Below, one piece after another: positions 1 through 64,000 of a DNA stretch of 64,000 bases; positions within the stretch are counted from its first letter, which is position 1, and the number at the start of each line of letters is the position of its first letter. The position numbers and the translations under genes were made by a program. The DNA is from an uncultured virus (IMG/VR IMGVR_UViG_3300021511_000004). Lineage: Duplodnaviria; Heunggongvirae; Uroviricota; Caudoviricetes. Where the stretch lies: IMG/VR virus record IMGVR_UViG_3300021511_000004; one strand, given 5' to 3'. Under the pieces are notes generated by a model. It saw only the letters and a list, made by a program, of their open reading frames with translations, searched no databases and was not told the origin of the DNA.

Positions 1-653
1 CGTTTCTTTTGAATTAATTTTCTAATAAAATTATCATGATCAATCACTGCTTTTTGAAGTTCAAAATTTAATAGATCAAAGAGGGCTCCGCTTTTTGCAG
101 CGCTTTTAACTTGGTATGCTCTTCTGATTATGGTGATATAATAATCATTTAAAGGATCTATGACCCACATGCCTTTCTCATCTTGATATGCATCTCTTTG
201 AGTGGGAGGAATTATAGGAATGACATTAATAAATAACGTATTATCTTTATATGATTCTTTAATCTTTTTAACAAACTTATCTCGAGTATCAGTTCCCCCT
301 CTAAATTTAATTTTTGGAAGTAGTTTCTTGAATGATGATATGCCAGTAACACCATCAGGATCTTTTTGTAACTCTCCTTTTGAATTAACCGAAAATGTCT
401 CCTGTGCAGAAACAAATAATTCAATCTTTCGATCAAGTTGTATAAAAAGCATGTAAGCTGACGGATGTATTACTGTTGCATTTAATTCAATATAAGAAAA
501 TGTTTTCTTTCTTTCAACAGATTCTTCAGGTCCAAAAATTACTTCAGAGAAAAGACCATCAGGATGAAACTCACCAGGTTTAGAAAACATTTCAGTTGTA
601 GTGATTGGTTTCAATCCTTTTTTGTAGTTTTTGACATTTAAAAAATTAATCAT
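1..653 (-). CDS. rpoC: DNA-directed RNA polymerase beta' subunit, N-terminal part (runs off window edge; not in ORF track)
   Basis: Manual translation from ATG 653: MINFLNVKNYKKGLKPITTTEMFSKPGEFHPDGLFSEVIFGP...SYIEL...VIHP...IPIIPPTQRD...DPLNDYYITIIRR...LQKAV...LIQKK. This matches the beta' motifs GLFCERIFGP, LPVLPPDLRP, SDLNDLYRRVINR, LQEAV and LKGK. Confidence 0.88.
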   Translation of the reverse strand, partial: MINFLNVKNYKKGLKPITTTEMFSKPGEFHPDGLFSEVIFGPEESVERKKTFSYIELNATVIHPSAYMLFIQLDRKIELFVSAQETFSVNSKGELQKDPDGVTGISSFKKLLPKIKFRGGTDTRDKFVKKIKESYKDNTLFINVIPIIPPTQRDAYQDEKGMWVIDPLNDYYITIIRRAYQVKSAAKSGALFDLLNFELQKAVIDHDNFIRKLIQKK

Positions 654-1593
654 TATTACACCTTTTAGCCGCTAAAACTCCAGTTGAACATTCGTCTTGA
701 TGTCCATATTTGTAGTGACATATTTTACATGTAGCAATACCAAAGTCGGGGTCTAAAGCAAAAAATGGTTCTAGTTTTTGTGGTCTTATATGATGAACAT
801 GTTCTGCTTTTTCCCCACAGTATTCACAAAGACCATTTTCTCTTTTCATTACAAATTTATTATACGTTTGAAGCTCGGCAGCTGTATATGGAAGAGTAGT
901 ATCTCTATATGGATCAGATCTTAAATAGTATAAAGGACATTCATCTTTACATTTTTGAGAACAATAAAGATTGTTTTCAATCATTCCATATGGTTTTTCT
1001 AAAGCTCTTATTCTCTCATGTAATTGTATCTTTGTTGGATTAAACCAACCGCCTTTTTCTTTTGAGTTTTCACATTCATGATTTTTACAATGAACTTGAA
1101 TTTCTTTTTCTTCAGTTAACTTTTTTGGATTGTATCTCATTTCTTCAATCTTTGAAAAGAAAGGATATCTTTCTTTTATTTGTTCAATTGTTAATTTTTG
1201 TTTATTGCTTATTTTATTCAATATTTCTTTTGAATATATTCCTGTTTTGCCTTTATTCCATGCAATCATTTTTCCTTTTGTTCCTTTATTCCATGCAGTT
1301 TTTCCTTTACTGGAATTGCTCATTTTTTCTAAACTATCTTTTGAATATATTCCTATTTTGCCTTTATTCCATGGGATTTGTAATCCCGTCTTTCCTTTAT
1401 TCCATGGAATATTTCCTTTTTTGCTTTCACTTAGGTGTTTTCTATGTATTTTTGTTTTTTTCTTGCCTTGTAATTTATTACTAGATATGGCACGAATTCG
1501 GGGACATTTAGCAATATTATTGCCACAGCACCATTTACCATTTTTAAATTGATATTTTGCTTCTTGCCCACACCCATAGTCACATAGTTTCAT
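646..1593 (-). CDS. Free-standing HNH homing endonuclease (Cys-rich N-module, NUMOD3-like WNKG repeats)
   Basis: CDYGCGQEAKY...WCC N-terminus, repeated (P/A)WNKG(K/T), C-terminal CEYCGEKAEHVHH...CKICH; ATG 1593 preferred over GTG 1608. Confidence 0.8.
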   Translation of the reverse strand: MKLCDYGCGQEAKYQFKNGKWCCGNNIAKCPRIRAISSNKLQGKKKTKIHRKHLSESKKGNIPWNKGKTGLQIPWNKGKIGIYSKDSLEKMSNSSKGKTAWNKGTKGKMIAWNKGKTGIYSKEILNKISNKQKLTIEQIKERYPFFSKIEEMRYNPKKLTEEKEIQVHCKNHECENSKEKGGWFNPTKIQLHERIRALEKPYGMIENNLYCSQKCKDECPLYYLRSDPYRDTTLPYTAAELQTYNKFVMKRENGLCEYCGEKAEHVHHIRPQKLEPFFALDPDFGIATCKICHYKYGHQDECSTGVLAAKRCNND

Positions 1594-1597
1594 TTTA

Positions 1598-2062
1598 TTA
1601 TTTATCACCTATAGCACTAGTTTTTGTTAAATCCAAATATTGTTTGATCTTTTGAAACATTCTTGTTACTTTTGCTTTTTTTGCCGCCATGTTTGCAGGT
1701 TTCGGCACAGTCTTGATAAATGTATTTTGTTTATGTTGTAACCGACTTAAAAGAGAATTCAACGTATTTATATCATATTTTCCTGACTTATCAGACATTA
1801 ATTTCTCTATCATTTTTAGAGACACCTTAATGACTTTAGGATCTTCTTGACCCGATCTATTACACAAAGGTATGAGATATGGAGTTGTATCTTGCCCGGT
1901 TTGTGGGAGCCTCATAAAACATTTTGGTTTTTCACCATAGAGTCTATCTCTTGTATCTTTTTTTAGTAAGTATGCTAAACTATCTTCTGGATTTATTAAA
2001 TCATTCGCCTTTCTAATTAATTCTGAAAGCTGTTGGAATTCCTGTTTAAATTTGTAACTCAT
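1598..2062 (-). CDS. Hypothetical protein
   Basis: 154-aa ORF with GGAGG RBS. Confidence 0.7.
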   Translation of the reverse strand: MSYKFKQEFQQLSELIRKANDLINPEDSLAYLLKKDTRDRLYGEKPKCFMRLPQTGQDTTPYLIPLCNRSGQEDPKVIKVSLKMIEKLMSDKSGKYDINTLNSLLSRLQHKQNTFIKTVPKPANMAAKKAKVTRMFQKIKQYLDLTKTSAIGDK

Positions 2063-2098
2063 ATGATAACCCTCCTGATTAATTGGGTTTGATATCCT

Positions 2099-2112
2099 TT
2101 TAAGTTTGTTCT
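2099..2112 (-). promoter_or_regulatory. Putative phage promoter, RGAACA-N4-TAAA variant
   Basis: Recurrent intergenic motif; here directly after a terminator and before the 154-aa gene. Confidence 0.45.
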
Positions 2113-2127
2113 AAAAAATAAACTGGC

Positions 2128-2169
2128 AAAAAATACGCGGGAGAATCTACTATATGATTCCCCCACATA
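2128..2169 (-). terminator. Intrinsic terminator
   Basis: Minus strand TATGTGGGGGAATC-8 nt loop-GATTCTCCCGCGTA (14 bp with G-U pairs) followed by T6, just after the 483-aa gene stop. Confidence 0.8.
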
Positions 2170-2173
2170 CCTT

Positions 2174-3625
2174 TTAAAAATCAGCGTTCATCATTTTTGT
2201 CATTTCATCTATCTGTTTATTCAGATGACCGGCAAAATATAATGTATGAAACCTAATCATTCCGCTTTCAATTTTTGAAAGAGGTATTCCTCCCAATCTT
2301 CTTCCTGTTAAAATATCACAGAAATCAACTCGGGATACTCTTCCAATAAAATGACAAAGCAATGCATGTGGTAATATTTTTGTATTGAATCCAAAGAAGT
2401 TTTGTGTCTCCTGTTGAACTTCAAGGTAATCATGAACTGCTTTTATTTTATATGTTGTGCTAATAGAAGGACTTTTCAAAGGAAAGTAATTCAACAATAC
2501 GAATAAATCCTTATAATCAGTTCCAAATACTTTTCTAAATAAAACTTGTGTATAAACTGAAATCACTGCAGCATGTTCAGGTGATAATGTCTTAAAATGA
2601 TGATAAGGAATTTGTGTCATGCGTGATAAAACTGGATATACTAAAGTTTCGGATAATGGAGAAATAAAGTCGATGTTCGATGCCCGCTCGTGAAACTCCA
2701 CTATAGTTTCATCGCTTTCAACTTTCTCCGTTGTTATTGTTGTTTGTTTTTGAAGCAACTCATATATTTTTTCAAATGCAATACCTTTCAACCTACCAAG
2801 AGTATCATTATAACTATATGTCTTTAAGTTATCAGTATTGATCCCTTGTATATCTTCGGTTGAAATACTATCATCATAAACAATTGACCCCTTATAAACT
2901 GAGCGTAAAAACCATTTAACCGATTCGTCAATTACACCAACAAAATAAGTAATGGGATTTTTAGTTAATTCACACAAGATCAAAATATTATTCATAATGA
3001 AATTAAATATTTCAATTATGTGAACTCCAATGTCTTTACCTTGCACATTTTTAATATATTCCCACATAAATCTATCTGTCAGATTATATCTAAATGTTTT
3101 GGTTTTAATAACATCATAGATCTTTCTTACGATGTCTGATTCTACAACCGTTGATGCCAATTGATTATAGACATCTCGATGTAGTTGTTGCCCTAATTTA
3201 AGTTTTGCATTATTTGAAATAACTGAATAAATCTTAAGATAACAGGACAATCTAATAATCTGCTCAATTTCTTCTGACTCGAATAAAATAGAATTTTTCT
3301 TAACTTTTGTTCTATCAACGAATTGAGAATAATCGAACTTTAATTCGTCAAGGTAACTATCAACATACTTCTTGATTTGAGGGATACTGTCAACGACAGC
3401 TTTTGGTCTTTTAGTTTCATCATGACAATCGGTTAGTAAATCCATGAACCAGCTGCTGAATTCTTCTCCATTATATTCAGCAACCCTCTCAATGAAATTA
3501 GTTACAATAAAATATTTATTTGTAACTGAAGAAGGAGAGAGGAAGAGTTTTATTGGATCACGATCCTCAACTATGACTAACCATTCTTTGGGCCCATTCT
3601 GCTCGATTCTTAACAAAATAAGCAA
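2174..3625 (-). CDS. Hypothetical 483-aa protein (candidate RNAP specificity/sigma-like subunit)
   Basis: Long helical-looking ORF with GGAGG RBS and TTG start (3625 or 3616); function inferred only from size and proximity to beta'. Confidence 0.6.
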   Translation of the reverse strand: MLILLRIEQNGPKEWLVIVEDRDPIKLFLSPSSVTNKYFIVTNFIERVAEYNGEEFSSWFMDLLTDCHDETKRPKAVVDSIPQIKKYVDSYLDELKFDYSQFVDRTKVKKNSILFESEEIEQIIRLSCYLKIYSVISNNAKLKLGQQLHRDVYNQLASTVVESDIVRKIYDVIKTKTFRYNLTDRFMWEYIKNVQGKDIGVHIIEIFNFIMNNILILCELTKNPITYFVGVIDESVKWFLRSVYKGSIVYDDSISTEDIQGINTDNLKTYSYNDTLGRLKGIAFEKIYELLQKQTTITTEKVESDETIVEFHERASNIDFISPLSETLVYPVLSRMTQIPYHHFKTLSPEHAAVISVYTQVLFRKVFGTDYKDLFVLLNYFPLKSPSISTTYKIKAVHDYLEVQQETQNFFGFNTKILPHALLCHFIGRVSRVDFCDILTGRRLGGIPLSKIESGMIRFHTLYFAGHLNKQIDEMTKMMNADF

Positions 3626-3645
3626 CCTCCTTTAATTTTTTGATT

Positions 3646-3717
3646 GGAGCCCAAAGTTAGAGAGCGGTGTCTAACAATGGGCGCCGTGGAAACTCCGGAA
3701 TATATCGGAGAATTCCA
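3646..3717 (-). promoter_or_regulatory. Structured 5' leader (two tandem hairpins)
   Basis: Stems (+ strand) TGGAA/TTCCA with CTCCG/CGGAG (3687-3717) and GCCCA/TGGGC with GTTAGA/TCTAAC (3646-3685); GC-rich in an AT-rich genome. Confidence 0.5.
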
Positions 3718-3745
3718 AACGTAACAACCTTATTCATCATTAGTT

Positions 3746-3760
3746 ATTAATATATATAGA
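3746..3760 (-). promoter_or_regulatory. Putative phage promoter TCTATATATATTAAT (copy 1)
   Basis: Identical 15-mer at 3746, 10875 and 40371, each upstream of a - strand gene. Confidence 0.6.
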
Positions 3761-3768
3761 TATGAAAT

Positions 3769-4677
3769 TTATAATTGAGTAGACTCTTCTATGAAAGAAT
3801 CAAATTTCTGTCTTGTAATAACAGATGTACCAGGTTTTGTTGCTGTATATCCTGCACATTTATTTGCAATTTTAGCTGCTTCAACTGCAGAACTTCCCAT
3901 AGAAAGACAAATTGCCATAACTGATATTACAACATCTCCACATCCAGAAACATTATATATATCTAAAGGTTCTTCTGTAACAATATTCCATGATTGATTG
4001 AAGTCGTAAAGAGACATTCCCTTACTTCCTTTAGTTTCTAAAATATATTTTACATTCCTCAAATTATACTGTGATGATAATTTCATTACTGTCCATTCTT
4101 TTTCATTTGGAGTAATCATAAAAGCACCATCATATAAAAATCCATTGATTGGTTTTGGATCAACTATAAATGAAGTGTTCTGCTCTCTTAAAAAGTCCAT
4201 CAATTCTTTAGTGATCATCCCCTTTGCATAATCAGAAACAATTATTATATCATACTTGCTTCTACCAACTTTTTTGAATTGTTCAATAGCTATTTTATCA
4301 TCTATTTTCTCAGTGTGTTCTCTATCAATCCTTATCATTTGAACTTGACGTTCATCTGCAATTATTCTTTCTTTTACAGTTGTTTCTTTTGAACCATAAA
4401 TAAGTATATCACCTGCGCCGATACGATCTAGTTCATCTTTAATTCGTTCACCATTATAATCCATATGAATTGATGCTAAACAATCAACTTGTGATCCTAA
4501 TTGTCTAATATTCCTTACAACATTACCACAACCACCAAGCGAACAATATTCTTCTTTTACATGAACTATAGGCACTGGTGCCTCGGGAGATATTCTTGAT
4601 ACATCACCCACCACATATTTGTCAAGCATAATATCACCAACAACTAAAATTTTTACATGTTCGATTCTTTTCTTCAT
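3769..4677 (-). CDS. rfaE: D-glycero-D-manno-heptose-7-phosphate kinase (RfaE/HldE domain I, PfkB family)
   Basis: VVGDIMLDKY, RISPEAPVP, SDYAKG, VDPK, ITPNEKE, VSGCGD. Confidence 0.92.
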   Translation of the reverse strand: MKKRIEHVKILVVGDIMLDKYVVGDVSRISPEAPVPIVHVKEEYCSLGGCGNVVRNIRQLGSQVDCLASIHMDYNGERIKDELDRIGAGDILIYGSKETTVKERIIADERQVQMIRIDREHTEKIDDKIAIEQFKKVGRSKYDIIIVSDYAKGMITKELMDFLREQNTSFIVDPKPINGFLYDGAFMITPNEKEWTVMKLSSQYNLRNVKYILETKGSKGMSLYDFNQSWNIVTEEPLDIYNVSGCGDVVISVMAICLSMGSSAVEAAKIANKCAGYTATKPGTSVITRQKFDSFIEESTQL

Positions 4678-4704
4678 ATAACACCACCTTTCAAAAATTT
4701 AGGC

Positions 4705-4760
4705 AAAAAAAGCGGGGGGAGCCGCTGAAGCACTAAGAGTCTCACCGCCCACCCCACTTT
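4705..4760 (-). terminator. GC-rich hairpin plus T-tract (terminator or small RNA 3' end)
   Basis: Minus strand AAAGTGGGG...CCCCGCTTT long imperfect stem, or AGCGG-CTCCCC-CCGCT, followed by a T-run. Confidence 0.55.
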
Positions 4761-4837
4761 AAAAACATTAGCGTCTCGGTCTATGGAGGAACTAATATTT
4801 TTATTTTGTTCTAAGTACGGTTAAAACCGACCGGGAA

Positions 4838-5362
4838 CTATTTGTCAACAAATAAAAGTATAACTCGTCTGTTTTGGTGGTGTGTCATTTCTGGCAGTAG
4901 TAATGTTTTACCGAATCCTTTAAGAGACACAATCCTTTCGGCAGGAACACCTAATTCAATAAGATAATTTTTTACAGCCTTAGCCCGATTTTCCGACAAT
5001 GCTTGATTATAGTTATTTGAACCAAATTTATCGGTATGCCCTTCTAATGCCAAAAGTTTAGAATGTGTATTCATTTGAGCTGCTATTTTTTCCAAAATTT
5101 CTTGTGCAGCTGCATCAATATTATATTTATCGAAATCGAAAAGAACTATTCCATCAAGCACAACAATTTTAGCTACTGGTATTACCGGCGCTTTAACAAC
5201 TTTAGCTATTTTTGTTGGTTCAGGTTCAGGTTTAAGTTCTTCTTTTTTATCTTTAACCATAGCAGCGGTAGTAATAATTGCCGCAGCTGCTAAAGCAATT
5301 ACTGGAGTTTTCATAGCAAAATGTAATGCAGAACTACTAACTCCTTTTATTCCATCATACAT
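4838..5362 (-). CDS. OmpA-family peptidoglycan-binding protein
   Basis: VLFDFDK, EGHTDKFG..YNQALSENRA..V..YL, GFG, NRRV; hydrophobic Ala-rich N-terminal segment and Pro-rich linker. Confidence 0.9.
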   Translation of the reverse strand: MYDGIKGVSSSALHFAMKTPVIALAAAAIITTAAMVKDKKEELKPEPEPTKIAKVVKAPVIPVAKIVVLDGIVLFDFDKYNIDAAAQEILEKIAAQMNTHSKLLALEGHTDKFGSNNYNQALSENRAKAVKNYLIELGVPAERIVSLKGFGKTLLLPEMTHHQNRRVILLFVDK

Positions 5363-5830
5363 TTAATTCCCTCCTTTTTTCTTCCAATCTCCGCCGAAAG
5401 AGTATTGTAAAAACAATACAACACATGTATCCCTACCGATAGGGCTGTTATGTCTGGTATAATCATAAAATTCTCCACGGACGCCTACATCTATTCCGCC
5501 CCAATCATTAATACCTAACTTTAATGGAGTTTTTACTTTTGCACCAACAAACAATGCTACTTTATTGTCCCAATGGTCATAGGTGTTATCACTTTGTACA
5601 CCATATAAACCAACAAAGGTGTTGAAAGTTGATTTCTTCCAATGAAACCAATCAACTCCTTGTTCGAGATATCCGTTAAATTTAATGACATCTTCTTCAT
5701 CACAATCGCTGGCAGTGAATGACCCCCAGGCTAAAAATGGATATCCTTCCGGTTCGGCTGATGCGTTTCCTACAAATACACCAACAATCAAACAAACAAC
5801 AAACAACAAACTTAATGTAACTTTCTTCAT
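5363..5830 (-). CDS. Exported outer-membrane beta-barrel-like protein
   Basis: Signal peptide (MKK-hydrophobic-ASA); amphipathic aromatic-rich strands (GYLEQGVDW, NTFVGLYG, DVGVRGEFY, LFLQYSFGGDW). Confidence 0.6.
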   Translation of the reverse strand: MKKVTLSLLFVVCLIVGVFVGNASAEPEGYPFLAWGSFTASDCDEEDVIKFNGYLEQGVDWFHWKKSTFNTFVGLYGVQSDNTYDHWDNKVALFVGAKVKTPLKLGINDWGGIDVGVRGEFYDYTRHNSPIGRDTCVVLFLQYSFGGDWKKKGGN

Positions 5831-5847
5831 AACATGGTTCTCCTTTT

Positions 5848-6624
5848 CTATTTTATTTTTAACGCATTTGATAAAGTTAATACTTCTACATTTTTCTTAA
5901 TAATATATTTCACAATCTGTTCTAACTTTTTAATATCATACTCATATCGTTCAATTTTGCCTCCTTCCTTAACGACATGTAAAAGAAACACTAACCATGT
6001 TTTATTTTTAATTGCTAAATCAATTATCTTTTTAGCCTCATTAACTGTTGTTGATCCTTTTAATTCAAAAACAGAAATATAAAATGGATCTTTAATTATA
6101 TTTAAACCATTTGTATTAACAGCATAATCTACATCCCATGCTGTTCTATGCGATTGAAATCTTTCTTTGATAAATTTTATTACTCTATTATCAAAATCAC
6201 CATAAGGAGTAGAAATTGACGTTGGATTGAACCCATGTTCTTTTAAATATCTTATTGATTCATCTAATTCAAAAATAATTGTTTCATCAGTAAGTTTTGT
6301 CAAATATGGATGTGCATGTGTATGTGAACCTATTTCCCATCCATTTTTAAACAAAGTATTTATTTGATCCCAATTCATATGAAAATTATTGGCATTTCCG
6401 GTCACTCGTGTTATTATATATGCAGTACCTTTAATACCATATTTTTTAAATAATGGTAATACATTTTCAACATGAGATATATGACCGTCATCAAAAGTAA
6501 AACTAACTATGGGTTTGGATTTACTCACATCTTTAGTAAAAGATATACCATTCATCGTAACTATTAACATCATCAATACAAATACAAATACAAATACAAA
6601 TACAAATACAAATAGTTTTTTCAT
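5848..6624 (-). CDS. Polysaccharide deacetylase (CE4/NodB), N-terminally membrane anchored
   Basis: TFDDG, WEIGSHTHAH, PYG and LLH motifs; N-terminal hydrophobic (FV)n segment. Confidence 0.9.
   Translation of the reverse strand: MKKLFVFVFVFVFVFVLMMLIVTMNGISFTKDVSKSKPIVSFTFDDGHISHVENVLPLFKKYGIKGTAYIITRVTGNANNFHMNWDQINTLFKNGWEIGSHTHAHPYLTKLTDETIIFELDESIRYLKEHGFNPTSISTPYGDFDNRVIKFIKERFQSHRTAWDVDYAVNTNGLNIIKDPFYISVFELKGSTTVNEAKKIIDLAIKNKTWLVFLLHVVKEGGKIERYEYDIKKLEQIVKYIIKKNVEVLTLSNALKIK
6575..6614. repeat. Hexanucleotide microsatellite (AATACA)6+AATA
   Basis: Perfect tandem repeat encoding the FVFVFVFVFVFV membrane segment of the deacetylase. Confidence 0.9.
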
Positions 6625-6635
6625 AATTTTCTCCT

Positions 6636-6722
6636 TTATATGCCCACTAAATAGAAAAAATAGATTAATGGGATATTTAATATTAAAAATACCAAATTAT
6701 ATAATATTATATATTCTTTCAT
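6636..6722 (-). CDS. 28-aa single-pass membrane peptide (not in ORF track)
   Basis: MKEYIILYNLVFLILNIPLIYFFYLVGI*; fills the gap between GT2 and deacetylase; AAGGA RBS lies in the GT2 3' end. Confidence 0.6.
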   Translation of the reverse strand: MKEYIILYNLVFLILNIPLIYFFYLVGI

Positions 6723-6726
6723 TTTT

Positions 6727-7842
6727 TTAATGTCCTTTATTCCATATAGATAGCGGTTCTTTTTTAATCCATTCTCTCCATAAAGACCTCCAAAATATTA
6801 CCATATTTACTGGTCTAATTATAAAAAATGATGGAACAGATGTTATAACTTTCCACACCATTTTTACTTGAAATCCTTTAATAATTGTAAAAGTAAAAAT
6901 AACCAACAAACCTATTAAAATATATAGCAATAGTGCAATTACTATATTTTGTATCATCAAAAATATTACTATCGGTAAAGTGAATGGAGAAATTATTCCT
7001 TCTAAAAGATACCAATATATAAACAATCTAATTTTTTTATTTTTATGAAAGTTATTTTTATGTATAGAAATATTTTGAAGAAATCCTCTATACCATCTAT
7101 CAATTTGATTTACAAATATTTTAAAATTTGGCGGGTCATATGGATAACAATAAGCATCCTGAACGCAATAAATACGATATCCATTTAATATAAGTTTCCA
7201 TGTTAAATCCATATCTTCTGCTATACTTATAGATTTAAATCCACCCATTTCTTTAACCAAATTAGTTCTAAAAACAGAAAAACAACCAGATGATACTAAA
7301 ATAGCACCCATATTATTTTGTCCAGCTTTAAAAAGACTTTGATAAAACATATATTCAATAAATCTACCACGTTCCCATATAGTTTCAATTTTTGCAGGAA
7401 TAACAAATCCACAAACGGATACTGTAAGTATATCATTAAAATATGGTAAAGTTTTTTCTATTGCTTTAGAATCAAGAGATGTATCAGCATCAATCGTAAC
7501 AAATAAATCAGTATTAATATATCCTTTTTCAAGAGCATACTGTTGACATGTTGATTTTGTCCCTTGATTTTTATCGGTTCTAATAACTGTTACTCCCATT
7601 TCAGAAGCGATCTTCCCAGTATTATCTTGAGAACAATCATCAACTACAACGATTTTGTCTATTGATATGGATTGATTTTGGATACTTTTGATGGTTTTAG
7701 CAATAAAGCCTTCTTCGTTGTAAGCAGGAATTATGACACAAATAGTATACTTTTTAGTTGGTTGGGTGGCAAATTTTGGCTTCAAGCCAAGCCACCACCT
7801 CCAATTAAATATTTTTTTAATCATGTAACTGTTTCTTTGCAC
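6727..7842 (-). CDS. Processive GT2 polysaccharide synthase (PgaC/IcaA/CesA-like)
   Basis: PAYNE, VVDDCSQD, DAD, AED and QIDRW (D,D,D,QxxRW signature); C-terminal transmembrane helices. Confidence 0.9.
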   Translation of the reverse strand: MQRNSYMIKKIFNWRWWLGLKPKFATQPTKKYTICVIIPAYNEEGFIAKTIKSIQNQSISIDKIVVVDDCSQDNTGKIASEMGVTVIRTDKNQGTKSTCQQYALEKGYINTDLFVTIDADTSLDSKAIEKTLPYFNDILTVSVCGFVIPAKIETIWERGRFIEYMFYQSLFKAGQNNMGAILVSSGCFSVFRTNLVKEMGGFKSISIAEDMDLTWKLILNGYRIYCVQDAYCYPYDPPNFKIFVNQIDRWYRGFLQNISIHKNNFHKNKKIRLFIYWYLLEGIISPFTLPIVIFLMIQNIVIALLLYILIGLLVIFTFTIIKGFQVKMVWKVITSVPSFFIIRPVNMVIFWRSLWREWIKKEPLSIWNKGH

Positions 7843-7864
7843 ATTAAATTCCTTTCAATATTTT

Positions 7865-7940
7865 AATATGCAACCCGACTATCTCATTGAGATTCGTGGC
7901 TTTCCGTCCTTCAATCACTCAAAGTTTGGCTCTGGTTTAA
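7865..7940 (-). ncRNA. Cyclic di-GMP-I (GEMM) riboswitch
   Basis: Minus strand AGAGCCAAACTTTGA-GTGA-TTGAAGGACGGAAAGCCACGAATCTCAATGAGATAGTCGGGTTGC. It shows P2 with a GNRA loop, the GAC-GG-AAAGCC junction with CC/GG covariation, P3 ATCTC/GAGAT and the terminal GGGTTGC; G20 equivalent at 7930 and C92 equivalent at 7870. Confidence 0.88.
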
Positions 7941-7963
7941 ATGTTCTTTAATAATTGTCGTTT

Positions 7964-8146
7964 TTAGGGATAAGATAAAATATAAACTCCATTAGATAAG
8001 GTTAACTTTCCTCCAGAAAAAGTTGTTATTTTATCTACTTTCATATAGAGAGGTGCTACTGCGGGCATATGAATAACAAAATCTATATGTGATGTTGCTA
8101 TCATAGCAGTTAATAGTAATAAAATAGTAAATTGTTTAATTATCAC
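7964..8146 (-). CDS. Small hypothetical protein with hydrophobic N-terminus
   Basis: 60 aa; GTGA overlap with the upstream stop. Confidence 0.5.
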   Translation of the reverse strand: MIIKQFTILLLLTAMIATSHIDFVIHMPAVAPLYMKVDKITTFSGGKLTLSNGVYILSYP

Positions 8147-9216
8147 AACATGTTAACATCCTTTTCATTTAAATATATTTTATTGATTTTAATACACATT
8201 TCATCAATTTTCACGGCTTCTGGATTATCTGGAAGAATACTATCTTTAAGTATTTCTTCTAGTTCATCATTCACTTTCTCAAATTTTTCCATTAATTGTT
8301 CAAATGTGTATATTCCATTTTTGATTGCTAATAAATGTTCTGCGTCTGGTCTTGGAAAAGTAATTTTTCCTGTCGTCATTAATTCTTGACATTCACTGAC
8401 CAAACGATAAAGATGTAATCCATGTTTTGTATCGTAGCCAAACTTGGCTTCTAGTTTAGCACGATATGGATTTCTATTTTTTAACCAATTTTGATAATGT
8501 TGCCATTGTACTAGAGCTGAACCATATGCTTTTTCTTTTTCAAGTGCCAGCATTATGTTATCGTTAAATGGAACAATCTCTTTTACAGCATCAAAATTCA
8601 AATTAGTTGTACTTTTAATAATGGCTTTATAATTATGAGTTTTATTTAGTTCAAACAGCTCATCTTTTAAGATATGGTATCTCCCTATTTGTTGTAAGTA
8701 CGCTGCTATAATTTCGTTGAATGCTCCAATCTGTGATTTTGATAAATAAGATTTATCATTACTAGGCATTCCAAAGTCTTCTCTTACAGGTTTTTTCTTG
8801 GGAGGGTGTAATAACCACGCTCTGTGATGTTTTATTCTTTTCATTTGTGCAAATGCGTAACCTGAAAAAGTATCCTTCGCTTTATTTGATAAAAATAAAT
8901 CTCTATTCCTAACGATCATTTCCCATTCAGGAGATGATTTTATCATACGCTTAGAAGGAATAAATAAATACTCAATAATATTTGGATTACACTTTAATGC
9001 AAATTGAAAAAAGGCTTTCATTTCATGATACATTGTATCGCTTATTTTATCCTCTACCTTAAAGCAGTTCCTAAGGAAGCCAAACATATATTCTTTAGGG
9101 AGAAGAAACACTCCTCTTGTATCTACATCTGAGTCTGGAGTATTAGTTCCATAGAGATGGCTGCCAGTTACAAATGCTGATAATAGTTTAGCTCCTTTCG
9201 GCAGTTGGATTGACAT
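8143..9216 (-). CDS. Pol-beta-superfamily nucleotidyltransferase (Nuc-transf/YcgL/RlaP-like)
   Basis: GSHLYGTNTPDSDVDTRGVF, KCNPNIIEYLF, GYDTKHGLHLYRL. Confidence 0.85.
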   Translation of the reverse strand: MSIQLPKGAKLLSAFVTGSHLYGTNTPDSDVDTRGVFLLPKEYMFGFLRNCFKVEDKISDTMYHEMKAFFQFALKCNPNIIEYLFIPSKRMIKSSPEWEMIVRNRDLFLSNKAKDTFSGYAFAQMKRIKHHRAWLLHPPKKKPVREDFGMPSNDKSYLSKSQIGAFNEIIAAYLQQIGRYHILKDELFELNKTHNYKAIIKSTTNLNFDAVKEIVPFNDNIMLALEKEKAYGSALVQWQHYQNWLKNRNPYRAKLEAKFGYDTKHGLHLYRLVSECQELMTTGKITFPRPDAEHLLAIKNGIYTFEQLMEKFEKVNDELEEILKDSILPDNPEAVKIDEMCIKINKIYLNEKDVNML

Positions 9217-9232
9217 TATTCAGTTCCTCCTT

Positions 9233-10567
9233 CTATACATCTTTTATTATTTTTGTTAGATGGGCTTTATCATTTAAATTTGGAAATTCTAATATAGTAT
9301 CCAGAAGAAACTTTTTAATTTTGCCTATTTCTGGTCCAGGTTTTAATCCAGATATTTCCATAATATCTTTACCATCAATAGCTAATTTATCAAACCTATT
9401 TTCAGCATTAGTATTTAAAGCTTTTTCAATTCTTGCAAAATCTGCTTTAACACCTTGATAGGGAAATGGTCCTTTTATAATATTAGCTTTAGAGTCTGCA
9501 AGTTTTAATCTATACAAATCTCTAAAATCAATATCATATTTATTCAATTTACTAACTAATCGCCTGATTGATTTTTCAGTTGAAAAAGTACGCATATGAA
9601 GTCTTATAAGAGTTGATATATATTCAATCTCTTTTTTTGAGAAGGCTAGTTTTTCTAATTCGTCTTTGACTAAATATTTACCTTCAATTTCATGGCCAGT
9701 AAATTTAACATCTTTAGTTTTTGGATTATATCTACATGAGGGAGGTTTTCCAACATCATGTAAATATGCTGCTAATTTTATTAATGGATATTTTGTTGAG
9801 ATATAATCTCCTGCTAATAAAGAGTGTGTAATAATCTCCTCTTTGTGATGTTTTCCGTGGACATCAAAATAATAACAACAATCCAAAGACGGAAAGATGT
9901 ATTGTAAAACATCAATTTCATGCAATGCATTAAAGAACACGCTTGCATATCTAGCTTTCATTGCCTTTAAAATTTCAATTCTTATTCTTTCAGGAGTAAC
10001 ATATTTTTCAACTAAATACCCCATATTTTTTAATGATTCTTTTGTTGCTGGATCAAATATTCCGTCGATAACTGCTAAGAATCTACATGCTCTTATGATT
10101 CTATTAGGATCTTCGTATATTCGATCCCTTGCATTTCCAACAAATTTAATCTTTCTTTTTTCAAGATCATACCTTCCTTCATATGGATCAATAATCTCTC
10201 CGGTGAATTGACAAAAGGCCATTGCATTAATTGTTAGATCTCTTCTAGCAAGATCTTCAAGTATAGTTTTTACTTCTATGACTTGAACATCTTTATCGCT
10301 AAGACCTTTATATACGTCTTTTCTAAATGTGGCAACCTCAATTCCATCAACAAAAATAACCTTGAAGTATGTTCCTCCTCTTGCTAATTTATGTCCTTTA
10401 AACAGGTTTTCGATTTGACTTGCATTGGCTGAAGTTGCAATGTCTATATCAGATGCAATTTTGCCATCTAATAAATCTCTTATTGCACCCCCTACTATGT
10501 AAGTATCGTATCCAAAATCACATAGTTTTTGTATAATATAAGTTGGTGTAGCTTTCATGGGAACCAA
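9233..10567 (-). CDS. cca: CCA tRNA nucleotidyltransferase / poly(A) polymerase with HD domain
   Basis: VGGAIRDLL, DIDIAT, EVATFR, DLARRDLTINAMA, EDPNRIIRACRF, ERIRIE, LHDVGKP. Confidence 0.9.
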   Translation of the reverse strand: MVPMKATPTYIIQKLCDFGYDTYIVGGAIRDLLDGKIASDIDIATSANASQIENLFKGHKLARGGTYFKVIFVDGIEVATFRKDVYKGLSDKDVQVIEVKTILEDLARRDLTINAMAFCQFTGEIIDPYEGRYDLEKRKIKFVGNARDRIYEDPNRIIRACRFLAVIDGIFDPATKESLKNMGYLVEKYVTPERIRIEILKAMKARYASVFFNALHEIDVLQYIFPSLDCCYYFDVHGKHHKEEIITHSLLAGDYISTKYPLIKLAAYLHDVGKPPSCRYNPKTKDVKFTGHEIEGKYLVKDELEKLAFSKKEIEYISTLIRLHMRTFSTEKSIRRLVSKLNKYDIDFRDLYRLKLADSKANIIKGPFPYQGVKADFARIEKALNTNAENRFDKLAIDGKDIMEISGLKPGPEIGKIKKFLLDTILEFPNLNDKAHLTKIIKDV

Positions 10568-10806
10568 TCTCCTTTATTGGGATCTACCCCAAGATTTTTC
10601 ATATCTTTAAAAAATTGAGGTCCATATTTACCATCACCACTATATACTTCTTCTTGGGGAAGTTGCATATACATAACAATATGAGCTTGAAACTCAACAC
10701 CTCCAACCTTTTTGTTGTTATCTAATGCTTTTTTTAAATTAATTATTTCTTCAATTGTCATGTTTTCCATTTTAAGATAAAACGGTTGTTCCTTTGTTTC
10801 TTCCAC
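10555..10806 (-). CDS. Hypothetical protein
   Basis: 83-aa ORF with GTG start after a G9 run. Confidence 0.55.
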   Translation of the reverse strand: MEETKEQPFYLKMENMTIEEIINLKKALDNNKKVGGVEFQAHIVMYMQLPQEEVYSGDGKYGPQFFKDMKNLGVDPNKGDWFP

Positions 10807-10874
10807 ATTCCCCCCCCCTTTTCGATTAATTAAAAAAATAAAAACGCAAAACTTTCAATTCATCATTATTAGAA

Positions 10875-10889
10875 ATTAATATATATAGA
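10875..10889 (-). promoter_or_regulatory. Putative phage promoter TCTATATATATTAAT (copy 2)
   Basis: Identical 15-mer; like copy 1 it is followed on the - strand by TAATGATGAAT. Confidence 0.6.
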
Positions 10890-10915
10890 CCCAGGGTTTA
10901 TAAATGAAATGATTC

Positions 10916-11809
10916 TTAATATGACAGAAGGGTTTCTAATGTTATAGATGAGTTAAATTTTTTCTTGCGGTTTTCTTTCATTGGGATAATTTTTAAATTT
11001 TTTCGATTAGCGATTATTTTAGGTTTTATATTATTTAAGAAACCATGATATATAGAATATTTATGATCTAATTCATAACCATATTTTATGCCTCTTAAAT
11101 TAATATTTTTGATATTGTATTTTTGTAGTGTTTTTCTTGTTTCTCGATAAACTAAAGATGAGTATTGTTTAAACTTTTCAAGTTGATCAGGATCAACCTT
11201 TCTATCAAATTTATCACATTTTCCTTTGCATATATCTGAGCAATAGAAATATGATTTATAAGTATTATTTTTAAGACATCTAATTCTTTCAGTCAGTTGA
11301 ATACGCGTTGGGATAAATCTTTTATTGCAATATTTACATCTTACTAAAAGATCCCCATTCACAATAATTGGTTTTTCTATTTTATAAAAATAAGGATGTT
11401 TATTTTTATAATCTTCTATAGTATAAGTACGAGATTCACTGATTTTTTTTAAAGTTTCATCTGAATAGATTCCAGTTTTATCTTTATTCCAAGGTGTTTT
11501 TCCTTTTCGTATTTTGCTAAAATGTTTACTTCGAAGTTTCTTTAATTCTATAGCTTTTTCCTTTCCATATATTTCTTCGTATGTTTTACCTTTTGTATGT
11601 CTTGGTTGCCTTATTTTCTTTAAAGTTTCAACCGAATAGACCCCGGTTTTATCTTTATTCCAAGGTGTTTTTCCATACATAGGATTATTTTTTCCAGACC
11701 ATTTTTTTATTCTTTCTGGGCATTTTGAAGTATGTGTGGAGCAACACCATTTTTTAACAGTAGGGAAATAATATTTAGCTTCTTGCCCACATCCATATTC
11801 ACATATCAT
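10916..11809 (-). CDS. HNH-like homing endonuclease (same N-module, different nuclease end)
   Basis: CEYGCGQEAKY..WCC, NNPMYGKTPWNK (NUMOD3-like), C-terminal ELDHKYSI...NLKIIPMKENRKK. Confidence 0.72.
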   Translation of the reverse strand: MICEYGCGQEAKYYFPTVKKWCCSTHTSKCPERIKKWSGKNNPMYGKTPWNKDKTGVYSVETLKKIRQPRHTKGKTYEEIYGKEKAIELKKLRSKHFSKIRKGKTPWNKDKTGIYSDETLKKISESRTYTIEDYKNKHPYFYKIEKPIIVNGDLLVRCKYCNKRFIPTRIQLTERIRCLKNNTYKSYFYCSDICKGKCDKFDRKVDPDQLEKFKQYSSLVYRETRKTLQKYNIKNINLRGIKYGYELDHKYSIYHGFLNNIKPKIIANRKNLKIIPMKENRKKKFNSSITLETLLSY

Positions 11810-12330
11810 TATTTAACAATAAACCTCCTTACTTGAGCAATCATTCTTCCTTCGTCAATAAAGTCACCGGGACATGAAAGATCTTTATTAGAAGAGACAT
11901 CTCTATGAAGTTTTATTCTTTTAGGGGAAAGACTAAACATACTTAAAAAGGGATTTATAAGCCTGTATGCAGCTACTTGATATAATCTGTTTTCTGGAAT
12001 CTTAAAATTATAGTCGCCCAAAAAAGCAATGTGGATAGCTCTGTTATTAATATTTGGTTCAATATCTTCCCACTCACATAGATAAACAAATGGACGAGTT
12101 ACGATAACATTATAATCACCTTTGATCATATCAATAACATAGTGATAATTTACATCTCCCTGTTTTTTCTCTAATACTCCTTTAAACAATCCAGGCATTT
12201 GATATTTTGAATTATCAATTCTTGATTCAGGTGCTTCATACATTTCTGCGGTGTGATGTAAAATTATCCACTTAACACTTTGTCTTCTTCTTGTAAGTAA
12301 AGAAGGTCTTAGTGGTATTCTTGTTGGCAT
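11809..12330 (-). CDS. N-acetylmuramoyl-L-alanine amidase (Amidase_2/PGRP fold)
   Basis: IILHHT, NYHYVI, IHIAFLGDY, LHRD, CPG zinc-ligand pattern. Confidence 0.8.
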   Translation of the reverse strand: MPTRIPLRPSLLTRRRQSVKWIILHHTAEMYEAPESRIDNSKYQMPGLFKGVLEKKQGDVNYHYVIDMIKGDYNVIVTRPFVYLCEWEDIEPNINNRAIHIAFLGDYNFKIPENRLYQVAAYRLINPFLSMFSLSPKRIKLHRDVSSNKDLSCPGDFIDEGRMIAQVRRFIVK

Positions 12331-12341
12331 AACTTTATCCT

Positions 12342-12644
12342 CTAATTTACATTATGTGTTGGGTTACCCGTGACTATTGTACCAATATTACAACCAGTTA
12401 CTGTGTCTCCGATCCTAGCTTTTCCAAGAGAATTGGCAAGACAGTTTGGGCTTCCTGTTACAATTGTTCCAATATGACCACAATATCCCATAGTCAAATC
12501 TGAAAGCCTTCCTTGCCCTAAATTTCCTGATATAGTATCAGGACTTGATGTTATTATTGGTCCGCTCATTCCAATACATGGAATAGGTGGGTGGCAACAA
12601 CAGATTCCTGTCCATATATCTGTTAATCTAGATGCTGATGGCAT
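12342..12644 (-). CDS. PAAR-like spike tip protein (gp5.4-like)
   Basis: ASRLTD, QGRLSD and KARIGD repeats with Cys/His residues and IVTGSP. Confidence 0.8.
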   Translation of the reverse strand: MPSASRLTDIWTGICCCHPPIPCIGMSGPIITSSPDTISGNLGQGRLSDLTMGYCGHIGTIVTGSPNCLANSLGKARIGDTVTGCNIGTIVTGNPTHNVN

Positions 12645-13168
12645 TATGTACTGAACCCCTCAAAGACAATTTCTGACTCTTCTATTTTATCTTTATTTTC
12701 TTGTAGAATACTTTTAGCTGACTCTAATGAAGCTCTATATGGTCTTATTCCATATGATGCTCCAGACGTAAGAGGTCTTGTTAAATAGTCATTACCAAAA
12801 TTCCAGTCATTAACAAAGTTTGTAATAGCAGTTGAGTCGTCCCAACCAATCCCTTGATATTCATACAATACATCAGCAGTGGTTGAGTCTAAAATTGCCC
12901 AATCAGTTAATTCATTTCCATAAGTAATTACATTATACGTTGGCCCTATAAAAAGTACTCCGTCTGGAAAGTTTGGTAATTTTTCGCTATTTAAATATGC
13001 TTCAAGATCAGTTGAAACAGGATCAAGAATACCATCAACTATTGCATCGTCTTCTTCATTTAACTCGTCAATCTGCGCTTGTATTTGGGTAATGCTAGAA
13101 TCAATAGCGTTAGCTTGATCTTCAACATTATCAATCATTTCTCTTAGTTTATCACTTGCTGCGCTCAT
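12644..13168 (-). CDS. Hypothetical (probable baseplate-region structural) protein
   Basis: Acidic, N-terminal coiled coil; translationally coupled within the spike operon. Confidence 0.65.
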   Translation of the reverse strand: MSAASDKLREMIDNVEDQANAIDSSITQIQAQIDELNEEDDAIVDGILDPVSTDLEAYLNSEKLPNFPDGVLFIGPTYNVITYGNELTDWAILDSTTADVLYEYQGIGWDDSTAITNFVNDWNFGNDYLTRPLTSGASYGIRPYRASLESAKSILQENKDKIEESEIVFEGFST

Positions 13169-13947
13169 TAGAAAAACCCCGTTTTAAGTAATGCTTTCGC
13201 TTGATTTACACTATTGTCTATAGAAGTTAATGCGCTTGTTTTTACATCACCAACTCCATTAAGAACTGTATTGACTTGTAGTTTCTCTTGAATTGTCATG
13301 TTTGCATTATCATAAATCGCATCAAAATCAAATTTTCCATAATTTGAGTCCAATGGATTGCTAGTAACATTTAAGCTACTATACAAATTATTAAGAGTGT
13401 TTGCATATTCACTGGCAAGCGTAATAAATGCCGGATCTCCTGCTCCACAAATTAAAGACATACACTCAATTAATTTATCAGCTTTTTTAAATATATCAGT
13501 TAAATTTTTCCCGCCTGGTATACCTACATCAGCCCCAGACATCAAGCCATCAATCAAACTCCCCAAGTTTGCAATACTAAATTCAGGAATAGTTATTGAG
13601 TCAATTAACTCATCAATTTGATCGAATACACCTAATGTAGTTCCAATAATAGTAGATATGGGTTTAGCATCATCTAGATAAGAACAATTATCAATAAGAT
13701 TTTTTAATGATTCCATATCTTCTAATGTATCAGATGGATACACATCTTTTGCTGCAGATTTTAAAGATTCAATTTCGGCATTAATTACATCCAAATTAGG
13801 AGAAAAAACCATGTTATTAAGAGAGCTTTGAATTCTGTTTTTCGCAGTTCTGATCGTTGACTTTGCCATATTAAGAGGAGATGTAAGAGCACTAAAATCA
13901 ACATCCATCTTATTACAGATTGCGAGTTCCATACTTGATAATGCCAT
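13168..13947 (-). CDS. Hypothetical (probable structural) protein
   Basis: 259 aa; TAATG coupling on both sides, downstream of the gp5-like gene. Confidence 0.65.
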   Translation of the reverse strand: MALSSMELAICNKMDVDFSALTSPLNMAKSTIRTAKNRIQSSLNNMVFSPNLDVINAEIESLKSAAKDVYPSDTLEDMESLKNLIDNCSYLDDAKPISTIIGTTLGVFDQIDELIDSITIPEFSIANLGSLIDGLMSGADVGIPGGKNLTDIFKKADKLIECMSLICGAGDPAFITLASEYANTLNNLYSSLNVTSNPLDSNYGKFDFDAIYDNANMTIQEKLQVNTVLNGVGDVKTSALTSIDNSVNQAKALLKTGFF

Positions 13948-14894
13948 TATGTATCCCTTTCTCCTTTTGGTTTAGCTTCTGCAGCATCACTTGCTGGACT
14001 TGCTGGAGTTGCTGTACCTGATTGTTCATTGACAGTTGTTCCATCAATATTAACATCTGCACCAGCTAATTCGTTTATTGATTTACCTGCGTCAAGATTT
14101 ACATTTCCCCCACTCTTTATATTGGAGTCAGCACCTGATTCCTGATTAATGTTTGAATCTGCTTTTATATCAACATTGCCAGCCTTAGCGCTTATAGCTA
14201 TATTTCCAGTATTTGATAAAATATCAATATTATCTTCTGCTGTTATCTGAAATTTACCGTTTGTTTTTATAATAATGTCGCTTTCAAATTCTGCTTGAAG
14301 TTTCTGTTCATCAATATCAATATGAAAGAAATCTCCTTTATGTGATCTTATTAGAACTTTTTCTTTTCCTTCACGTTCATCAAATAATATAGTAGTTTGA
14401 TTATCATCAATTGCATATACAGAATCCGTATCACCAGTAGGCGGAGAATTCATCTGTCTTTTTTTACCGGTTATTTCAGTTCTAGCATCATCTGGATCAT
14501 CTGAAACAACTATGACTCGACCATCATGACTCTTAAAAATTGTCCATTTATCTTGATAGTTTTCTCCAAGCTGATTTTCAGGTAGGACTTTTGTATTTTC
14601 TAAATCTAATGCACCAAAATAATATGGTAAATTTATATTACCACCCTCAAAGAAAACAAACACCCAAGAACCTTTCCTTGGAATATATGATGCCCCCATA
14701 TAATGATGGTCAGATGAAGACTCCATATTACGCCCACCAAGAGGATTGTTTGCAGGTCGTGCCCAAATTCCTTCTTTTTGATTGACTTCAGGCATTAGAT
14801 CAGGTATATGTACAAGCACACGACCAAACTTTTTGGTGTCTTTGTTGTCAACAACCTGTGCTCTCCAGTTACCATATATTGATGATCTATCCAT
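13947..14894 (-). CDS. Baseplate central spike, gp5/VgrG-like (OB fold plus beta-helix)
   Basis: YGNWRAQVVDNKD..KFGRVLV, WARP, IPRKGSWVFVFFEGG...PYYFG, repetitive C-terminal beta strands. Confidence 0.85.
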   Translation of the reverse strand: MDRSSIYGNWRAQVVDNKDTKKFGRVLVHIPDLMPEVNQKEGIWARPANNPLGGRNMESSSDHHYMGASYIPRKGSWVFVFFEGGNINLPYYFGALDLENTKVLPENQLGENYQDKWTIFKSHDGRVIVVSDDPDDARTEITGKKRQMNSPPTGDTDSVYAIDDNQTTILFDEREGKEKVLIRSHKGDFFHIDIDEQKLQAEFESDIIIKTNGKFQITAEDNIDILSNTGNIAISAKAGNVDIKADSNINQESGADSNIKSGGNVNLDAGKSINELAGADVNIDGTTVNEQSGTATPASPASDAAEAKPKGERDT

Positions 14895-14895
14895 A

Positions 14896-15795
14896 TTATT
14901 TCCTTTTAAACAGTACTTTCGATATTTCTAATATCGCATTATAATCTCTTTCATTATATTTATGTAAATATGTAGAGACAACAGTACTTCCTTTTATATC
15001 TGCTGTTGCTATAGTTGCAATAAATCTTGATAAATCTTCTAAAGCGGGTAAAAAGTTAAACCCAAATTGTCTCAACACTCTAGCAGTAAAATTATGCCTA
15101 TTTAAATTTGGCATAACATTCAATTCAGATAATGATAATATAAAATCATTTATATTTTTAAAGTCATATCTTTTTAATTTATCTTTAATTGGTCTATAAT
15201 CAAATGCAGATGCAGCTGCTGCTCGTTTATATGCTGGTACTCCAGTAATACCAAAGAATGAACCTAAGATATATGCATTAGTTAAAAACTTTAACTTTGA
15301 AATTTCTGATGAAAAACTTCCCAATAAACCATATTCTTTTCCAAAAAGTCTTAGCAGAATACTAGTAAAATAATTTGTAATCGGTGTTGAATATTTATTA
15401 GTTACTTTAAACTTACCTGAAACTAAATCAGAAAAAACGATACTGTATACCATAAGAGCATATAAATTTTGGGGTCCTGGTTTAGTCGATAAAATATCAT
15501 CTACACCAAATGAACTAAGATTAATAACTTGCCCTTTGGTTGGTTTATTATATGAAACTGATAAACTATATGTAGGAAAGACGACAATATGAATTTTTTT
15601 TCTTGCTTCAATACCAGAGATTAACTTAAAGATTTCATCTTTTGTATAATGACTAATTCTGCTTTTCATCAATTCTAAAACAACGAATAACTTCCGTGGA
15701 CCATTTTCTATTTCCATCTTTTTAATTCTTGAAGACGGAAGGTTTAATATGTTATCTACTCCTTTTAGGAGATCAAATTTTTCTTTAACAATCAT
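14896..15795 (-). CDS. Hypothetical protein
   Basis: 299-aa ORF in structural operon. Confidence 0.7.
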   Translation of the reverse strand: MIVKEKFDLLKGVDNILNLPSSRIKKMEIENGPRKLFVVLELMKSRISHYTKDEIFKLISGIEARKKIHIVVFPTYSLSVSYNKPTKGQVINLSSFGVDDILSTKPGPQNLYALMVYSIVFSDLVSGKFKVTNKYSTPITNYFTSILLRLFGKEYGLLGSFSSEISKLKFLTNAYILGSFFGITGVPAYKRAAAASAFDYRPIKDKLKRYDFKNINDFILSLSELNVMPNLNRHNFTARVLRQFGFNFLPALEDLSRFIATIATADIKGSTVVSTYLHKYNERDYNAILEISKVLFKRK

Positions 15796-16187
15796 TACCA
15801 GTTAACCTCAATGAGTTTGTTTGGATCTTGAATCGGGAATTTATCTTTTAACATCTCTACAACTGCTGAGAATGATGGTATTATGACAGTTTGTAAATCG
15901 AATGCTTCTATTGACGGAACTGTATTTACATACATTAACATTTGAGCTAATGCTACAGTTCCATATTCATCAAAACTTAGATAATCTGGGCGCATTAAAT
16001 ATTGTCTTTCAAACTCTTTTTCTTCTGAGTTTTTTAGAAGATAAAATAAATGTTGATCAAAAGTTTCTAGTGCAAGTGCTGGAAACGTAAACAATTTATT
16101 TATTGTTCGATATCTATTTCCTGAAAAATTAATATCAATCGCTAAACGTGATCGTTGTCTACTTTCTTGATCAATAGTTATTGGCAT
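15795..16187 (-). CDS. Baseplate wedge protein, T4 gp53-like
   Basis: RPDYLSFDEYG...MLMYVN resembles the gp53/LysM-like RP..L....YG....L..N motif. Confidence 0.65.
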   Translation of the reverse strand: MPITIDQESRQRSRLAIDINFSGNRYRTINKLFTFPALALETFDQHLFYLLKNSEEKEFERQYLMRPDYLSFDEYGTVALAQMLMYVNTVPSIEAFDLQTVIIPSFSAVVEMLKDKFPIQDPNKLIEVNW

Positions 16188-16786
16188 TACGAAATAACCT
16201 TCTTACCTGTTTTTTTAGCATCTATAAATATATTAATAATTTCTCTTGTTATATAAACAAATATAGCAACAGCTATAAATGTCATACCTGTCACTGTTAG
16301 AAGAGGAGCTAAATATAAAACATTTCCAAGAACAAATGAGACAATCCACGCAAGAGCCATCATTGATATTCCTGTTCCTACCATACCTTTGGACTCAACT
16401 CTTTTTAATAAATCATCAAATTTTTTCAATCCATCTTGAGTTTTACTTTGAATCTCTGGATCTTTAGTATCATTATTAATTTTTAATAAAGTTGTTCGAG
16501 CTAGTGTTAAAAAGGTTTTAATTTGTGCAGGAGCTTTTTTTCCTTTTTTATCCACATGTTGTACACTACTTTTATACTCATTACCAAATTTCTTTCTTGC
16601 AATAGAAACTAATTTCTCAGAGGATAGATCTTTTACATTATCAAATATTCTATTAAATTTCAAAATATTACCTGACGCTGCTGTACTAGAAATTTCTTTA
16701 GCTTTCGATTTTATATTTGAAAGATCAAATTCATTTAAAATATATATCATATTTAAGTGCTCATTTAACATCTCTGCTTGAGTCAT
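16187..16786 (-). CDS. Membrane protein with two C-terminal TM helices
   Basis: GISMMALAWIVSFVLG / LAPLLTVTGMTFIAVAIFVYI. Confidence 0.65.
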   Translation of the reverse strand: MTQAEMLNEHLNMIYILNEFDLSNIKSKAKEISSTAASGNILKFNRIFDNVKDLSSEKLVSIARKKFGNEYKSSVQHVDKKGKKAPAQIKTFLTLARTTLLKINNDTKDPEIQSKTQDGLKKFDDLLKRVESKGMVGTGISMMALAWIVSFVLGNVLYLAPLLTVTGMTFIAVAIFVYITREIINIFIDAKKTGKKVIS

Positions 16787-16787
16787 A

Positions 16788-17393
16788 TTAAGTTCCTCCC
16801 TCTGCTAAAGCAGGGTAATCATCTCTACTCCATGTACAATTAGTTTCATTCGTAGCTAATCTTGTTTCAATTCTTTCAAGATCATCCTCATCTAAATATT
16901 TAGAATATTCTCTAACGAAATGGTTATAATCTCCTTTTACAAAAGCAATGGGTATAGTAAGTCTTCCGTTATGAAATTTTTCATGCATGCTTTTTAATAG
17001 AGTAACATATCCAATTTTATTTTTAAAGTGTAATTCAATAGCGTGTTGACAAATATCAAATGTACAAAATTCTTCTTCTGATTCAAGACATTTATTTACC
17101 AACGCAGTTACTAATACAAATAAAGATGGAACATGGTGATGAACCTCAATTGTTACATCATCCATTTTCTCATGTGTTATCATACATTCGTTTATTTGAA
17201 GTACATCAACAATATAGTTTCTCCATAATTTATATTCAATACTTCTCCTAATTGTCATCTCACAATTTTTAACAAACTTTTTATATGATGATTCATTTTC
17301 AAAGTTTCTTATTCTTAGTGAAAGACTGAAAGGGTAATTATCGCTATATAATTCTAAACTTTCTACATTTGAGTTGACTGTAACATTATCCAT
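16788..17393 (-). CDS. HNH-like conserved phage protein
   Basis: CMIT...IEVHHH...LLKSMHEKFH beta-beta-alpha-metal-like pattern. Confidence 0.5.
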   Translation of the reverse strand: MDNVTVNSNVESLELYSDNYPFSLSLRIRNFENESSYKKFVKNCEMTIRRSIEYKLWRNYIVDVLQINECMITHEKMDDVTIEVHHHVPSLFVLVTALVNKCLESEEEFCTFDICQHAIELHFKNKIGYVTLLKSMHEKFHNGRLTIPIAFVKGDYNHFVREYSKYLDEDDLERIETRLATNETNCTWSRDDYPALAEGGT

Positions 17394-17397
17394 TATT

Positions 17398-18474
17398 TTA
17401 TTCCCTCAACGTTGAATATTTATTTAATTTTGCAATTGTTCTTGCATCTGAAAATAATTTACGTCTGGTTGTGCTCTTTTTTCTGAAGAATGGGCCTGCA
17501 GATCGTGCCGCATCTTCTAGATCTTTATAAACTTGACTATGTTCTTTTCCAAGAGATGAAAAAATAAAAGAGTAAGGAATTGTTGAGCAAACACCGCCAA
17601 ATTGTTTCATACAAAATGTTGCTTGTTTATTTACATCATCTGTAATAATTAGTGATGCCCACCCAAGTTTGTGAAGTCTTTGAACTGCTTGAGGTGAGGA
17701 AAACATATCATCCTGTTCAAGATCTAATTGTGAGAAACAAACAAAAGTATTTCTACCATATTGACTTGTTGCCCATACAATATCTGTTTTTGGATTACCT
17801 GTGATTGGTTTATCTTTAATACCTGGTATTTTGAATCCTCTCGCTACTCTAAAAATAACTCTCATAGCAGTCCTACCAAGTTTATTTGAAAAATAGCTCA
17901 TATTTTTGAGTTGTTTGTCGCTCATAAGAAGTCCTACCATACCTTTAGTCGACTTTACTTTAAACGGAACAACTTTAACTCCCAACAACTTTGCACCCAA
18001 ATGAGTATGAACTTGAATCCATGTTGGTTCTAAAGATACAGCATCAAATTTTGGCATTTCAAACTTTGTAATACCAGCTTCTCTTCCTATATCTTTGATA
18101 GTTTTTTCAATATCTCCTCCCGCCTTTTTCACATCTTTGGGTTCAACTTTAGATAAAATATTTTTAATTGCGCCATTAGTTACTTTGATTTTGACTTTCT
18201 GTTCTACTAGTTCAAGATTTTTCCCCTTAACTTTAATTCTTGATTTTGCTTTTCCAGCAACATAAGCTGTTGCAGCGGCGACTGCAACACTAGCACCAAT
18301 TGTAGCTACTCCTGTTGCTCCAGCTCTAACAACACCTGAAATGGCAGAATTCATATGTTTTAATACATCGTCAGTATTATGAATGATAATATACTTCTCG
18401 ACTGCTTTAATCAAACCAGGTAATATGGCTGGGTTAACACTGGCAGAAGTTAGCATTGGGTATACTAGAATCAT
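17398..18474 (-). CDS. Hypothetical (possible virion) protein
   Basis: 358-aa ORF with Ala/Gly-rich segment and AGGAG RBS. Confidence 0.7.
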   Translation of the reverse strand: MILVYPMLTSASVNPAILPGLIKAVEKYIIIHNTDDVLKHMNSAISGVVRAGATGVATIGASVAVAAATAYVAGKAKSRIKVKGKNLELVEQKVKIKVTNGAIKNILSKVEPKDVKKAGGDIEKTIKDIGREAGITKFEMPKFDAVSLEPTWIQVHTHLGAKLLGVKVVPFKVKSTKGMVGLLMSDKQLKNMSYFSNKLGRTAMRVIFRVARGFKIPGIKDKPITGNPKTDIVWATSQYGRNTFVCFSQLDLEQDDMFSSPQAVQRLHKLGWASLIITDDVNKQATFCMKQFGGVCSTIPYSFIFSSLGKEHSQVYKDLEDAARSAGPFFRKKSTTRRKLFSDARTIAKLNKYSTLRE

Positions 18475-18486
18475 TTTAACTATCTC

Positions 18487-19437
18487 CTATAAGAGAAATT
18501 TAGCTTTTACTTCTTTAGGTTTTTCTATTTCTTTCTTTTTCTCTTTTTTAATAAATGGTGGGGTTATATTTTTAAAACCATCATCTTCACAATAACTTTT
18601 ATATGGGCACCATCTACATTGTTCTTTATTTGCCCCAATTGGTTCAGGTACTATGTTTTGATCTAAATCAGATAGAAGCATTGGCGCCCTGGTTAAAAAC
18701 GTTTCAGCCAATTTCATATCTATTTTAATATCAAATGCCTGAATTGTTTTTAGATTCCTAAGAACATAAATAATTGTAATGTTATCAATGTCATACCCAT
18801 ACTCTGTAATCAGAATATAAGCATATATTAATCCTTGAAAAGCGTGTTCTTTAATATATGTGCCTTTAAATTTCGTGGGATCAATAGTTTTAATTTCATA
18901 AAGGGTTTTTCCTTTTATAGCATCAAGTCGCCCTTTAACTTTAAACTTTTCACTCACAACACTTTTTTCAACTTCTGTAAAATTATATATATCTTGAAAA
19001 AGTTCGTGAATAACATTTCCAACTTTCTGAATCATATATAAATAAGAAAACTGAAATTGAGCTTTGATATTAACTTGGTATCGTTTCCTTACATAATAAT
19101 TTTGTCGAAGGCAAACATAAAGCTCACTGACTGAAATATAAGGTCTCTCGTAACTTTGACGAGTTTTATATTCTTCAATAAGTTTACTTCTCATCATGGA
19201 TTCAAATTTAGAAACATCAAAACTATTTGATTGATGGGTCTTTCTTACATGAACATGTGGTAAATCAATAAAATCATCAATCGTTGCTTCTTCAAGCATC
19301 TTCTTTGTATTTTGAGATGCTAGTTCCTTTTTTGTTACCTTCAACTTCTTTTCTTTTTTCGGTGTACTAACGGCACTTTTCGGAGATTGTTCTTCTAAAT
19401 ATCGTAAAAGTTTTTCATATTCATTTGCAAGGGCCAT
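18487..19437 (-). CDS. PD-(D/E)xK Cas4-like exonuclease
   Basis: ISVSEL..C, GNVIHE, GRLD, YEIKT, Q..IY, C-terminal CRWCPYKSYC. Confidence 0.85.
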   Translation of the reverse strand: MALANEYEKLLRYLEEQSPKSAVSTPKKEKKLKVTKKELASQNTKKMLEEATIDDFIDLPHVHVRKTHQSNSFDVSKFESMMRSKLIEEYKTRQSYERPYISVSELYVCLRQNYYVRKRYQVNIKAQFQFSYLYMIQKVGNVIHELFQDIYNFTEVEKSVVSEKFKVKGRLDAIKGKTLYEIKTIDPTKFKGTYIKEHAFQGLIYAYILITEYGYDIDNITIIYVLRNLKTIQAFDIKIDMKLAETFLTRAPMLLSDLDQNIVPEPIGANKEQCRWCPYKSYCEDDGFKNITPPFIKKEKKKEIEKPKEVKAKFLL

Positions 19438-19454
19438 TTATTCTCTCTTTCATA

Positions 19455-19973
19455 TTATTTTACATATCTTTGTTGATTAGTGATTTCACTTTTAATATCT
19501 ATCAAATAAGATTGAATTGTTTTCAGACATTTTTTATCTTTACAATGTGCTGATAATTTTTTAGCAAAAGTAGCGCTAGCTTGCAGTCCTTTTATATCTG
19601 CTTTAGCCTTACAAGACATCATCTTATCTCGATACTCTTGTCCTTTAAATGGAGCCTTAACTGACCATTTTTCACAACCTGCTCTACCTTTCTTTTCGAT
19701 TGCTTTTCCATATTGATTTGCAAGTTTAGTAATTTTAGAACCACTGTATTTAATAGCTTCTTCTTTTATAACAGCTTCAGCTACTTTTCCTTGATTTTTA
19801 GCTTTAACTTTACCTCTATTATAGACTTCTTTTTTCAGTCTTACACATCTTTTAAACGATTCAGGATTATCAGGATATGCTTTCTTACATGCTTTTCTAA
19901 TTTTAAGCAAAATAACTGCACCAGTAGCAGCCATACCAGCAGCAATAGGAATTAATGGTGCAACTTCTTCCAC
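19455..19973 (-). CDS. Hypothetical Lys/Cys-rich protein; probably expressed as a -1 frameshift extension of the upstream ORF
   Basis: Weak GTG start; the frame is open back to the A10 run at the end of the upstream ORF. Confidence 0.6.
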   Translation of the reverse strand: MEEVAPLIPIAAGMAATGAVILLKIRKACKKAYPDNPESFKRCVRLKKEVYNRGKVKAKNQGKVAEAVIKEEAIKYSGSKITKLANQYGKAIEKKGRAGCEKWSVKAPFKGQEYRDKMMSCKAKADIKGLQASATFAKKLSAHCKDKKCLKTIQSYLIDIKSEITNQQRYVK

Positions 19974-19984
19974 TGGCTCTTTAG

Positions 19985-20008
19985 CTACTTTTTTTTTTCG
20001 TCTTCCTC
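19985..20008 (-). promoter_or_regulatory. Candidate programmed -1 frameshift site (A AAA AAG with upstream SD-like GAGG)
   Basis: Minus strand GAGG-10 nt-A AAA AAG TAG; the -1 frame reads AAA GTA GCT AAA GAG CCA GTG into ORF 19455..19973. Confidence 0.55.
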
Positions 20009-20581
20009 TTCCTCTGGAACATCTTTATCGTCTTCTTCATATAGAAGTTCATATGCAGATTCGATTAGATTGTCACGAAGAATTTTATACGAATCTTCGA
20101 TAATTGTTCCTTCCCAGTCATTTAACTTTTCAAAATCTTTAGATTCAGAAACAACACGAGCAAGAAGAAGATTATCAACAGCAAGACTAAATGCTTTCTG
20201 TCTTATTTGGCTTTCAATAACTGCTGAAATATCAAGATTTTTATCTTCTTTGATTTTGGCTTTCAGATTTTCTTTTATATTAGCTCTTGATTTATCTGTA
20301 GAAACTATTTTTTGAGCATTCTCACGAGCTATTTTAGCAGTATTTCTAGCATTTTGCAGTAATCCTTTTGAATCAACTTTCTTTTCTATAATCGCTGGAA
20401 TGTGATTAACAAGTTTCAACATTTCAACAAATACTGATAAGAGTGCTCCCTTAATTGAAAGGTATTCTTCTTTCACAAGAGGGCAGCAACTTTCAACTTG
20501 CCCAACATTTTTTCCGAAAAAAACATAATCTAATGCATAGAAGTTTTCTAGCACTCTAATTTTAGACTCTTTTGATAACAT
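19985..20581 (-). CDS. Hypothetical (possible head/scaffold) protein
   Basis: 198 aa, acidic C-terminus, strong GGAGG RBS. Confidence 0.7.
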   Translation of the reverse strand: MLSKESKIRVLENFYALDYVFFGKNVGQVESCCPLVKEEYLSIKGALLSVFVEMLKLVNHIPAIIEKKVDSKGLLQNARNTAKIARENAQKIVSTDKSRANIKENLKAKIKEDKNLDISAVIESQIRQKAFSLAVDNLLLARVVSESKDFEKLNDWEGTIIEDSYKILRDNLIESAYELLYEEDDKDVPEEEEDEKKK

Positions 20582-20599
20582 TTTAAATTATCCTCCTAA

Positions 20600-20890
20600 T
20601 TAATTATATGAATAACTTGAATTTTCATCTTCAAGTACTTCTAGCATAACTCTCCTTGAGTCATCTGGAAAGTTTGTATTTTTAATTGCTAGACATAAAA
20701 CTTTAAGAGCATCAATTGTGCGCCCTCTTTTTCCAATAATTTTTCCACAGTCTGATTGATCAACCTTAACTTGAATAATTATTGCTTTGGTTGATACAGA
20801 AACAGATACTTCAACAATTTCAGGTCTGTCAACAACCGCTTTTGTAGTATTTTCAACATAATCTTTTAATAAAACTGACATATCACCCAT
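20600..20890 (-). CDS. khpA: KH-domain RNA-binding protein, KhpA-like
   Basis: KAVVDRPE.V.V...V..SDCGKIIGKRGRTIDALK...RRVMLEVLE. Confidence 0.85.
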   Translation of the reverse strand: MGDMSVLLKDYVENTTKAVVDRPEIVEVSVSVSTKAIIIQVKVDQSDCGKIIGKRGRTIDALKVLCLAIKNTNFPDDSRRVMLEVLEDENSSYSYN

Positions 20891-20931
20891 TTTTCAATTC
20901 TCCCTTTCGATGTATCTCATTACGACTCTTA

Positions 20932-20946
20932 TTTATTTTTTGTTCT
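20932..20946 (-). promoter_or_regulatory. Putative phage promoter RGAACA-N5-TAAA
   Basis: AGAACA-AAAAA-TAAA upstream of khpA. Confidence 0.55.
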
Positions 20947-20973
20947 AAAACTTATAAAGTATTAGTTTAGATC

Positions 20974-22014
20974 TTAGGAACATATTTTTGATGCTAATGC
21001 TCCAGTTGAACATTCGCTTCCTGTAACATGCCCTTTTTCATAATGACATTTTTCACAACAAGCTACTCCATAATCTGGGTCAAGTGCAAAAAATGGTTCT
21101 AGTTTTTTAGGTCTTATATGATGAACATGTTCTGCTTTTTCCCCACAGTATTCACATAATCCATTTTCTCTTTCCATCACAAATTTATTATAAGTTTGAA
21201 TTTCACTTGCTGTATATGGAAGTTCAGTATTTTTAAACGGATCGCTTCTCAAATCATATAGATCACATTCGTCTTTACATCTTTGAGAACAATAAAAATA
21301 ACTACCACCATTACCTTCCTCACTCTCTAACTGTCTTATTCTTTCATATAACTGAATATATGTTGGGGTGAATAACTTATTACATTTCTTATTTTTACAT
21401 TCAACTAAGAGTTCACCACCTACAGTTTGTGATAACTTTTCCACTTTTGTAAAAAAAGGATATTTATTTTGCCAATATTCAATTGATTTTTTATTTATAT
21501 CTCTTAATTTATTTTTCTGTTTTTTAGTCAGATTCCATAAAACATTCTTACACTGAGTAGCATATTCAGAACAACAGTATTTTCCATTCTTGAATTTAAA
21601 TTTTGCTTTTTTTCCACAACCATAAGAACATAAAAAATTATGATCCTTTTTGAGAAGAGTTCCTTTGGAAGAAGTTGTAGGAGATAATTTAGAATTTATT
21701 AAACCAGGGCATGATCTATAGTTTTTTTCACAACATAGCTTTCCATTCATAAACATATATTTTGCTTTTTTATTACATCCATAATCACACTTTTGATCAG
21801 TATTTATTTTAACAGCTTTTGGTTTGGAATATTTGCCTAACATTGACTTTGATTGTTTTTGTATTGATTTTTGACTACGTTTTGTTCCGCGTTTTGCTTC
21901 TGCTAATTTTTCCTTAAATACTGGGCACTGTTGTGGATACTGACTACAACAATATTCTTTAGTTATTTTAAAAAAATAAGTTGCTTCTTGTCCACACCAT
22001 TTACAAACATTCAT
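20974..22014 (-). CDS. Free-standing HNH homing endonuclease with three Cys-rich modules
   Basis: Three C..(G)C...A........CC repeats; C-terminal HNH nearly identical to those of 646..1593 and 26334..27173. Confidence 0.8.
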   Translation of the reverse strand: MNVCKWCGQEATYFFKITKEYCCSQYPQQCPVFKEKLAEAKRGTKRSQKSIQKQSKSMLGKYSKPKAVKINTDQKCDYGCNKKAKYMFMNGKLCCEKNYRSCPGLINSKLSPTTSSKGTLLKKDHNFLCSYGCGKKAKFKFKNGKYCCSEYATQCKNVLWNLTKKQKNKLRDINKKSIEYWQNKYPFFTKVEKLSQTVGGELLVECKNKKCNKLFTPTYIQLYERIRQLESEEGNGGSYFYCSQRCKDECDLYDLRSDPFKNTELPYTASEIQTYNKFVMERENGLCEYCGEKAEHVHHIRPKKLEPFFALDPDYGVACCEKCHYEKGHVTGSECSTGALASKICS

Positions 22015-22017
22015 TAT

Positions 22018-23253
22018 TTAAACCTCAGGATTATATTTACTAATAATTTCTGTTTGAATTACTTCTTTTACAGCTATATCATACGCTTTTTTAAACTCTG
22101 GATCTGTTGTATAGATCTTCGGAGCATCTTTGGTTCTAAATTTCTTTTCTGGTAAAGAGATAAGATAATTCCATGCTCCACTATGAAGACGTTTTGTTTG
22201 TCTTAGAAAATTATAATTAGTCCAAAAATTTGAAAATCCTGTTGTAAATGAACCGACAGCTTCAATTTCAACATTTGGTGGAAATAACTTATTCTTAACA
22301 CACTTTAATTTAACAATAACCCCTTCAAATCCATATTTTTCAGAGTCTTCCGCTTTCCCTGCCGCAATTGCAGATTTAACCTTCATCTCAACTAATTGAA
22401 ATGCGTTAAACTTTAACACATTTCCTCCCGGCATATCTTTTGTCGGTGACATAAACTTTAGATCTTTTGGTGGTGCAAATTGACCAATCGACAATACATC
22501 TCTTAATTGATTAATCGCTAAAAGACAAATATTATTTTGAGCACATTTTGCAACGTACTTGGGAATTAGAATTGAAAGCAACCTTGCTTTATACCCAATA
22601 ATTGTATTTGGATCATTAGTTTCTCTTTCTTTCTGAGATAGAGTATTTGCAATACTATCCCAAATTATTACAGATGGAGTTTCTACAAGTTTCTTCTCTT
22701 TCTTAAATACTGATAAACCTTCAACAAATTTAAATACTTTTTCAACAGTCACATCATTATAAGGTTTTAACTTTGGATATCTAACCCCAAGATTAGCTAA
22801 TCTTAAAGTTGTGGTCGCTTCCTCAGAGTCAAGAAATGCTCCAAGTAAATTACCCCTATATTGTCTTTGACCTTCACCAAGAGTTTTAATTGCAAGCATG
22901 GTTTTTCCGCTTCCTGGTTGCCCTACGATTATACATAATGCACCAACAGCAAAACCTCCTCCAAGAATCGCATCTACAAGATCAATTCCAGTAGAAATCA
23001 CTTCTTTTGTTCCAGAATCAGCTACAATTTCTGCTTTGGTTTCAAGAAAAGAACTAAATTCATCATATAATTGTTTAGTCTTTTCCTCATCCTCAATTAT
23101 ATTTTCACAAACACTCTCGACAATTTCAGATTTGACTTTATGTGACTCTGGCTGTTCCTCTATTGTTTCATCCGATTCGTCCTTTAATTTCACACTATCC
23201 AAAATTTCTTCAGCTGATTCTTCATTAGAAATTTCTATGATTCCATCTGCCAT
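22018..23253 (-). CDS. uvsX: RecA/UvsX-like recombinase
   Basis: ISTGIDLVDAILGGG, GQPGSGKT, LDSE, IIWDSIA, INQLR, PGGNVLKF, KNKLFPP. Confidence 0.88.
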   Translation of the reverse strand: MADGIIEISNEESAEEILDSVKLKDESDETIEEQPESHKVKSEIVESVCENIIEDEEKTKQLYDEFSSFLETKAEIVADSGTKEVISTGIDLVDAILGGGFAVGALCIIVGQPGSGKTMLAIKTLGEGQRQYRGNLLGAFLDSEEATTTLRLANLGVRYPKLKPYNDVTVEKVFKFVEGLSVFKKEKKLVETPSVIIWDSIANTLSQKERETNDPNTIIGYKARLLSILIPKYVAKCAQNNICLLAINQLRDVLSIGQFAPPKDLKFMSPTKDMPGGNVLKFNAFQLVEMKVKSAIAAGKAEDSEKYGFEGVIVKLKCVKNKLFPPNVEIEAVGSFTTGFSNFWTNYNFLRQTKRLHSGAWNYLISLPEKKFRTKDAPKIYTTDPEFKKAYDIAVKEVIQTEIISKYNPEV

Positions 23254-23267
23254 CTATAATACCTCCA

Positions 23268-23702
23268 TTACATAGCATTTATTCGTTCCACTTCTATTGC
23301 TATTTCATCAGTTTCTGTTTGTGCTTGTTCAACTGATTTTCTTTTTATTTCCTCTTGTTTTTTCTTAAAAGCTTCAACCTTATCTGCTAAATCTCTAATA
23401 TTAATTATATCTTCAATCTCAACAGAATCATCTTTGATATTAATTTTTCTTCTTAGATCGATTTCGTCTTTTAAACTTTTTTGAACTTCTTTCCTCATTT
23501 CAAGCAAAGTTTTAAAAAATTCAGTTGCAGTTTTTACTTTTTCTTCAAAAAATCTGACATATCGAGCATCAAGACTTTCCGGTAATAATTTATCAATTTT
23601 TTGTTTTAATACTTCAATGTCCTGCACCATCTGCATAACAGCGCCACGATGTTCTTTAAATTCAGCGAGAAGTTCATATATAATTTCTTCGTTTGTAAGC
23701 AT
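23268..23702 (-). CDS. Hypothetical coiled-coil protein
   Basis: 144 aa, GAGG RBS. Confidence 0.7.
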   Translation of the reverse strand: MLTNEEIIYELLAEFKEHRGAVMQMVQDIEVLKQKIDKLLPESLDARYVRFFEEKVKTATEFFKTLLEMRKEVQKSLKDEIDLRRKINIKDDSVEIEDIINIRDLADKVEAFKKKQEEIKRKSVEQAQTETDEIAIEVERINAM

Positions 23703-23718
23703 AATAAAGATAACCTCT

Positions 23719-23733
23719 TTTATTGTTTGTTCT
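23719..23733 (-). promoter_or_regulatory. Putative phage promoter RGAACA-N5-TAAA
   Basis: AGAACA-AACAA-TAAA. Confidence 0.55.
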
Positions 23734-23735
23734 TA

Positions 23736-23936
23736 TTATTCCATGATAATTTTCATTTGTCCCGTCTGATCATGTTTATTTCTTGTTCCGCCTTCAACTA
23801 TTTTACCGTTCTTAAAATGTGAACAATTAAATCTAATATTACGATCAAGTTTACTTCCCCAACATTCATTATTTTTATTATATGGGCAAGTTGAACTGTA
23901 CGGACATGTTTCGCCCGCTTCTAAAATTAACGACAT
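23736..23936 (-). CDS. Small Cys-rich hypothetical protein
   Basis: CPY...CPY...C...C; ATG 23936 with GAGGAG RBS. Confidence 0.6.
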   Translation of the reverse strand: MSLILEAGETCPYSSTCPYNKNNECWGSKLDRNIRFNCSHFKNGKIVEGGTRNKHDQTGQMKIIME

Positions 23937-23946
23937 AATATCTCCT

Positions 23947-24525
23947 CTATGCAATATCCTCTGGAATAGTGTCTGGTTTTTTATACGTAGATAATATATC
24001 TAACTCATATCTAAGAATTCCCAAAATAATTCTATTCCATGTTTTTTTATTAAATGGACCATCTGGTAAATCATTTCCACGATTCCAGTCCTCTCCTGCT
24101 CTTGGTTTTCTAGTCGATGCTGTACATCCGAGATATCCTTCATCATTTTCTCGATCATAAGCAACAATGGTATATTTATGTTCATGTGTATAAAAACAAA
24201 ACTTCCATCGAATTTCACCTTCACCATCTCCAGAACCAGATACATCTTGAATAAAATCATTAACCTTTCCTGGAAATACAAATTCCGCTATCCATATATT
24301 AAGAAGTTGGTGTTTGCTTTTTCCTTCAACTGCATTTTCAAAATTAATTACTCCAGACTTTTTTTCAGCCATACATGCATCACAATCATTACAACATTCT
24401 TCTGCTGTACGTTTTATTCCATTCTTTTCCAACCACTTGACCAGTTCATCCATTTTACTATCACCAACATACCATTCTAATTCAGCACGTTTATTAATTT
24501 TAATAGTGTTGCCTGGCATAATCAT
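23947..24525 (-). CDS. Hypothetical protein
   Basis: 192 aa, AGGAG RBS; YLGC...RKPRAGEDWNRGNDLPDG. Confidence 0.7.
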   Translation of the reverse strand: MIMPGNTIKINKRAELEWYVGDSKMDELVKWLEKNGIKRTAEECCNDCDACMAEKKSGVINFENAVEGKSKHQLLNIWIAEFVFPGKVNDFIQDVSGSGDGEGEIRWKFCFYTHEHKYTIVAYDRENDEGYLGCTASTRKPRAGEDWNRGNDLPDGPFNKKTWNRIILGILRYELDILSTYKKPDTIPEDIA

Positions 24526-24531
24526 TCTCCT

Positions 24532-26337
24532 TTATATATCACATGTTCCAGAAGAACATTGAACATCCCCTACTTCAAGAGCGTTTTCAACTTGTTTTTT
24601 TGAAAGTAGGTATTTACGTACTTCTTTTTCTTCAACTTTATTTAAAATTTGCCCCTCTCTTGAACCATCACGATATACCGTTACACCTTTAAGATCATAA
24701 ATATATTCAAGTAATAAAGCACTCAAGTCTTCATCTGTTGTATAACCGGGCAAATTAATAGTTTTACTTACTGAAGCATCACAATATTTTTGACATGCTA
24801 CTTGCATTTCAAAATGATCTTTCGGTTCAAGATCAAATGAATCAACAAACCAATCAGGGATTTCTTCTTTATTTTCAAGCATCTTTTGATACTCAGGATG
24901 AATATACATTCTACTACTAACTCTATCACTTCGTACCATAGCTTTAGCAAATAATGGTTCTATGGCACTTGTATAATCAGTTAGTAATGAAATGGTTCCG
25001 GTTGGAGCTAAGGCCATTAGTGTACAATTTCTAACTCCATATTTTTTAATATCCATTCTTAATGAAGCAGGAAGTTTTCTAATGAATGACGCTTTACCAT
25101 AAGCCATTGAATCGAATTGTGGAAATGCTCCTTTTTCAATTGCTAAATCAACTGATGCTTGATAACAAGTATTACGGATAAATTGCATTAATCTTTCTGT
25201 TTCAAGAACTGCTTTTTCTGAACCATAAATAGCTTTCTTTGCATATAGATATTCAGCAAGTCCTATAACTCCAACTCCAATTCGTCTTGATTTATGAGCA
25301 TTAATATCAATTTCTTTTAATACATATTTATTAACTTCAATTACATTATCTAAAAATCGAACTGCTAACTTTATAGTTTGTTCAAGTTTCTTCCAGTTTG
25401 TGTTTACATTACCTGTAATGAAGTTAGGTAGAACTAATGAACCAAGATCACATACACCGTAAGGTCCAAGAGTTGTTTCTCCACATGGATTTGTACCAAT
25501 AACCGGTTCAAAATAATATGAATTATTTTTTGTAAAATTTGACCAATTGATTATTCCTGGTTCGGCACATCCTATCATATTAGAAATAATTTTATTCCAT
25601 ATATCTCGAGCTTGAATCTTTCCATATGATTTTTGTTTAAATTTAAAAGTCCATTCTTTATCTGCTTCAACTCTTTCTAAAAATTCATGATTTACCATAA
25701 CAGAAATATTAAAGTGGGTAAGATCTCCTACATCTACTTCATCCTTAACAAATTGACGTATATTTTCTGGAGTATCTTCTTTTAACCATCTACCAACATT
25801 TGGTTTTAATAATTTTGCATCAATAAAATCTAATAGCTCAGGGTGTGAAACATCAATATGACCAATAGCAGCAGCTCGTCTACTTCCCCCGCTTTCAATT
25901 AGTCTTGATATAAAATCAGCCCCCTTCATAAAACTAACTAATCCTGACGATTGTCCTCCCTTACCATAAATTATATCATTCTTTGGCCTTAGAGATGAAA
26001 AATTTACACCGACACCACCTCCTTCTGACCAAAGTGTTAAAGCATCTTTATAAAGTTGACCAATTTCTTCAATACTATCTCCAATTGGTAAATGATAACA
26101 ATTAAATAAAGACCCTCTTGGTCTTCCTGAATTTCTTAAGATTCTTCCACCTGGAATAAAATCCATATTATAAATCATTTCATGAAATGAATCTCTTAAC
26201 TTATCTTTATTGGTTGATTCTGCAGCTACAATTGTGCTAGCAACTCTCAATGCACATTCGTCCCAGTCCTCCCCGTTCATAAAATATCTACTTTTTGCAA
26301 CAGTTAACGCATTTTCTGACAAGGTAATTTTTTTCAT
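24532..26337 (-). CDS. nrdJ: Ribonucleotide reductase, class II (adenosylcobalamin-dependent)
   Basis: PGGRIL, NCY, GGGVG, LRP, SRRAA, FNISV, AEPG, TNPCGE, RRIGVG, APTGTIS, VSKTIN, KGVTVYRDGSR, C-terminal CSSGTC; no adjacent beta subunit. Confidence 0.9.
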   Translation of the reverse strand: MKKITLSENALTVAKSRYFMNGEDWDECALRVASTIVAAESTNKDKLRDSFHEMIYNMDFIPGGRILRNSGRPRGSLFNCYHLPIGDSIEEIGQLYKDALTLWSEGGGVGVNFSSLRPKNDIIYGKGGQSSGLVSFMKGADFISRLIESGGSRRAAAIGHIDVSHPELLDFIDAKLLKPNVGRWLKEDTPENIRQFVKDEVDVGDLTHFNISVMVNHEFLERVEADKEWTFKFKQKSYGKIQARDIWNKIISNMIGCAEPGIINWSNFTKNNSYYFEPVIGTNPCGETTLGPYGVCDLGSLVLPNFITGNVNTNWKKLEQTIKLAVRFLDNVIEVNKYVLKEIDINAHKSRRIGVGVIGLAEYLYAKKAIYGSEKAVLETERLMQFIRNTCYQASVDLAIEKGAFPQFDSMAYGKASFIRKLPASLRMDIKKYGVRNCTLMALAPTGTISLLTDYTSAIEPLFAKAMVRSDRVSSRMYIHPEYQKMLENKEEIPDWFVDSFDLEPKDHFEMQVACQKYCDASVSKTINLPGYTTDEDLSALLLEYIYDLKGVTVYRDGSREGQILNKVEEKEVRKYLLSKKQVENALEVGDVQCSSGTCDI

Positions 26338-27173
26338 AGAGGTTGTTTCTCCTTAATAGTTGTTGATCTACAAACTATTTTTGCTAAATTTCCAGTTGAA
26401 CATTCACCTTGATGACCATATTTATAGTGACATTTTTCACAACAGGCAACACCAAAGTCTGGATCTAAAACAAAAAATGGTTCTAATTTTTTAGGTCTTA
26501 TGTGGTGGGTATGTTCTGCTTTTTCTCCACAATATTCACAAAGACCATTTTCTCTTTCTAAGACGGTTTTGTTATATATTTGAAGTTGTTGGTGAGTATA
26601 AGGAAGATTAATGTTTTTATATGGATCTCCTTTTAAATTATATAAAGGACACTCATCCTTGCATTTTTGAGAACAATAAAAATTATTTTCAATCATACCA
26701 TATGGTTTTTCTAAAGCCCTTATTCGCTCATATAGTTGAGTTTTTGTTAATGTGAACCATCCACCTTTTTCTTTTGAGTTTTTACAATTATGATTTTTAC
26801 AGTGCCCTTGAATTTCTTTTTCATTGGGTTTATTTGGATTATATCTTATATTTTCTATTTTTGAAAAGAAGGGATATTTTTCATTAATATCTTTTATAGT
26901 TTGTCTATGTGAGATAATAAATTTTTTAATATCATTTTCACTTCGTTTTTTACCTTTCCAATAACCACCAGTTCCAAACATATGGTTATTCTCACCTATC
27001 ATTAGTTTGCTTTTTCTCTTTCTAAATTCAATTGTTCGTTTTTTCCCCAAATTTCTTTTTCTTATTTTTTCAATAAAGAATGGGCATGATCTATGAGTCT
27101 CACCACAACACCACTTACCATTTTTAAGTTGATGTTTAGCTTCTTGACCGCAACCATATTCACAAAGTTGCAT
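26334..27173 (-). CDS. Free-standing HNH homing endonuclease
   Basis: CEYGCGQEAK..NGKWCC; GENNHMFG; C-terminal HNH shared with paralogues; ATGA overlap with the nrdJ start. Confidence 0.8.
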   Translation of the reverse strand: MQLCEYGCGQEAKHQLKNGKWCCGETHRSCPFFIEKIRKRNLGKKRTIEFRKRKSKLMIGENNHMFGTGGYWKGKKRSENDIKKFIISHRQTIKDINEKYPFFSKIENIRYNPNKPNEKEIQGHCKNHNCKNSKEKGGWFTLTKTQLYERIRALEKPYGMIENNFYCSQKCKDECPLYNLKGDPYKNINLPYTHQQLQIYNKTVLERENGLCEYCGEKAEHTHHIRPKKLEPFFVLDPDFGVACCEKCHYKYGHQGECSTGNLAKIVCRSTTIKEKQPL

Positions 27174-27188
27174 AAATAATTATCTCCT

Positions 27189-28061
27189 CTAATAATCTGT
27201 AGTTATAGTTAGATGGAATGGATTTTTTGCATCATGCCTTTTAATAAAAAAGAATCCATCAACTTCTGCAATGTTCCATCCTGTGATTTCACATAATTTT
27301 TTCATGGTAAGAACAGTTGCGGCACGAATTTCACACTCTGCTTGGGAATGTTTTGGAATTAATTGATTGTTTTCAATAGCGGATTGTAAATCGTCTTCAT
27401 AGACAAGACACCCAAAGTGGGACAACATTTTTGGTATTTGGTAATCTGCCGGCACATGTAATCCATGAAGCTCGTTTTCGAACCAACCAAAGCGCCGAAA
27501 TAATTGAATAAAAAATAATGAAGATCTCTTCAAGAATATATCTGAAGCAAACCCTGGAAAGGTTTCTACTAATTCATTTAACCAATACTCAATTGTAGAA
27601 TGCCTATTTCCATCTCTATACTTATTGTGAAGCAATTCAACAAAGTCTTCTCCACGAGTTAATAATTGACGGAGGTGCCGCTCCCGCTCTTCAATTAGAG
27701 GGAAGCGTCTTATTGATAATAGTTTAATAAATCTATTAATACATATTCTGAAAAGATCAAAATCTCTTTTTTCATAATCAAAGAAAGCATTTTGAAGTAG
27801 TTCATACATCATTGTAGATGATGAACCGTTTGGTCTAATATCATGTTTTCCGTACCAATAACAGTAATTAACAGAAGCAGCTACAAGTTCTAATAAAATA
27901 CCTTTGTACTCATTTTCAACATCTGGTAAATCAAATTTTAGTTTGCCATGTTCGATCATATGATTTGCTACAGCTTCAATTCGATCCTTATTCATAAAAA
28001 CATAATCTGGATCCTTCATAAAATTTTCGGAAATTTCATACACAGAATACACTAAATTCAT
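27189..28061 (-). CDS. Queuosine salvage family protein (DUF2419/QNG1-like)
   Basis: SVNYCYW, PLIEER, FPGFASD.FLKRSSL, PADYQIPKML...GCL.Y, ECEIRAAT, PFHLTITTDY. Confidence 0.8.
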   Translation of the reverse strand: MNLVYSVYEISENFMKDPDYVFMNKDRIEAVANHMIEHGKLKFDLPDVENEYKGILLELVAASVNYCYWYGKHDIRPNGSSSTMMYELLQNAFFDYEKRDFDLFRICINRFIKLLSIRRFPLIEERERHLRQLLTRGEDFVELLHNKYRDGNRHSTIEYWLNELVETFPGFASDIFLKRSSLFFIQLFRRFGWFENELHGLHVPADYQIPKMLSHFGCLVYEDDLQSAIENNQLIPKHSQAECEIRAATVLTMKKLCEITGWNIAEVDGFFFIKRHDAKNPFHLTITTDY

Positions 28062-28122
28062 AATTCTACCTCCTGTTTAGTATTAATTTGTTCCAAAAAA
28101 TACTAAACTCTTCTAAGTTCTT

Positions 28123-28557
28123 TTATTCGCCTTTTATATCAGTGAGTTTCTCAACCTCTTTTTTACCCTCGTCTTCATTCTCTTCGTGATCAGGATCAAT
28201 ATGCTCAAGTAAGGATTCAAACTCACCAATATGTACTTTTTCTTCATTCGCAATATCAAGTAATACTTTTTTAATATTCTTATCAGATGTTTCATCAGCC
28301 ATTCTTTCATATAAACTTGCTGCATCATACTCAGCGATGGTTGCAAGTCGTAGGATCGCCATATCTTTTCTTTTACCTGATGGCATATTACTCACTTCAT
28401 TCATCTGAATAAATAATTCTTGTAATACTTCTTTGGGAGCTTCAGGTATATCAACTTCCATTAATATTTCTTCTTTTGATTCTTTAACTTTAATTTTATT
28501 TGGTCTTAAACTAAGACTTTTTAATGTATTAATATAATCTGTTTTATCTTTATCCAT
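28123..28557 (-). CDS. Ferritin-like/rubrerythrin-family di-iron protein
   Basis: LRLATIAEYDAASLYE...VLLDIANEEKVHIGEF. Confidence 0.8.
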   Translation of the reverse strand: MDKDKTDYINTLKSLSLRPNKIKVKESKEEILMEVDIPEAPKEVLQELFIQMNEVSNMPSGKRKDMAILRLATIAEYDAASLYERMADETSDKNIKKVLLDIANEEKVHIGEFESLLEHIDPDHEENEDEGKKEVEKLTDIKGE

Positions 28558-29061
28558 TTAATATACTCCTACTTCTTTTAAGTATTTATCCATACCAAGT
28601 TGTTTCATTTTAATTCTGAAAAATTCTGAAATTGTTGGAGCGCTTGGATTCCGTTTCAAATACATATGTGCTTCGGATGGAGTTCTATTACTTTTTCGAT
28701 TATTGCATGATTTACAAGCAGCAACACAATTTTCAAAGTTTGATTTTCCACCTTTTGAAATAGGAATGATATGATCAATAGTTAGAACTTCATTACCACC
28801 ACAATATTGACATTTATATCTATCTCGTATAAAAACATTTTTCTTTGTAAACGGAACTTTATTTTTATATATCATTCTAATAACTTTGATTAACTTCATT
28901 ACTAATGGGATTTTTATTTCCGAACCATCTATACATCTAATTATTTTATCAGTATATTTAAGAACTTCTGTCTTTCCTTTCAATATAAGACACACTGCTC
29001 TTTTCCAATCTACTGTATTCAAGAATGTGTAATCTCCGTTAAGAATTATACAGCGATTCAT
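28558..29061 (-). CDS. HNH endonuclease (McrA/HNH_5 family)
   Basis: ILNGDY..L, NVFIRDRYKCQYCG, LTIDHIIPISKGG...FENCVAAC..CN..K. Confidence 0.9.
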   Translation of the reverse strand: MNRCIILNGDYTFLNTVDWKRAVCLILKGKTEVLKYTDKIIRCIDGSEIKIPLVMKLIKVIRMIYKNKVPFTKKNVFIRDRYKCQYCGGNEVLTIDHIIPISKGGKSNFENCVAACKSCNNRKSNRTPSEAHMYLKRNPSAPTISEFFRIKMKQLGMDKYLKEVGVY

Positions 29062-29108
29062 TTCTATACCTCCCTAATTTTCTATGTTACTCCAAGGCAG
29101 TTTTTGCT

Positions 29109-29591
29109 TTACATTTCTCCAGCATCTTCTTCAACTTCATCAGTTATTCCACGATTTGGAATACGGCTTATCATTCCAGTTCCTTCATTTACTATCTTTC
29201 CTTTAAAAAATATATAATGTTTTCGTTTATAATTAGATTTTTTTACAACCCCAGTATTAATGAGATGATAAAGACCTTTTACTTTACGACCTTTAAAATC
29301 TATTATAATATGACTAGGACCAAATTTTTGAACCATACAGATTCCATCATCCCATTTTTTTAATCGTCCTGCACCATACCCAGCTTTTATTGTTCCAATA
29401 AACAGAGCCTCTTTTTCTGAATGGTCATGTGTTCTAACGGCTAAAACTTTTTCACCTGGTTTTAAAGGAACACCTTTTCGTACAGCAAATGATGCCCAAT
29501 TCTTTGACTTAGGCATTCTAAATCTGACATCCCAATGTAGTCGAGCTTTTTTAGCATCATGTTCAACTATAATAAATTTTGATTTGGTCAT
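29109..29591 (-). CDS. LigD-type 3'-phosphoesterase (PE) domain protein
   Basis: IVEHDAKKARLHWDVR, SFAVRKG, LAVRTHDH, GYGAG...WDDG. Confidence 0.85.
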   Translation of the reverse strand: MTKSKFIIVEHDAKKARLHWDVRFRMPKSKNWASFAVRKGVPLKPGEKVLAVRTHDHSEKEALFIGTIKAGYGAGRLKKWDDGICMVQKFGPSHIIIDFKGRKVKGLYHLINTGVVKKSNYKRKHYIFFKGKIVNEGTGMISRIPNRGITDEVEEDAGEM

Positions 29592-29908
29592 TATTTAATT
29601 ACCTCAGGAGGAGATTTAAATTCATTACCTGGTATTGTTCCTGGTTCTGTTGTTGGTTCATATATTCCTGTAACGGCATCAACAAATCTATCAAGGCGAG
29701 CTTGATAAAACGGATTCATTGTTGCTTGATCTCTTAGCTTTCTTAAACAGTTAATTTTCATTTTATTGGATTCCAATGTCATACACTTTCTAATTAAGTT
29801 CGGTCTGTTACTATCATCACCATATGGAATATTAGGACCTTGCCACTCTTTAGCATCTGCTCTTTTATCTGCATATAAAAATTGTAAATAATTTTCTGTT
29901 ATGTTCAT
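29591..29908 (-). CDS. Hypothetical protein
   Basis: 105 aa, GAGGA RBS. Confidence 0.65.
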   Translation of the reverse strand: MNITENYLQFLYADKRADAKEWQGPNIPYGDDSNRPNLIRKCMTLESNKMKINCLRKLRDQATMNPFYQARLDRFVDAVTGIYEPTTEPGTIPGNEFKSPPEVIK

Positions 29909-29920
29909 TATTTTGTCCTC

Positions 29921-30223
29921 TTAAACATTTTTATGTCTAGCAACATCACTCCTAACTTCAGCAGGTTTCTTCCCTTTTCCTCGCCAAAATGTCGATCCAT
30001 GAGCCTCATCTTTTAATGCTGCACAGAATCCTTCTGGATTATCAACTTTACCTTGCATTTTCTTTACACATTTATCAAAGAAGTCTTTTGATTTTACATT
30101 ACCTTTCATTTTACCAGTGAATGTCTTTGAATATTTTTTAATACTTTTATCAGTCCACCCTTTTGGTTTATCTTCAAAACCAGCTTCTTGTATCTCCTCT
30201 AAATAACTATCCAGTTTGTTCAT
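29921..30223 (-). CDS. Hypothetical (possible internal virion) protein
   Basis: MNKLDSYLEEIQE...; FDKCV...NPEGFCA. Confidence 0.65.
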   Translation of the reverse strand: MNKLDSYLEEIQEAGFEDKPKGWTDKSIKKYSKTFTGKMKGNVKSKDFFDKCVKKMQGKVDNPEGFCAALKDEAHGSTFWRGKGKKPAEVRSDVARHKNV

Positions 30224-30755
30224 TTTTAAAATCCTCAAGTGCCATGCGAGCTAAACCATAAGCATCACATAAATTATTATCCTCAAACTCAACTCCCCAT
30301 TTTTTATATGTTTTAAGGAGCATTAACTCTTTCTTTGCTCTTCCTTTTCCTTTACCCGCTACAAACTTTTTCAATGAACCAGGTGCAATAATTTTATAAT
30401 CTACCTCTTTTTTGAGCAAAAAAATTCTTAAATAAAAATGTAGAGCTCCCATCTGTAATTGAAAGGCTCCATTGCTTGAATATGATGGTCCTTCAATACA
30501 TACAGAATATAAACCAGAAATATTAGGGACAAATTTAAACCCCTCTTCTAATTCAATAATTCTTTCCTCAGCTTCTTTTTTAGTATCTGAATCTAAGAGT
30601 TTCTGTTCAATAATGTTTGCATCTTTATCAAGAACAATAATACCAAATCCGTTGTATGAAGGATCGAGGCCTACAAACATTGGATCCCTTAATGTTTTTT
30701 TATTATTTAATTTTACTTCTGTTTTCTTTCTAACAACTTCATTAGCTTTACCCAT
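30207..30755 (-). CDS. RuvC-like Holliday junction resolvase
   Basis: VGLDPSYNGFG, VCIEGPSY, P..LKKFVAGKG...KE, DNNLCDAY.LA. Confidence 0.85.
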   Translation of the reverse strand: MGKANEVVRKKTEVKLNNKKTLRDPMFVGLDPSYNGFGIIVLDKDANIIEQKLLDSDTKKEAEERIIELEEGFKFVPNISGLYSVCIEGPSYSSNGAFQLQMGALHFYLRIFLLKKEVDYKIIAPGSLKKFVAGKGKGRAKKELMLLKTYKKWGVEFEDNNLCDAYGLARMALEDFKNEQTG

Positions 30756-30770
30756 TAATTTTATTCCTAT

Positions 30771-31493
30771 TTACCCATGGTCGATGGTTACGTTGGGAAT
30801 ATATAATCTTTCTAATTTTTCAATTATCTCTGATTTTAAAGTTTTACCTTCATCAAAAATATCTGACTCCAATGGAATCTCACCAAATGGTGTCCTTAAA
30901 TTTCCACCGCCGTAACGCTTTCTTATTCTTCCTAAAGCAATCATAACTTCAGCCAAAGCAAGATCTAAAAAGTATTTATGAAGATCATTTGGAATTTCAC
31001 TAAAATCATCTTGAGACATTCGTTCATATTCTACAGTTACTATTTTTATATCATTAAATGGATAAGGTGATATACGAATTACATTTGGATGTGTAAACTC
31101 AAATGTGTGATCCCATGATGAAAACATTTTTGTGGTCATTGATTGATGGACTCTTAACGCCCATTCTCTTATTTCAAATTCGTTAAACACACCAAACGGA
31201 GGATGACCGAGAGCATATAACTCACCTTGGTCAAAATAAATATCTACAACATTTAGAATTTCTCTACCATCTGGTTCATTCAAATAAAATTCATTAGTTC
31301 TTCCTGGTACTTTACTTGATTCTAATCCAATGTTAAGAGGCATCTTTTTCTTATCTGGTATATAATATGACCATTCTCTTATTGTATCTTCTTTTATAAA
31401 TTCAAGTATTTCTTCATCTGACCACTCGAGATGCATAAACGGAAAACCGAGGTTTCTTTTCACATAATTTAAAACTTTAGCATCATTTAACAT
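30771..31493 (-). CDS. Neck/head-tail adaptor protein, T4 gp13-like
   Basis: YVKRNLGFP....E, LGRIRKRY..., I..EGK...E. Confidence 0.65.
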   Translation of the reverse strand: MLNDAKVLNYVKRNLGFPFMHLEWSDEEILEFIKEDTIREWSYYIPDKKKMPLNIGLESSKVPGRTNEFYLNEPDGREILNVVDIYFDQGELYALGHPPFGVFNEFEIREWALRVHQSMTTKMFSSWDHTFEFTHPNVIRISPYPFNDIKIVTVEYERMSQDDFSEIPNDLHKYFLDLALAEVMIALGRIRKRYGGGNLRTPFGEIPLESDIFDEGKTLKSEIIEKLERLYIPNVTIDHG

Positions 31494-31504
31494 AATTTAT
31501 TACC

Positions 31505-32635
31505 TCATATATATAAAAAATCAATTGAGCTTTCTGTTAGAAATACTCCATTTTTTTCAAGTGCTATTTTCATAGATTCCAACGGAAACACTTCTCTCTC
31601 AGCTAAAAATTGTTTTTCAAGTATTTTCCTTTTATCAATCATTTCCGTTGAACTAGGATTGTCTAATGCTCTAGAAATAAGTTCAAAAGACACAAGCTTT
31701 AAATTTTTCGATATAGTCTTTTTATTTACTTCAGCGTCTACAATCAGTCTTAGTTTTTTGTTCGAAAGACTTGAAGGTACGGGATCTATTAAATCTTGTT
31801 TCCCTTCCACCTTTTTATAGATAGTATCCATATCTCCTGTTAAAGCAACTAAATGATTGAATGTTTCAATAAAACCAACTGGACCAATATTTTTAACCCC
31901 AGTAACATCGTCACCAGGGTCCCCGATAACACTCATAGCTAATGGTAAATATTCATCGGGAATATCAACCGGTCTTCTTAAAAACATCGACATCACTTTT
32001 CCTTGTTTATGAATCTTTTTTGATTTTGCTGCTTTAGAAAATATAAATATATCATCATTCAAACACTGCCATAAATCATGATCATTACTATAAACTACGT
32101 TACCCACCCCACTTCCTCTTGATATTAATCCTCTAGTCAAAACATAATACGGTACAAAGTCTGCTTCGAGATTTGGTAACCTTACAACTTTTATTCCAGG
32201 CATTTTATTACATGCTTTTTCAACTAACTGATAATTTCCATGTAGTATACTGAAAAAAAGTTCCCTATCTTTTCTATCCAAACCATATAAATCATCAATC
32301 TTTCTTGAGATTTTATAATTTTTATCAATATTTTTATGATAATATGAATGACCAGTTTCAAAAAAGACAATAAAATTAATATTAATTCCTCGTTTCATTC
32401 CATATATTTTATGAAATGAAAGAAAAGAAATTAATGACGAGAACACAGATGTATCTAAATATCTAGATTTTTTTGATGCCTCAACTATATTTACAATCGC
32501 ATGCTCCATATAAGTAGTTTGCATTGTATTCTTTAAATCTATAAAAACATTTAAAGTTTTATAATTTCCATAAGATGCAATTTCATCAAGAATCGCATAT
32601 GTTGGATAATAACTCAATAAACTAGATGGGTGCAT
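31505..32635 (-). CDS. 5'-3' exonuclease / T4 RNase H-like flap nuclease
   Basis: FIDL, NYKISR, LEAD, SNDHDLWQ, IGDPGDDVTGVKNIG. Confidence 0.85.
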   Translation of the reverse strand: MHPSSLLSYYPTYAILDEIASYGNYKTLNVFIDLKNTMQTTYMEHAIVNIVEASKKSRYLDTSVFSSLISFLSFHKIYGMKRGININFIVFFETGHSYYHKNIDKNYKISRKIDDLYGLDRKDRELFFSILHGNYQLVEKACNKMPGIKVVRLPNLEADFVPYYVLTRGLISRGSGVGNVVYSNDHDLWQCLNDDIFIFSKAAKSKKIHKQGKVMSMFLRRPVDIPDEYLPLAMSVIGDPGDDVTGVKNIGPVGFIETFNHLVALTGDMDTIYKKVEGKQDLIDPVPSSLSNKKLRLIVDAEVNKKTISKNLKLVSFELISRALDNPSSTEMIDKRKILEKQFLAEREVFPLESMKIALEKNGVFLTESSIDFLYI

Positions 32636-33023
32636 ATTTAAATGTCCTTTTATTTATTACTTTTCCTACAACACCAATAAGATCTCCATCATTCTCACCA
32701 GTAACATCAAACCAATCTTTCCATGTTGGTTTATTATATGTTGAAATATGAAATGAAAAAGATTGAAATCGGATATACATTTTATAAGGTCTAATACCCT
32801 CAAATCGTCCGACTTTTGATAATTTATAACAATCATATGATGTTGAAAAATAAGTATCTATTAATTTTCTCCATGTTTGACATTCATCGTATAAATGTCT
32901 TTCTCTATTATTAAATGAGAGTATACCAGTATAATCTCCATTATTAGTTTGCTCACAGTTCATTATTTTCATATCTCGTCGTATTTTATTTCGCAATTCT
33001 AAACTAACATCATTATATTTCAT
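32622..33023 (-). CDS. Hypothetical protein (paralogue of adjacent gene)
   Basis: SLELRNKI...ECQTW..LI..F...F.GIRP...WKDWF shared with 33023..33379. Confidence 0.65.
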   Translation of the reverse strand: MKYNDVSLELRNKIRRDMKIMNCEQTNNGDYTGILSFNNRERHLYDECQTWRKLIDTYFSTSYDCYKLSKVGRFEGIRPYKMYIRFQSFSFHISTYNKPTWKDWFDVTGENDGDLIGVVGKVINKRTFKYAPI

Positions 33024-33379
33024 TATTCCTCCGTAATAAACCAATCTTTCCAATTTTGATTTTCAGAATTAAATACATCAGCTGAAAAAGTAACAACGCT
33101 TTTCATAATATCTACCTTAATAGGATATAATCCCTTAAAATAGCCTATGTCACCTTTCATTTCTGAAGAAAAAGAATCCATTATTAATTCATACCAACTC
33201 ATACATTCTTTAAGTAAATCAAAATTAACATTCAAATTAAGAGATAATTCAACTTCTTGATATAATGGGACTGATACTACCGTACCACCCAAAACAAACT
33301 CGCTGTGGTGTTGTGTAATTTTAGTTCCTTCATAACCTGCTGTAATGATTTTCATTTTCAGTTCATGTGAAATCTTCAT
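33023..33379 (-). CDS. Hypothetical protein
   Basis: SHELKMKI...ECMSW..LI..F...FKGLYP...WKDWF. Confidence 0.65.
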   Translation of the reverse strand: MKISHELKMKIITAGYEGTKITQHHSEFVLGGTVVSVPLYQEVELSLNLNVNFDLLKECMSWYELIMDSFSSEMKGDIGYFKGLYPIKVDIMKSVVTFSADVFNSENQNWKDWFITEE

Positions 33380-34137
33380 TACTCATCTTCATCTTTAACC
33401 AACGATGATCTTGTGAAAATAACCATATCACAATCACCAATAGAAGTTTTAAATGTATTCAAAGAGATATCCTGATTTGCATCTTTATACATTTTAAAAT
33501 CAACTGCTTCATCATGATCTAAACCAAATGGAATTGTTCCGAGATTTGCTGAACATTTATCAAGAATTACATTTGTAGTAATACCTTTAACAAATTGAGC
33601 AAATTGGTCTTTGGCTTGTGTTCCTGCTTTAATAAGAGCTTCCTCACCATCAAACTCAACTTGAATTGCTTTAATATTAAAACTCTGTGTAATGATTCTA
33701 ATTCTTTCAGTTATCATACTTGACAGCTTATGTTCTAATATTAAATCATCTTCATTTAAGTTAAATATAGCAGTAAGTTCATCTTCTGGCATAAACTTAT
33801 TATCAATAAATTGATATGCTGGGCTTATAAATTTAAGAGATGAATATTCATCTGAAAATATAAAATAACTATTTCCTTCATTATTTATCTCAAGATTTAC
33901 TTCTTGTCCTGCAAAAATTTTCAACAGGTCAAGTTTTTTCTTGACATCTGAAATAGACATTGTGATATCTGTTAGAATAGGATTTACATCTATTTGAAAT
34001 ATAGAAGTTTTATCATTGCTTCTCTGTCTAATAAAACCATCCCTAATATCAATATCATTACACTCTTCTTTCAAATTCGTAAGACATCTTAAAAAATCAT
34101 TGTATTCTTCAGCTCCTACACTTAAATTAGTTGACAT
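33379..34137 (-). CDS. Putative sliding clamp (gp45/PCNA-like)
   Basis: 252 aa, acidic, alternating alpha/beta pattern, near clamp loader and primase; fold is inferred. Confidence 0.5.
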   Translation of the reverse strand: MSTNLSVGAEEYNDFLRCLTNLKEECNDIDIRDGFIRQRSNDKTSIFQIDVNPILTDITMSISDVKKKLDLLKIFAGQEVNLEINNEGNSYFIFSDEYSSLKFISPAYQFIDNKFMPEDELTAIFNLNEDDLILEHKLSSMITERIRIITQSFNIKAIQVEFDGEEALIKAGTQAKDQFAQFVKGITTNVILDKCSANLGTIPFGLDHDEAVDFKMYKDANQDISLNTFKTSIGDCDMVIFTRSSLVKDEDE

Positions 34138-34354
34138 TCAAATTCTCCTTTTTTCTTATTTCAATTATTGAATCATGGGGTATCTCAAAAAATGGATTAT
34201 CCCCTTCTGGGTGCAATGTTACTGCTGTTCCATTTGGTCCTATACAACCATAAGTAGCCCCATAAAATTTATATACAAATGTTCCTTGTTTCACATCTTC
34301 GTCTAACCAACTACATTCTTTTGTAGTGACGGTTCTAACAACTTCGTATTCCAT
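34127..34354 (-). CDS. Hypothetical protein
   Basis: 75 aa, GGAGAGG RBS. Confidence 0.6.
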   Translation of the reverse strand: MEYEVVRTVTTKECSWLDEDVKQGTFVYKFYGATYGCIGPNGTAVTLHPEGDNPFFEIPHDSIIEIRKKENLNVN

Positions 34355-34533
34355 ACCCTCTCCTTCTTGAACTTTATTAAACCTTTTTTATACATACTTT
34401 TCGCTGCCTTATATACTTGTCTTTCATTCATATTCTTTGTTTCTTCTCCATACACTTTATGAATAAGAACAAGTAATGCAGTATCAGGTTTAGTTAATAA
34501 CTTTCTAATTTTTTTCGCTTGTTTTCCGTTCAT
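34303..34533 (-). CDS. Small basic hypothetical protein
   Basis: MNGKQAKKIRK; GGAGG RBS. Confidence 0.6.
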   Translation of the reverse strand: MNGKQAKKIRKLLTKPDTALLVLIHKVYGEETKNMNERQVYKAAKSMYKKGLIKFKKERVWNTKLLEPSLQKNVVG

Positions 34534-34543
34534 ACAACCTCCA

Positions 34544-34918
34544 TCATTTAATCTTTTTTATAGCAGTAACATATACAAATTTATCTTCTTTTATTTCTTC
34601 AGATTTAACATGATCTAAAGTAACAAAACAACTTTCAACTCCACCGATCACTTCCATAACTCTTTCAGCAACATTCTTTGCACCTGAGTCTTGTGAATTA
34701 ATTGGTATTGAAAAAATCATCATGATAGAATCTTCATTATTATAACTGCAATTAAACATACATAAATTATTTCCCATCAATTTATATAATTGATCCTTTG
34801 ATGCTGCTTTACAAAATAATGTATAATATTCTGGATTTTCTACTGAACCATTATATTTAATTCCGGTATCTATTGTGTTTTCAAATACCTCTTTTAATCG
34901 CTCTCTAACATGACTCAT
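34544..34918 (-). CDS. Hypothetical protein
   Basis: 124 aa, AAGGAG RBS. Confidence 0.65.
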   Translation of the reverse strand: MSHVRERLKEVFENTIDTGIKYNGSVENPEYYTLFCKAASKDQLYKLMGNNLCMFNCSYNNEDSIMMIFSIPINSQDSGAKNVAERVMEVIGGVESCFVTLDHVKSEEIKEDKFVYVTAIKKIK

Positions 34919-34944
34919 GTTAAGTATCTCCTTAAATAATAGAT

Positions 34945-34959
34945 TTTATAATTTGTTCT
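34945..34959 (-). promoter_or_regulatory. Putative phage promoter RGAACA-N5-TAAA
   Basis: AGAACA-AATTA-TAAA. Confidence 0.55.
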
Positions 34960-34988
34960 AAATAGATTTTTTATATTCTAAATATCTT

Positions 34989-35972
34989 TTAAATAACAAA
35001 TTTTACAGGCATTACTGGAATATCGTTAAAGTCTTTACCATTTTTATTATAATAAACTGTCATTTTATCAACAATATACTTATTAAAATGTTTTATATTT
35101 TGATAATATTTTTTATCAACCCCTCTATCTGAAAGTATAATAATCTCGGGTTGAAATATTTGTTCATGAAAAATTATACTCTGAATTAAAGAAAGATACT
35201 TAGATGATAACACTGATGCATATAATCTAACATTATTTTTAAGATTCAAAGAGTCAAAAATATGCTCAGCAAAAATATCAAATATTCCTTCTGCCAAAAC
35301 AATTTTATTAGATTGTGGAGAATTCCCTGGCAGTTTATAATAATCAACAAAATTACTTTGTTGAATTTTTAATTTAAAAAATGACATTGTGTGTTTATAA
35401 TCAATATTTCTGAACATTACAGTTGAGTTGTGTTCTGTTAAAAATCCAACAAAATTATTATGTAGATAATCTCTTAAGCGAAATAAAGTTTCATTAACTG
35501 GAATATGATTCATTTCAATAAATTTATCAACATCATATATCAACCCTTTGATTCTTGTGGTTGATATATTTGCAAATTTCAACCGTCTTTTGATATAAAA
35601 TTCTTTTTCGGCAAATCTCTGCCTATTAAGTTTTGGTAATGAAATTTTTATTGTTTCTTCTTCTTTATCAACAAATATATCTCTTTTTTTAGTTATTTCT
35701 TCAAACTGTCTTTTATCAACAAACGTCTCTGATATATCATGACCTTCAAGTCGTTTTAGAAACTTTCTTAATGTTCCGCTTTGTTCGCAAGAAGCGTGAA
35801 AACAATGAAATATGGGAGCTTCAAGAGAAATATACATATGATAATGATCTTTTTTCTTTTGGTATTCACACCATGGGCATGGGCAAATAATATTCTTTGA
35901 AGATAGTTTTATTTTAACACCAAGTTTATCCTCAAGATAATCACCGAAACTATCTTGATATATTCCTATCAT
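34989..35972 (-). CDS. DNA primase (zinc-binding plus TOPRIM, gp61-like)
   Basis: CPWC...H...FHCFHASC..SG; VLAEGIFD; ILSD; KDFND. Confidence 0.8.
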   Translation of the reverse strand: MIGIYQDSFGDYLEDKLGVKIKLSSKNIICPCPWCEYQKKKDHYHMYISLEAPIFHCFHASCEQSGTLRKFLKRLEGHDISETFVDKRQFEEITKKRDIFVDKEEETIKISLPKLNRQRFAEKEFYIKRRLKFANISTTRIKGLIYDVDKFIEMNHIPVNETLFRLRDYLHNNFVGFLTEHNSTVMFRNIDYKHTMSFFKLKIQQSNFVDYYKLPGNSPQSNKIVLAEGIFDIFAEHIFDSLNLKNNVRLYASVLSSKYLSLIQSIIFHEQIFQPEIIILSDRGVDKKYYQNIKHFNKYIVDKMTVYYNKNGKDFNDIPVMPVKFVI

Positions 35973-36301
35973 ATATACTTATCATCTCCTATCAAATATC
36001 TTCCGTTTGCGTGGGCAATCCAATCGACTGTCCCTTTCTTATTACATCTATCACACCCACCACCATTACAGGTTCTACAAACAAACTCTCCTGTAATTTT
36101 TTCAAATCCTAAATAACCAATACCTCCACAAAAACTACATAAAGTCATTTGAGTTTTGCTTTTTAAACCTGTTCCATCACAAACTTCGCACCTTGAAATT
36201 CCACATTTCTGAAATTCATCAAAAAACATACATTCAAAATTTCTAATTATTTTAAATATGTTGTTTGTTCTTTCCATATCCATACGAGTTCTATTAATCA
36301 T
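35969..36301 (-). CDS. DnaJ-type CxxCxGxG zinc-finger protein
   Basis: CEVCDGTG, CSFCGGIG, CRTCNGGG, CDRCNKKG. Confidence 0.75.
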   Translation of the reverse strand: MINRTRMDMERTNNIFKIIRNFECMFFDEFQKCGISRCEVCDGTGLKSKTQMTLCSFCGGIGYLGFEKITGEFVCRTCNGGGCDRCNKKGTVDWIAHANGRYLIGDDKYI

Positions 36302-37287
36302 TATTTTTCAGACCTTGCTGTTCTATAATCTCTTAATATTTTAATAATTTCAAATACCATTGCCATAAAATGCATATGAGGTATGAGGCAACCCTGATGT
36401 GAATTTGAATATTTATTTACTGTAATTTTAACTGGAGCGGGAATCTTTTTCATAAAAAATAATTCTGTATAAATATTTCTAAATTCAATATCTTGACTTG
36501 ATAGAATATCAATTAATTTGTTTATAACAATACCTATTTTTTTATCTTCTGATTTTTCAATCAAACTTATAATCTCAACAACGTTTGACATAATAACTCT
36601 TTCATTTGTTATAACTATATCTCTATCAACAATCAATTTACCATCTAAAGAACATCGTTGAAGTATATTAATAATTTTTCTAACATCTGGATATAATTGA
36701 TTTATAATGAAAAGAATATCTTTTTTAATAAACTCAATTTTTTCTCTTTCTAAAATTGATTGAGCATAATCAAGAACAAACTCTTTTGGTATTTGTTGAA
36801 ATATATAAGGTGTGAATCTGCTTTGCACAGGATCTGGAATTTTAGAAATATAATTACCCGTCCATATAAATCTACCATATGCTTTATGATATTTCTCAAT
36901 AATACCTCTCCATGAATCATATGCATCTCCAGTAATATTATCTGCTTCATCCATAAAGACAACTTTATATTTATCTCCTGCTGGAGGGTGTTTTAAGAAT
37001 GGCTCTACAACTTGATCAACAAAGTTAATACTTCTTCCTTTCTTTGATGACCCATTTGCCATTAACAAATTATCCTTTTTATTAAACAGAACTCCTTGTT
37101 TAGAACATAAAATTAATGCTAATGTTGTTTTCCCACCTCCAGGTGGACCCGAGAATAATAAATTTGGCAACGAACACCTTTCAATTATCCTTTTAAAATC
37201 TTGATTGTATCTCTCAGGTAGGCTTAGTTCATTTAATTTTTTTGGACGATATTTTTCAACCCACATTGAATCTAAAAATTCACTCAT
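36301..37287 (-). CDS. Clamp loader AAA+ ATPase (RFC small / T4 gp44-like)
   Basis: WVEKYRP, LLFSGPPGGGKTT, MDEAD, PVQSR, PDVRKIIN. Confidence 0.92.
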   Translation of the reverse strand: MSEFLDSMWVEKYRPKKLNELSLPERYNQDFKRIIERCSLPNLLFSGPPGGGKTTLALILCSKQGVLFNKKDNLLMANGSSKKGRSINFVDQVVEPFLKHPPAGDKYKVVFMDEADNITGDAYDSWRGIIEKYHKAYGRFIWTGNYISKIPDPVQSRFTPYIFQQIPKEFVLDYAQSILEREKIEFIKKDILFIINQLYPDVRKIINILQRCSLDGKLIVDRDIVITNERVIMSNVVEIISLIEKSEDKKIGIVINKLIDILSSQDIEFRNIYTELFFMKKIPAPVKITVNKYSNSHQGCLIPHMHFMAMVFEIIKILRDYRTARSEK

Positions 37288-37301
37288 TCACACACTCCTT
37301 C

Positions 37302-37688
37302 TTAACATTCGTGACATTTAGCTTTTATTAATATCTCATTTAAAGCTTGATGTTTTACAAAATTTTGAATTATAAGCGATTCATTTGTCTTTTCTATTAG
37401 ATCAAATGCTTTTTCTCCGCTCACATATCTATTATTTTTATCAAATATAAACGACTCCATAACATCTATTTCTTCTTTCATTTCATTTAAAATCAAAACC
37501 ATATTTGCAGCTCGCTCAGGTCTTATAGATGCTTGAAACGAAACACCAATTGTTTTTTTATCTTCGTTAACAAATAACATCATATCTTCAACAAAGAAAA
37601 CATATTCATCATCTGATGTTGAATAATCGTTATAAATAACCAGCCCATATTCTTCAGCTTTAGATCTAACTTTATCAATTATAGTCAT
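37302..37688 (-). CDS. Hypothetical protein
   Basis: 128 aa, GGAGG RBS. Confidence 0.65.
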   Translation of the reverse strand: MTIIDKVRSKAEEYGLVIYNDYSTSDDEYVFFVEDMMLFVNEDKKTIGVSFQASIRPERAANMVLILNEMKEEIDVMESFIFDKNNRYVSGEKAFDLIEKTNESLIIQNFVKHQALNEILIKAKCHEC

Positions 37689-37711
37689 AACAATTATCCT
37701 CCAGTAATAAT

Positions 37712-37726
37712 TTTATATTATGTTCC
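37712..37726 (-). promoter_or_regulatory. Putative phage promoter RGAACA-N5-TAAA
   Basis: GGAACA-TAATA-TAAA. Confidence 0.55.
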
Positions 37727-37757
37727 TAATTTAAGATATAACATCTAAGCAAAAAAA

Positions 37758-37934
37758 TTACTCCTCTTTTTTAATATGAGTGGCTCGTGGGCATAAACCC
37801 ATGAACCACTCATTTTCTGGATGAAATGAATAAAGGCATATTTTTGCTTTATCCTTTAATCGTTCTGAAACAAGATCACACCCATCACATTTATCAATAA
37901 TGGCTTCAGATTCATCCCAAGTAAATTTAAACAT
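37758..37934 (-). CDS. PxxKW-like cysteine-rich protein, 58 aa (not in ORF track)
   Basis: MFKFTWDESEAIIDKCDGCDLV...ICLYSFHPENEWFMGLCPRATHIKKEE*; TAATG coupling to the upstream paralogue. Confidence 0.7.
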   Translation of the reverse strand: MFKFTWDESEAIIDKCDGCDLVSERLKDKAKICLYSFHPENEWFMGLCPRATHIKKEE

Positions 37935-38239
37935 TACCCATATCCTCGTTTAGATGCTTTAATAGGATTTATGAATTTTTTCTCATCTTCTAGTTGGATG
38001 ATGTGAGTTGCTAATCCACAATCTCCCAATTTCCACATAACAGAAGGTTTAATATAAACAGAACATTTATCACCATCTATTCTTTTACATGGTCCTTGTG
38101 TCATCTCAACAGATTCTCTTTTGACAATAACCATCTTCTTTAAAACCTTACATTTCTCTACAATAGGTTCCCTCTCTTTAATCATTTGTTCTTTTCTTAA
38201 CTGCGCTTTTCTGTCTCCAGATGTTCCATATTTCGCCAT
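37934..38239 (-). CDS. PxxKW-family cysteine-rich protein
   Basis: EPIVEKC...C...CSVYIKPSVMWKLGDCGLATHI...INPIKASKR. Confidence 0.72.
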   Translation of the reverse strand: MAKYGTSGDRKAQLRKEQMIKEREPIVEKCKVLKKMVIVKRESVEMTQGPCKRIDGDKCSVYIKPSVMWKLGDCGLATHIIQLEDEKKFINPIKASKRGYG

Positions 38240-38250
38240 TTTTTCTCCCT

Positions 38251-39498
38251 CTATCCGTAGTAATCAGATATAATAAATAGTTTTTTACTTGCTCTTGTTA
38301 TTGCAGTATAAAGCCATCGAGCATACATTTCATCATCCCAATAACTTGATCGTTGTTCAAACACAATCACTTTTTCCCATTCAGAACCTTGTGATTTATG
38401 AACACTCATAGCATAACCATAATCAAAGAAATCAACTTGTGATAATCCTCTTTTAACAGTATATTGATATTGTTGTTTTGAATGTTTAGATTTATCAAAC
38501 ATTGTATATGTAACTTCTCCAAAACATTTATTTGAAACCATACATTCAATAAAATTAGAGTTACCCATATCAATAGTCATTCTATATAAACCCAGATTCT
38601 CAGACATTACCCATTGTAATGTTCCGATTTGTCCATTCATAATTTTGGTATTATGATTATTAGAAAGACAAACTATTCGTTCACCTGGATAAGGAATTTT
38701 CTTTTTATAAGAAAGTCTGTTTCTTATCTTCCCGTTTAAATAACATCGTGTTGTATTAAAACCACATAAAACTATAAGGTCTTCATCAAACACAACTTTA
38801 TTTTCCCATATATTTTTACATCTATCATCTCTCCAACTGAGTTTAAAAACTTCATTTGAAAAAAATTTATTATATGGTATATACCCTTCTTCTCGTACCA
38901 TTTTGGAGAGATATATAATAGGTGAGTTTAATGCTTGTCTATGAATTTCAGTAAGTTGAAAATCAGTATTAGCAAGTAAATTAAATTGATCTCCAACTGG
39001 GGGTAGTTGCCCATGATCACCAACAGCAATTATGGGAATAGAAAATTTAATAAGATCCTGCCATATTTGTTTTGAAACCATCGAAGCTTCATCAATTATA
39101 ATAAGATCATATACAAGCTCATCTACATCTCTTAATTTCCATCCTGTTATAACAAATGTTTTTAACTTGGGATCATATTTTGTTTCAGGTTTATATATCA
39201 AACCATGAATTGTTCCTATATAATCATTAATATACTTAATATTAAAAATATCAAGTTTGGAGTTTAAAACAGATGATGCTTTTCCAGTAAAGGTTACGAA
39301 GGCAACTGAAAGTTTAGAAAATTGTTTATATATCTCCTTTCTAACTTCACATAATAAAGTCGTTTTCCCAGTGCCTGCATAACCTCCAACTGTCAAAACA
39401 AATGGATCGCGGAAAAGTTTATCCTTACCATATCCGTTTTTATATAGCTTAGATATGATTTCATCTAATACTTTTCTTTGTTGCTTCGTTAGATCCAT
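38251..39498 (-). CDS. dda: SF1B helicase, Dda/RecD2-like
   Basis: GYAGTGKT, FTGKA, TIH, IIDEASM, VGDHGQLPPV, LTEIHRQ, YAMSVHKSQGSEW, YTAITRA; ATG 39498 with AGGAG RBS. Confidence 0.88.
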   Translation of the reverse strand: MDLTKQQRKVLDEIISKLYKNGYGKDKLFRDPFVLTVGGYAGTGKTTLLCEVRKEIYKQFSKLSVAFVTFTGKASSVLNSKLDIFNIKYINDYIGTIHGLIYKPETKYDPKLKTFVITGWKLRDVDELVYDLIIIDEASMVSKQIWQDLIKFSIPIIAVGDHGQLPPVGDQFNLLANTDFQLTEIHRQALNSPIIYLSKMVREEGYIPYNKFFSNEVFKLSWRDDRCKNIWENKVVFDEDLIVLCGFNTTRCYLNGKIRNRLSYKKKIPYPGERIVCLSNNHNTKIMNGQIGTLQWVMSENLGLYRMTIDMGNSNFIECMVSNKCFGEVTYTMFDKSKHSKQQYQYTVKRGLSQVDFFDYGYAMSVHKSQGSEWEKVIVFEQRSSYWDDEMYARWLYTAITRASKKLFIISDYYG

Positions 39499-40315
39499 TT
39501 TTCTTAAGTATCTCCTTTTCGTTAGAATTGTCTTGGTTGACATTTTGTTTGACATTTTTTTCGTCAATTTCATTTGTGGTTTCAGCTTCTTCACTCTTTT
39601 CATCATCATCTACAGTTGACCGGAATGATACAAATTTACCCACGGCAGTATATACTTTATTAATATAGGATTTGTCTTTATTTACATAAAGATATAAGCC
39701 TTTTGAAATGTTGCCGTTTGCTTCTTTCAGGTGGATATTAAAAACTCGTATACCCGATTTAATATTAGTATCAATATCATGTAGTTCATATTTCGATTTA
39801 AGGTTGAATTTTTTAACCCATTCCGGCATGACTTGCATTAGTCCACGGGCATTACCATATTTTGTTTTTGGTCCTACTTGCATTGGATTAAATACCGATT
39901 CAACCTGCATTATACCCATTACCAATTCAGGAGACATTTCTTGTTCATTTGATTCTTTAACTATATTAAAAGCAATTGTTTTCGCAACTGTTTTTGAAAT
40001 TTTGTTATAATTATGCGTTATATATAATTCAATGTCCCGTCTTAATAAATCATCATTATTTTTAATTCCGGCAATACGAGATTTCATTTTAGCAAGTTCG
40101 TCTTGTGATGTGGCATTTTCTACAACACATATATCTCGTTCTGTTGTTACAAATTTCAAATCTTTTGATAATGTTATTGTTTTTTGAAAGAGATGAACTG
40201 ATGATAATACCAATAAGGAAAGTATTATAATCATGCATACAGAAACTCCAATAATTGTGTTTCTTAACTGTTTCTTTTTCATCTGCTCATTTTTTACTTT
40301 TTCTTCTTTTACCAT
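39461..40315 (-). CDS. Membrane-anchored lytic transglycosylase (SLT domain)
   Basis: N-terminal TM, coiled coil, GIMQVESVFNP, ARGLMQV, NI..G. Confidence 0.85.
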   Translation of the reverse strand: MVKEEKVKNEQMKKKQLRNTIIGVSVCMIIILSLLVLSSVHLFQKTITLSKDLKFVTTERDICVVENATSQDELAKMKSRIAGIKNNDDLLRRDIELYITHNYNKISKTVAKTIAFNIVKESNEQEMSPELVMGIMQVESVFNPMQVGPKTKYGNARGLMQVMPEWVKKFNLKSKYELHDIDTNIKSGIRVFNIHLKEANGNISKGLYLYVNKDKSYINKVYTAVGKFVSFRSTVDDDEKSEEAETTNEIDEKNVKQNVNQDNSNEKEILKKNGSNEATKKSIR

Positions 40316-40370
40316 AATTTCTCCTTTTTAATAGTTAAATAATTGTTATAAAACAGTTCCCCATTTAGAT

Positions 40371-40385
40371 ATTAATATATATAGA
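40371..40385 (-). promoter_or_regulatory. Putative phage promoter TCTATATATATTAAT (copy 3)
   Basis: Identical 15-mer at the divergent strand switch. Confidence 0.6.
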
Positions 40386-40420
40386 TGGAACATATTACCA
40401 GGAATATATTTTTTAAAATA

Positions 40421-40435
40421 GGAACAAAAAATAAA
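40421..40435 (+). promoter_or_regulatory. Putative phage promoter RGAACA-N5-TAAA
   Basis: GGAACA-AAAAA-TAAA on the + strand before the first + strand gene; orientation follows gene direction. Confidence 0.55.
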
Positions 40436-40458
40436 GTTTAATATAAAGGAGAATTTCA

Positions 40459-40920
40459 ATGGCTGAAAGTGATGAAAAAAATATTAAAGATTTAATAAAT
40501 AAATTTAATAAACAACAATCTGCTTTTCTACCGAATAGTCAATTTGCAGGAGATTCAAGTCAAGGAATTGATGTTCATACTGGTATTGATAATCAAGGAA
40601 TTGTTGATAAATCTTCTCCATTACCACCTGGTATTGTTCAACCTCCAAAAGCTCATGTACCGGCTCCTACTGGTAATATATGTCCACAATGTAATATGGT
40701 TCATCCTCCATTAAAAGTTGGTGAAAAATGCCCTAATGCTGTGGTTAAATCAATGACTTCTGAAAGTGAAGAGGTAATAGTTGATGTTAATAAATATTTA
40801 GTTGCTTTACAAAATATTTTGATGAGTAAAATTGATGAGCAAAAAATTAAGGATGTTAATAAATTATTTCAGAACATAACACTTGAAATAACTAAATTTT
40901 TGGAGGGTTATAAAGAATAA
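40459..40920 (+). CDS. Hypothetical protein with Pro-rich linker and CxxC..H..C motif
   Basis: CPQCNMVHPP...CP; AAGGAG RBS. Confidence 0.7.
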   Translation: MAESDEKNIKDLINKFNKQQSAFLPNSQFAGDSSQGIDVHTGIDNQGIVDKSSPLPPGIVQPPKAHVPAPTGNICPQCNMVHPPLKVGEKCPNAVVKSMTSESEEVIVDVNKYLVALQNILMSKIDEQKIKDVNKLFQNITLEITKFLEGYKE

Positions 40921-41621
40921 TGGATTATTTACATGATGAAATAAATAAATATTTATCACAAGATTCAATAAATAATATTAATACTAATTATTCTAAAATT
41001 GTTGGGATTGAATCTAATTTGAATATATTAAATGAAAATAATAAATATGTGGGTATAATCTTATTACGAGAAAATTCACCAAAACTATTTCTTGATATGA
41101 TAGTTGAATTCAGAACAGATAAAATTAAATGGAGATCATCAAAATTTGATGGTGAAAATGGATTTTATCTCATTGACCCGTATTGGGTTAAATCCTATTC
41201 TCCAGCTCCTAAAATTAAAGTTCCTATTAAAGTTCGAGTTAATGATCAAATTGTTGTTGTAATGAGAGAATTAAATTATTCACAATTTCAACAGAGTAGA
41301 TTAAATGAATATTATTATAAAAATAAAATTCCTTATACTTTTGTAGCTGCATATAAGAACTTTTATAAAATGAATAGACCAAATCAATATTATAAAGCAA
41401 TTAATTCGACAGTTAAAAATTACTTTGTTAATCAAGATCAACTTATCAAAATTATATCAGAATTCAATCAAGAAAAAAATCGTATTAAAAGCGAATGGGA
41501 TAAATTTATGAATAATTTTGTTAATCAAAGTCAATCCGCTAAGATGATAAACGAATTATTTAAAAATAGAAAGTTTGAAAAAGAGTCTGCTAATGTCATT
41601 AAATTAAAGAATTTAAGTTAG
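40920..41621 (+). CDS. Hypothetical protein
   Basis: 233 aa, TAATG coupling. Confidence 0.65.
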   Translation: MDYLHDEINKYLSQDSINNINTNYSKIVGIESNLNILNENNKYVGIILLRENSPKLFLDMIVEFRTDKIKWRSSKFDGENGFYLIDPYWVKSYSPAPKIKVPIKVRVNDQIVVVMRELNYSQFQQSRLNEYYYKNKIPYTFVAAYKNFYKMNRPNQYYKAINSTVKNYFVNQDQLIKIISEFNQEKNRIKSEWDKFMNNFVNQSQSAKMINELFKNRKFEKESANVIKLKNLS

Positions 41622-41648
41622 TATCCATAGTAGTCTGTCGAAGAAGTC

Positions 41649-41676
41649 TTATAATATATTAATTAATATATTATAA
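41649..41676. repeat. Perfect 28-bp AT-only palindrome
   Basis: TTATAATATATTAA|TTAATATATTATAA. Confidence 0.85.
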
Positions 41677-41742
41677 TATAATATATAAACTAATAGTCTT
41701 TTAGATAAATTAAAAAAAGGAACAATAAAAATCTAGGGATGA

Positions 41743-41816
41743 GTGGATCTTTTTACTTATCATATTGGGCAAATTGCCAACTGGCGTGGCAATGCCCAAA
41801 AGGTAAAAATCTCCAC
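41743..41816 (+). ncRNA. Long multi-stem hairpin (candidate ncRNA or leader)
   Basis: Nested stems GTGGA/TCCAC, TTTTTAC/GTAAAAA, TTGGGCA/TGCCCAA, TTGCCA/TGGCAA. Confidence 0.45.
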
Positions 41817-41885
41817 AGTCAGAACAATAGTTTATATATAAGAACAAACTAATATTAGAGAAACACAATTCAAAGGAGATATAAT

Positions 41886-43826
41886 ATGTACGATAATAGA
41901 GATTCAACTAAGTGGTTTAGTCAAACCTTAATGACTCATAAAGACAAGTTATATGGTACAGAAGGTTATCTACGAATTTCAATCTCAACGAACACCGAAG
42001 ATTATAAATTCTTCAATCCACCCCTATTTAACATTTCTATAAGTAACAATTATCAAAAGAGCTATAACCTAAGCTATCATAATGCGAGTGATCTATTAAA
42101 AACTTTACAAATAGTTAAATCTCAAATGAATGGTAATAAATCAGAAATTCAAAGGAAATATCAAAAGAACATGATCTTATACATTCAATTTTTTGTTGAG
42201 AGTAATAATAATGATTCAGTTGTAGATATAAGACTACTTTCAAATGAGACAGATTTTACTAAAATTATAATACCAATTGAACAATTTTCAACAATTGCAA
42301 AATGTTTGAGATATTTTGTAGATAGTTATTTTAATATATGTACTCAACTATTAGGACAATCAATTCAATCTGAAGCTATACAAATAATTAATCAATTACC
42401 TTCATTGATTAAAGGTATATCATCTCAGATTATACCCACTAATACAATCTCAGATTCCCGCGTTCTTGAACCGGAAGCCGAAAAAGTTAATAAAACACAA
42501 GCAACAATTGAAGATCTAGAAGATTTCTTGGGTGGAGATGATATGGTAAATATTATAGTACCTGAATTAAATGAAGAAAAGAAACCATCAATTGTTGAAG
42601 TTGATAGTTTATTTGTGAAACATTTATTGAAAAATGATTTATCCAATCTTGAAGTTATGTTGAATAATCATATGATGAATCCAGATTCGATTATGACATT
42701 TGCCTTAGAGGTACAAAATAAGTTAGGACCAGAAGTAAAAGAAGATTTTACACTTTTACCAGGTATTGATGATGATGATTTAAAATCATTATTATATATA
42801 TCAAAATTATATAGCATGATAGCATATATGAATCATTTTGGAAAAGATATACCATTACCAAATAGTATGCCAATTTTTAAATATAAAGCAAAAAATATCA
42901 AACCTGAAAATATGGAAATTGCATATGATCTATTTTTATTTAACTTATATATAAGAACTGTTAGAAGTAGACTAGAAGGTAAAATTACAGATATAACTCA
43001 AAATAAAGCACTTTTTCATATTCAAATGAGATGTTTTACAGATCCATTTGTGTTTAGTTTTATTGGTAAAGAAGAAAGCAAAAATCTTCAATCTGTTATT
43101 TATAATCGTTATAAGTATTATGATCGTATTGGAGTATTTGAAACTTATAAAAGTTTATTGAAAAATATAAATTGTCCTGAGATTAAAGATTATGATATTA
43201 CATCTTCAGTTGTTGAGGCAATAGATAAAGTGATAGGTAAGAGTCCAGATATTAATAAATTACATAATCAGGCAGCGGAAAGTAATAGCTTCAGATTAGC
43301 ATCTAAGAATAATTTTAAATTAGAACAAATTATAAATGAGATTATTCCATTAGAAGTTGCTGAGAAAACAGGAAAAGATATAAATAATGAGGAAGTATTA
43401 AAAGAAATAAATCGTAATACACCAATTTCTGATGAAATTTTAAACTTTTTTGTAAAAGGAAAAACTAAAGTTAAAGTTAAAAAGGAAAGCACTTTTAGTA
43501 ATAATTTAGAAAGAGTTGTAAATTATTATTCAGATGAGATTCCTAATCAATATAAAAAAGATTTTATGAAATATGTTGGTAAATTAGATCAAGATAAATT
43601 TGATTTAAGAACAGAGGAATTTCCTCTTGATGAATTTGGGGAAAATATTGTAAAAGCTTTATATCTTTGGGATCCGAAAGACGATCCACAAATTACAAAA
43701 AGCTATAAACATTACCAATTAAAAATAAAAGCTGAATATATGGAAAAAGATTTGATAATATCAAAAATAAAGTCAGAGGAATCTGTTGAAGTTGAATCTA
43801 ATGAATGGGATTGTCTGACCGAATAA
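41886..43826 (+). CDS. Large hypothetical protein
   Basis: 646 aa, AAGGAG RBS. Confidence 0.75.
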   Translation: MYDNRDSTKWFSQTLMTHKDKLYGTEGYLRISISTNTEDYKFFNPPLFNISISNNYQKSYNLSYHNASDLLKTLQIVKSQMNGNKSEIQRKYQKNMILYIQFFVESNNNDSVVDIRLLSNETDFTKIIIPIEQFSTIAKCLRYFVDSYFNICTQLLGQSIQSEAIQIINQLPSLIKGISSQIIPTNTISDSRVLEPEAEKVNKTQATIEDLEDFLGGDDMVNIIVPELNEEKKPSIVEVDSLFVKHLLKNDLSNLEVMLNNHMMNPDSIMTFALEVQNKLGPEVKEDFTLLPGIDDDDLKSLLYISKLYSMIAYMNHFGKDIPLPNSMPIFKYKAKNIKPENMEIAYDLFLFNLYIRTVRSRLEGKITDITQNKALFHIQMRCFTDPFVFSFIGKEESKNLQSVIYNRYKYYDRIGVFETYKSLLKNINCPEIKDYDITSSVVEAIDKVIGKSPDINKLHNQAAESNSFRLASKNNFKLEQIINEIIPLEVAEKTGKDINNEEVLKEINRNTPISDEILNFFVKGKTKVKVKKESTFSNNLERVVNYYSDEIPNQYKKDFMKYVGKLDQDKFDLRTEEFPLDEFGENIVKALYLWDPKDDPQITKSYKHYQLKIKAEYMEKDLIISKIKSEESVEVESNEWDCLTE

Positions 43827-43837
43827 GGATTTTGATT

Positions 43838-44530
43838 ATGCCATTTATTAAACTAACATTATCATTTATAAAAAAAAGAACATTAGAAATTTCTAATGGT
43901 TGTGAATGTTTATCGAATGAGTATATTAATAGTCAGACTCCTTTAAAATTTAGATGTAGTAAGGGACATATATTTTATAGAACTTGGAATGTGTTTTCTT
44001 ATAATACATCTATATGTCCTAAATGTAATAAAAGATATAGACGAAATATAGAAGATGTTAGAATATTTTGTAAAAAATATAAATATGAATTATTATCAGA
44101 TATATATAAAAATACATATTCTAGAATAAAAGTTCGATGCCCAAATGGTCATATATATGAAACCAGAGCAGATATATTATTTGGTAAACATTGGTGTAAA
44201 CAATGTTATTATGATTCTATTTCAATTAACAATTCTGGAGAAAATCATTATAATTGGCAAGGTGGAAAAACATTTGAACCGTATTGTATTTCATGGACAT
44301 CAGAATATAAAGAATATATTAAAGAAAGAGATGGATATAAATGTTTAAATCCTCAATGTCAATCTAGAAATCCAAATAATATTGTAGTTCATCATATTGA
44401 TTATGATAAAAAAAATTGTAAACGAAGAAATTTAATATCTTTATGTAATTCGTGTAATGTTTCTGCTAATTATGATAGAGATTGGTATGAAGGATGGTAT
44501 AAAGCAATTATACATAATAGATACTATTGA
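43838..44530 (+). CDS. HNH endonuclease with two zinc-ribbon modules
   Basis: CSKGH...CPKC, CPNGH...CKQC, GENHYNWQGG, IKERDGYKC, VHHIDYDKKN...NLISLCNSC. Confidence 0.8.
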   Translation: MPFIKLTLSFIKKRTLEISNGCECLSNEYINSQTPLKFRCSKGHIFYRTWNVFSYNTSICPKCNKRYRRNIEDVRIFCKKYKYELLSDIYKNTYSRIKVRCPNGHIYETRADILFGKHWCKQCYYDSISINNSGENHYNWQGGKTFEPYCISWTSEYKEYIKERDGYKCLNPQCQSRNPNNIVVHHIDYDKKNCKRRNLISLCNSCNVSANYDRDWYEGWYKAIIHNRYY

Positions 44531-45163
44531 ATGGAGAAAACAATGGGATTAAAATTAGGAAAATCATTTAATCGAAATTATAATTTAAGAGTACCATTTC
44601 TCAATGGATTTTATAATATTGGCGTATACTTTAATAAGAGATCTACATTTCTTCTTTTTAGTGTTGAAGATGGAGTGAGAACTAATGAAGTAGAAGGTAT
44701 TAAAATTAACATGTTTAAGAATCTTGAATCTTCAAAGTTTTGTGAGACATTTCTCGAACTTCATAACTATAGAAAAAATACATTAGATATATTAAATCAA
44801 TTTAAATGTATCAAACCAGAGTATTATCATGAAGTCTCATTTATAATGAATGAAACTTTGAATCTTTCAAAAGTGGAAGTTGATGAAGATAAAACTTTAT
44901 TTGATTGTTTGAATATTTATGGTTTTACACTAAATTCATATCAAAATGAATTTATTTTTTTAATAACAGAGCGTCAAAATATCGTGAAAAAATTAAATCG
45001 AAAAATAGTTAGAACAAGCGGAATTCAGATTGGTACGTCACAAGCATTGCATATGTTAAATGATTACCATGAAGAAAGTAAAATGTCAGGAAGAGCGGGG
45101 TTTGAACAAACAATACCCCTTGACAGTTCAATTAGAAAAGTTATTAAATTAGATGAGGAATAA
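44531..45163 (+). CDS. Hypothetical protein
   Basis: 210-aa ORF. Confidence 0.65.
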   Translation: MEKTMGLKLGKSFNRNYNLRVPFLNGFYNIGVYFNKRSTFLLFSVEDGVRTNEVEGIKINMFKNLESSKFCETFLELHNYRKNTLDILNQFKCIKPEYYHEVSFIMNETLNLSKVEVDEDKTLFDCLNIYGFTLNSYQNEFIFLITERQNIVKKLNRKIVRTSGIQIGTSQALHMLNDYHEESKMSGRAGFEQTIPLDSSIRKVIKLDEE

Positions 45164-45167
45164 ATAA

Positions 45168-46409
45168 ATGGGAGCAAATCCACAAGGATTAGACAGGGAA
45201 CCTCGCCGTGATCTATATTTTTTCATACATAACGTATATGCCAATTTTTTCAAAGATAGTCTTGATTACTTTTCATTACATCTTTATCCCAGATTTGAAC
45301 ATCGCGTGGTAGGGACCTATGACAAAGCCGTAGAATATATTCAAAAAACATGTCAATATGATAGAGAAACTGATAAACCAATGTTACCTGCTTTAATTTT
45401 GAATCCATCAGGTGATTTTGATTTAGCAGATGGAAATGCTGGAGGAAGACAGTTATGGAGATTTCCAAATCTTTCGCCAGGAATGATTAAACGTATTTAT
45501 GATCCAGTATATCAAGATGCAAACACTCAAGTAACAGTTGGTTTTGTTAGAATGCAGGGAGATATTGAATTGCTTATGCTCCTTAATAGTTTTTATGAAT
45601 ATTGTGATATGAAGATGTTATTATTACAAATATTTGGTGGTATGGAGCGCTGGATTTATCCACAATTTTTTACTACGTTTGTTATTCTTCCTGAAGAACT
45701 TATCAATTATGAATATTCAAATCCATATACAGGTTTGAAATATAAATTAGATTGGGCATCCGCTGGAGCATATGATAAATTAGTTAAAACAACTGCAAGA
45801 AATGAATTAGTTATTCCTTGTAATATTAAACCAACTTACAAATTAACAGGGTTTAGTGATGCAAGTACTAGATATGGTGGAGCGGACGCTCTTGCTGACT
45901 GGAGACTTGGAATAACAGTTAAATATGAAATTGAAATGCCTTCTTATTTAGTTTTACAATCTGATTGGCTTGCTGAGGAAGCCTTAATTAATATACAATC
46001 AGGGTCAGCATATTCAGCATATAGTAATTATGATGTTCCTACACATATGATTCATAGAACAGCAAGTAAAGATTGGGGATTGGATGAAACATCTAGTTCT
46101 GTAATTAATATGGATGGAACAACTTATATAGATACTTCAGCAACTGAAAGGGAATATGAATATCATACAAGGTATTTTCATATTATTACACAAACAGAAG
46201 TTGATTCAACTGCTAATGTACCAATCTCAATTCCAGAACAGATAGATGATGTGGAGGGATTTATTGTAAATAGTAAATATGGAGAAATGTCTTTCGGAGA
46301 TCATTATCTTTTGACAGATAATGGTAATACATTGCTAATACGAATTGATACGGTTGAGTTGGAATTAGGTATGATAATAGAGCTTTATGTTTATAAGAGG
46401 ACAAATTAA
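45168..46409 (+). CDS. Hypothetical (possible tail completion/structural) protein
   Basis: 413 aa; LPAL.L.P and beta-rich C-terminus; function is inference. Confidence 0.6.
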   Translation: MGANPQGLDREPRRDLYFFIHNVYANFFKDSLDYFSLHLYPRFEHRVVGTYDKAVEYIQKTCQYDRETDKPMLPALILNPSGDFDLADGNAGGRQLWRFPNLSPGMIKRIYDPVYQDANTQVTVGFVRMQGDIELLMLLNSFYEYCDMKMLLLQIFGGMERWIYPQFFTTFVILPEELINYEYSNPYTGLKYKLDWASAGAYDKLVKTTARNELVIPCNIKPTYKLTGFSDASTRYGGADALADWRLGITVKYEIEMPSYLVLQSDWLAEEALINIQSGSAYSAYSNYDVPTHMIHRTASKDWGLDETSSSVINMDGTTYIDTSATEREYEYHTRYFHIITQTEVDSTANVPISIPEQIDDVEGFIVNSKYGEMSFGDHYLLTDNGNTLLIRIDTVELELGMIIELYVYKRTN

Positions 46410-46978
46410 TGAAATTATATAAAGAAATGTTAGTTGAGTCGATAATGAGTGATGAAGATAATGTTGAGGTTGTTATGAATGTTGCTGCTGGCGTTGTAAT
46501 GAAAATAGACGAAGATGATCGTAAACAAGTATTATTAATACAAAGAGCAAGTGATGATCATTGGCCGAATCATTGGGAATTTCCTCGGGGAAAATGTGAT
46601 AAACCTATTGGCGAGAGTCTTATAAAATGTGCTCAAAGAGAAATAAAAGAAGAAACAGATCTTGATGTTGAAGTACTCGCTCTTATTGATACATTTGAGT
46701 ATTTAGCAGATCAAGGAAAGAGAAAAAGCATTTGTCACAACTTTTTATGTAGAATGAAAGATCCAAATCAAAAAATTAAACTATCTAAAGAACATCAGGA
46801 TTCATGTTGGATTAGTGAGGTTGGAGAAGCTGAAATGATGGTTATGCCTGACCAGAAGAAAACTATAGAAAAAGTTCTTAATAGTGATCGTTCTATGGTT
46901 TCATATCCAGATAATAAATTTACTCAAAATAATAGAGTTGGGGAGTATTTACAATGGCTATCTCAACAAAGGAATTAG
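46409..46978 (+). CDS. NUDIX hydrolase
   Basis: WEFPRGK.....ES...CAQREIKEETDL Nudix box; LSKEH. Confidence 0.9.
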   Translation: MKLYKEMLVESIMSDEDNVEVVMNVAAGVVMKIDEDDRKQVLLIQRASDDHWPNHWEFPRGKCDKPIGESLIKCAQREIKEETDLDVEVLALIDTFEYLADQGKRKSICHNFLCRMKDPNQKIKLSKEHQDSCWISEVGEAEMMVMPDQKKTIEKVLNSDRSMVSYPDNKFTQNNRVGEYLQWLSQQRN

Positions 46979-47214
46979 ATGAGATTATAGTGAAAGTTCG
47001 AGATCATGAAGATCAATTGGTTAAGATGATAGATTATATTATACATACTGCAAATATAGGTCATTCGTTTAAAGTAGTTGTTGATCCTGATATGAGAGAA
47101 TATAGAAAGAAATTTTATTTTGATGGTGATGGTACATTTCATGTTAAAGAGGTAAAAAAGAATGGGAAGAAAGTAAATATTAAAAACGATAAATTAATTG
47201 AGAGGTATTTATAA
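46954..47214 (+). CDS. Hypothetical protein
   Basis: 86 aa, GGGGAG RBS. Confidence 0.6.
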   Translation: MAISTKELDEIIVKVRDHEDQLVKMIDYIIHTANIGHSFKVVVDPDMREYRKKFYFDGDGTFHVKEVKKNGKKVNIKNDKLIERYL

Positions 47215-47222
47215 AGAATTCA

Positions 47223-47792
47223 ATGATGACTTTAAAAATTAAGAAAAAAGGACTTTATATACAAATTCCTGGATTACCTCCATTTAGAACACCAGCTGAT
47301 GTAAATATTTCACATGTTAGTATTCCTTTGGTTGTATCTACGTTGAAAGCACAAGGGATTGAAAAGTTTCAAATTGTATCAGACACACAAGGGAAAGAAA
47401 AAATATTAACACAAAAAGATTTTATGGTTGATAAAAAAGAAGCCAAGGAAGATTATGAGACAAGATTTAATAAATTAGAGTCTTTAATGAATAAATTACT
47501 TCAGACACAAGTGAGTAATCTACCTTTAAATAAAGAACAAATTACTAATAGACTAAGTAGTATTGAGAAAATATTAAGAAAGAAAAGAATTATAAATATT
47601 GTTAAAGAAAATAGTAAAAAAGTAAAGAAAGAACCAAAAATTGAAGAATTAAATGATGTTTTCATTCCCAAGATTAATTTAGAAGGATTGGAAATGAAAG
47701 GAGAATCTTCACAAAAAACAATCAAACAAGATAAATTAGATATTGATGATAATGCTGATTTACTTTCAAGAATTATACAGTCAGATGAATAA
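47223..47792 (+). CDS. Hypothetical coiled-coil protein upstream of the actin-like gene
   Basis: 189 aa, GAGG RBS. Confidence 0.65.
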   Translation: MMTLKIKKKGLYIQIPGLPPFRTPADVNISHVSIPLVVSTLKAQGIEKFQIVSDTQGKEKILTQKDFMVDKKEAKEDYETRFNKLESLMNKLLQTQVSNLPLNKEQITNRLSSIEKILRKKRIINIVKENSKKVKKEPKIEELNDVFIPKINLEGLEMKGESSQKTIKQDKLDIDDNADLLSRIIQSDE

Positions 47793-47807
47793 GGGGGTAA
47801 TATTTTT

Positions 47808-48851
47808 ATGAGTAACGAAGTGAAAAGCGAATTAAAAAAGAAAGATGAGGTAGTTTGTATCGGTCTTGACGTAGGCACGATGAATTTGGTTTGTGCTAGA
47901 TCTGACTTAAATAAAGTCAAAATGACAAGAAATGTCTTTCTACCATTAGATGATGATGATATTCAAATTTCAGAGTTAAGTGATATTAATTATATTCAAG
48001 ATGAAGATGAAAAATTATTTATCATTGGAGCAGATGCTTTTAAATATTCAAATATTTTTGGTCAGAAAGTTTCTCGTCCTATGGAAAAGGGGTTAATATC
48101 ACCCAGAGAAATTTCAGCTATTGATATTTTGACTCTTATGTTGAAAGACTTACTTGGAGACGTTAAAGATAAAGAGTCATATTGTTCATTTTCAATACCA
48201 GCTGAAGCAATTGATGGTGGGCGTTCAATTACATATCATGAGAATGTCTTTGCAAGAATTTTAAAGAGTTTGGGAATTAATTATACTTCAGTGAATGAAG
48301 CAATGGCAATTATTTATTCAGAATGTGCTAAAGAAAAGTTTTCAGGAATTGGTATTAGTTTTGGTGCTGGTATGGCAAATGTTGCTATGGCATATAAAGG
48401 TATTCAAGCACTAACATTTTCAACTACAAGAGCAGGAGATTGGATTGATAATGAAACTGCTTCTTCACTTGGGATGGTTGCAAATAGAGTAACTAGTATC
48501 AAAGAAAAATATATGCAACTTTCTGGAGAAGTTGAGATAAAAAATAAAAAAACAAAAAGAGTTTTAGAGGCTCTTTATTATTATCATAAAGCATTGATAG
48601 ACTACACTGTTAAGAAGATCATTAAAGAGTTTACTAATAAAGTTGATATTGAAATTGATGAACCTGTTCCTATAATAATTAGCGGTGGAACAAGCATACC
48701 AAAAGGATTTGTTGAATTATTCAAAAATGTTGTATCTGGATATGATTTACCATTTGAAGTCTCAGAAATTCGCAGAGCAGAAAATCCTCTAACAGCTGTT
48801 GCAAATGGTCTTCTAATAAGAACTATGTCAGATGTTAAGGGAATGAAATAA
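47808..48851 (+). CDS. Actin-like ATPase (MreB/ParM/FtsA/MamK superfamily)
   Basis: Phosphate-1 IGLDVGT, RPMEKG, NEAMA, phosphate-2 ISFGAG, AGDWID, KE, adenosine IISGGTS, AVANG. Confidence 0.85.
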   Translation: MSNEVKSELKKKDEVVCIGLDVGTMNLVCARSDLNKVKMTRNVFLPLDDDDIQISELSDINYIQDEDEKLFIIGADAFKYSNIFGQKVSRPMEKGLISPREISAIDILTLMLKDLLGDVKDKESYCSFSIPAEAIDGGRSITYHENVFARILKSLGINYTSVNEAMAIIYSECAKEKFSGIGISFGAGMANVAMAYKGIQALTFSTTRAGDWIDNETASSLGMVANRVTSIKEKYMQLSGEVEIKNKKTKRVLEALYYYHKALIDYTVKKIIKEFTNKVDIEIDEPVPIIISGGTSIPKGFVELFKNVVSGYDLPFEVSEIRRAENPLTAVANGLLIRTMSDVKGMK

Positions 48852-48866
48852 TATAGTTTTTGGAGG

Positions 48867-49442
48867 ATGATTATGATAAAAGGATTTTCATTTATATGGG
48901 GTAAAAATATTTTTCATTGTGGTGAATATGTTAAGGGATATTGGTTTGATCACAATGATATTTTAAAAGTACCAGATGAAGAAAAAAGTGGGTTTGGAAT
49001 AAAATTTGATCTTGCGATAGGAAAGGTTATTCGACCAATTCCTTATTTTTGGAAATTAGATTTTTGGAAACCAAATAAACTTTTAGTACAAGATATTCTT
49101 GATGAAGGTGAAGAATATTCAATAGATTTCTTTGGTAAAAAATTATATGATAGAATGATGACTTTACCATCTTATCATTGGGTAAAAAGAACTATTTGGA
49201 ATCCTTGGTATGCTAAATATGCATTTGTTTTACGTACCTTTTCTTTTTTATGGCCATCAATTTCTATTAGTACACCATGGATCAATTTTCATATAGGTAG
49301 TAAAGCAGCGCAAATAGATCCATTTACTAGAGATATAACATGGTGTGAAGATATTGATAGAGAACTTGCTTTAAAAGAAGAGCCCAAAGACCAATTTAAT
49401 ATATTAGCTTTATCATATACATTAAGAACAAAAAGAGGATAA
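48867..49442 (+). CDS. Hypothetical Trp-rich protein
   Basis: 191-aa ORF. Confidence 0.6.
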   Translation: MIMIKGFSFIWGKNIFHCGEYVKGYWFDHNDILKVPDEEKSGFGIKFDLAIGKVIRPIPYFWKLDFWKPNKLLVQDILDEGEEYSIDFFGKKLYDRMMTLPSYHWVKRTIWNPWYAKYAFVLRTFSFLWPSISISTPWINFHIGSKAAQIDPFTRDITWCEDIDRELALKEEPKDQFNILALSYTLRTKRG

Positions 49443-49456
49443 TTAGAAAGGATTTT

Positions 49457-49618
49457 ATGACTAGGAAAGAAAAAGCTGGAGTTATGATGGCTGATTCTCT
49501 TATTGAGTGGGCACATATGATGTATAATCACAATACTGCTAAAGGGGTAATTAAATCTGTGATAAATCAATTACAAAAAAGGTTGGATGAATATGTTCCA
49601 ATAAAAAGAGGTAAATAA
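49457..49618 (+). CDS. 53-aa hypothetical protein (not in ORF track)
   Basis: MTRKEKAGVMMADSLIEWAHMMY...KRGK*; AAGGA RBS; fills the gap. Confidence 0.55.
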   Translation: MTRKEKAGVMMADSLIEWAHMMYNHNTAKGVIKSVINQLQKRLDEYVPIKRGK

Positions 49619-49620
49619 TA

Positions 49621-50424
49621 ATGTATTCAACAAAAGATAAACATGACTGTCCACGGGGATTTGAATGGTCAAACTCTAAGAAAGAATGTGCCCCTGAAAG
49701 ATTAAATGAAAAACTTACAAAAGTAAGAGGAAGATATTTTTTTAAAGATGAGGTAAATAAAATGACAGAAGCAATTAAAGGAAAAACGGTAGAAGTACCC
49801 GCTTGCCCAAAAGGATTTGTATGGTGTCCTAATAAAAAGGGTTGTATTCCAGAGGGAGAGCAAAAAAGTAAAGGCCAAGGTAAAGGCAAAGGATTTGGCC
49901 AAGGAAAAGGGCCTGTTGGTGTTCCAAAGAACGAAGATGTAGATCGATTGGTTGATGAAGTATTTGATGGAGGATTCTCTCAATTTGGAAAAATTAGAAG
50001 TGCTGAAAAACAAATTGATATGCTTCTTGATAAGGTTGATCTTGGTAAAGGAACTATTAATATCACTGGTCGTCCATACGATCATCCGATTAAAATGAGA
50101 GTTAGACCAACAATTGATGTTGATGTAGAAGAATCTGAAGTAGTATCTAAAGACGATAATCCAAAGAAAATTTCAAATGATATTAATCATGTACCAGACC
50201 AGGATGTAGGTAATTTATTGAAAAGCGTGCATGCTGAATTAAATGAAGCACAAATATGGTGGATAATTAATGAAATAAAAATCAATGAGGATTATAAATC
50301 ATATTTCAGTTCTATGTTAAAGAAACATGGTTATAAATCTCCAGCTGAAATTCCAGCTGATAAGAAAAAAGAATTTTTTAATGCTGTTGATGCAGGATGG
50401 AAAGGGAAGAAAGAAGATGACTAA
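49621..50424 (+). CDS. Hypothetical (possible internal head) protein
   Basis: Two CP.GF.W....K.C modules, GQGKG repeats, C-terminal YKSYF...SPAEIP...KKEFFNAVDAGW. Confidence 0.65.
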   Translation: MYSTKDKHDCPRGFEWSNSKKECAPERLNEKLTKVRGRYFFKDEVNKMTEAIKGKTVEVPACPKGFVWCPNKKGCIPEGEQKSKGQGKGKGFGQGKGPVGVPKNEDVDRLVDEVFDGGFSQFGKIRSAEKQIDMLLDKVDLGKGTINITGRPYDHPIKMRVRPTIDVDVEESEVVSKDDNPKKISNDINHVPDQDVGNLLKSVHAELNEAQIWWIINEIKINEDYKSYFSSMLKKHGYKSPAEIPADKKKEFFNAVDAGWKGKKEDD

Positions 50425-50446
50425 AAAATAACGAAAGGAAATTGAA

Positions 50447-51733
50447 ATGTTGGCAGAATCGAAACGAGGAATATGGAAAGAAGAACAAATTAAAAAAGAT
50501 TTAAAACCCATTCATAGATCAACTTTAAGACAGTTTGGTCTTAGAGTTCAAGATATGAATCATGTAGATAATTTGGAGGAGTTGAGAAAATCTCCTCCAA
50601 ATATTGTTATTGCTCAATCTCAAAAGCATTTTAGATTTATGCAGAATTACTTTAAGGAACAGACCCTAAAGAAAAAGGGTAAATATGTTATGGGTCTTGG
50701 AGTTTTTCAACAACTAGTCTACAACCAATCAAATAGCAAGTATAAAATGCTTAAACCAGCTCCAATGCGTTTTAAGAATATGTATAAACCGTATATTGGC
50801 CAGAACGCCGATAATAAAACAATTTTAATTTTTAGAACAGGAGGTATTGGAGATCTTCTATTTATACAACCCAACCTTATATATCTTAAAAATAAATACC
50901 CTTCATGTTATATTAAATTTGCCTGTGGTCCGCAATATCAACCAATGGTTGAAAATTGGGATTGTGTTGATGAAGTATTGGATTTACCATTTCCATATAA
51001 ACATTTACAAGAATCAGATTATCATATGTTATTTGAGGGTGTTATTGAAAGATGTAAAGAAGCTGAAACAAAAAATGCTTTTAATCTCTTTTCAGAATGG
51101 CTTGGTTTAGATTTACCTGATAATTTATTACTTCCTAGACAGGAACCAAAAGAAGAACTTATGGATGAATGTTTTAAAATATTGAAAGAGTGGAATCTTG
51201 AAAATGACTCCTTTGTTCTAATGCAGTTGAGGGCAAGCTCTCCAATTAGAACACCAAGACATGAATTTTGGGCTAAAATTATAGATGAGTTAAACGAAAG
51301 AGGTCACCGTGTTCTCTTAACCGATAATCCAAGACAAGCAAATAATGTTGATGAATTTATCAATACTTTAAAGAAACCAGAAATGACTTTCAATTTTTGT
51401 CAATATTCAAAATCAATTGCATATACGATAGCTTTAACAAGTTTATCTAAAGCAACATTTGCTACCGATTCAGCATTGGGGCATATTGCTGCATCTATGG
51501 ATATTAAATGTTTTGGTGTATTCGGTCCATTTCCTGGATTTATTAGATTAAAAACATATCCTAAAGCTGCTTGGGTTGATGCAAAAAAAGATTGTGCTCC
51601 ATGTTTTATGCACAGTCAAACTCCATGTTCACAGTCATTTAATGGATATAGTCCATGTTATGATGAATTAATAGAAACAGATGAAAAACTGAAAGACCTT
51701 ATTGATAAATTTGAGGAGTTACTGAACCGATGA
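50447..51733 (+). CDS. GT9 (ADP-heptose transferase-like) glycosyltransferase
   Basis: IFRTGGIGDLLF, TDSALGHIAASM, GVFGP, CAPC. Confidence 0.8.
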   Translation: MLAESKRGIWKEEQIKKDLKPIHRSTLRQFGLRVQDMNHVDNLEELRKSPPNIVIAQSQKHFRFMQNYFKEQTLKKKGKYVMGLGVFQQLVYNQSNSKYKMLKPAPMRFKNMYKPYIGQNADNKTILIFRTGGIGDLLFIQPNLIYLKNKYPSCYIKFACGPQYQPMVENWDCVDEVLDLPFPYKHLQESDYHMLFEGVIERCKEAETKNAFNLFSEWLGLDLPDNLLLPRQEPKEELMDECFKILKEWNLENDSFVLMQLRASSPIRTPRHEFWAKIIDELNERGHRVLLTDNPRQANNVDEFINTLKKPEMTFNFCQYSKSIAYTIALTSLSKATFATDSALGHIAASMDIKCFGVFGPFPGFIRLKTYPKAAWVDAKKDCAPCFMHSQTPCSQSFNGYSPCYDELIETDEKLKDLIDKFEELLNR

Positions 51734-52566
51734 TTAAAATTTTCATGACTGTAAGAAATCGTCTTGCGATTACGAAAAAATGTATTGCAGCGATACAAAA
51801 ACATTCTACAATTCCTTATCAACTTTATGTATATGATAATCAAACAAATTATAAATTAGATGAACATTTTAAATATTTTTCAAAATTATACAATAAGGGA
51901 TTGGTTACACAAGTAGTATTTAATACTAATGCATCCACATTTAATGCTTTTAGTAAAGCAGCATCGTGTAATATGTTTGGATTATTGCACCAACAAGATC
52001 CAGAGAAAAATAAGTATTCGTTTTTATTAATATTAGATAATGATATAATCCTTACCCCTAAGTGGGATCAAAAATTAGCAGCTGCATGGAAGCATGTAAC
52101 AAAAAATAATTTAAATAATATTAAAGTTATAGGACAATCTCCAGGAGGGGTTAAATATAAAAAGGAAGTTGTAAAGATAAATGATAAACTTTCTGGAAGA
52201 ACTGGCAAACTAGGAGGGTCTGGTTTGTGGAGTGTTAGACCTAATTTCTTTGAAGACGTTGGATTACTTGATTTATCTAAATTGGTTGGTTTTGATAAAA
52301 AACACGATCAACATTATTGGAGACTTTTAGAACGATCAACCGGAGGCAAACCTTATATACTTGCATTGAGTCATAAATTGGGAATTCATTGTGGAAAAAT
52401 GTCAGGATCTGTTTGTAATATATTAACTAGAAGTCGAAGTAAAAATGATAATCAGAAGTTAGACCTTATTAAATTTGAAAATGCAGAAAATAGAATAGAT
52501 AAGTTGAAATTTGATGAATTTTTCAAATCAATATATAATGATAAAGCATTGTTAGCAGATTGGTAA
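51730..52566 (+). CDS. GT-A fold (GT2) glycosyltransferase
   Basis: IFMTVRNR..ITKKC, VYDN, LILDNDI. Confidence 0.75.
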   Translation: MIKIFMTVRNRLAITKKCIAAIQKHSTIPYQLYVYDNQTNYKLDEHFKYFSKLYNKGLVTQVVFNTNASTFNAFSKAASCNMFGLLHQQDPEKNKYSFLLILDNDIILTPKWDQKLAAAWKHVTKNNLNNIKVIGQSPGGVKYKKEVVKINDKLSGRTGKLGGSGLWSVRPNFFEDVGLLDLSKLVGFDKKHDQHYWRLLERSTGGKPYILALSHKLGIHCGKMSGSVCNILTRSRSKNDNQKLDLIKFENAENRIDKLKFDEFFKSIYNDKALLADW

Positions 52567-52580
52567 TAGAAGGGATTTAA

Positions 52581-53099
52581 ATGGAAGTATTGCATGTAAC
52601 ACCAACCAAAAATATTAAGAATATTATGAAAAGTAAAATACTTAGAAGTAAACCTATTCTTTCTCAATATGATGACGTAATGAATTATGAATATGGATCT
52701 GATTATGATAAGGAGAAAGGATTAGTATTTGGATTCCCAGAAGATATATACAATCGTGATAAAATAATTAAAGATTTTGCTTATTGGAAAACTTGGGGAG
52801 ATGTTAGAAATAGATTTTTATTGAAATATGATGATGAAGAATTTATAAAACTACAAGAAGTAGGCACAAAAATATTTTCACATATTAAACTAAAATCAAC
52901 ACATTTTTCTATTTTACTTTTAGAGATTAAATACGAACCAGTTTTTGATAGATATAAACATCAACAGACTGCTGATATGAGTTCATATTGGACAGATATG
53001 GAAACCAGATATGAGCATGATGATAAACCTCTAGTTCTAATAAATTATGATATTGAATTAAAGAACATAAAAAGAATTGTGGGACAGTTCAATCTATAG
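52581..53099 (+). CDS. Hypothetical protein
   Basis: 172 aa; LHVT..NI..I N-terminus only weakly recalls ADP-ribosyltransferase-fold proteins. Confidence 0.6.
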   Translation: MEVLHVTPTKNIKNIMKSKILRSKPILSQYDDVMNYEYGSDYDKEKGLVFGFPEDIYNRDKIIKDFAYWKTWGDVRNRFLLKYDDEEFIKLQEVGTKIFSHIKLKSTHFSILLLEIKYEPVFDRYKHQQTADMSSYWTDMETRYEHDDKPLVLINYDIELKNIKRIVGQFNL

Positions 53100-53149
53100 T
53101 AACAAAGGAAGATAAAATAAATACATTATTGCAAATATAAAGGGTGATT

Positions 53150-54109
53150 ATGTCAAAACCAGACGCTATATTAATGGGTCCATTTGTGGGTGAATTATAT
53201 TGGGAAACAGCTAGATTTGCGCCCATGCTTCCACAAATGATCAGAACAGAATATAAAGATAGAGATATGAAATATATCGTTTTAACAAGGCAAGAGCGTT
53301 TTGATTTATATGGTAAATTTGCAGATATTTTAGTTCCGTTGAGGATACCAGGAGATTATGAAAAACATCAACCAAATTGTTTTAGATTAAATGGTTTGAA
53401 ACCCCCACAATATTTGAAAATCATTAATGATTTTCATGCAAAATACAAAGGAAGGTATCATATAATTAAACATATTTATCCTGATGTTACAAAGGCAAGA
53501 TATGTAAATAAGAATCAATTTCCCCGAAAAAAGATGCATTATAATTATCAACCAAGAGAAGAAAATTATAGTATAGTGAAGTCTTATTTGCCAAATTCTG
53601 GAAAGCCATTGGTTGTTTTATCTCCAAGATATCGAAATGGTTTTAAAAGAAACTGGAAATATTGGCCTGAGTTTTATAATAAATTATCACAAGATGGGGA
53701 TTTGATGAAAGATTTTCACTTTATTATATGTGGTAAAAAAGGTGAATATATACCTGATAAGAAGAAAAGATTTTTAGATTTAAATGATATGGTGTTGGGA
53801 GAAAACTCTTCTCTTGTTGGTTTATTATTAGTTGTGTTAGAAAATACGTTTTTTACATTTGGTTCACAGAGCGCAATTCCAAATATGTCTCTGTTATATA
53901 ATATAGATGTTTTGGAATTTGGTTGTCAAAAGACATTACACACAAGAACTTATAATATAAAAAATACACCCATAACATTTATAGTGGACACGAAATATGA
54001 TATTCCAACAAATAAAATATTTCCGCAGTTTAAAAAATTGTTATATAAGAAAAGGAGAAAACAAGATGCAACAAACAAAGAATGTTTGGATTCAAACAAA
54101 AAAACATGA
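53150..54109 (+). CDS. Putative GT-B glycosyltransferase (GT9-like)
   Basis: GPFVGELYWE, VVLSPR...RNW..W, FGSQSA. Confidence 0.6.
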   Translation: MSKPDAILMGPFVGELYWETARFAPMLPQMIRTEYKDRDMKYIVLTRQERFDLYGKFADILVPLRIPGDYEKHQPNCFRLNGLKPPQYLKIINDFHAKYKGRYHIIKHIYPDVTKARYVNKNQFPRKKMHYNYQPREENYSIVKSYLPNSGKPLVVLSPRYRNGFKRNWKYWPEFYNKLSQDGDLMKDFHFIICGKKGEYIPDKKKRFLDLNDMVLGENSSLVGLLLVVLENTFFTFGSQSAIPNMSLLYNIDVLEFGCQKTLHTRTYNIKNTPITFIVDTKYDIPTNKIFPQFKKLLYKKRRKQDATNKECLDSNKKT

Positions 54110-54302
54110 AATAGAAGCTGTTAAAAGACAGTTAATTGAATATGATTATGCTGGATCATATGGTGGATCAATTGATCTTATGAAAGTTAATAATTTAATT
54201 GATGGATCTATAATTGAAATTTTAAAATTAGAAAAAGAGAATGAGGTATTAAAACAAGAACTTAATAAATTTATAGATGCAGCAGCAAAAGATGAAAGCT
54301 AA
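54066..54302 (+). CDS. Small hypothetical coiled-coil protein
   Basis: ATG 54066 with AAGGAG RBS. Confidence 0.5.
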   Translation: MQQTKNVWIQTKKHEIEAVKRQLIEYDYAGSYGGSIDLMKVNNLIDGSIIEILKLEKENEVLKQELNKFIDAAAKDES

Positions 54303-55059
54303 AGCATTTTTATTTGGTCCATTTATAGGAGAATTGTGTTGGGAGTTTTTTAGATTTGCTCCCTATGCAATCTACTTAAAGAAAAATAATCCTGGTTCGA
54401 GATTAATTGTACTAACTCGATCATCAAGGTTTGATTTATATGGTCAATATGCTGATATTTTACTTCCATTGAGATTAAAAAATGATTTAGAATTAAAAAG
54501 GGATTCTTTTAAGCTAAATGACTATAAAGAAGAGCATTATTATACAATTGCTAAATATTTTAAAGCTAAGTTTAGAAAACGATTTCATATTATAAGTCAT
54601 AATTATCCAGATGTTAGATTATGGAGATATAAAGCGAAGTGGCAATTTCCAAGATGTAAAATGGATTATGATTTTTTACCCAGAGAAGAAAATAAAGAAG
54701 TTGCAAGGAAATGTATGGGTAGTAATATAGGAATAGTTGATAGCGTTGCAACTAAAAAAAGAATAAATAGAGAAGATGTTATTACTACATTTGATTTAAT
54801 GTGCCGAATAACTAATTTTACCACTGACAACCCTACAAGTCTTGGTAGTATAATGGAATGTATTAAATTATCAGAATTTGTTATAGGTGATATAAGATAT
54901 GATACTTCACATTTAGCTCTTTTGTTGGGTACTACATTGATACATGTTGAGTCTTCTATAAAAGAGGATTTTATAAAGTTACTAAATCCTCTTGGAACTC
55001 CTATGATTATATCTGATAATATAGTAAAGGGAATTGATATATATGAGAATAATTTTTGA
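54292..55059 (+). CDS. Putative glycosyltransferase, paralogue of 53150..54109
   Basis: GPFIGELCWE..RFAP, IVLTR..RFDLYG..ADIL.PLR, QFPR.KM.Y...PREEN shared; SHLALLLG. Confidence 0.6.
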   Translation: MKAKAFLFGPFIGELCWEFFRFAPYAIYLKKNNPGSRLIVLTRSSRFDLYGQYADILLPLRLKNDLELKRDSFKLNDYKEEHYYTIAKYFKAKFRKRFHIISHNYPDVRLWRYKAKWQFPRCKMDYDFLPREENKEVARKCMGSNIGIVDSVATKKRINREDVITTFDLMCRITNFTTDNPTSLGSIMECIKLSEFVIGDIRYDTSHLALLLGTTLIHVESSIKEDFIKLLNPLGTPMIISDNIVKGIDIYENNF

Positions 55060-56038
55060 TTTAAGAAATGTTGGACTTGGAAATAATGGTGGGAGTTCGA
55101 CTCTTATTAAGTCTGCTAATACATTAGTGAGTTTGGGTCATGATGTTATTTTTATTGATAGTGTAAAAAATCAACATACATGGACTCCATTAGAAGCTAA
55201 ACATATAATACCAAAGAATGATTCAGATATTCCTAGTGCTGATGTTATAATTGCTACTGGATATAAATCTGTTGCTCCCACTGTAAGGGCTCCTGGAAGA
55301 CTTGGTTATAAAGTACATTGGATACGTGCTTGGGAGACCTGGCAGATGCCTGATGAAAGAATTGTTGAAACCATTTTGAAAGCACCAACAATCAAAATAG
55401 TGAACAGTATTTGTTTACAGAGAAAGTTAATGACGTATGGGGTTGAATCTAAAATTATAAGACCAGGTTATGACTTACAAGAACTATCACCAAACCCAAA
55501 ATTACCGAGAAGGGGAAGAGAAACAATTATTCTTGGGGGACTTTATCCACATAAAAAACATTTAGAAATTAAAAGAATTCAATGGATTTTTGATGTTTAT
55601 GAAAAATTTAAAGGTAAATATAAGAATTTACAGTTATGGTTATTTGGAAATGATATAATGCCTAAAAAGTATATATATTTTCAGAGACCCTCAATAGATC
55701 AGAAAGATTATTTTTATAACAATGTAGATATATGGTTATCCCCTGCTACACAAGAAGGTTTGCATATGCCTCCAGCAGAAGCAATGATGACTGAATGCCC
55801 AGTAGTAGGAACCGATGTAGATATGTCAGGCACTGAGGATTATTTATTACATCATTATAGCGGTTTAATAGCAAAAAACAATTTTCAATCATTTTCAACA
55901 AATGTTGAAACATTGATTGTTAATGAAAATTTAAGAATAAAGTTTGGGCAAAATGCAAGAAAGACAATAATTTCTTTGGGAGATAGAAAGCATAATATGA
56001 AAAAATTAATAGACTATTTTATGGGAATTATAAAATGA
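55043..56038 (+). CDS. GT4 glycosyltransferase
   Basis: NNGG, LGHDV, DVIIAT, EGLHMPPAEAM...PVV. Confidence 0.85.
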   Translation: MRIIFDLRNVGLGNNGGSSTLIKSANTLVSLGHDVIFIDSVKNQHTWTPLEAKHIIPKNDSDIPSADVIIATGYKSVAPTVRAPGRLGYKVHWIRAWETWQMPDERIVETILKAPTIKIVNSICLQRKLMTYGVESKIIRPGYDLQELSPNPKLPRRGRETIILGGLYPHKKHLEIKRIQWIFDVYEKFKGKYKNLQLWLFGNDIMPKKYIYFQRPSIDQKDYFYNNVDIWLSPATQEGLHMPPAEAMMTECPVVGTDVDMSGTEDYLLHHYSGLIAKNNFQSFSTNVETLIVNENLRIKFGQNARKTIISLGDRKHNMKKLIDYFMGIIK

Positions 56039-56853
56039 TGAATAAAGTGGGAGATATTTTATCTAAACTCGAAAATTGTATAAAGTATAGAATACCATTC
56101 AGTCATATTCGTTTTGGGGATGGAGGAATAAAATTTATTGATTCTATATTAAATGGCAATTTTGCTCAGATGAATATAATTGTTGAAAAGGAAGGGCTTC
56201 CAGCATCAAAAGTAGTTGAAATATTTGAGCTGTGGGGTTATTATGCAAGGCATGCTGATTTTATTGATAGTCCTGAGGTATATTTTAATGATACATTTTG
56301 GCCACGAGTAAAGAAAGCAGGAAAACCAATCAATGAAGCAACAAAAATTAAGATGATGGAATGGATAGAATTATACAATAGATCTGAATTCGATAATAAA
56401 AATTATTGTAACCCCGAATCTAATTATTTAATGGTGATAAGACGGCCTGATTGTAAAAATATACTGGATATAATGAAGGATAAAAAGGTTGCTTTAATTA
56501 CAGCAAGACCTGAAGTTAAAAGCATATTAAGAGATTATTCTGTTGATATTATAAAAATTGTAGGTCATTATAAGAATCAATATAAAAATTCATATCATGA
56601 AGTAATGGAAATAATAAAACATACAGCAAGTAACTATGACTTTTGGATGGTTGCTGCTGGAGAACTTGGACGTATATATACAGGTTCAATAAAAGAATGT
56701 TCTGGTAGAGCGATTGATATTGGCTTCATTGTTGAATTTTGGTTAGATGGTTATTTACACCCCAGGATTCAACCTTATTTGACAAATAGCATTTATAATA
56801 GATTTGAACTTGCATTGACGGATGAAGGACTGAAGTTTTTGGAGTATATATAA
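56035..56853 (+). CDS. GT-D fold (DUF1792-like) glycosyltransferase
   Basis: FSHIRFGDG, VAAG..G, AIDIG. Confidence 0.7.
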   Translation: MMNKVGDILSKLENCIKYRIPFSHIRFGDGGIKFIDSILNGNFAQMNIIVEKEGLPASKVVEIFELWGYYARHADFIDSPEVYFNDTFWPRVKKAGKPINEATKIKMMEWIELYNRSEFDNKNYCNPESNYLMVIRRPDCKNILDIMKDKKVALITARPEVKSILRDYSVDIIKIVGHYKNQYKNSYHEVMEIIKHTASNYDFWMVAAGELGRIYTGSIKECSGRAIDIGFIVEFWLDGYLHPRIQPYLTNSIYNRFELALTDEGLKFLEYI

Positions 56854-56854
56854 A

Positions 56855-57433
56855 ATGAAGTTATATAAACATGAAAATTATGATGAATATGTTGAAGCAC
56901 AAATAAAAAAGAATGTAAGAAAGATAGAGCATGTTTGGGTTAAAGAACATGAATTAATTCTTATATCTAAGAAAATAAAGCAACACATACCTAATCCTAA
57001 GTTTGGGATATGTCATGGAGTAAGAAATTCATGGGAAACTAAGAAGATGAAGCAGCTGTTGAATATAGAGGTATTGGGAACTGATATTGCGCCGTCAGCA
57101 ACAAATTTTGAATATACAATTCAATGGGATTTTCATGATATAAAAGATGAGTGGAGAAATAACGTAGATTTTATTTATAGTAATTCTTTTGACCACTCAT
57201 ATGATCCTAAAATGTGTCTTGATAAATGGATGAAATGTATTAAAAAAGGAAAAGGAATTTGTTTTATACATTGGATGATAACAAATTCCAATCATAAAGT
57301 AGATGCAGCGGATTGTTTTGCTGGAACTTTAAAAGATTATAGAAAGTTATTCAATAAAAAGTATGTAGTTTTTGAAGAATTTGGATATAAACACAGAAAG
57401 ATTTTTGCAATAAAACATAAACCAAAGGGATAA
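56855..57433 (+). CDS. Class I SAM-dependent methyltransferase-like protein
   Basis: ICHGVRN..E, GTDI, WDFH, DFIYSNSFDH. Confidence 0.75.
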   Translation: MKLYKHENYDEYVEAQIKKNVRKIEHVWVKEHELILISKKIKQHIPNPKFGICHGVRNSWETKKMKQLLNIEVLGTDIAPSATNFEYTIQWDFHDIKDEWRNNVDFIYSNSFDHSYDPKMCLDKWMKCIKKGKGICFIHWMITNSNHKVDAADCFAGTLKDYRKLFNKKYVVFEEFGYKHRKIFAIKHKPKG

Positions 57434-57435
57434 AT

Positions 57436-58188
57436 ATGATTGAAAAAATGTATCCTCTTTTGTGGGAAAGAGTGAAAAAAATAAAGAAAACGTGCTCAAT
57501 TGACCGTATTGAAGATGGATGTCTGACCTTTGCTAAAAGTTATTTACAGTTAGAACATTTATATAATACAGATATGACGGTTGATATTATTGCTCCATTT
57601 GGTATAATTATGACTTCAACTAATAATGTTAAGATTCACACATTAAAACCTTCTGATGATGTTAAAAATATTTTTATACAGTTACATAATATAATCAATG
57701 AAAATAAAGAAGCGAAAGAGAATGTTATAAGCCCAACTGCTGTGATTGATCCGACTGCACTTATTGGTGTTCCTGGTAATAATATAACTAAAATGTCAGA
57801 CGGAAGAATTATTAATATGAAGCATATGGGAAATGTTGTTATTGAAGACTATGCTGAAGTTCAAGCACTTTCTGTTGTTCATAGGTCTATTTTTAAATCA
57901 ACTATTATAAGAAAAAATGCACAAATATTTGCCAAGGTGAATATTGGTCATAATTGTGATATTGGAGAAAGTACTATTATATGTCCTGGTAGTATGATAG
58001 CTGGCGGTACTAAAATAGGAAAAAATTGTTATATCTGGCAGGGAGTGATAACAAAAAGCAATATAACTATATGTGATAATGTAATTATTGGAGCTGGTTC
58101 ATTAGTACTAAAAGATATTACTAAATCTGGAGTTTATTTTGGAAGGCCAGTTAAATATGTTAAAGCATATCAGGAGGATTTGAGATGA
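57436..58188 (+). CDS. Hexapeptide-repeat acyltransferase (LpxD-like)
   Basis: GNVVIED, HRS, IGHNCDIG, IAGG..IG, IGAGSLV.KDI. Confidence 0.85.
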   Translation: MIEKMYPLLWERVKKIKKTCSIDRIEDGCLTFAKSYLQLEHLYNTDMTVDIIAPFGIIMTSTNNVKIHTLKPSDDVKNIFIQLHNIINENKEAKENVISPTAVIDPTALIGVPGNNITKMSDGRIINMKHMGNVVIEDYAEVQALSVVHRSIFKSTIIRKNAQIFAKVNIGHNCDIGESTIICPGSMIAGGTKIGKNCYIWQGVITKSNITICDNVIIGAGSLVLKDITKSGVYFGRPVKYVKAYQEDLR

Positions 58189-58661
58189 ATATAATAGAAG
58201 AAGATTTTGAACATGGCGATCATTTTGAAATTGGTCATTTTAATGTTATTGGAAGGAATGTTAAAGTTGGTGATTATGCGATTATTGGCCATGGTTGTAT
58301 AATTGAAGATAATGTAAAAATTGGTAATCGTGTGATTTTGCAGGGTAATATTAAAATTGCTTCTGGAACTATAATTCAAGATTTATGTATATTAAAACAT
58401 GGAACCATACTAACAAATAATGCTTTACTTAAGCGAAATGTTTTTATGGGTCCTAATACAATTACACTCGGCGGTACCCATAAAAGAGTATCTGAACATG
58501 GAACTATTATTGGAAGAAATTGTTATATTGGTGCTGGATCTCAAATTGCAGCTAATAAGCAATTATATGATGATATTACATTAGGAGCTCTTTCATTTGT
58601 AAATAGAAATCTTACTGAATCAGGTATTTATATTGGGATACCAGTTAGGAAACTTAAATGA
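58185..58661 (+). CDS. Hexapeptide-repeat acetyltransferase
   Basis: Left-handed beta-helix repeats, IGAGS, G.P. Confidence 0.85.
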   Translation: MNIIEEDFEHGDHFEIGHFNVIGRNVKVGDYAIIGHGCIIEDNVKIGNRVILQGNIKIASGTIIQDLCILKHGTILTNNALLKRNVFMGPNTITLGGTHKRVSEHGTIIGRNCYIGAGSQIAANKQLYDDITLGALSFVNRNLTESGIYIGIPVRKLK

Positions 58662-59596
58662 AAATATTAATGCTTAATCCAAACCATATTAGAAGATTTA
58701 ATTGGGGTCACCAATTATTTAAAAATACATTTGGTCAGCAACATGAAGTTACTTATTATGGTGAAGGATTTCCTGGTTATAATAAGAATTTATCTATACC
58801 AAAATATCTTGCAAAAATAAAGAAAAAAAGAAAAAAGGAGTTTGATTTAATAATAACATATGAAACTAAGTGGGTTAGAGCATATAAGGATCTTGAAAAT
58901 ATTGATATACCAAAGGCACATATTGTTATTGATTATGTGAAACCAAGACCTGGATTTAAAGGATTTTCTGTTTGGCCGAATGTCAATAAACATTTAAAGC
59001 ATATAAAACCTGATATAATTTTTGCAAGAACAATTAGAGACGTTGAAGATTTAAAGAAAAATCTTGGTTTTGAAAAAGTATTTTTCCTTCCCTTTTCTGT
59101 TGAAACTGATATATATCGAAATATGAATTTAACCAGGAGTGTTGATACAATGGCTACATTTTCGAGTAGAAAAGATGTGTATCCTTTAAGACGAAGGATT
59201 CAGGTAATGCTGCATGGTATGCCTGTAAAGTCATTTACCAACCGAGCTGTTAATCATGCGTATATAAGGAAATTAAATGAGTCAAAAATGTTTATTAATA
59301 GTGGTAGTATTTATAAAAGATTGACTATGAAATTTACTGAGGTGTTAGCATGTGGAACTTTTTTAATAACAGAAGAAGCAGAAGATATGAAAGCTGCTGG
59401 TTTTGAACCAGGAAAACATTTGGTTGTTTTTAAAAATATGAATGACCTAAAATCAAAGATAAATTACTTTTTAAAACATGACAAAGATCGTGAAATAATT
59501 GCTAAAAGGGGTATGGAATTTGTTCATGCTAATCATAGTAATAAAGTAAGGGTTCAACAATTTATTGATAAAGTTAAAAAGGAGGTTTTGAGATGA
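58658..59596 (+). CDS. GT-B glycosyltransferase (CgeB/YkvP-like)
   Basis: Y...LNESKMFIN, MKFTEVLACGTFL, FEPGKH, REIIAKRG. Confidence 0.8.
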   Translation: MKILMLNPNHIRRFNWGHQLFKNTFGQQHEVTYYGEGFPGYNKNLSIPKYLAKIKKKRKKEFDLIITYETKWVRAYKDLENIDIPKAHIVIDYVKPRPGFKGFSVWPNVNKHLKHIKPDIIFARTIRDVEDLKKNLGFEKVFFLPFSVETDIYRNMNLTRSVDTMATFSSRKDVYPLRRRIQVMLHGMPVKSFTNRAVNHAYIRKLNESKMFINSGSIYKRLTMKFTEVLACGTFLITEEAEDMKAAGFEPGKHLVVFKNMNDLKSKINYFLKHDKDREIIAKRGMEFVHANHSNKVRVQQFIDKVKKEVLR

Positions 59597-60834
59597 TTAA
59601 AGAACCATTCGATCAATTACCAATGTTTCCATGTTTTAGAATAAAAGATACAAATGAGGAATTTTTTACTTTACAAGAAGCTGCTTTACATTTAAAGAAT
59701 GTGACACCAAATCCAAATCATGAATTAATAAGAAGACCTGGTCGTAATCATGAAAAGTATCCAATATATAAAAAACGAAGTAATGATTTACAAACAAAAG
59801 GTACATTTACAAGACCAACATTGATAAAAGAAATAGAATCAAAACCACCAACGCCATTTGATGATATTTTTTCATATTATCACAAAGAGTTTGGAAAGGA
59901 ACAAATAAATACAGACTCTTTTGTAAAATTATCAGTTGATGCATTGATGAAATCAATTGAAGAACAGTGGGATTTAAATGTGCTACATATTATGCCTTTT
60001 AGTTCTGGTTATGATACTAGATTAATTGCATTATTGTTAGAAAAATTATATAAGAAAAATGGGCCGGACTGGTTTGGAGATATGATATTTTTTGTTTTTG
60101 AGCCAGAGATAGAATATGCAACTAATGTTTTTAATCATCTAGAATTTCCAAATGAATGGTTGATACCAATAAGATCCGGTAATAAAACCGGTGTTGATTA
60201 TTATGCTGAAGTGCTTGATTTTAATAAGGTGGGTGAATGGTATTGTGAAGCTGAAAGATTTTGGGCAGGACCTGTGTTATCGAGGATCGTTTTACTTGAT
60301 GAACTTGGTATTAAAGATGCAGTGGGAATTAGTGGTTTATTTGGTGATGAAACTTCCAAAGCAAACATAAGAAATTGGCCAGACGTCGGTTATTTTGTTT
60401 CATGTTATCATTTTGATAATCCAACTCCATTTCTTGGAAGCAATATTAGATTTATGTTTCCATTTGTATCTAAAGAATATCTTGATGTAATACTCAAATA
60501 TAAAATACAATTGAAAACAGATCCAAATAAATTGAGATTAATTACATATTTAAATAAAACATTTTCAGATATTAATAAAACTCCAAATTATCGTTTTATT
60601 CATGGTCCAATTCTAAAGAAAAAAGGCCATGATAATTTTCAGCTCTTGTCTCGAGATACGGTAAATAAGATGAAAAAATCATTTTTAGATTCATGGTATT
60701 GTAAAACTTACAAAAAAGAGCATGCTGTTTCATTTTCAAAAATAATGCCATATTATAGTAATGCTGGTACGGAATATATTAAAGCTGCTATATATGAAAA
60801 TCTTATTAAAAGAGGATGTATTTTCAATGATTAA
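59593..60834 (+). CDS. Asparagine-synthase-like amidoligase domain protein
   Basis: PFSSGYDTR PP-loop, ISGLFGDE, FPF. Confidence 0.65.
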   Translation: MIKEPFDQLPMFPCFRIKDTNEEFFTLQEAALHLKNVTPNPNHELIRRPGRNHEKYPIYKKRSNDLQTKGTFTRPTLIKEIESKPPTPFDDIFSYYHKEFGKEQINTDSFVKLSVDALMKSIEEQWDLNVLHIMPFSSGYDTRLIALLLEKLYKKNGPDWFGDMIFFVFEPEIEYATNVFNHLEFPNEWLIPIRSGNKTGVDYYAEVLDFNKVGEWYCEAERFWAGPVLSRIVLLDELGIKDAVGISGLFGDETSKANIRNWPDVGYFVSCYHFDNPTPFLGSNIRFMFPFVSKEYLDVILKYKIQLKTDPNKLRLITYLNKTFSDINKTPNYRFIHGPILKKKGHDNFQLLSRDTVNKMKKSFLDSWYCKTYKKEHAVSFSKIMPYYSNAGTEYIKAAIYENLIKRGCIFND

Positions 60835-61462
60835 ACCGGCGAGTAATCCAGAGAAGCCTGTAAAATTTTATAATAAAAATATTGGTCGTGGAGAATTAGT
60901 TGAACCAGAAGAAAGTAATTGGTATCCAGTATATAAATTTGTTTTAGAATTTTTACCACCACCAAGCGAGACCCCAACGATATTAGACGTTGGTTGCGGA
61001 ACGGGTATGTTTGCAAAGATGTTATATAAAAAAGGGTATACTGAATATTCAGGTTTCGACTTTTCTAGAAGAAGAGTGAAAATAGCAAGGAACAGTGTTC
61101 CAGAATTTTCATTTGTTAAAAGAAATATGTTTGATGTGGGTATGCAAGATATATATCCTTTGTTTGATAATATTGTAGTTCTTGAAGTTTTGGAGCATAT
61201 AGAAAATGATTTAGAATTTTTAAGATCAATACCAGAAGGCAAAACTATTATATTCTCAGTTCCAAATATTTTATCTAATAGCCATGTGAGAGCTTTTATT
61301 AATGAAGAATCAGCTATAGAAAGATATAATAATATTTTAGACTTCTTACATGTTAGAATTTTTATAGGTAAACGTAAGAGACTTCACAGAAATGCTTATG
61401 GAAAATCCAAAAATATGTATTCAAAGATTTTTGTTTATAAATGCATAAAAAAGAAGGTATAG
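60827..61462 (+). CDS. Class I SAM-dependent methyltransferase
   Basis: ILDVGCGTG, GFDFS, LEVLEHIEND, FSVPN. Confidence 0.9.
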   Translation: MIKPASNPEKPVKFYNKNIGRGELVEPEESNWYPVYKFVLEFLPPPSETPTILDVGCGTGMFAKMLYKKGYTEYSGFDFSRRRVKIARNSVPEFSFVKRNMFDVGMQDIYPLFDNIVVLEVLEHIENDLEFLRSIPEGKTIIFSVPNILSNSHVRAFINEESAIERYNNILDFLHVRIFIGKRKRLHRNAYGKSKNMYSKIFVYKCIKKKV

Positions 61463-61464
61463 TT

Positions 61465-62217
61465 ATGATAAAAATTGTTTGTGTTATGGCAGCACATAGA
61501 AGAGAGACAATTACAATAAAAAGTATTCAAAGATTACATAAACAGAAATATAAGATATATGATATAGTTTTAGTTGGTGATAGTAAAATTGAAAAGAATG
61601 TAGCGAAGAAAACAGGTTGTAAATATGTTAGTTATGACAATATGCCTCTGAGCGATAAATGGCAAGCTGGAGTTGATTATGCCAGAAAATTAAAACCTGA
61701 TGCTATTATGATATGTGGTTCTGACTCTTGGCATACTAACAATTGGACTAAACGCTGTGCTGCATTAATTTCAAAAGGATTTGATTTGGTAGGTACTACA
61801 TTTTTTTATACATGTAAATCTTATCCAAATGAAGAGTTAAGAATAGTTGCTCGTAGATATGTTGGTAAGAGAGCTCTTGAACCAGTAGGTAGTGGGCGTG
61901 TCATATCTTCAAGAATATTAGATAAATTTAATTGGCAGTTATTTCCTAAAGGATTAAAGAGTGGTTTAGATAAACCAAGTTATGATAAAATTCTTGATCA
62001 TGGGGGAAAAGTAGAAATAATATATCATGATATAAAAGTTATGGGAATTAAGTCGGATTGGGATACCTTGAATCCGTGGAGGGATAATTTTAGATCAAGA
62101 CTTGCGGTTAGATTTTTGAATGAGATTGATAGTCCAAAAATATGGCTAAAAAGAAATTTTGATGAGGCTGTAAAAGATTTAGTAGATGTTACACCAAAAT
62201 TAATTATAAAAAAGTAG
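61465..62217 (+). CDS. GT-A fold glycosyltransferase
   Basis: VMAAHRR, N.PLSDKWQAG, ICGSD, GSGR. Confidence 0.7.
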   Translation: MIKIVCVMAAHRRETITIKSIQRLHKQKYKIYDIVLVGDSKIEKNVAKKTGCKYVSYDNMPLSDKWQAGVDYARKLKPDAIMICGSDSWHTNNWTKRCAALISKGFDLVGTTFFYTCKSYPNEELRIVARRYVGKRALEPVGSGRVISSRILDKFNWQLFPKGLKSGLDKPSYDKILDHGGKVEIIYHDIKVMGIKSDWDTLNPWRDNFRSRLAVRFLNEIDSPKIWLKRNFDEAVKDLVDVTPKLIIKK

Positions 62218-62225
62218 GATATAAA

Positions 62226-62852
62226 ATGTTTAATAGAATACTTGTAATAGGAGCGCATACAGATGATGTTGAAATTATGTGCGGAGGAACTATATCAAAG
62301 TTTATTGAGTTTGGTAGTGAAGTTTATTATTCGACATTTTCATATGCTGATAAATCATTACCAGAGGGATTTCCAGAAGGAACGACTGGCAAAGAAGTTC
62401 TTCAAGCAACAGCCGTTTTTAACATTCGACCTATAAATGTATTTTTATTTGATTTTGAAGTAAGAGTATTTCCAAAATTCAGACAAGAGATTTTAGAAAA
62501 TTTAGTTAAATTAAGGAAATCTATAGATCCCGATTTAGTTATAACACATAATTCAAATGATACACACCAAGATCATAAGGTAATTTCAGAAGAAACGTTT
62601 AGAGCCTTTAAACAAACTTCTTCGATTTGGGGATATGAGTCATTTAAAAATAATAGAGTATTTGATAATGATTTGTATGTTAAATTGAATAGTTTTCATA
62701 TAGACAAAAAGATTCAAGCGATGTCAAAATATAAATCTCAAATAGTTAAGTATGATAATCGGAGTGCTGTTGAGGCATTAGCAAAATATAGAGGCGCACA
62801 AATTAATAATAGTTATGCAGAATGTTTTGAAGTAATGAGGATGATTATATGA
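62226..62852 (+). CDS. PIG-L/LmbE family N-deacetylase
   Basis: GAHTDDVE..CGG, DTHQDH, YKSQ. Confidence 0.9.
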   Translation: MFNRILVIGAHTDDVEIMCGGTISKFIEFGSEVYYSTFSYADKSLPEGFPEGTTGKEVLQATAVFNIRPINVFLFDFEVRVFPKFRQEILENLVKLRKSIDPDLVITHNSNDTHQDHKVISEETFRAFKQTSSIWGYESFKNNRVFDNDLYVKLNSFHIDKKIQAMSKYKSQIVKYDNRSAVEALAKYRGAQINNSYAECFEVMRMII

Positions 62853-63739
62853 AAAAATTTGCATTAATTGGGTGTGGTGGTTTTGTTGCACCAAGACATA
62901 TGAAAGCAGTCAAAGATACAGGGAATGAAATCATTGCAATGCTTGATCCACATGATTCAGTTGGTATAATAGATAGTTATTTTCCAGATTCTGCATTTTT
63001 TACTGAATTTGAAAGATTTGATAGACATCTTGAAAAATTAAAAAGAAGGGGTGAAGGTGTTGATTATGTTAGTATTTGTTCACCTAATTATTTACATGAT
63101 GCTCATTGTAGATTAGCATTAAGACTTGGAGCAGATGCTATTTGTGAAAAACCTTTAGTTTTAAATCCATGGAATCTTGATCAGCTAAGGGAAATTGAAA
63201 ATGATAATAACCGAAGAATATATACAGTTTTGCAATTGAGACTTCATCCTGACTTAATAGAATTAAAGAAAAAGATAAATAATAAAAAATATAAAGTTGT
63301 AATAAACTATGTTACACCTAGAGGAGAATGGTATGGTAGGTCATGGAAGGGAGATGTAGATAAGTCTGGAGGATTGGCAACAAATATTGGTATTCATTTA
63401 TTTGATATGGTTATTTGGTTGTTTGGTGAATACAAAGATGTTTCAATATTCAGAAATGAATCTAAGTGTGTCAGTGGTAATATTGTATTAGAAAAAGCAG
63501 AGGTTGATTTTTTCCTATCAACACAAAAAGAAGATCTCCCAGAAGGTTATTCATCATATAGATTAATTGAAATTGATGGAGAACCTCTTAGATTTGATAA
63601 ATCTTTTACAGATTTACACACTGCTGTATATAAGGATATTTTAGATGGAAATGGTTTTGGTATTGATGATTCTTTACCATCTCTTGAATTAGTTTATAAA
63701 ATAAGGGAGAGATATTATAATGAATTATTTTGTTCATGA
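62849..63739 (+). CDS. wbpB: UDP-GlcNAcA 3-dehydrogenase (WbpB/WlbA, Gfo/Idh/MocA family)
   Basis: FALIG..GFVAPRHMKA, DPHDSVGIIDSYFP, FTEFERFDRH, ICSPNYLHDAH, CEKPLVLNPWN, SGGLATNIGIH.FD. Confidence 0.9.
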   Translation: MKKFALIGCGGFVAPRHMKAVKDTGNEIIAMLDPHDSVGIIDSYFPDSAFFTEFERFDRHLEKLKRRGEGVDYVSICSPNYLHDAHCRLALRLGADAICEKPLVLNPWNLDQLREIENDNNRRIYTVLQLRLHPDLIELKKKINNKKYKVVINYVTPRGEWYGRSWKGDVDKSGGLATNIGIHLFDMVIWLFGEYKDVSIFRNESKCVSGNIVLEKAEVDFFLSTQKEDLPEGYSSYRLIEIDGEPLRFDKSFTDLHTAVYKDILDGNGFGIDDSLPSLELVYKIRERYYNELFCS

Positions 63740-64000
63740 TTCTTCTTATGTAGATGAGGGTGCTGTAATAGGGGAAGGTACAAAGATTTGGCACTTTTGT
63801 CATATCACGTCTAAAGCTAAAATAGGAAAGAATTGTAATATTGGACAAAATGTTTTTATAGGAGATAATGTTATTTTAGGTGATAACTGTAAAGTCCAAA
63901 ATAACGTTTCTATTTATGAGGGAGTAATTATAGAAGATGGTGTATTTGTTGGACCTTCTGTTGTATTTACAAATATTAGAGCTCCAAGATCTTTTATCAG
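63720..64000 (+). CDS. wbpD: UDP-amino-sugar N-acetyltransferase (WbpD/WlbB), partial (not in ORF track)
   Basis: MNYFVHDSSYVDEGAVIGEGTKIWHFCHI...IGQNV...KVQNNVSIYEGV..EDGVFVGPSVVFTN. Confidence 0.88.
   Translation, partial: MNYFVHDSSYVDEGAVIGEGTKIWHFCHITSKAKIGKNCNIGQNVFIGDNVILGDNCKVQNNVSIYEGVIIEDGVFVGPSVVFTNIRAPRSFI

Follow-up and report, generated by a model that had tools for sequence, protein, structure and literature searches.

Gene content of the locus

The window, that is, the whole stretch of 64,000 nucleotides that was analysed, carries on its minus strand four genes that look related to polysaccharide synthesis and export, preceded by an RNA element of the c-di-GMP-I class (Table 1). 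PHROG matches were found in the window for an RNA polymerase beta subunit, a UvsX-like recombinase and a tRNA nucleotidyltransferase, and Pfam and other searches showed further phage-type genes, which encode a Dda-type helicase, RNR, a clamp-loader-like AAA protein and HNH endonucleases, as well as a baseplate spike, with a gp5-like OB domain (Phage_base_V) and PAAR. Furthermore, about 20 genes located at 40.4-56.9 kb of the window are shared, with 34-88% amino acid identity, with another phage contig of 54.5 kb (L111), which also carries QueC, MazG, dCMP deaminase and RtcB. These hallmark genes and the synteny between both contigs place the locus in a tailed phage, and the initial annotation had likewise placed it in a phage. 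Neither a capsid nor a terminase gene was identified, and no integrase was seen, in the 64 kb of the window, which looks like part of a large virulent-type phage of a T4/jumbo-like lineage from hydrothermal-vent metagenomes. It has no close cultured relative among GenBank phages: none of them matches UvsX with more than 30% identity, a blastn search for distant matches with positions 5300-9300 retrieved none, and the best tblastn matches of the glycosyltransferase reach only 26-29% identity and cover no more than 71% of the protein. The presence of an OmpA-like gene together with LPS-heptose genes indicates a host with two membranes. No GGDEF, EAL, HD-GYP or PilZ domain was found among the 82 ORFs of the window nor among the 46/68 ORFs of the L111 contig, both of which are parts of genomes.

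Table 1. Position of the genes, RNA elements and ligand-contact nucleotides of the locus in the window.
Feature	Position	Strand	Characteristics or basis
c-di-GMP-I (GEMM-I) riboswitch aptamer	7866..7940	-	RF01051, R1, covariation
Candidate P1 5' strand UUUAA	7937..7941	-	partner UUAAA 7866-7862; weak, 5 A-U pairs
G20	7930	-	unpaired G before first pair in RF01051 and RF03167 models; ligand-base reader
P2 hairpin	7909..7924	-	6 bp (7924-7919 with 7914-7909), GUGA tetraloop 7918-7915
G45 (7905), G46 (7904), A47 (7903)	7903..7905	-	cmscan alignments
P3 hairpin	7872..7901	-	12 bp, bulged A7897, bulged A7880/G7879, loop AAU 7888-7886
C92	7870	-	model alignments; also inside 5' arm of competing hairpin H1
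Competing hairpin H1	7837..7873	-	minimum-free-energy folds
Shine-Dalgarno-like GAAAGGA	7850..7856	-	5 nt before AUG 7844, 7 nt before GUG 7842
Short upstream reading frame	7821..7844	-	MCKETVT then stop; three-frame translation
Family-2 glycosyltransferase (GT2), processive synthase type	6727..7842	-	start GUG 7842 or AUG 7824
Polysaccharide deacetylase, CE4-type	5848..6624	-	PF01522, 92 bits; hydrophobic N-terminus
155-aa secreted beta-rich protein, no known family	5363..5830	-	signal-peptide-like N-terminus
OmpA-family peptidoglycan-binding protein	4838..5362	-	PF00691, 78 bits; N-terminal hydrophobic segment
Terminator-like hairpin and T run	4701..4726	-	5-bp stem (4 G-C), then TTTTTTG

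The first gene of the cassette encodes a glycosyltransferase with Pfam matches to Glyco_tranf_2_3, Glycos_transf_2 and Glyco_trans_2_3, which shows the D,D,D motifs and a QxxRW-like motif, QIDRW. Its best NCBIfam match is PgaC_IcaA (TIGR03937), with 103.4 bits against a cut-off of 422; the protein was consequently rejected as an equivalog of the PgaC/IcaA poly-beta-1,6-GlcNAc synthase and is regarded as a related processive GT2. A total of 2220 homologues were found, many of them flagged Chitin_synth_2. The best NCBIfam match of the deacetylase is HfsH and the OmpA-like protein has many matches of OmpA/Pal/MotB type, all of them below the respective cut-offs. The 155-residue protein has no Pfam, NCBIfam or PHROG match, and homologues of it were found in four of the related loci described below (L110, L111, L112 and L114). 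Its AlphaFold2 model (pLDDT 65.8) shows seven to eight long strands; Foldseek gave no match at E <= 0.001 and weak matches with OmpG, PagP and OmpA-TM, all with E > 0.05, and the ESM Atlas related it to a PagL cluster at 0.94. It is possibly a small outer-membrane barrel, which the modelled fold offers as a lead. Downstream of the cassette, the terminator-like hairpin itself lies at 4726-4711. The consensus scan of 3500-7900 detected two such sites against 1.5 expected, a signal that is weak alone, and the operon headed by the riboswitch probably ends at this hairpin.

From its gene content, the cassette looks like a compact kit that would make a GlcNAc-type polymer and export it across a two-membrane envelope. 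Like E. coli PgaABCD, staphylococcal IcaADBC and rhizobial NodC/NodB, it combines a QxxRW-type processive GT2 with a CE4 deacetylase; however, in relation to PgaABCD it has neither a PgaA-like porin nor PgaD, and shows the 155-residue and OmpA-like proteins instead. A homologous bacterial operon (L114) has an additional gene which encodes a GH18 enzyme.

Identification of the aptamer

The whole 64-kb window was compared with 4227 Rfam families using cmscan, and the sole match at gathering level was RF01051 (c-di-GMP-I), on the minus strand from 7940 to 7866, which spans the full model (1-87) with 54.2 bits (cut-off 35) and an E-value of 7.9e-8. The family was matched in 0/14 control genomes. 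The element is a genuine c-di-GMP-I aptamer, and the match to RF01051, a family that the initial annotation had suggested as a check, confirmed its main claim. Each of the core details that it had named (G20, C21-G46, C92, the GUGA loop and P3) was found in the sequence, and the aptamer lies, as it had stated, on the coding strand just upstream of GT2. Our own covariance model, R1, gave 96 bits for the aptamer, in a match widened to 7859-7945. R1 was built from the short-P3 subtype and gives only 15.8 bits for a canonical aptamer (L125, see below), so that aptamer counts based on it are lower bounds.

The aptamer resembles the structural reference, the Vibrio cholerae aptamer Vc2, and the RF01051 consensus in its predicted three-helix junction with P2 and P3, its pocket nucleotides G20, A47 and C92, its P2 tetraloop of GNRA type and its position ahead of a gene, within the 5' leader and on the coding strand. 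It differs from them in several points: pair 21-46 is C-G, while it is a strongly conserved G-C in the reference; the tetraloop is GUGA rather than GAAA; the P1 strands are mismatched in the register of the Rfam model; and P3 is short, without the receptor-like internal loop and without the distal stem of the consensus, which appears as a deletion in the cmscan alignment. Short P3 architecture is also found in RF03167 (c-di-GMP-I-GGC), whose model scores the aptamer about equally (53.4 against 54.2 bits); however, this score is under the cut-off of that family (59 bits) and the window shows A instead of the consensus G at position 47, and thus the aptamer is not a member of RF03167. The bacterial aptamer of L114, which also heads a GT2 operon, passes that cut-off. 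The novelty lies in the carrier, since the riboswitch class is known and its presence in a phage is unusual.

Related loci and surveys

Two other contigs, L111 and L112, have a GT2 orthologue (88% and 77% amino acid identity, respectively) that is immediately preceded by an aptamer; L112 also carries a gp32-like gene. Both aptamers score 53-55 bits with RF03167, like that of the window and close to their RF01051 scores, and share the GUGA loop with it. A further contig, L110, has a GT2 with 83% identity and the same cassette, without aptamer, which means that the switch is dispensable. Two bacterial loci show the same arrangement. In a Firmicutes MAG (L125), an aptamer with 55.4 bits in RF01051 is found about 50 nt upstream of a GT2 with 51% identity, and in a Thermodesulfovibrionales MAG (L114), one with 67.4 bits in RF03167 heads an operon which encodes a GH18 enzyme, a 157-residue homologue of the 155-residue protein, a 199-residue protein, GT2 and deacetylase. 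The deltaproteobacterial, Geobacter-type label that the initial annotation gave to the aptamer is tentative. Among the sequences compared, those nearest to the window aptamer belong to uncultured phage contigs, two GC-rich viral contigs and the Thermodesulfovibrionales MAG. The MAG that contains L112 has one other c-di-GMP-I aptamer (L313), which is canonical, precedes a gene for a trypsin-like protease and is uninformative on the host.

Four of the 80 genome loci surveyed (L110-L189) have an upstream aptamer on the same strand as GT2: L111, L112, L114 and L125. A weak match in L128 was unconfirmed by Rfam and was discarded. Neither a regular expression nor R1, which is insensitive to canonical forms, detected an upstream aptamer on the GT2 strand in 81 metagenome loci with GT2 homologues (L029-L109), one of which (L071) has a single R1 match on the strand opposite to GT2. 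In IMG/VR, the search with the GT2 protein alone retrieved no relative, and the search with a GT2 alignment retrieved one of 35% identity (L029), without aptamer. A pattern derived from the three phage aptamers gave three matches, all to one same unrelated sequence, and was abandoned. The core pattern with C21-G46 gave 28 matches, two of which are real aptamers (L009 and L016), and the canonical core pattern gave at least 118; two of the 80 examined (L238 and L249) match R1 and were confirmed by Rfam.

Expression platform and proposed mechanism

The aptamer is located in the 5' leader of GT2 and on the same strand, the position of a cis-regulatory element, and the folds described here predict a function for the platform that follows it. 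The Shine-Dalgarno-like sequence is kept as GAAAGGA in L111 and as AAAGG in L112. In the window, it begins 13 nt past C92 and 9 nt past the end of the Rfam match, so that the spacing of about 15 nt previously given was roughly right. The same annotation had assigned this sequence to GT2 as its ribosome-binding site. A Shine-Dalgarno-like sequence is indeed present upstream of the gene; however, AUG 7844 behind it opens a frame of eight codons, stop included, which is out of frame with GT2, whereas GUG 7842 lies in the GT2 frame. In the three closest homologues, GT2 starts at the position of AUG 7824, which is overlapped by the UGA of the short frame (AUGA). In L111, an out-of-frame frame of 13 codons follows the same Shine-Dalgarno sequence and its stop is located just beyond the GT2 AUGs; the two peptides are dissimilar. 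No terminator-like site was detected on either strand of 7600-8400, in agreement with the earlier statement that none separates the aptamer from GT2. No RNA dataset was listed as containing this DNA, and the four runs compared with it were all DNA contigs.

In the window as well as in L111, the minimum-energy folds computed without constraints contain a competing hairpin, H1, of 12 bp. Its 5' arm (7873-7862) is formed by the last two nucleotides of P3, G7871 (G91), C92 and the 3' strand of P1; its loop of 13 nt (7861-7849) contains GAAAGGA, and its 3' arm (7848-7837) contains both AUG 7844 and GUG 7842. The predicted energy is -9.8 kcal/mol in context and -9.1 kcal/mol alone, and the same hairpin in L111, with U-A in place of U-G, has -8.4 kcal/mol. 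Forcing the aptamer and P1 made the start-codon hexamer more accessible: its mean probability of being unpaired was 0.00 before and 0.33 after in the window, and 0.08 and 0.32, respectively, in L111. The free fold of the window is 8.1 kcal/mol below the aptamer-enforced fold, a gap that tight ligand binding could pay. The Shine-Dalgarno sequence, in the loop of H1, stays mostly open with and without modelled ligand (unpaired probability of 0.65 and 0.87, respectively), and the ligand effect predicted from these accessibilities is confined to the start codons and moderate. Furthermore, the bound model allows a second, weak hairpin, H2 (-1.7 kcal/mol), in which the start codons and some of the Shine-Dalgarno sequence are again covered. 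L112 does not show H1, and its modelled accessibilities are near constant, from 0.52 to 0.57 at the start and from 0.41 to 0.60 at the Shine-Dalgarno sequence.

From H1 we infer a translational ON switch, and we consider it probable that the locus is a functional c-di-GMP-I riboswitch of this type which leads the four-gene polymer operon of a large virulent-type vent phage. According to this model, in the absence of ligand the 3' end of the aptamer (7873-7862) would pair with 7848-7837 and hide AUG 7844 and GUG 7842. When c-di-GMP is bound, the aptamer would hold C92 and P1, the strong hairpin H1 could not form and translation would begin, with GUG 7842 as the direct start or by way of the short upstream frame, whose stop lies on the GT2 AUG. 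The polymer kit would then be made only in hosts with high c-di-GMP, that is, in the sessile, biofilm state.

Control in these predicted structures would be translational, and a real c-di-GMP aptamer might instead act with another polarity or at another level, as an OFF switch, on transcription (by termination that depends on Rho or is specific to the phage polymerase) or on the decay of the mRNA. This we regard as unlikely, although a serious possibility. The Shine-Dalgarno sequence is largely accessible in both modelled states, H2 can mask it together with the start in the bound model, and the platform of L112 differs in having no H1; moreover, among the genes of the window is one for an RNA polymerase subunit of phage type, whose termination signals fall outside a scan for sigma-70/intrinsic terminators. 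Against it, there is no terminator-like element between the aptamer and the start, the gap of 9-13 nt between the aptamer and the Shine-Dalgarno sequence leaves little space for a transcriptional platform, and the strong hairpin that overlaps C92 is kept in the closest relative with a change that preserves pairing. Besides, c-di-GMP usually turns polysaccharide production on.

Ligand-contact nucleotides

C21 (7929) and C22 (7928) pair with G46 (7904) and G45 (7905), respectively. The pair C21-G46 takes the place of the consensus G-C, and both C-G pairs are present in the four sequences of an alignment, A3, that comprises the window, L111, L112 and a fourth sequence. G20, A47, which we take to be a ligand-contact position, and C92 are unchanged across A3. 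A47 (A7903) is the canonical c-di-GMP-I state, whereas G is the consensus of RF03167, and A is likewise found at this position in L111, L112, L009 and L016. The C21-G46 flip adjoins the ligand pocket.

Since the canonical G20, A47 and C92 are present, the aptamer most likely reads c-di-GMP, which we assume to be made by the host. According to PMC6140456, G20 recognises one guanine of c-di-GMP by its Hoogsteen edge and C92 is the Watson-Crick partner of the second, and position 20 is A in the relatives that sense cGAMP (A14 in Gs1761). The 3',3'-cGAMP riboswitches of Geobacter (GEMM-Ib) share the fold and the family alignment with the window aptamer; however, this carries G7930 where they have A20. 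The preference for c-di-GMP over 3',3'-cGAMP that the initial annotation had deduced from G7930 and C7870 is thus consistent with the published roles of both nucleotides.

A shifted specificity, towards another cyclic dinucleotide (for instance 3',3'-cGAMP or a signal of a defence system) or towards a linear product of its breakdown, would mean that the aptamer reports something other than the biofilm state of the host. Its basis would be the flipped pair right at the pocket, which is missing from the canonical aptamers L125, L238, L249, L313, L114, L119 and L071, together with the score of the variant model RF03167, as good as that of RF01051, and the existence in nature of GEMM-I relatives with changed or dual specificity, as described in PMC6140456 and PMC7266159. 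We consider such a shift improbable, since position 20 is G and not A, position 47 is A and not the G of the GGC consensus, and position 92 is C; an RNA with G20 strongly rejects cGAMP, which the wild-type V. cholerae aptamer is reported to bind at about 10 uM in relation to picomolar c-di-GMP (PMC6140456); and the target genes are of the type found under c-di-GMP riboswitches in the bacterial loci L114 and L125.

Helices, covariation and conservation

P3 is short, and its distal part is formed by AUCUC (7893-7889) and GAGAU (7885-7881), closed by the loop AAU. In A3, a small sample with three closely related members among its four sequences, the 80 pair cells (80/80) are standard pairs and 11/20 pairs are changed on both sides, distributed as 6/6 in P2 and 5/12 in P3, helices in which 100% of the cells pair. 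None of 500 shuffles reached pairing and covariation as high (0/500), merely 22-50% of the cells pair when the partners are slid by 1-3 columns, and RNAalifold independently predicted the same 20 pairs. In relation to P1, L111 shows the strands AUUAA/UUAAU at the same places as the candidate strands of the window, with one pair changed on both sides, and L112 shows AUAG/CUAU in the canonical register.

The intact aptamer, the compensated pairs, the invariant pocket and the presence of H1 in L111 are the signature of purifying selection. They bear on the idea that the aptamer is a passenger which arrived with a host-derived cassette and regulates nothing in the phage now. It would account for the cassette of L110, retained without aptamer, and for the position of the cassette along the common backbone, which differs between the window and the L111 contig, as expected for a mobile 'moron'. 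We find it very improbable nevertheless, given that the aptamer is intact in three contigs whose GT2 proteins are 12-23% apart and whose backbone genes are far more so, that all pairs are kept with 11 of the 20 compensated, that no pocket nucleotide varies and that H1 is conserved in L111. The idea that AT-rich intergenic DNA matched the Rfam model by chance, which the moderate bit score and the missing distal P3 stem might suggest, is refuted by the E-value of 7.9e-8 over the whole-window search, by the recurrence of the element with covariation before orthologous genes and by the agreement of RNAalifold, and its probability is negligible.

Significance of a riboswitch in a phage

In the census of McCown et al., 2017 (PMC5473149), the c-di-GMP-I riboswitches of phages are two, both in C. 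difficile prophages, two glutamine aptamers are found in cyanophages, and phages are described as rarely using riboswitches; the rarity and the C. difficile precedent mentioned by the initial annotation agree with it. The C. difficile elements (Sudarsan et al., 2008, as cited there) are of the same class and also lie on phage-derived DNA; however, they belong to prophages of a Firmicute, while the window belongs to a large T4/jumbo-like lineage for which a two-membrane host is indicated, and the predicted target is a polysaccharide cassette. Our literature search, whose coverage left out most subscription journals, did not retrieve any jumbo or virulent phage reported to carry a c-di-GMP riboswitch.

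At least three related contigs, from an uncultured lineage of large phages, keep a c-di-GMP-I aptamer with compensated pairs, and its predicted target is a cassette for a polysaccharide of the host envelope, which is neither a lysis nor a lysogeny gene. If the riboswitch works as proposed, the phage would couple an auxiliary function to the biofilm signal of its host, a case of viral second-messenger sensing that is testable. A broader proposal, which we make tentatively and hold to be somewhat doubtful, is that one lineage of large virulent phages, which infect bacteria of vents and sediments, senses host c-di-GMP by a riboswitch and switches on its own kit for polysaccharide synthesis and export only in sessile hosts with high c-di-GMP, thereby re-coating the infected cell. 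If this were true, a lytic phage would make a lifestyle-dependent decision through an RNA sensor, and the new coat could block superinfection, hide receptors or keep the cell in the biofilm until lysis. GT2, the deacetylase, the 155-residue barrel-like protein and the OmpA-like anchor would then constitute an undescribed minimal exopolysaccharide secretion system. The cassette also includes an unannotated protein family that it shares with c-di-GMP-controlled operons of uncultured bacteria.

Identification of the aptamer and its ligand

When the whole window was scanned with cmscan against Rfam 15, a single gathering-level match was obtained, to RF01051 (c-di-GMP-I), at 7940-7866 of the minus strand. 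The match spans the full model with 54.2 bits (cut-off 35) and an E-value of 7.9e-8, which confirms the family proposed in the initial annotation, and the features named there (G20, C21-G46, the GUGA loop and the P3 strands AUCUC/GAGAU) were all found on the minus strand. The score above the cut-off, the helices, the pocket nucleotides and the leader position agree with membership in c-di-GMP-I. In the cmscan alignment, the window aptamer lacks the distal stem and the internal loop that the RF01051 consensus has, and a 5-bp candidate P1 (7941-7937 with 7866-7862) has A-U pairs only and lies outside the model register. Identity with the GGC variant (RF03167, c-di-GMP-I-GGC) was ruled out, since this model reached 53.4 bits in E-value mode, under its cut-off of 59, and the base at position 47 is G in its consensus but A in the window. 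Therefore, the element is a c-di-GMP-I aptamer with a canonical pocket and a short P3.

Passages of PMC6140456 on the V. cholerae aptamer report that one guanine of the ligand is contacted by G20 at its Hoogsteen edge and the second is paired with C92, that position 20 is A in cGAMP-sensing relatives, and that the affinity of the wild-type G20 RNA for cGAMP is about a million-fold lower than for c-di-GMP. Because the window aptamer has G20, C92 and A at position 47, c-di-GMP is its expected ligand, as had been predicted from the first two nucleotides. No GGDEF, EAL, HD-GYP or PilZ domain was found in the 82 window ORFs scanned or in 46/68 ORFs of the contig of L111, a close relative, and the signal would thus be supplied by the host.

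Features of the riboswitch leader and the downstream genes
Feature	Position	Strand	Remarks
Position 20	7930	-	G, read from sequence
Pair 21-46	C7929/C7928 with G7904/G7905	-	Flipped to C-G (consensus G-C), read from sequence
Position 47	7903	-	A, read from sequence
Position 92	7870	-	C, read from sequence
P2 stem	7924-7919 with 7914-7909	-	6 bp, closed by GUGA, read from sequence
P3	7901-7872	-	Tip AUCUC-AAU-GAGAU, read from sequence
H1 5' arm	7873-7862	-	Last two P3 nucleotides, G7871, C92, candidate P1 3' strand
H1 loop			13 nt, holds the SD
H1 3' arm	7848-7837	-	Holds AUG 7844 and GUG 7842
GT2	6727-7842	-	
CE4 polysaccharide deacetylase	5848-6624	-	
155-aa protein	5363-5830	-	Signal-peptide-like start, without known family
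OmpA-family protein	4838-5362	-	Hydrophobic N-terminal segment
Terminator-like hairpin	4726-4711	-	3' of the OmpA-family gene

Conservation of the aptamer

The large protein collection contains 2220 GT2 homologues, and a set with a single genome for each species yielded three close relatives: L111 (88% amino acid identity; 54.5-kb contig from the bin of an archaeal MAG), L110 (83%; 20.5-kb contig) and L112 (77%; 4.7-kb contig). According to RF03167 in E-value mode, an aptamer lies immediately 5' of the GT2 in L111 (53.7 bits) and L112 (54.7 bits), and none is found ahead of the GT2 in L110. A partial DHHA1-domain protein (L112:2-397) ends about 300 nt 5' of the L112 riboswitch; some DHH/DHHA1 enzymes degrade dinucleotides. 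In the riboswitch-less L110, 1159-1266 weakly resembles YrlA (Y RNA-like; 39.3 bits, cut-off 69) and lies directly 5' of an unannotated 692-aa ORF.

Covariation was analyzed in an alignment of four sequences, three of them kin: the window, L111, L112 and the aptamer of the GC-rich, putatively viral contig L009. Standard pairs occupy 80/80 pair cells, and 11 of the 20 pairs show changes on both sides, with compensation throughout the six pairs of P2 and in five pairs of P3. None of 500 column shuffles reached the observed pairing and covariation values, only 22-50% of the cells pair in a control with partners shifted by 1-3 columns, unguided RNAalifold recovers the same 20 pairs, and G20, A47 and C92 are unchanged. 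The compensated P2 and P3 pairs, the shuffles and the invariant pocket argue against both a chance match and a decayed aptamer, which, the small and kin-heavy sample notwithstanding, can be considered excluded for practical purposes.

Distribution of the C21-G46 subtype and pairing with GT2

Among the sequences examined, the C21-G46 flip was found in the phage clade, in L009 and L016, which were retrieved by a pattern requiring it, and in environmental contigs. Canonical loci (L125, L238, L249 and L313) and RF03167-type bacterial loci (L114, L119 and L071) show G-C or G-U at 21-46. Matches to the aptamer core only (about 7863-7931, 80-95%) were found in 30, 10, and 22 contigs of vent, cold-seep and marine-sediment sequencing runs (X6, X7, and X9, respectively); they diverge on both sides, and the ends past 7909 continue into GCC-AAA and GUGA-type loops. 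Therefore, the subtype is common in these communities, and public runs contain many more aptamers of this kind and one or more further riboswitch-GT2 relatives. A 1965-nt contig of X9 matches the core and the GT2 start, and in it 185 different letters replace 174. The aptamers of the GC-rich IMG/VR contigs L009 (1466-1542, 105-kb contig) and L016 (1492-1613, 40-kb contig) are above the RF03167 cut-off despite A at position 47, and a HAMP-domain protein is encoded downstream of that of L009.

Two loci from cellular genomes combine aptamer and GT2 as the phage does. In L125, a Firmicutes MAG locus, an RF01051 aptamer (55.4 bits) lies about 50 nt 5' of a 51%-identical GT2. In L114, from a Thermodesulfovibrionales MAG, an RF03167-type aptamer (67.4 bits) leads an operon (716-5802) encoding an Fn3-containing GH18 enzyme, a homologue of the 155-aa protein, for whose family Pfam has no model, a 199-aa unknown protein, a GT2 and a deacetylase. 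An aptamer 5' on the GT2 strand was detected in at least four of 80 genome loci and in none of 81 viral and metagenome loci, both counts being lower bounds because R1, the covariance model built here from short-P3 aptamers, is insensitive to long-P3 aptamers.

Proposed control of translation

No terminator-like site was found at 7600-8400, in agreement with the earlier claim that none separates aptamer and GT2, and C92 is only 13 nt from the SD, GAAAGGA (7856-7850). In its free minimum-energy folds, the leader forms a competing hairpin, H1 (-9.8 kcal/mol in context, -9.1 alone), and L111 has an equivalent of -8.4 kcal/mol with U-A replacing U-G. When the aptamer was enforced, with the pocket nucleotides kept unpaired and the candidate P1 added, the start-codon hexamer became more accessible: its mean probability of being unpaired was 0.33 in the window (0.00 without enforcement) and 0.32 in L111 (0.08 without enforcement). 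The SD was largely unpaired in both models. The simplest reading of these models is a translational ON switch: the ligand would fix C92 and P1 in the aptamer, H1 formation would be prevented, and the start codons would be freed. In the window, enforcing the aptamer costs 8.1 kcal/mol relative to the free fold, a price that tight ligand binding could pay. Against the ON switch, P1 is A-U only and off the model register, another hairpin, the weak H2 (-1.7 kcal/mol), could still mask the start, L112, where accessibility is nearly unchanged between models, has a different platform, and L110 manages without a switch.

The SD is 5 nt from AUG 7844 and 7 nt from GUG 7842, which is in the GT2 frame and would lengthen GT2 by six residues. 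AUG 7844 begins a seven-codon frame (MCKETVT), whose UGA overlaps AUG 7824 (AUGA), the position where the three closest GT2 homologues start. In L111, the SD-proximal AUG opens an out-of-frame 13-codon frame that ends just beyond the GT2 AUGs, and no SD precedes these AUGs, which suggests that termination and reinitiation are coupled in L111 and perhaps also in the window. Since the peptides of the window and L111 are unrelated, the short frame would serve as a device rather than yield a product.

Genes under putative control of the riboswitch

Its Pfam families and the D,D,D and QIDRW motifs mark the window GT2 as a putative synthase of the processive type; its best NCBIfam match is PgaC_IcaA (103 bits, far under the cut-off of 422). 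The identical four-gene set is found in L110 and L111, and L112 has an unknown 356-aa protein where the deacetylase would be. The GH18 and deacetylase partners, together with the Chitin_synth_2 flags on many GT2 homologues, point to a GlcNAc-based polymer. The predicted fold of the 155-aa protein has 7-8 long strands at modest confidence (pLDDT 65.8), and its nearest structural and language-model neighbours are OmpG, PagP, the OmpA transmembrane domain and PagL, with no match reaching significance.

Phage genome context

The window has a G+C of 26-34% and two divergent gene blocks. Phage-type genes encode a PHROG 'RNA polymerase beta subunit' fragment, a UvsX-like recombinase, a Dda-type helicase, a class I RNR, a clamp-loader-like AAA protein, an amidase, a gp5-like OB domain followed by PAAR, HNH endonucleases and a CCA-adding enzyme; no capsid or terminase gene was identified within the 64 kb. 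No close cultured phage was found: UvsX is at most 30% identical to GenBank phages, and blastn of 5300-9300 against them gave no match. About 20 genes of the window (40.4-56.9 kb) are common to the contig of L111, with 34-88% amino acid identity and the cassette placed differently relative to them, and L112 has a gp32-like gene. Therefore, the aptamer is kept across a diverged phage lineage and is not a one-off acquisition. The contig of L111 also encodes QueC, MazG, dCMP deaminase, RtcB and two tRNAs.

OmpA-like, HldE-kinase-like and GT9 heptosyltransferase-like genes point to a two-membrane bacterium as host. A glycan-biosynthesis cluster (50447-63998, plus strand, and 3769-4677, minus strand), partly common to a related contig, encodes GT9 heptosyltransferase-like, GT1, GT-D-like and GT2 proteins, three hexapeptide transferases, a methyltransferase, a PIG-L deacetylase and a GFO/IDH oxidoreductase; a D-glycero-beta-D-manno-heptose-7-phosphate kinase-like gene of the window is under its equivalog cut-off. 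RNA-repair-style genes (8143-10567 and 29109-29591, minus strand) encode an RlaP nucleotidyltransferase, the CCA-adding enzyme and a LigD 3'-phosphoesterase domain, and the set in the related contig G001:C47 (L324) comprises RtcB, HAD_SAK_2, a GmrSD N-terminal domain and two tRNAs. A candidate 33-codon open frame (8002-8103, minus strand) was noted by eye between the RlaP-like gene and the aptamer, which are 200 nt apart.

Window DNA was found in runs labelled hydrothermal vent metagenomes, three of the best-matching runs being possibly its source, and X4, a run of a separate study, contains 0.88 of its sampled words; no RNA run is among the runs listed as containing it.

In passages of McCown et al. 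2017 (PMC5473149), riboswitches are described as seldom found in phage genomes, the only examples cited there being two c-di-GMP-I (C. difficile prophages) and two glutamine aptamers (cyanophages), which bears out the rarity and the C. difficile precedent given in the initial annotation. A literature search for c-di-GMP riboswitches in phages and jumbo phages, in a collection without most subscription journals, gave nothing closer than these prophage cases, and the riboswitch passages checked in papers from that search describe none in a phage. The riboswitch class is known; the carrier, a phage, and the cargo, a polysaccharide cassette, are unusual. The boldest reading that the evidence leaves open is that a virulent phage makes a host-envelope remodelling kit depend on the biofilm signal of its host.

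The window also encodes an actin-like protein (47808-48851, plus strand) that matches the whole Pfam Volactin profile (PF25216, 241 bits) and has a 69%-identical homologue in G001:C47; this phage actin homologue of the Volactin family is possibly of interest in its own right.
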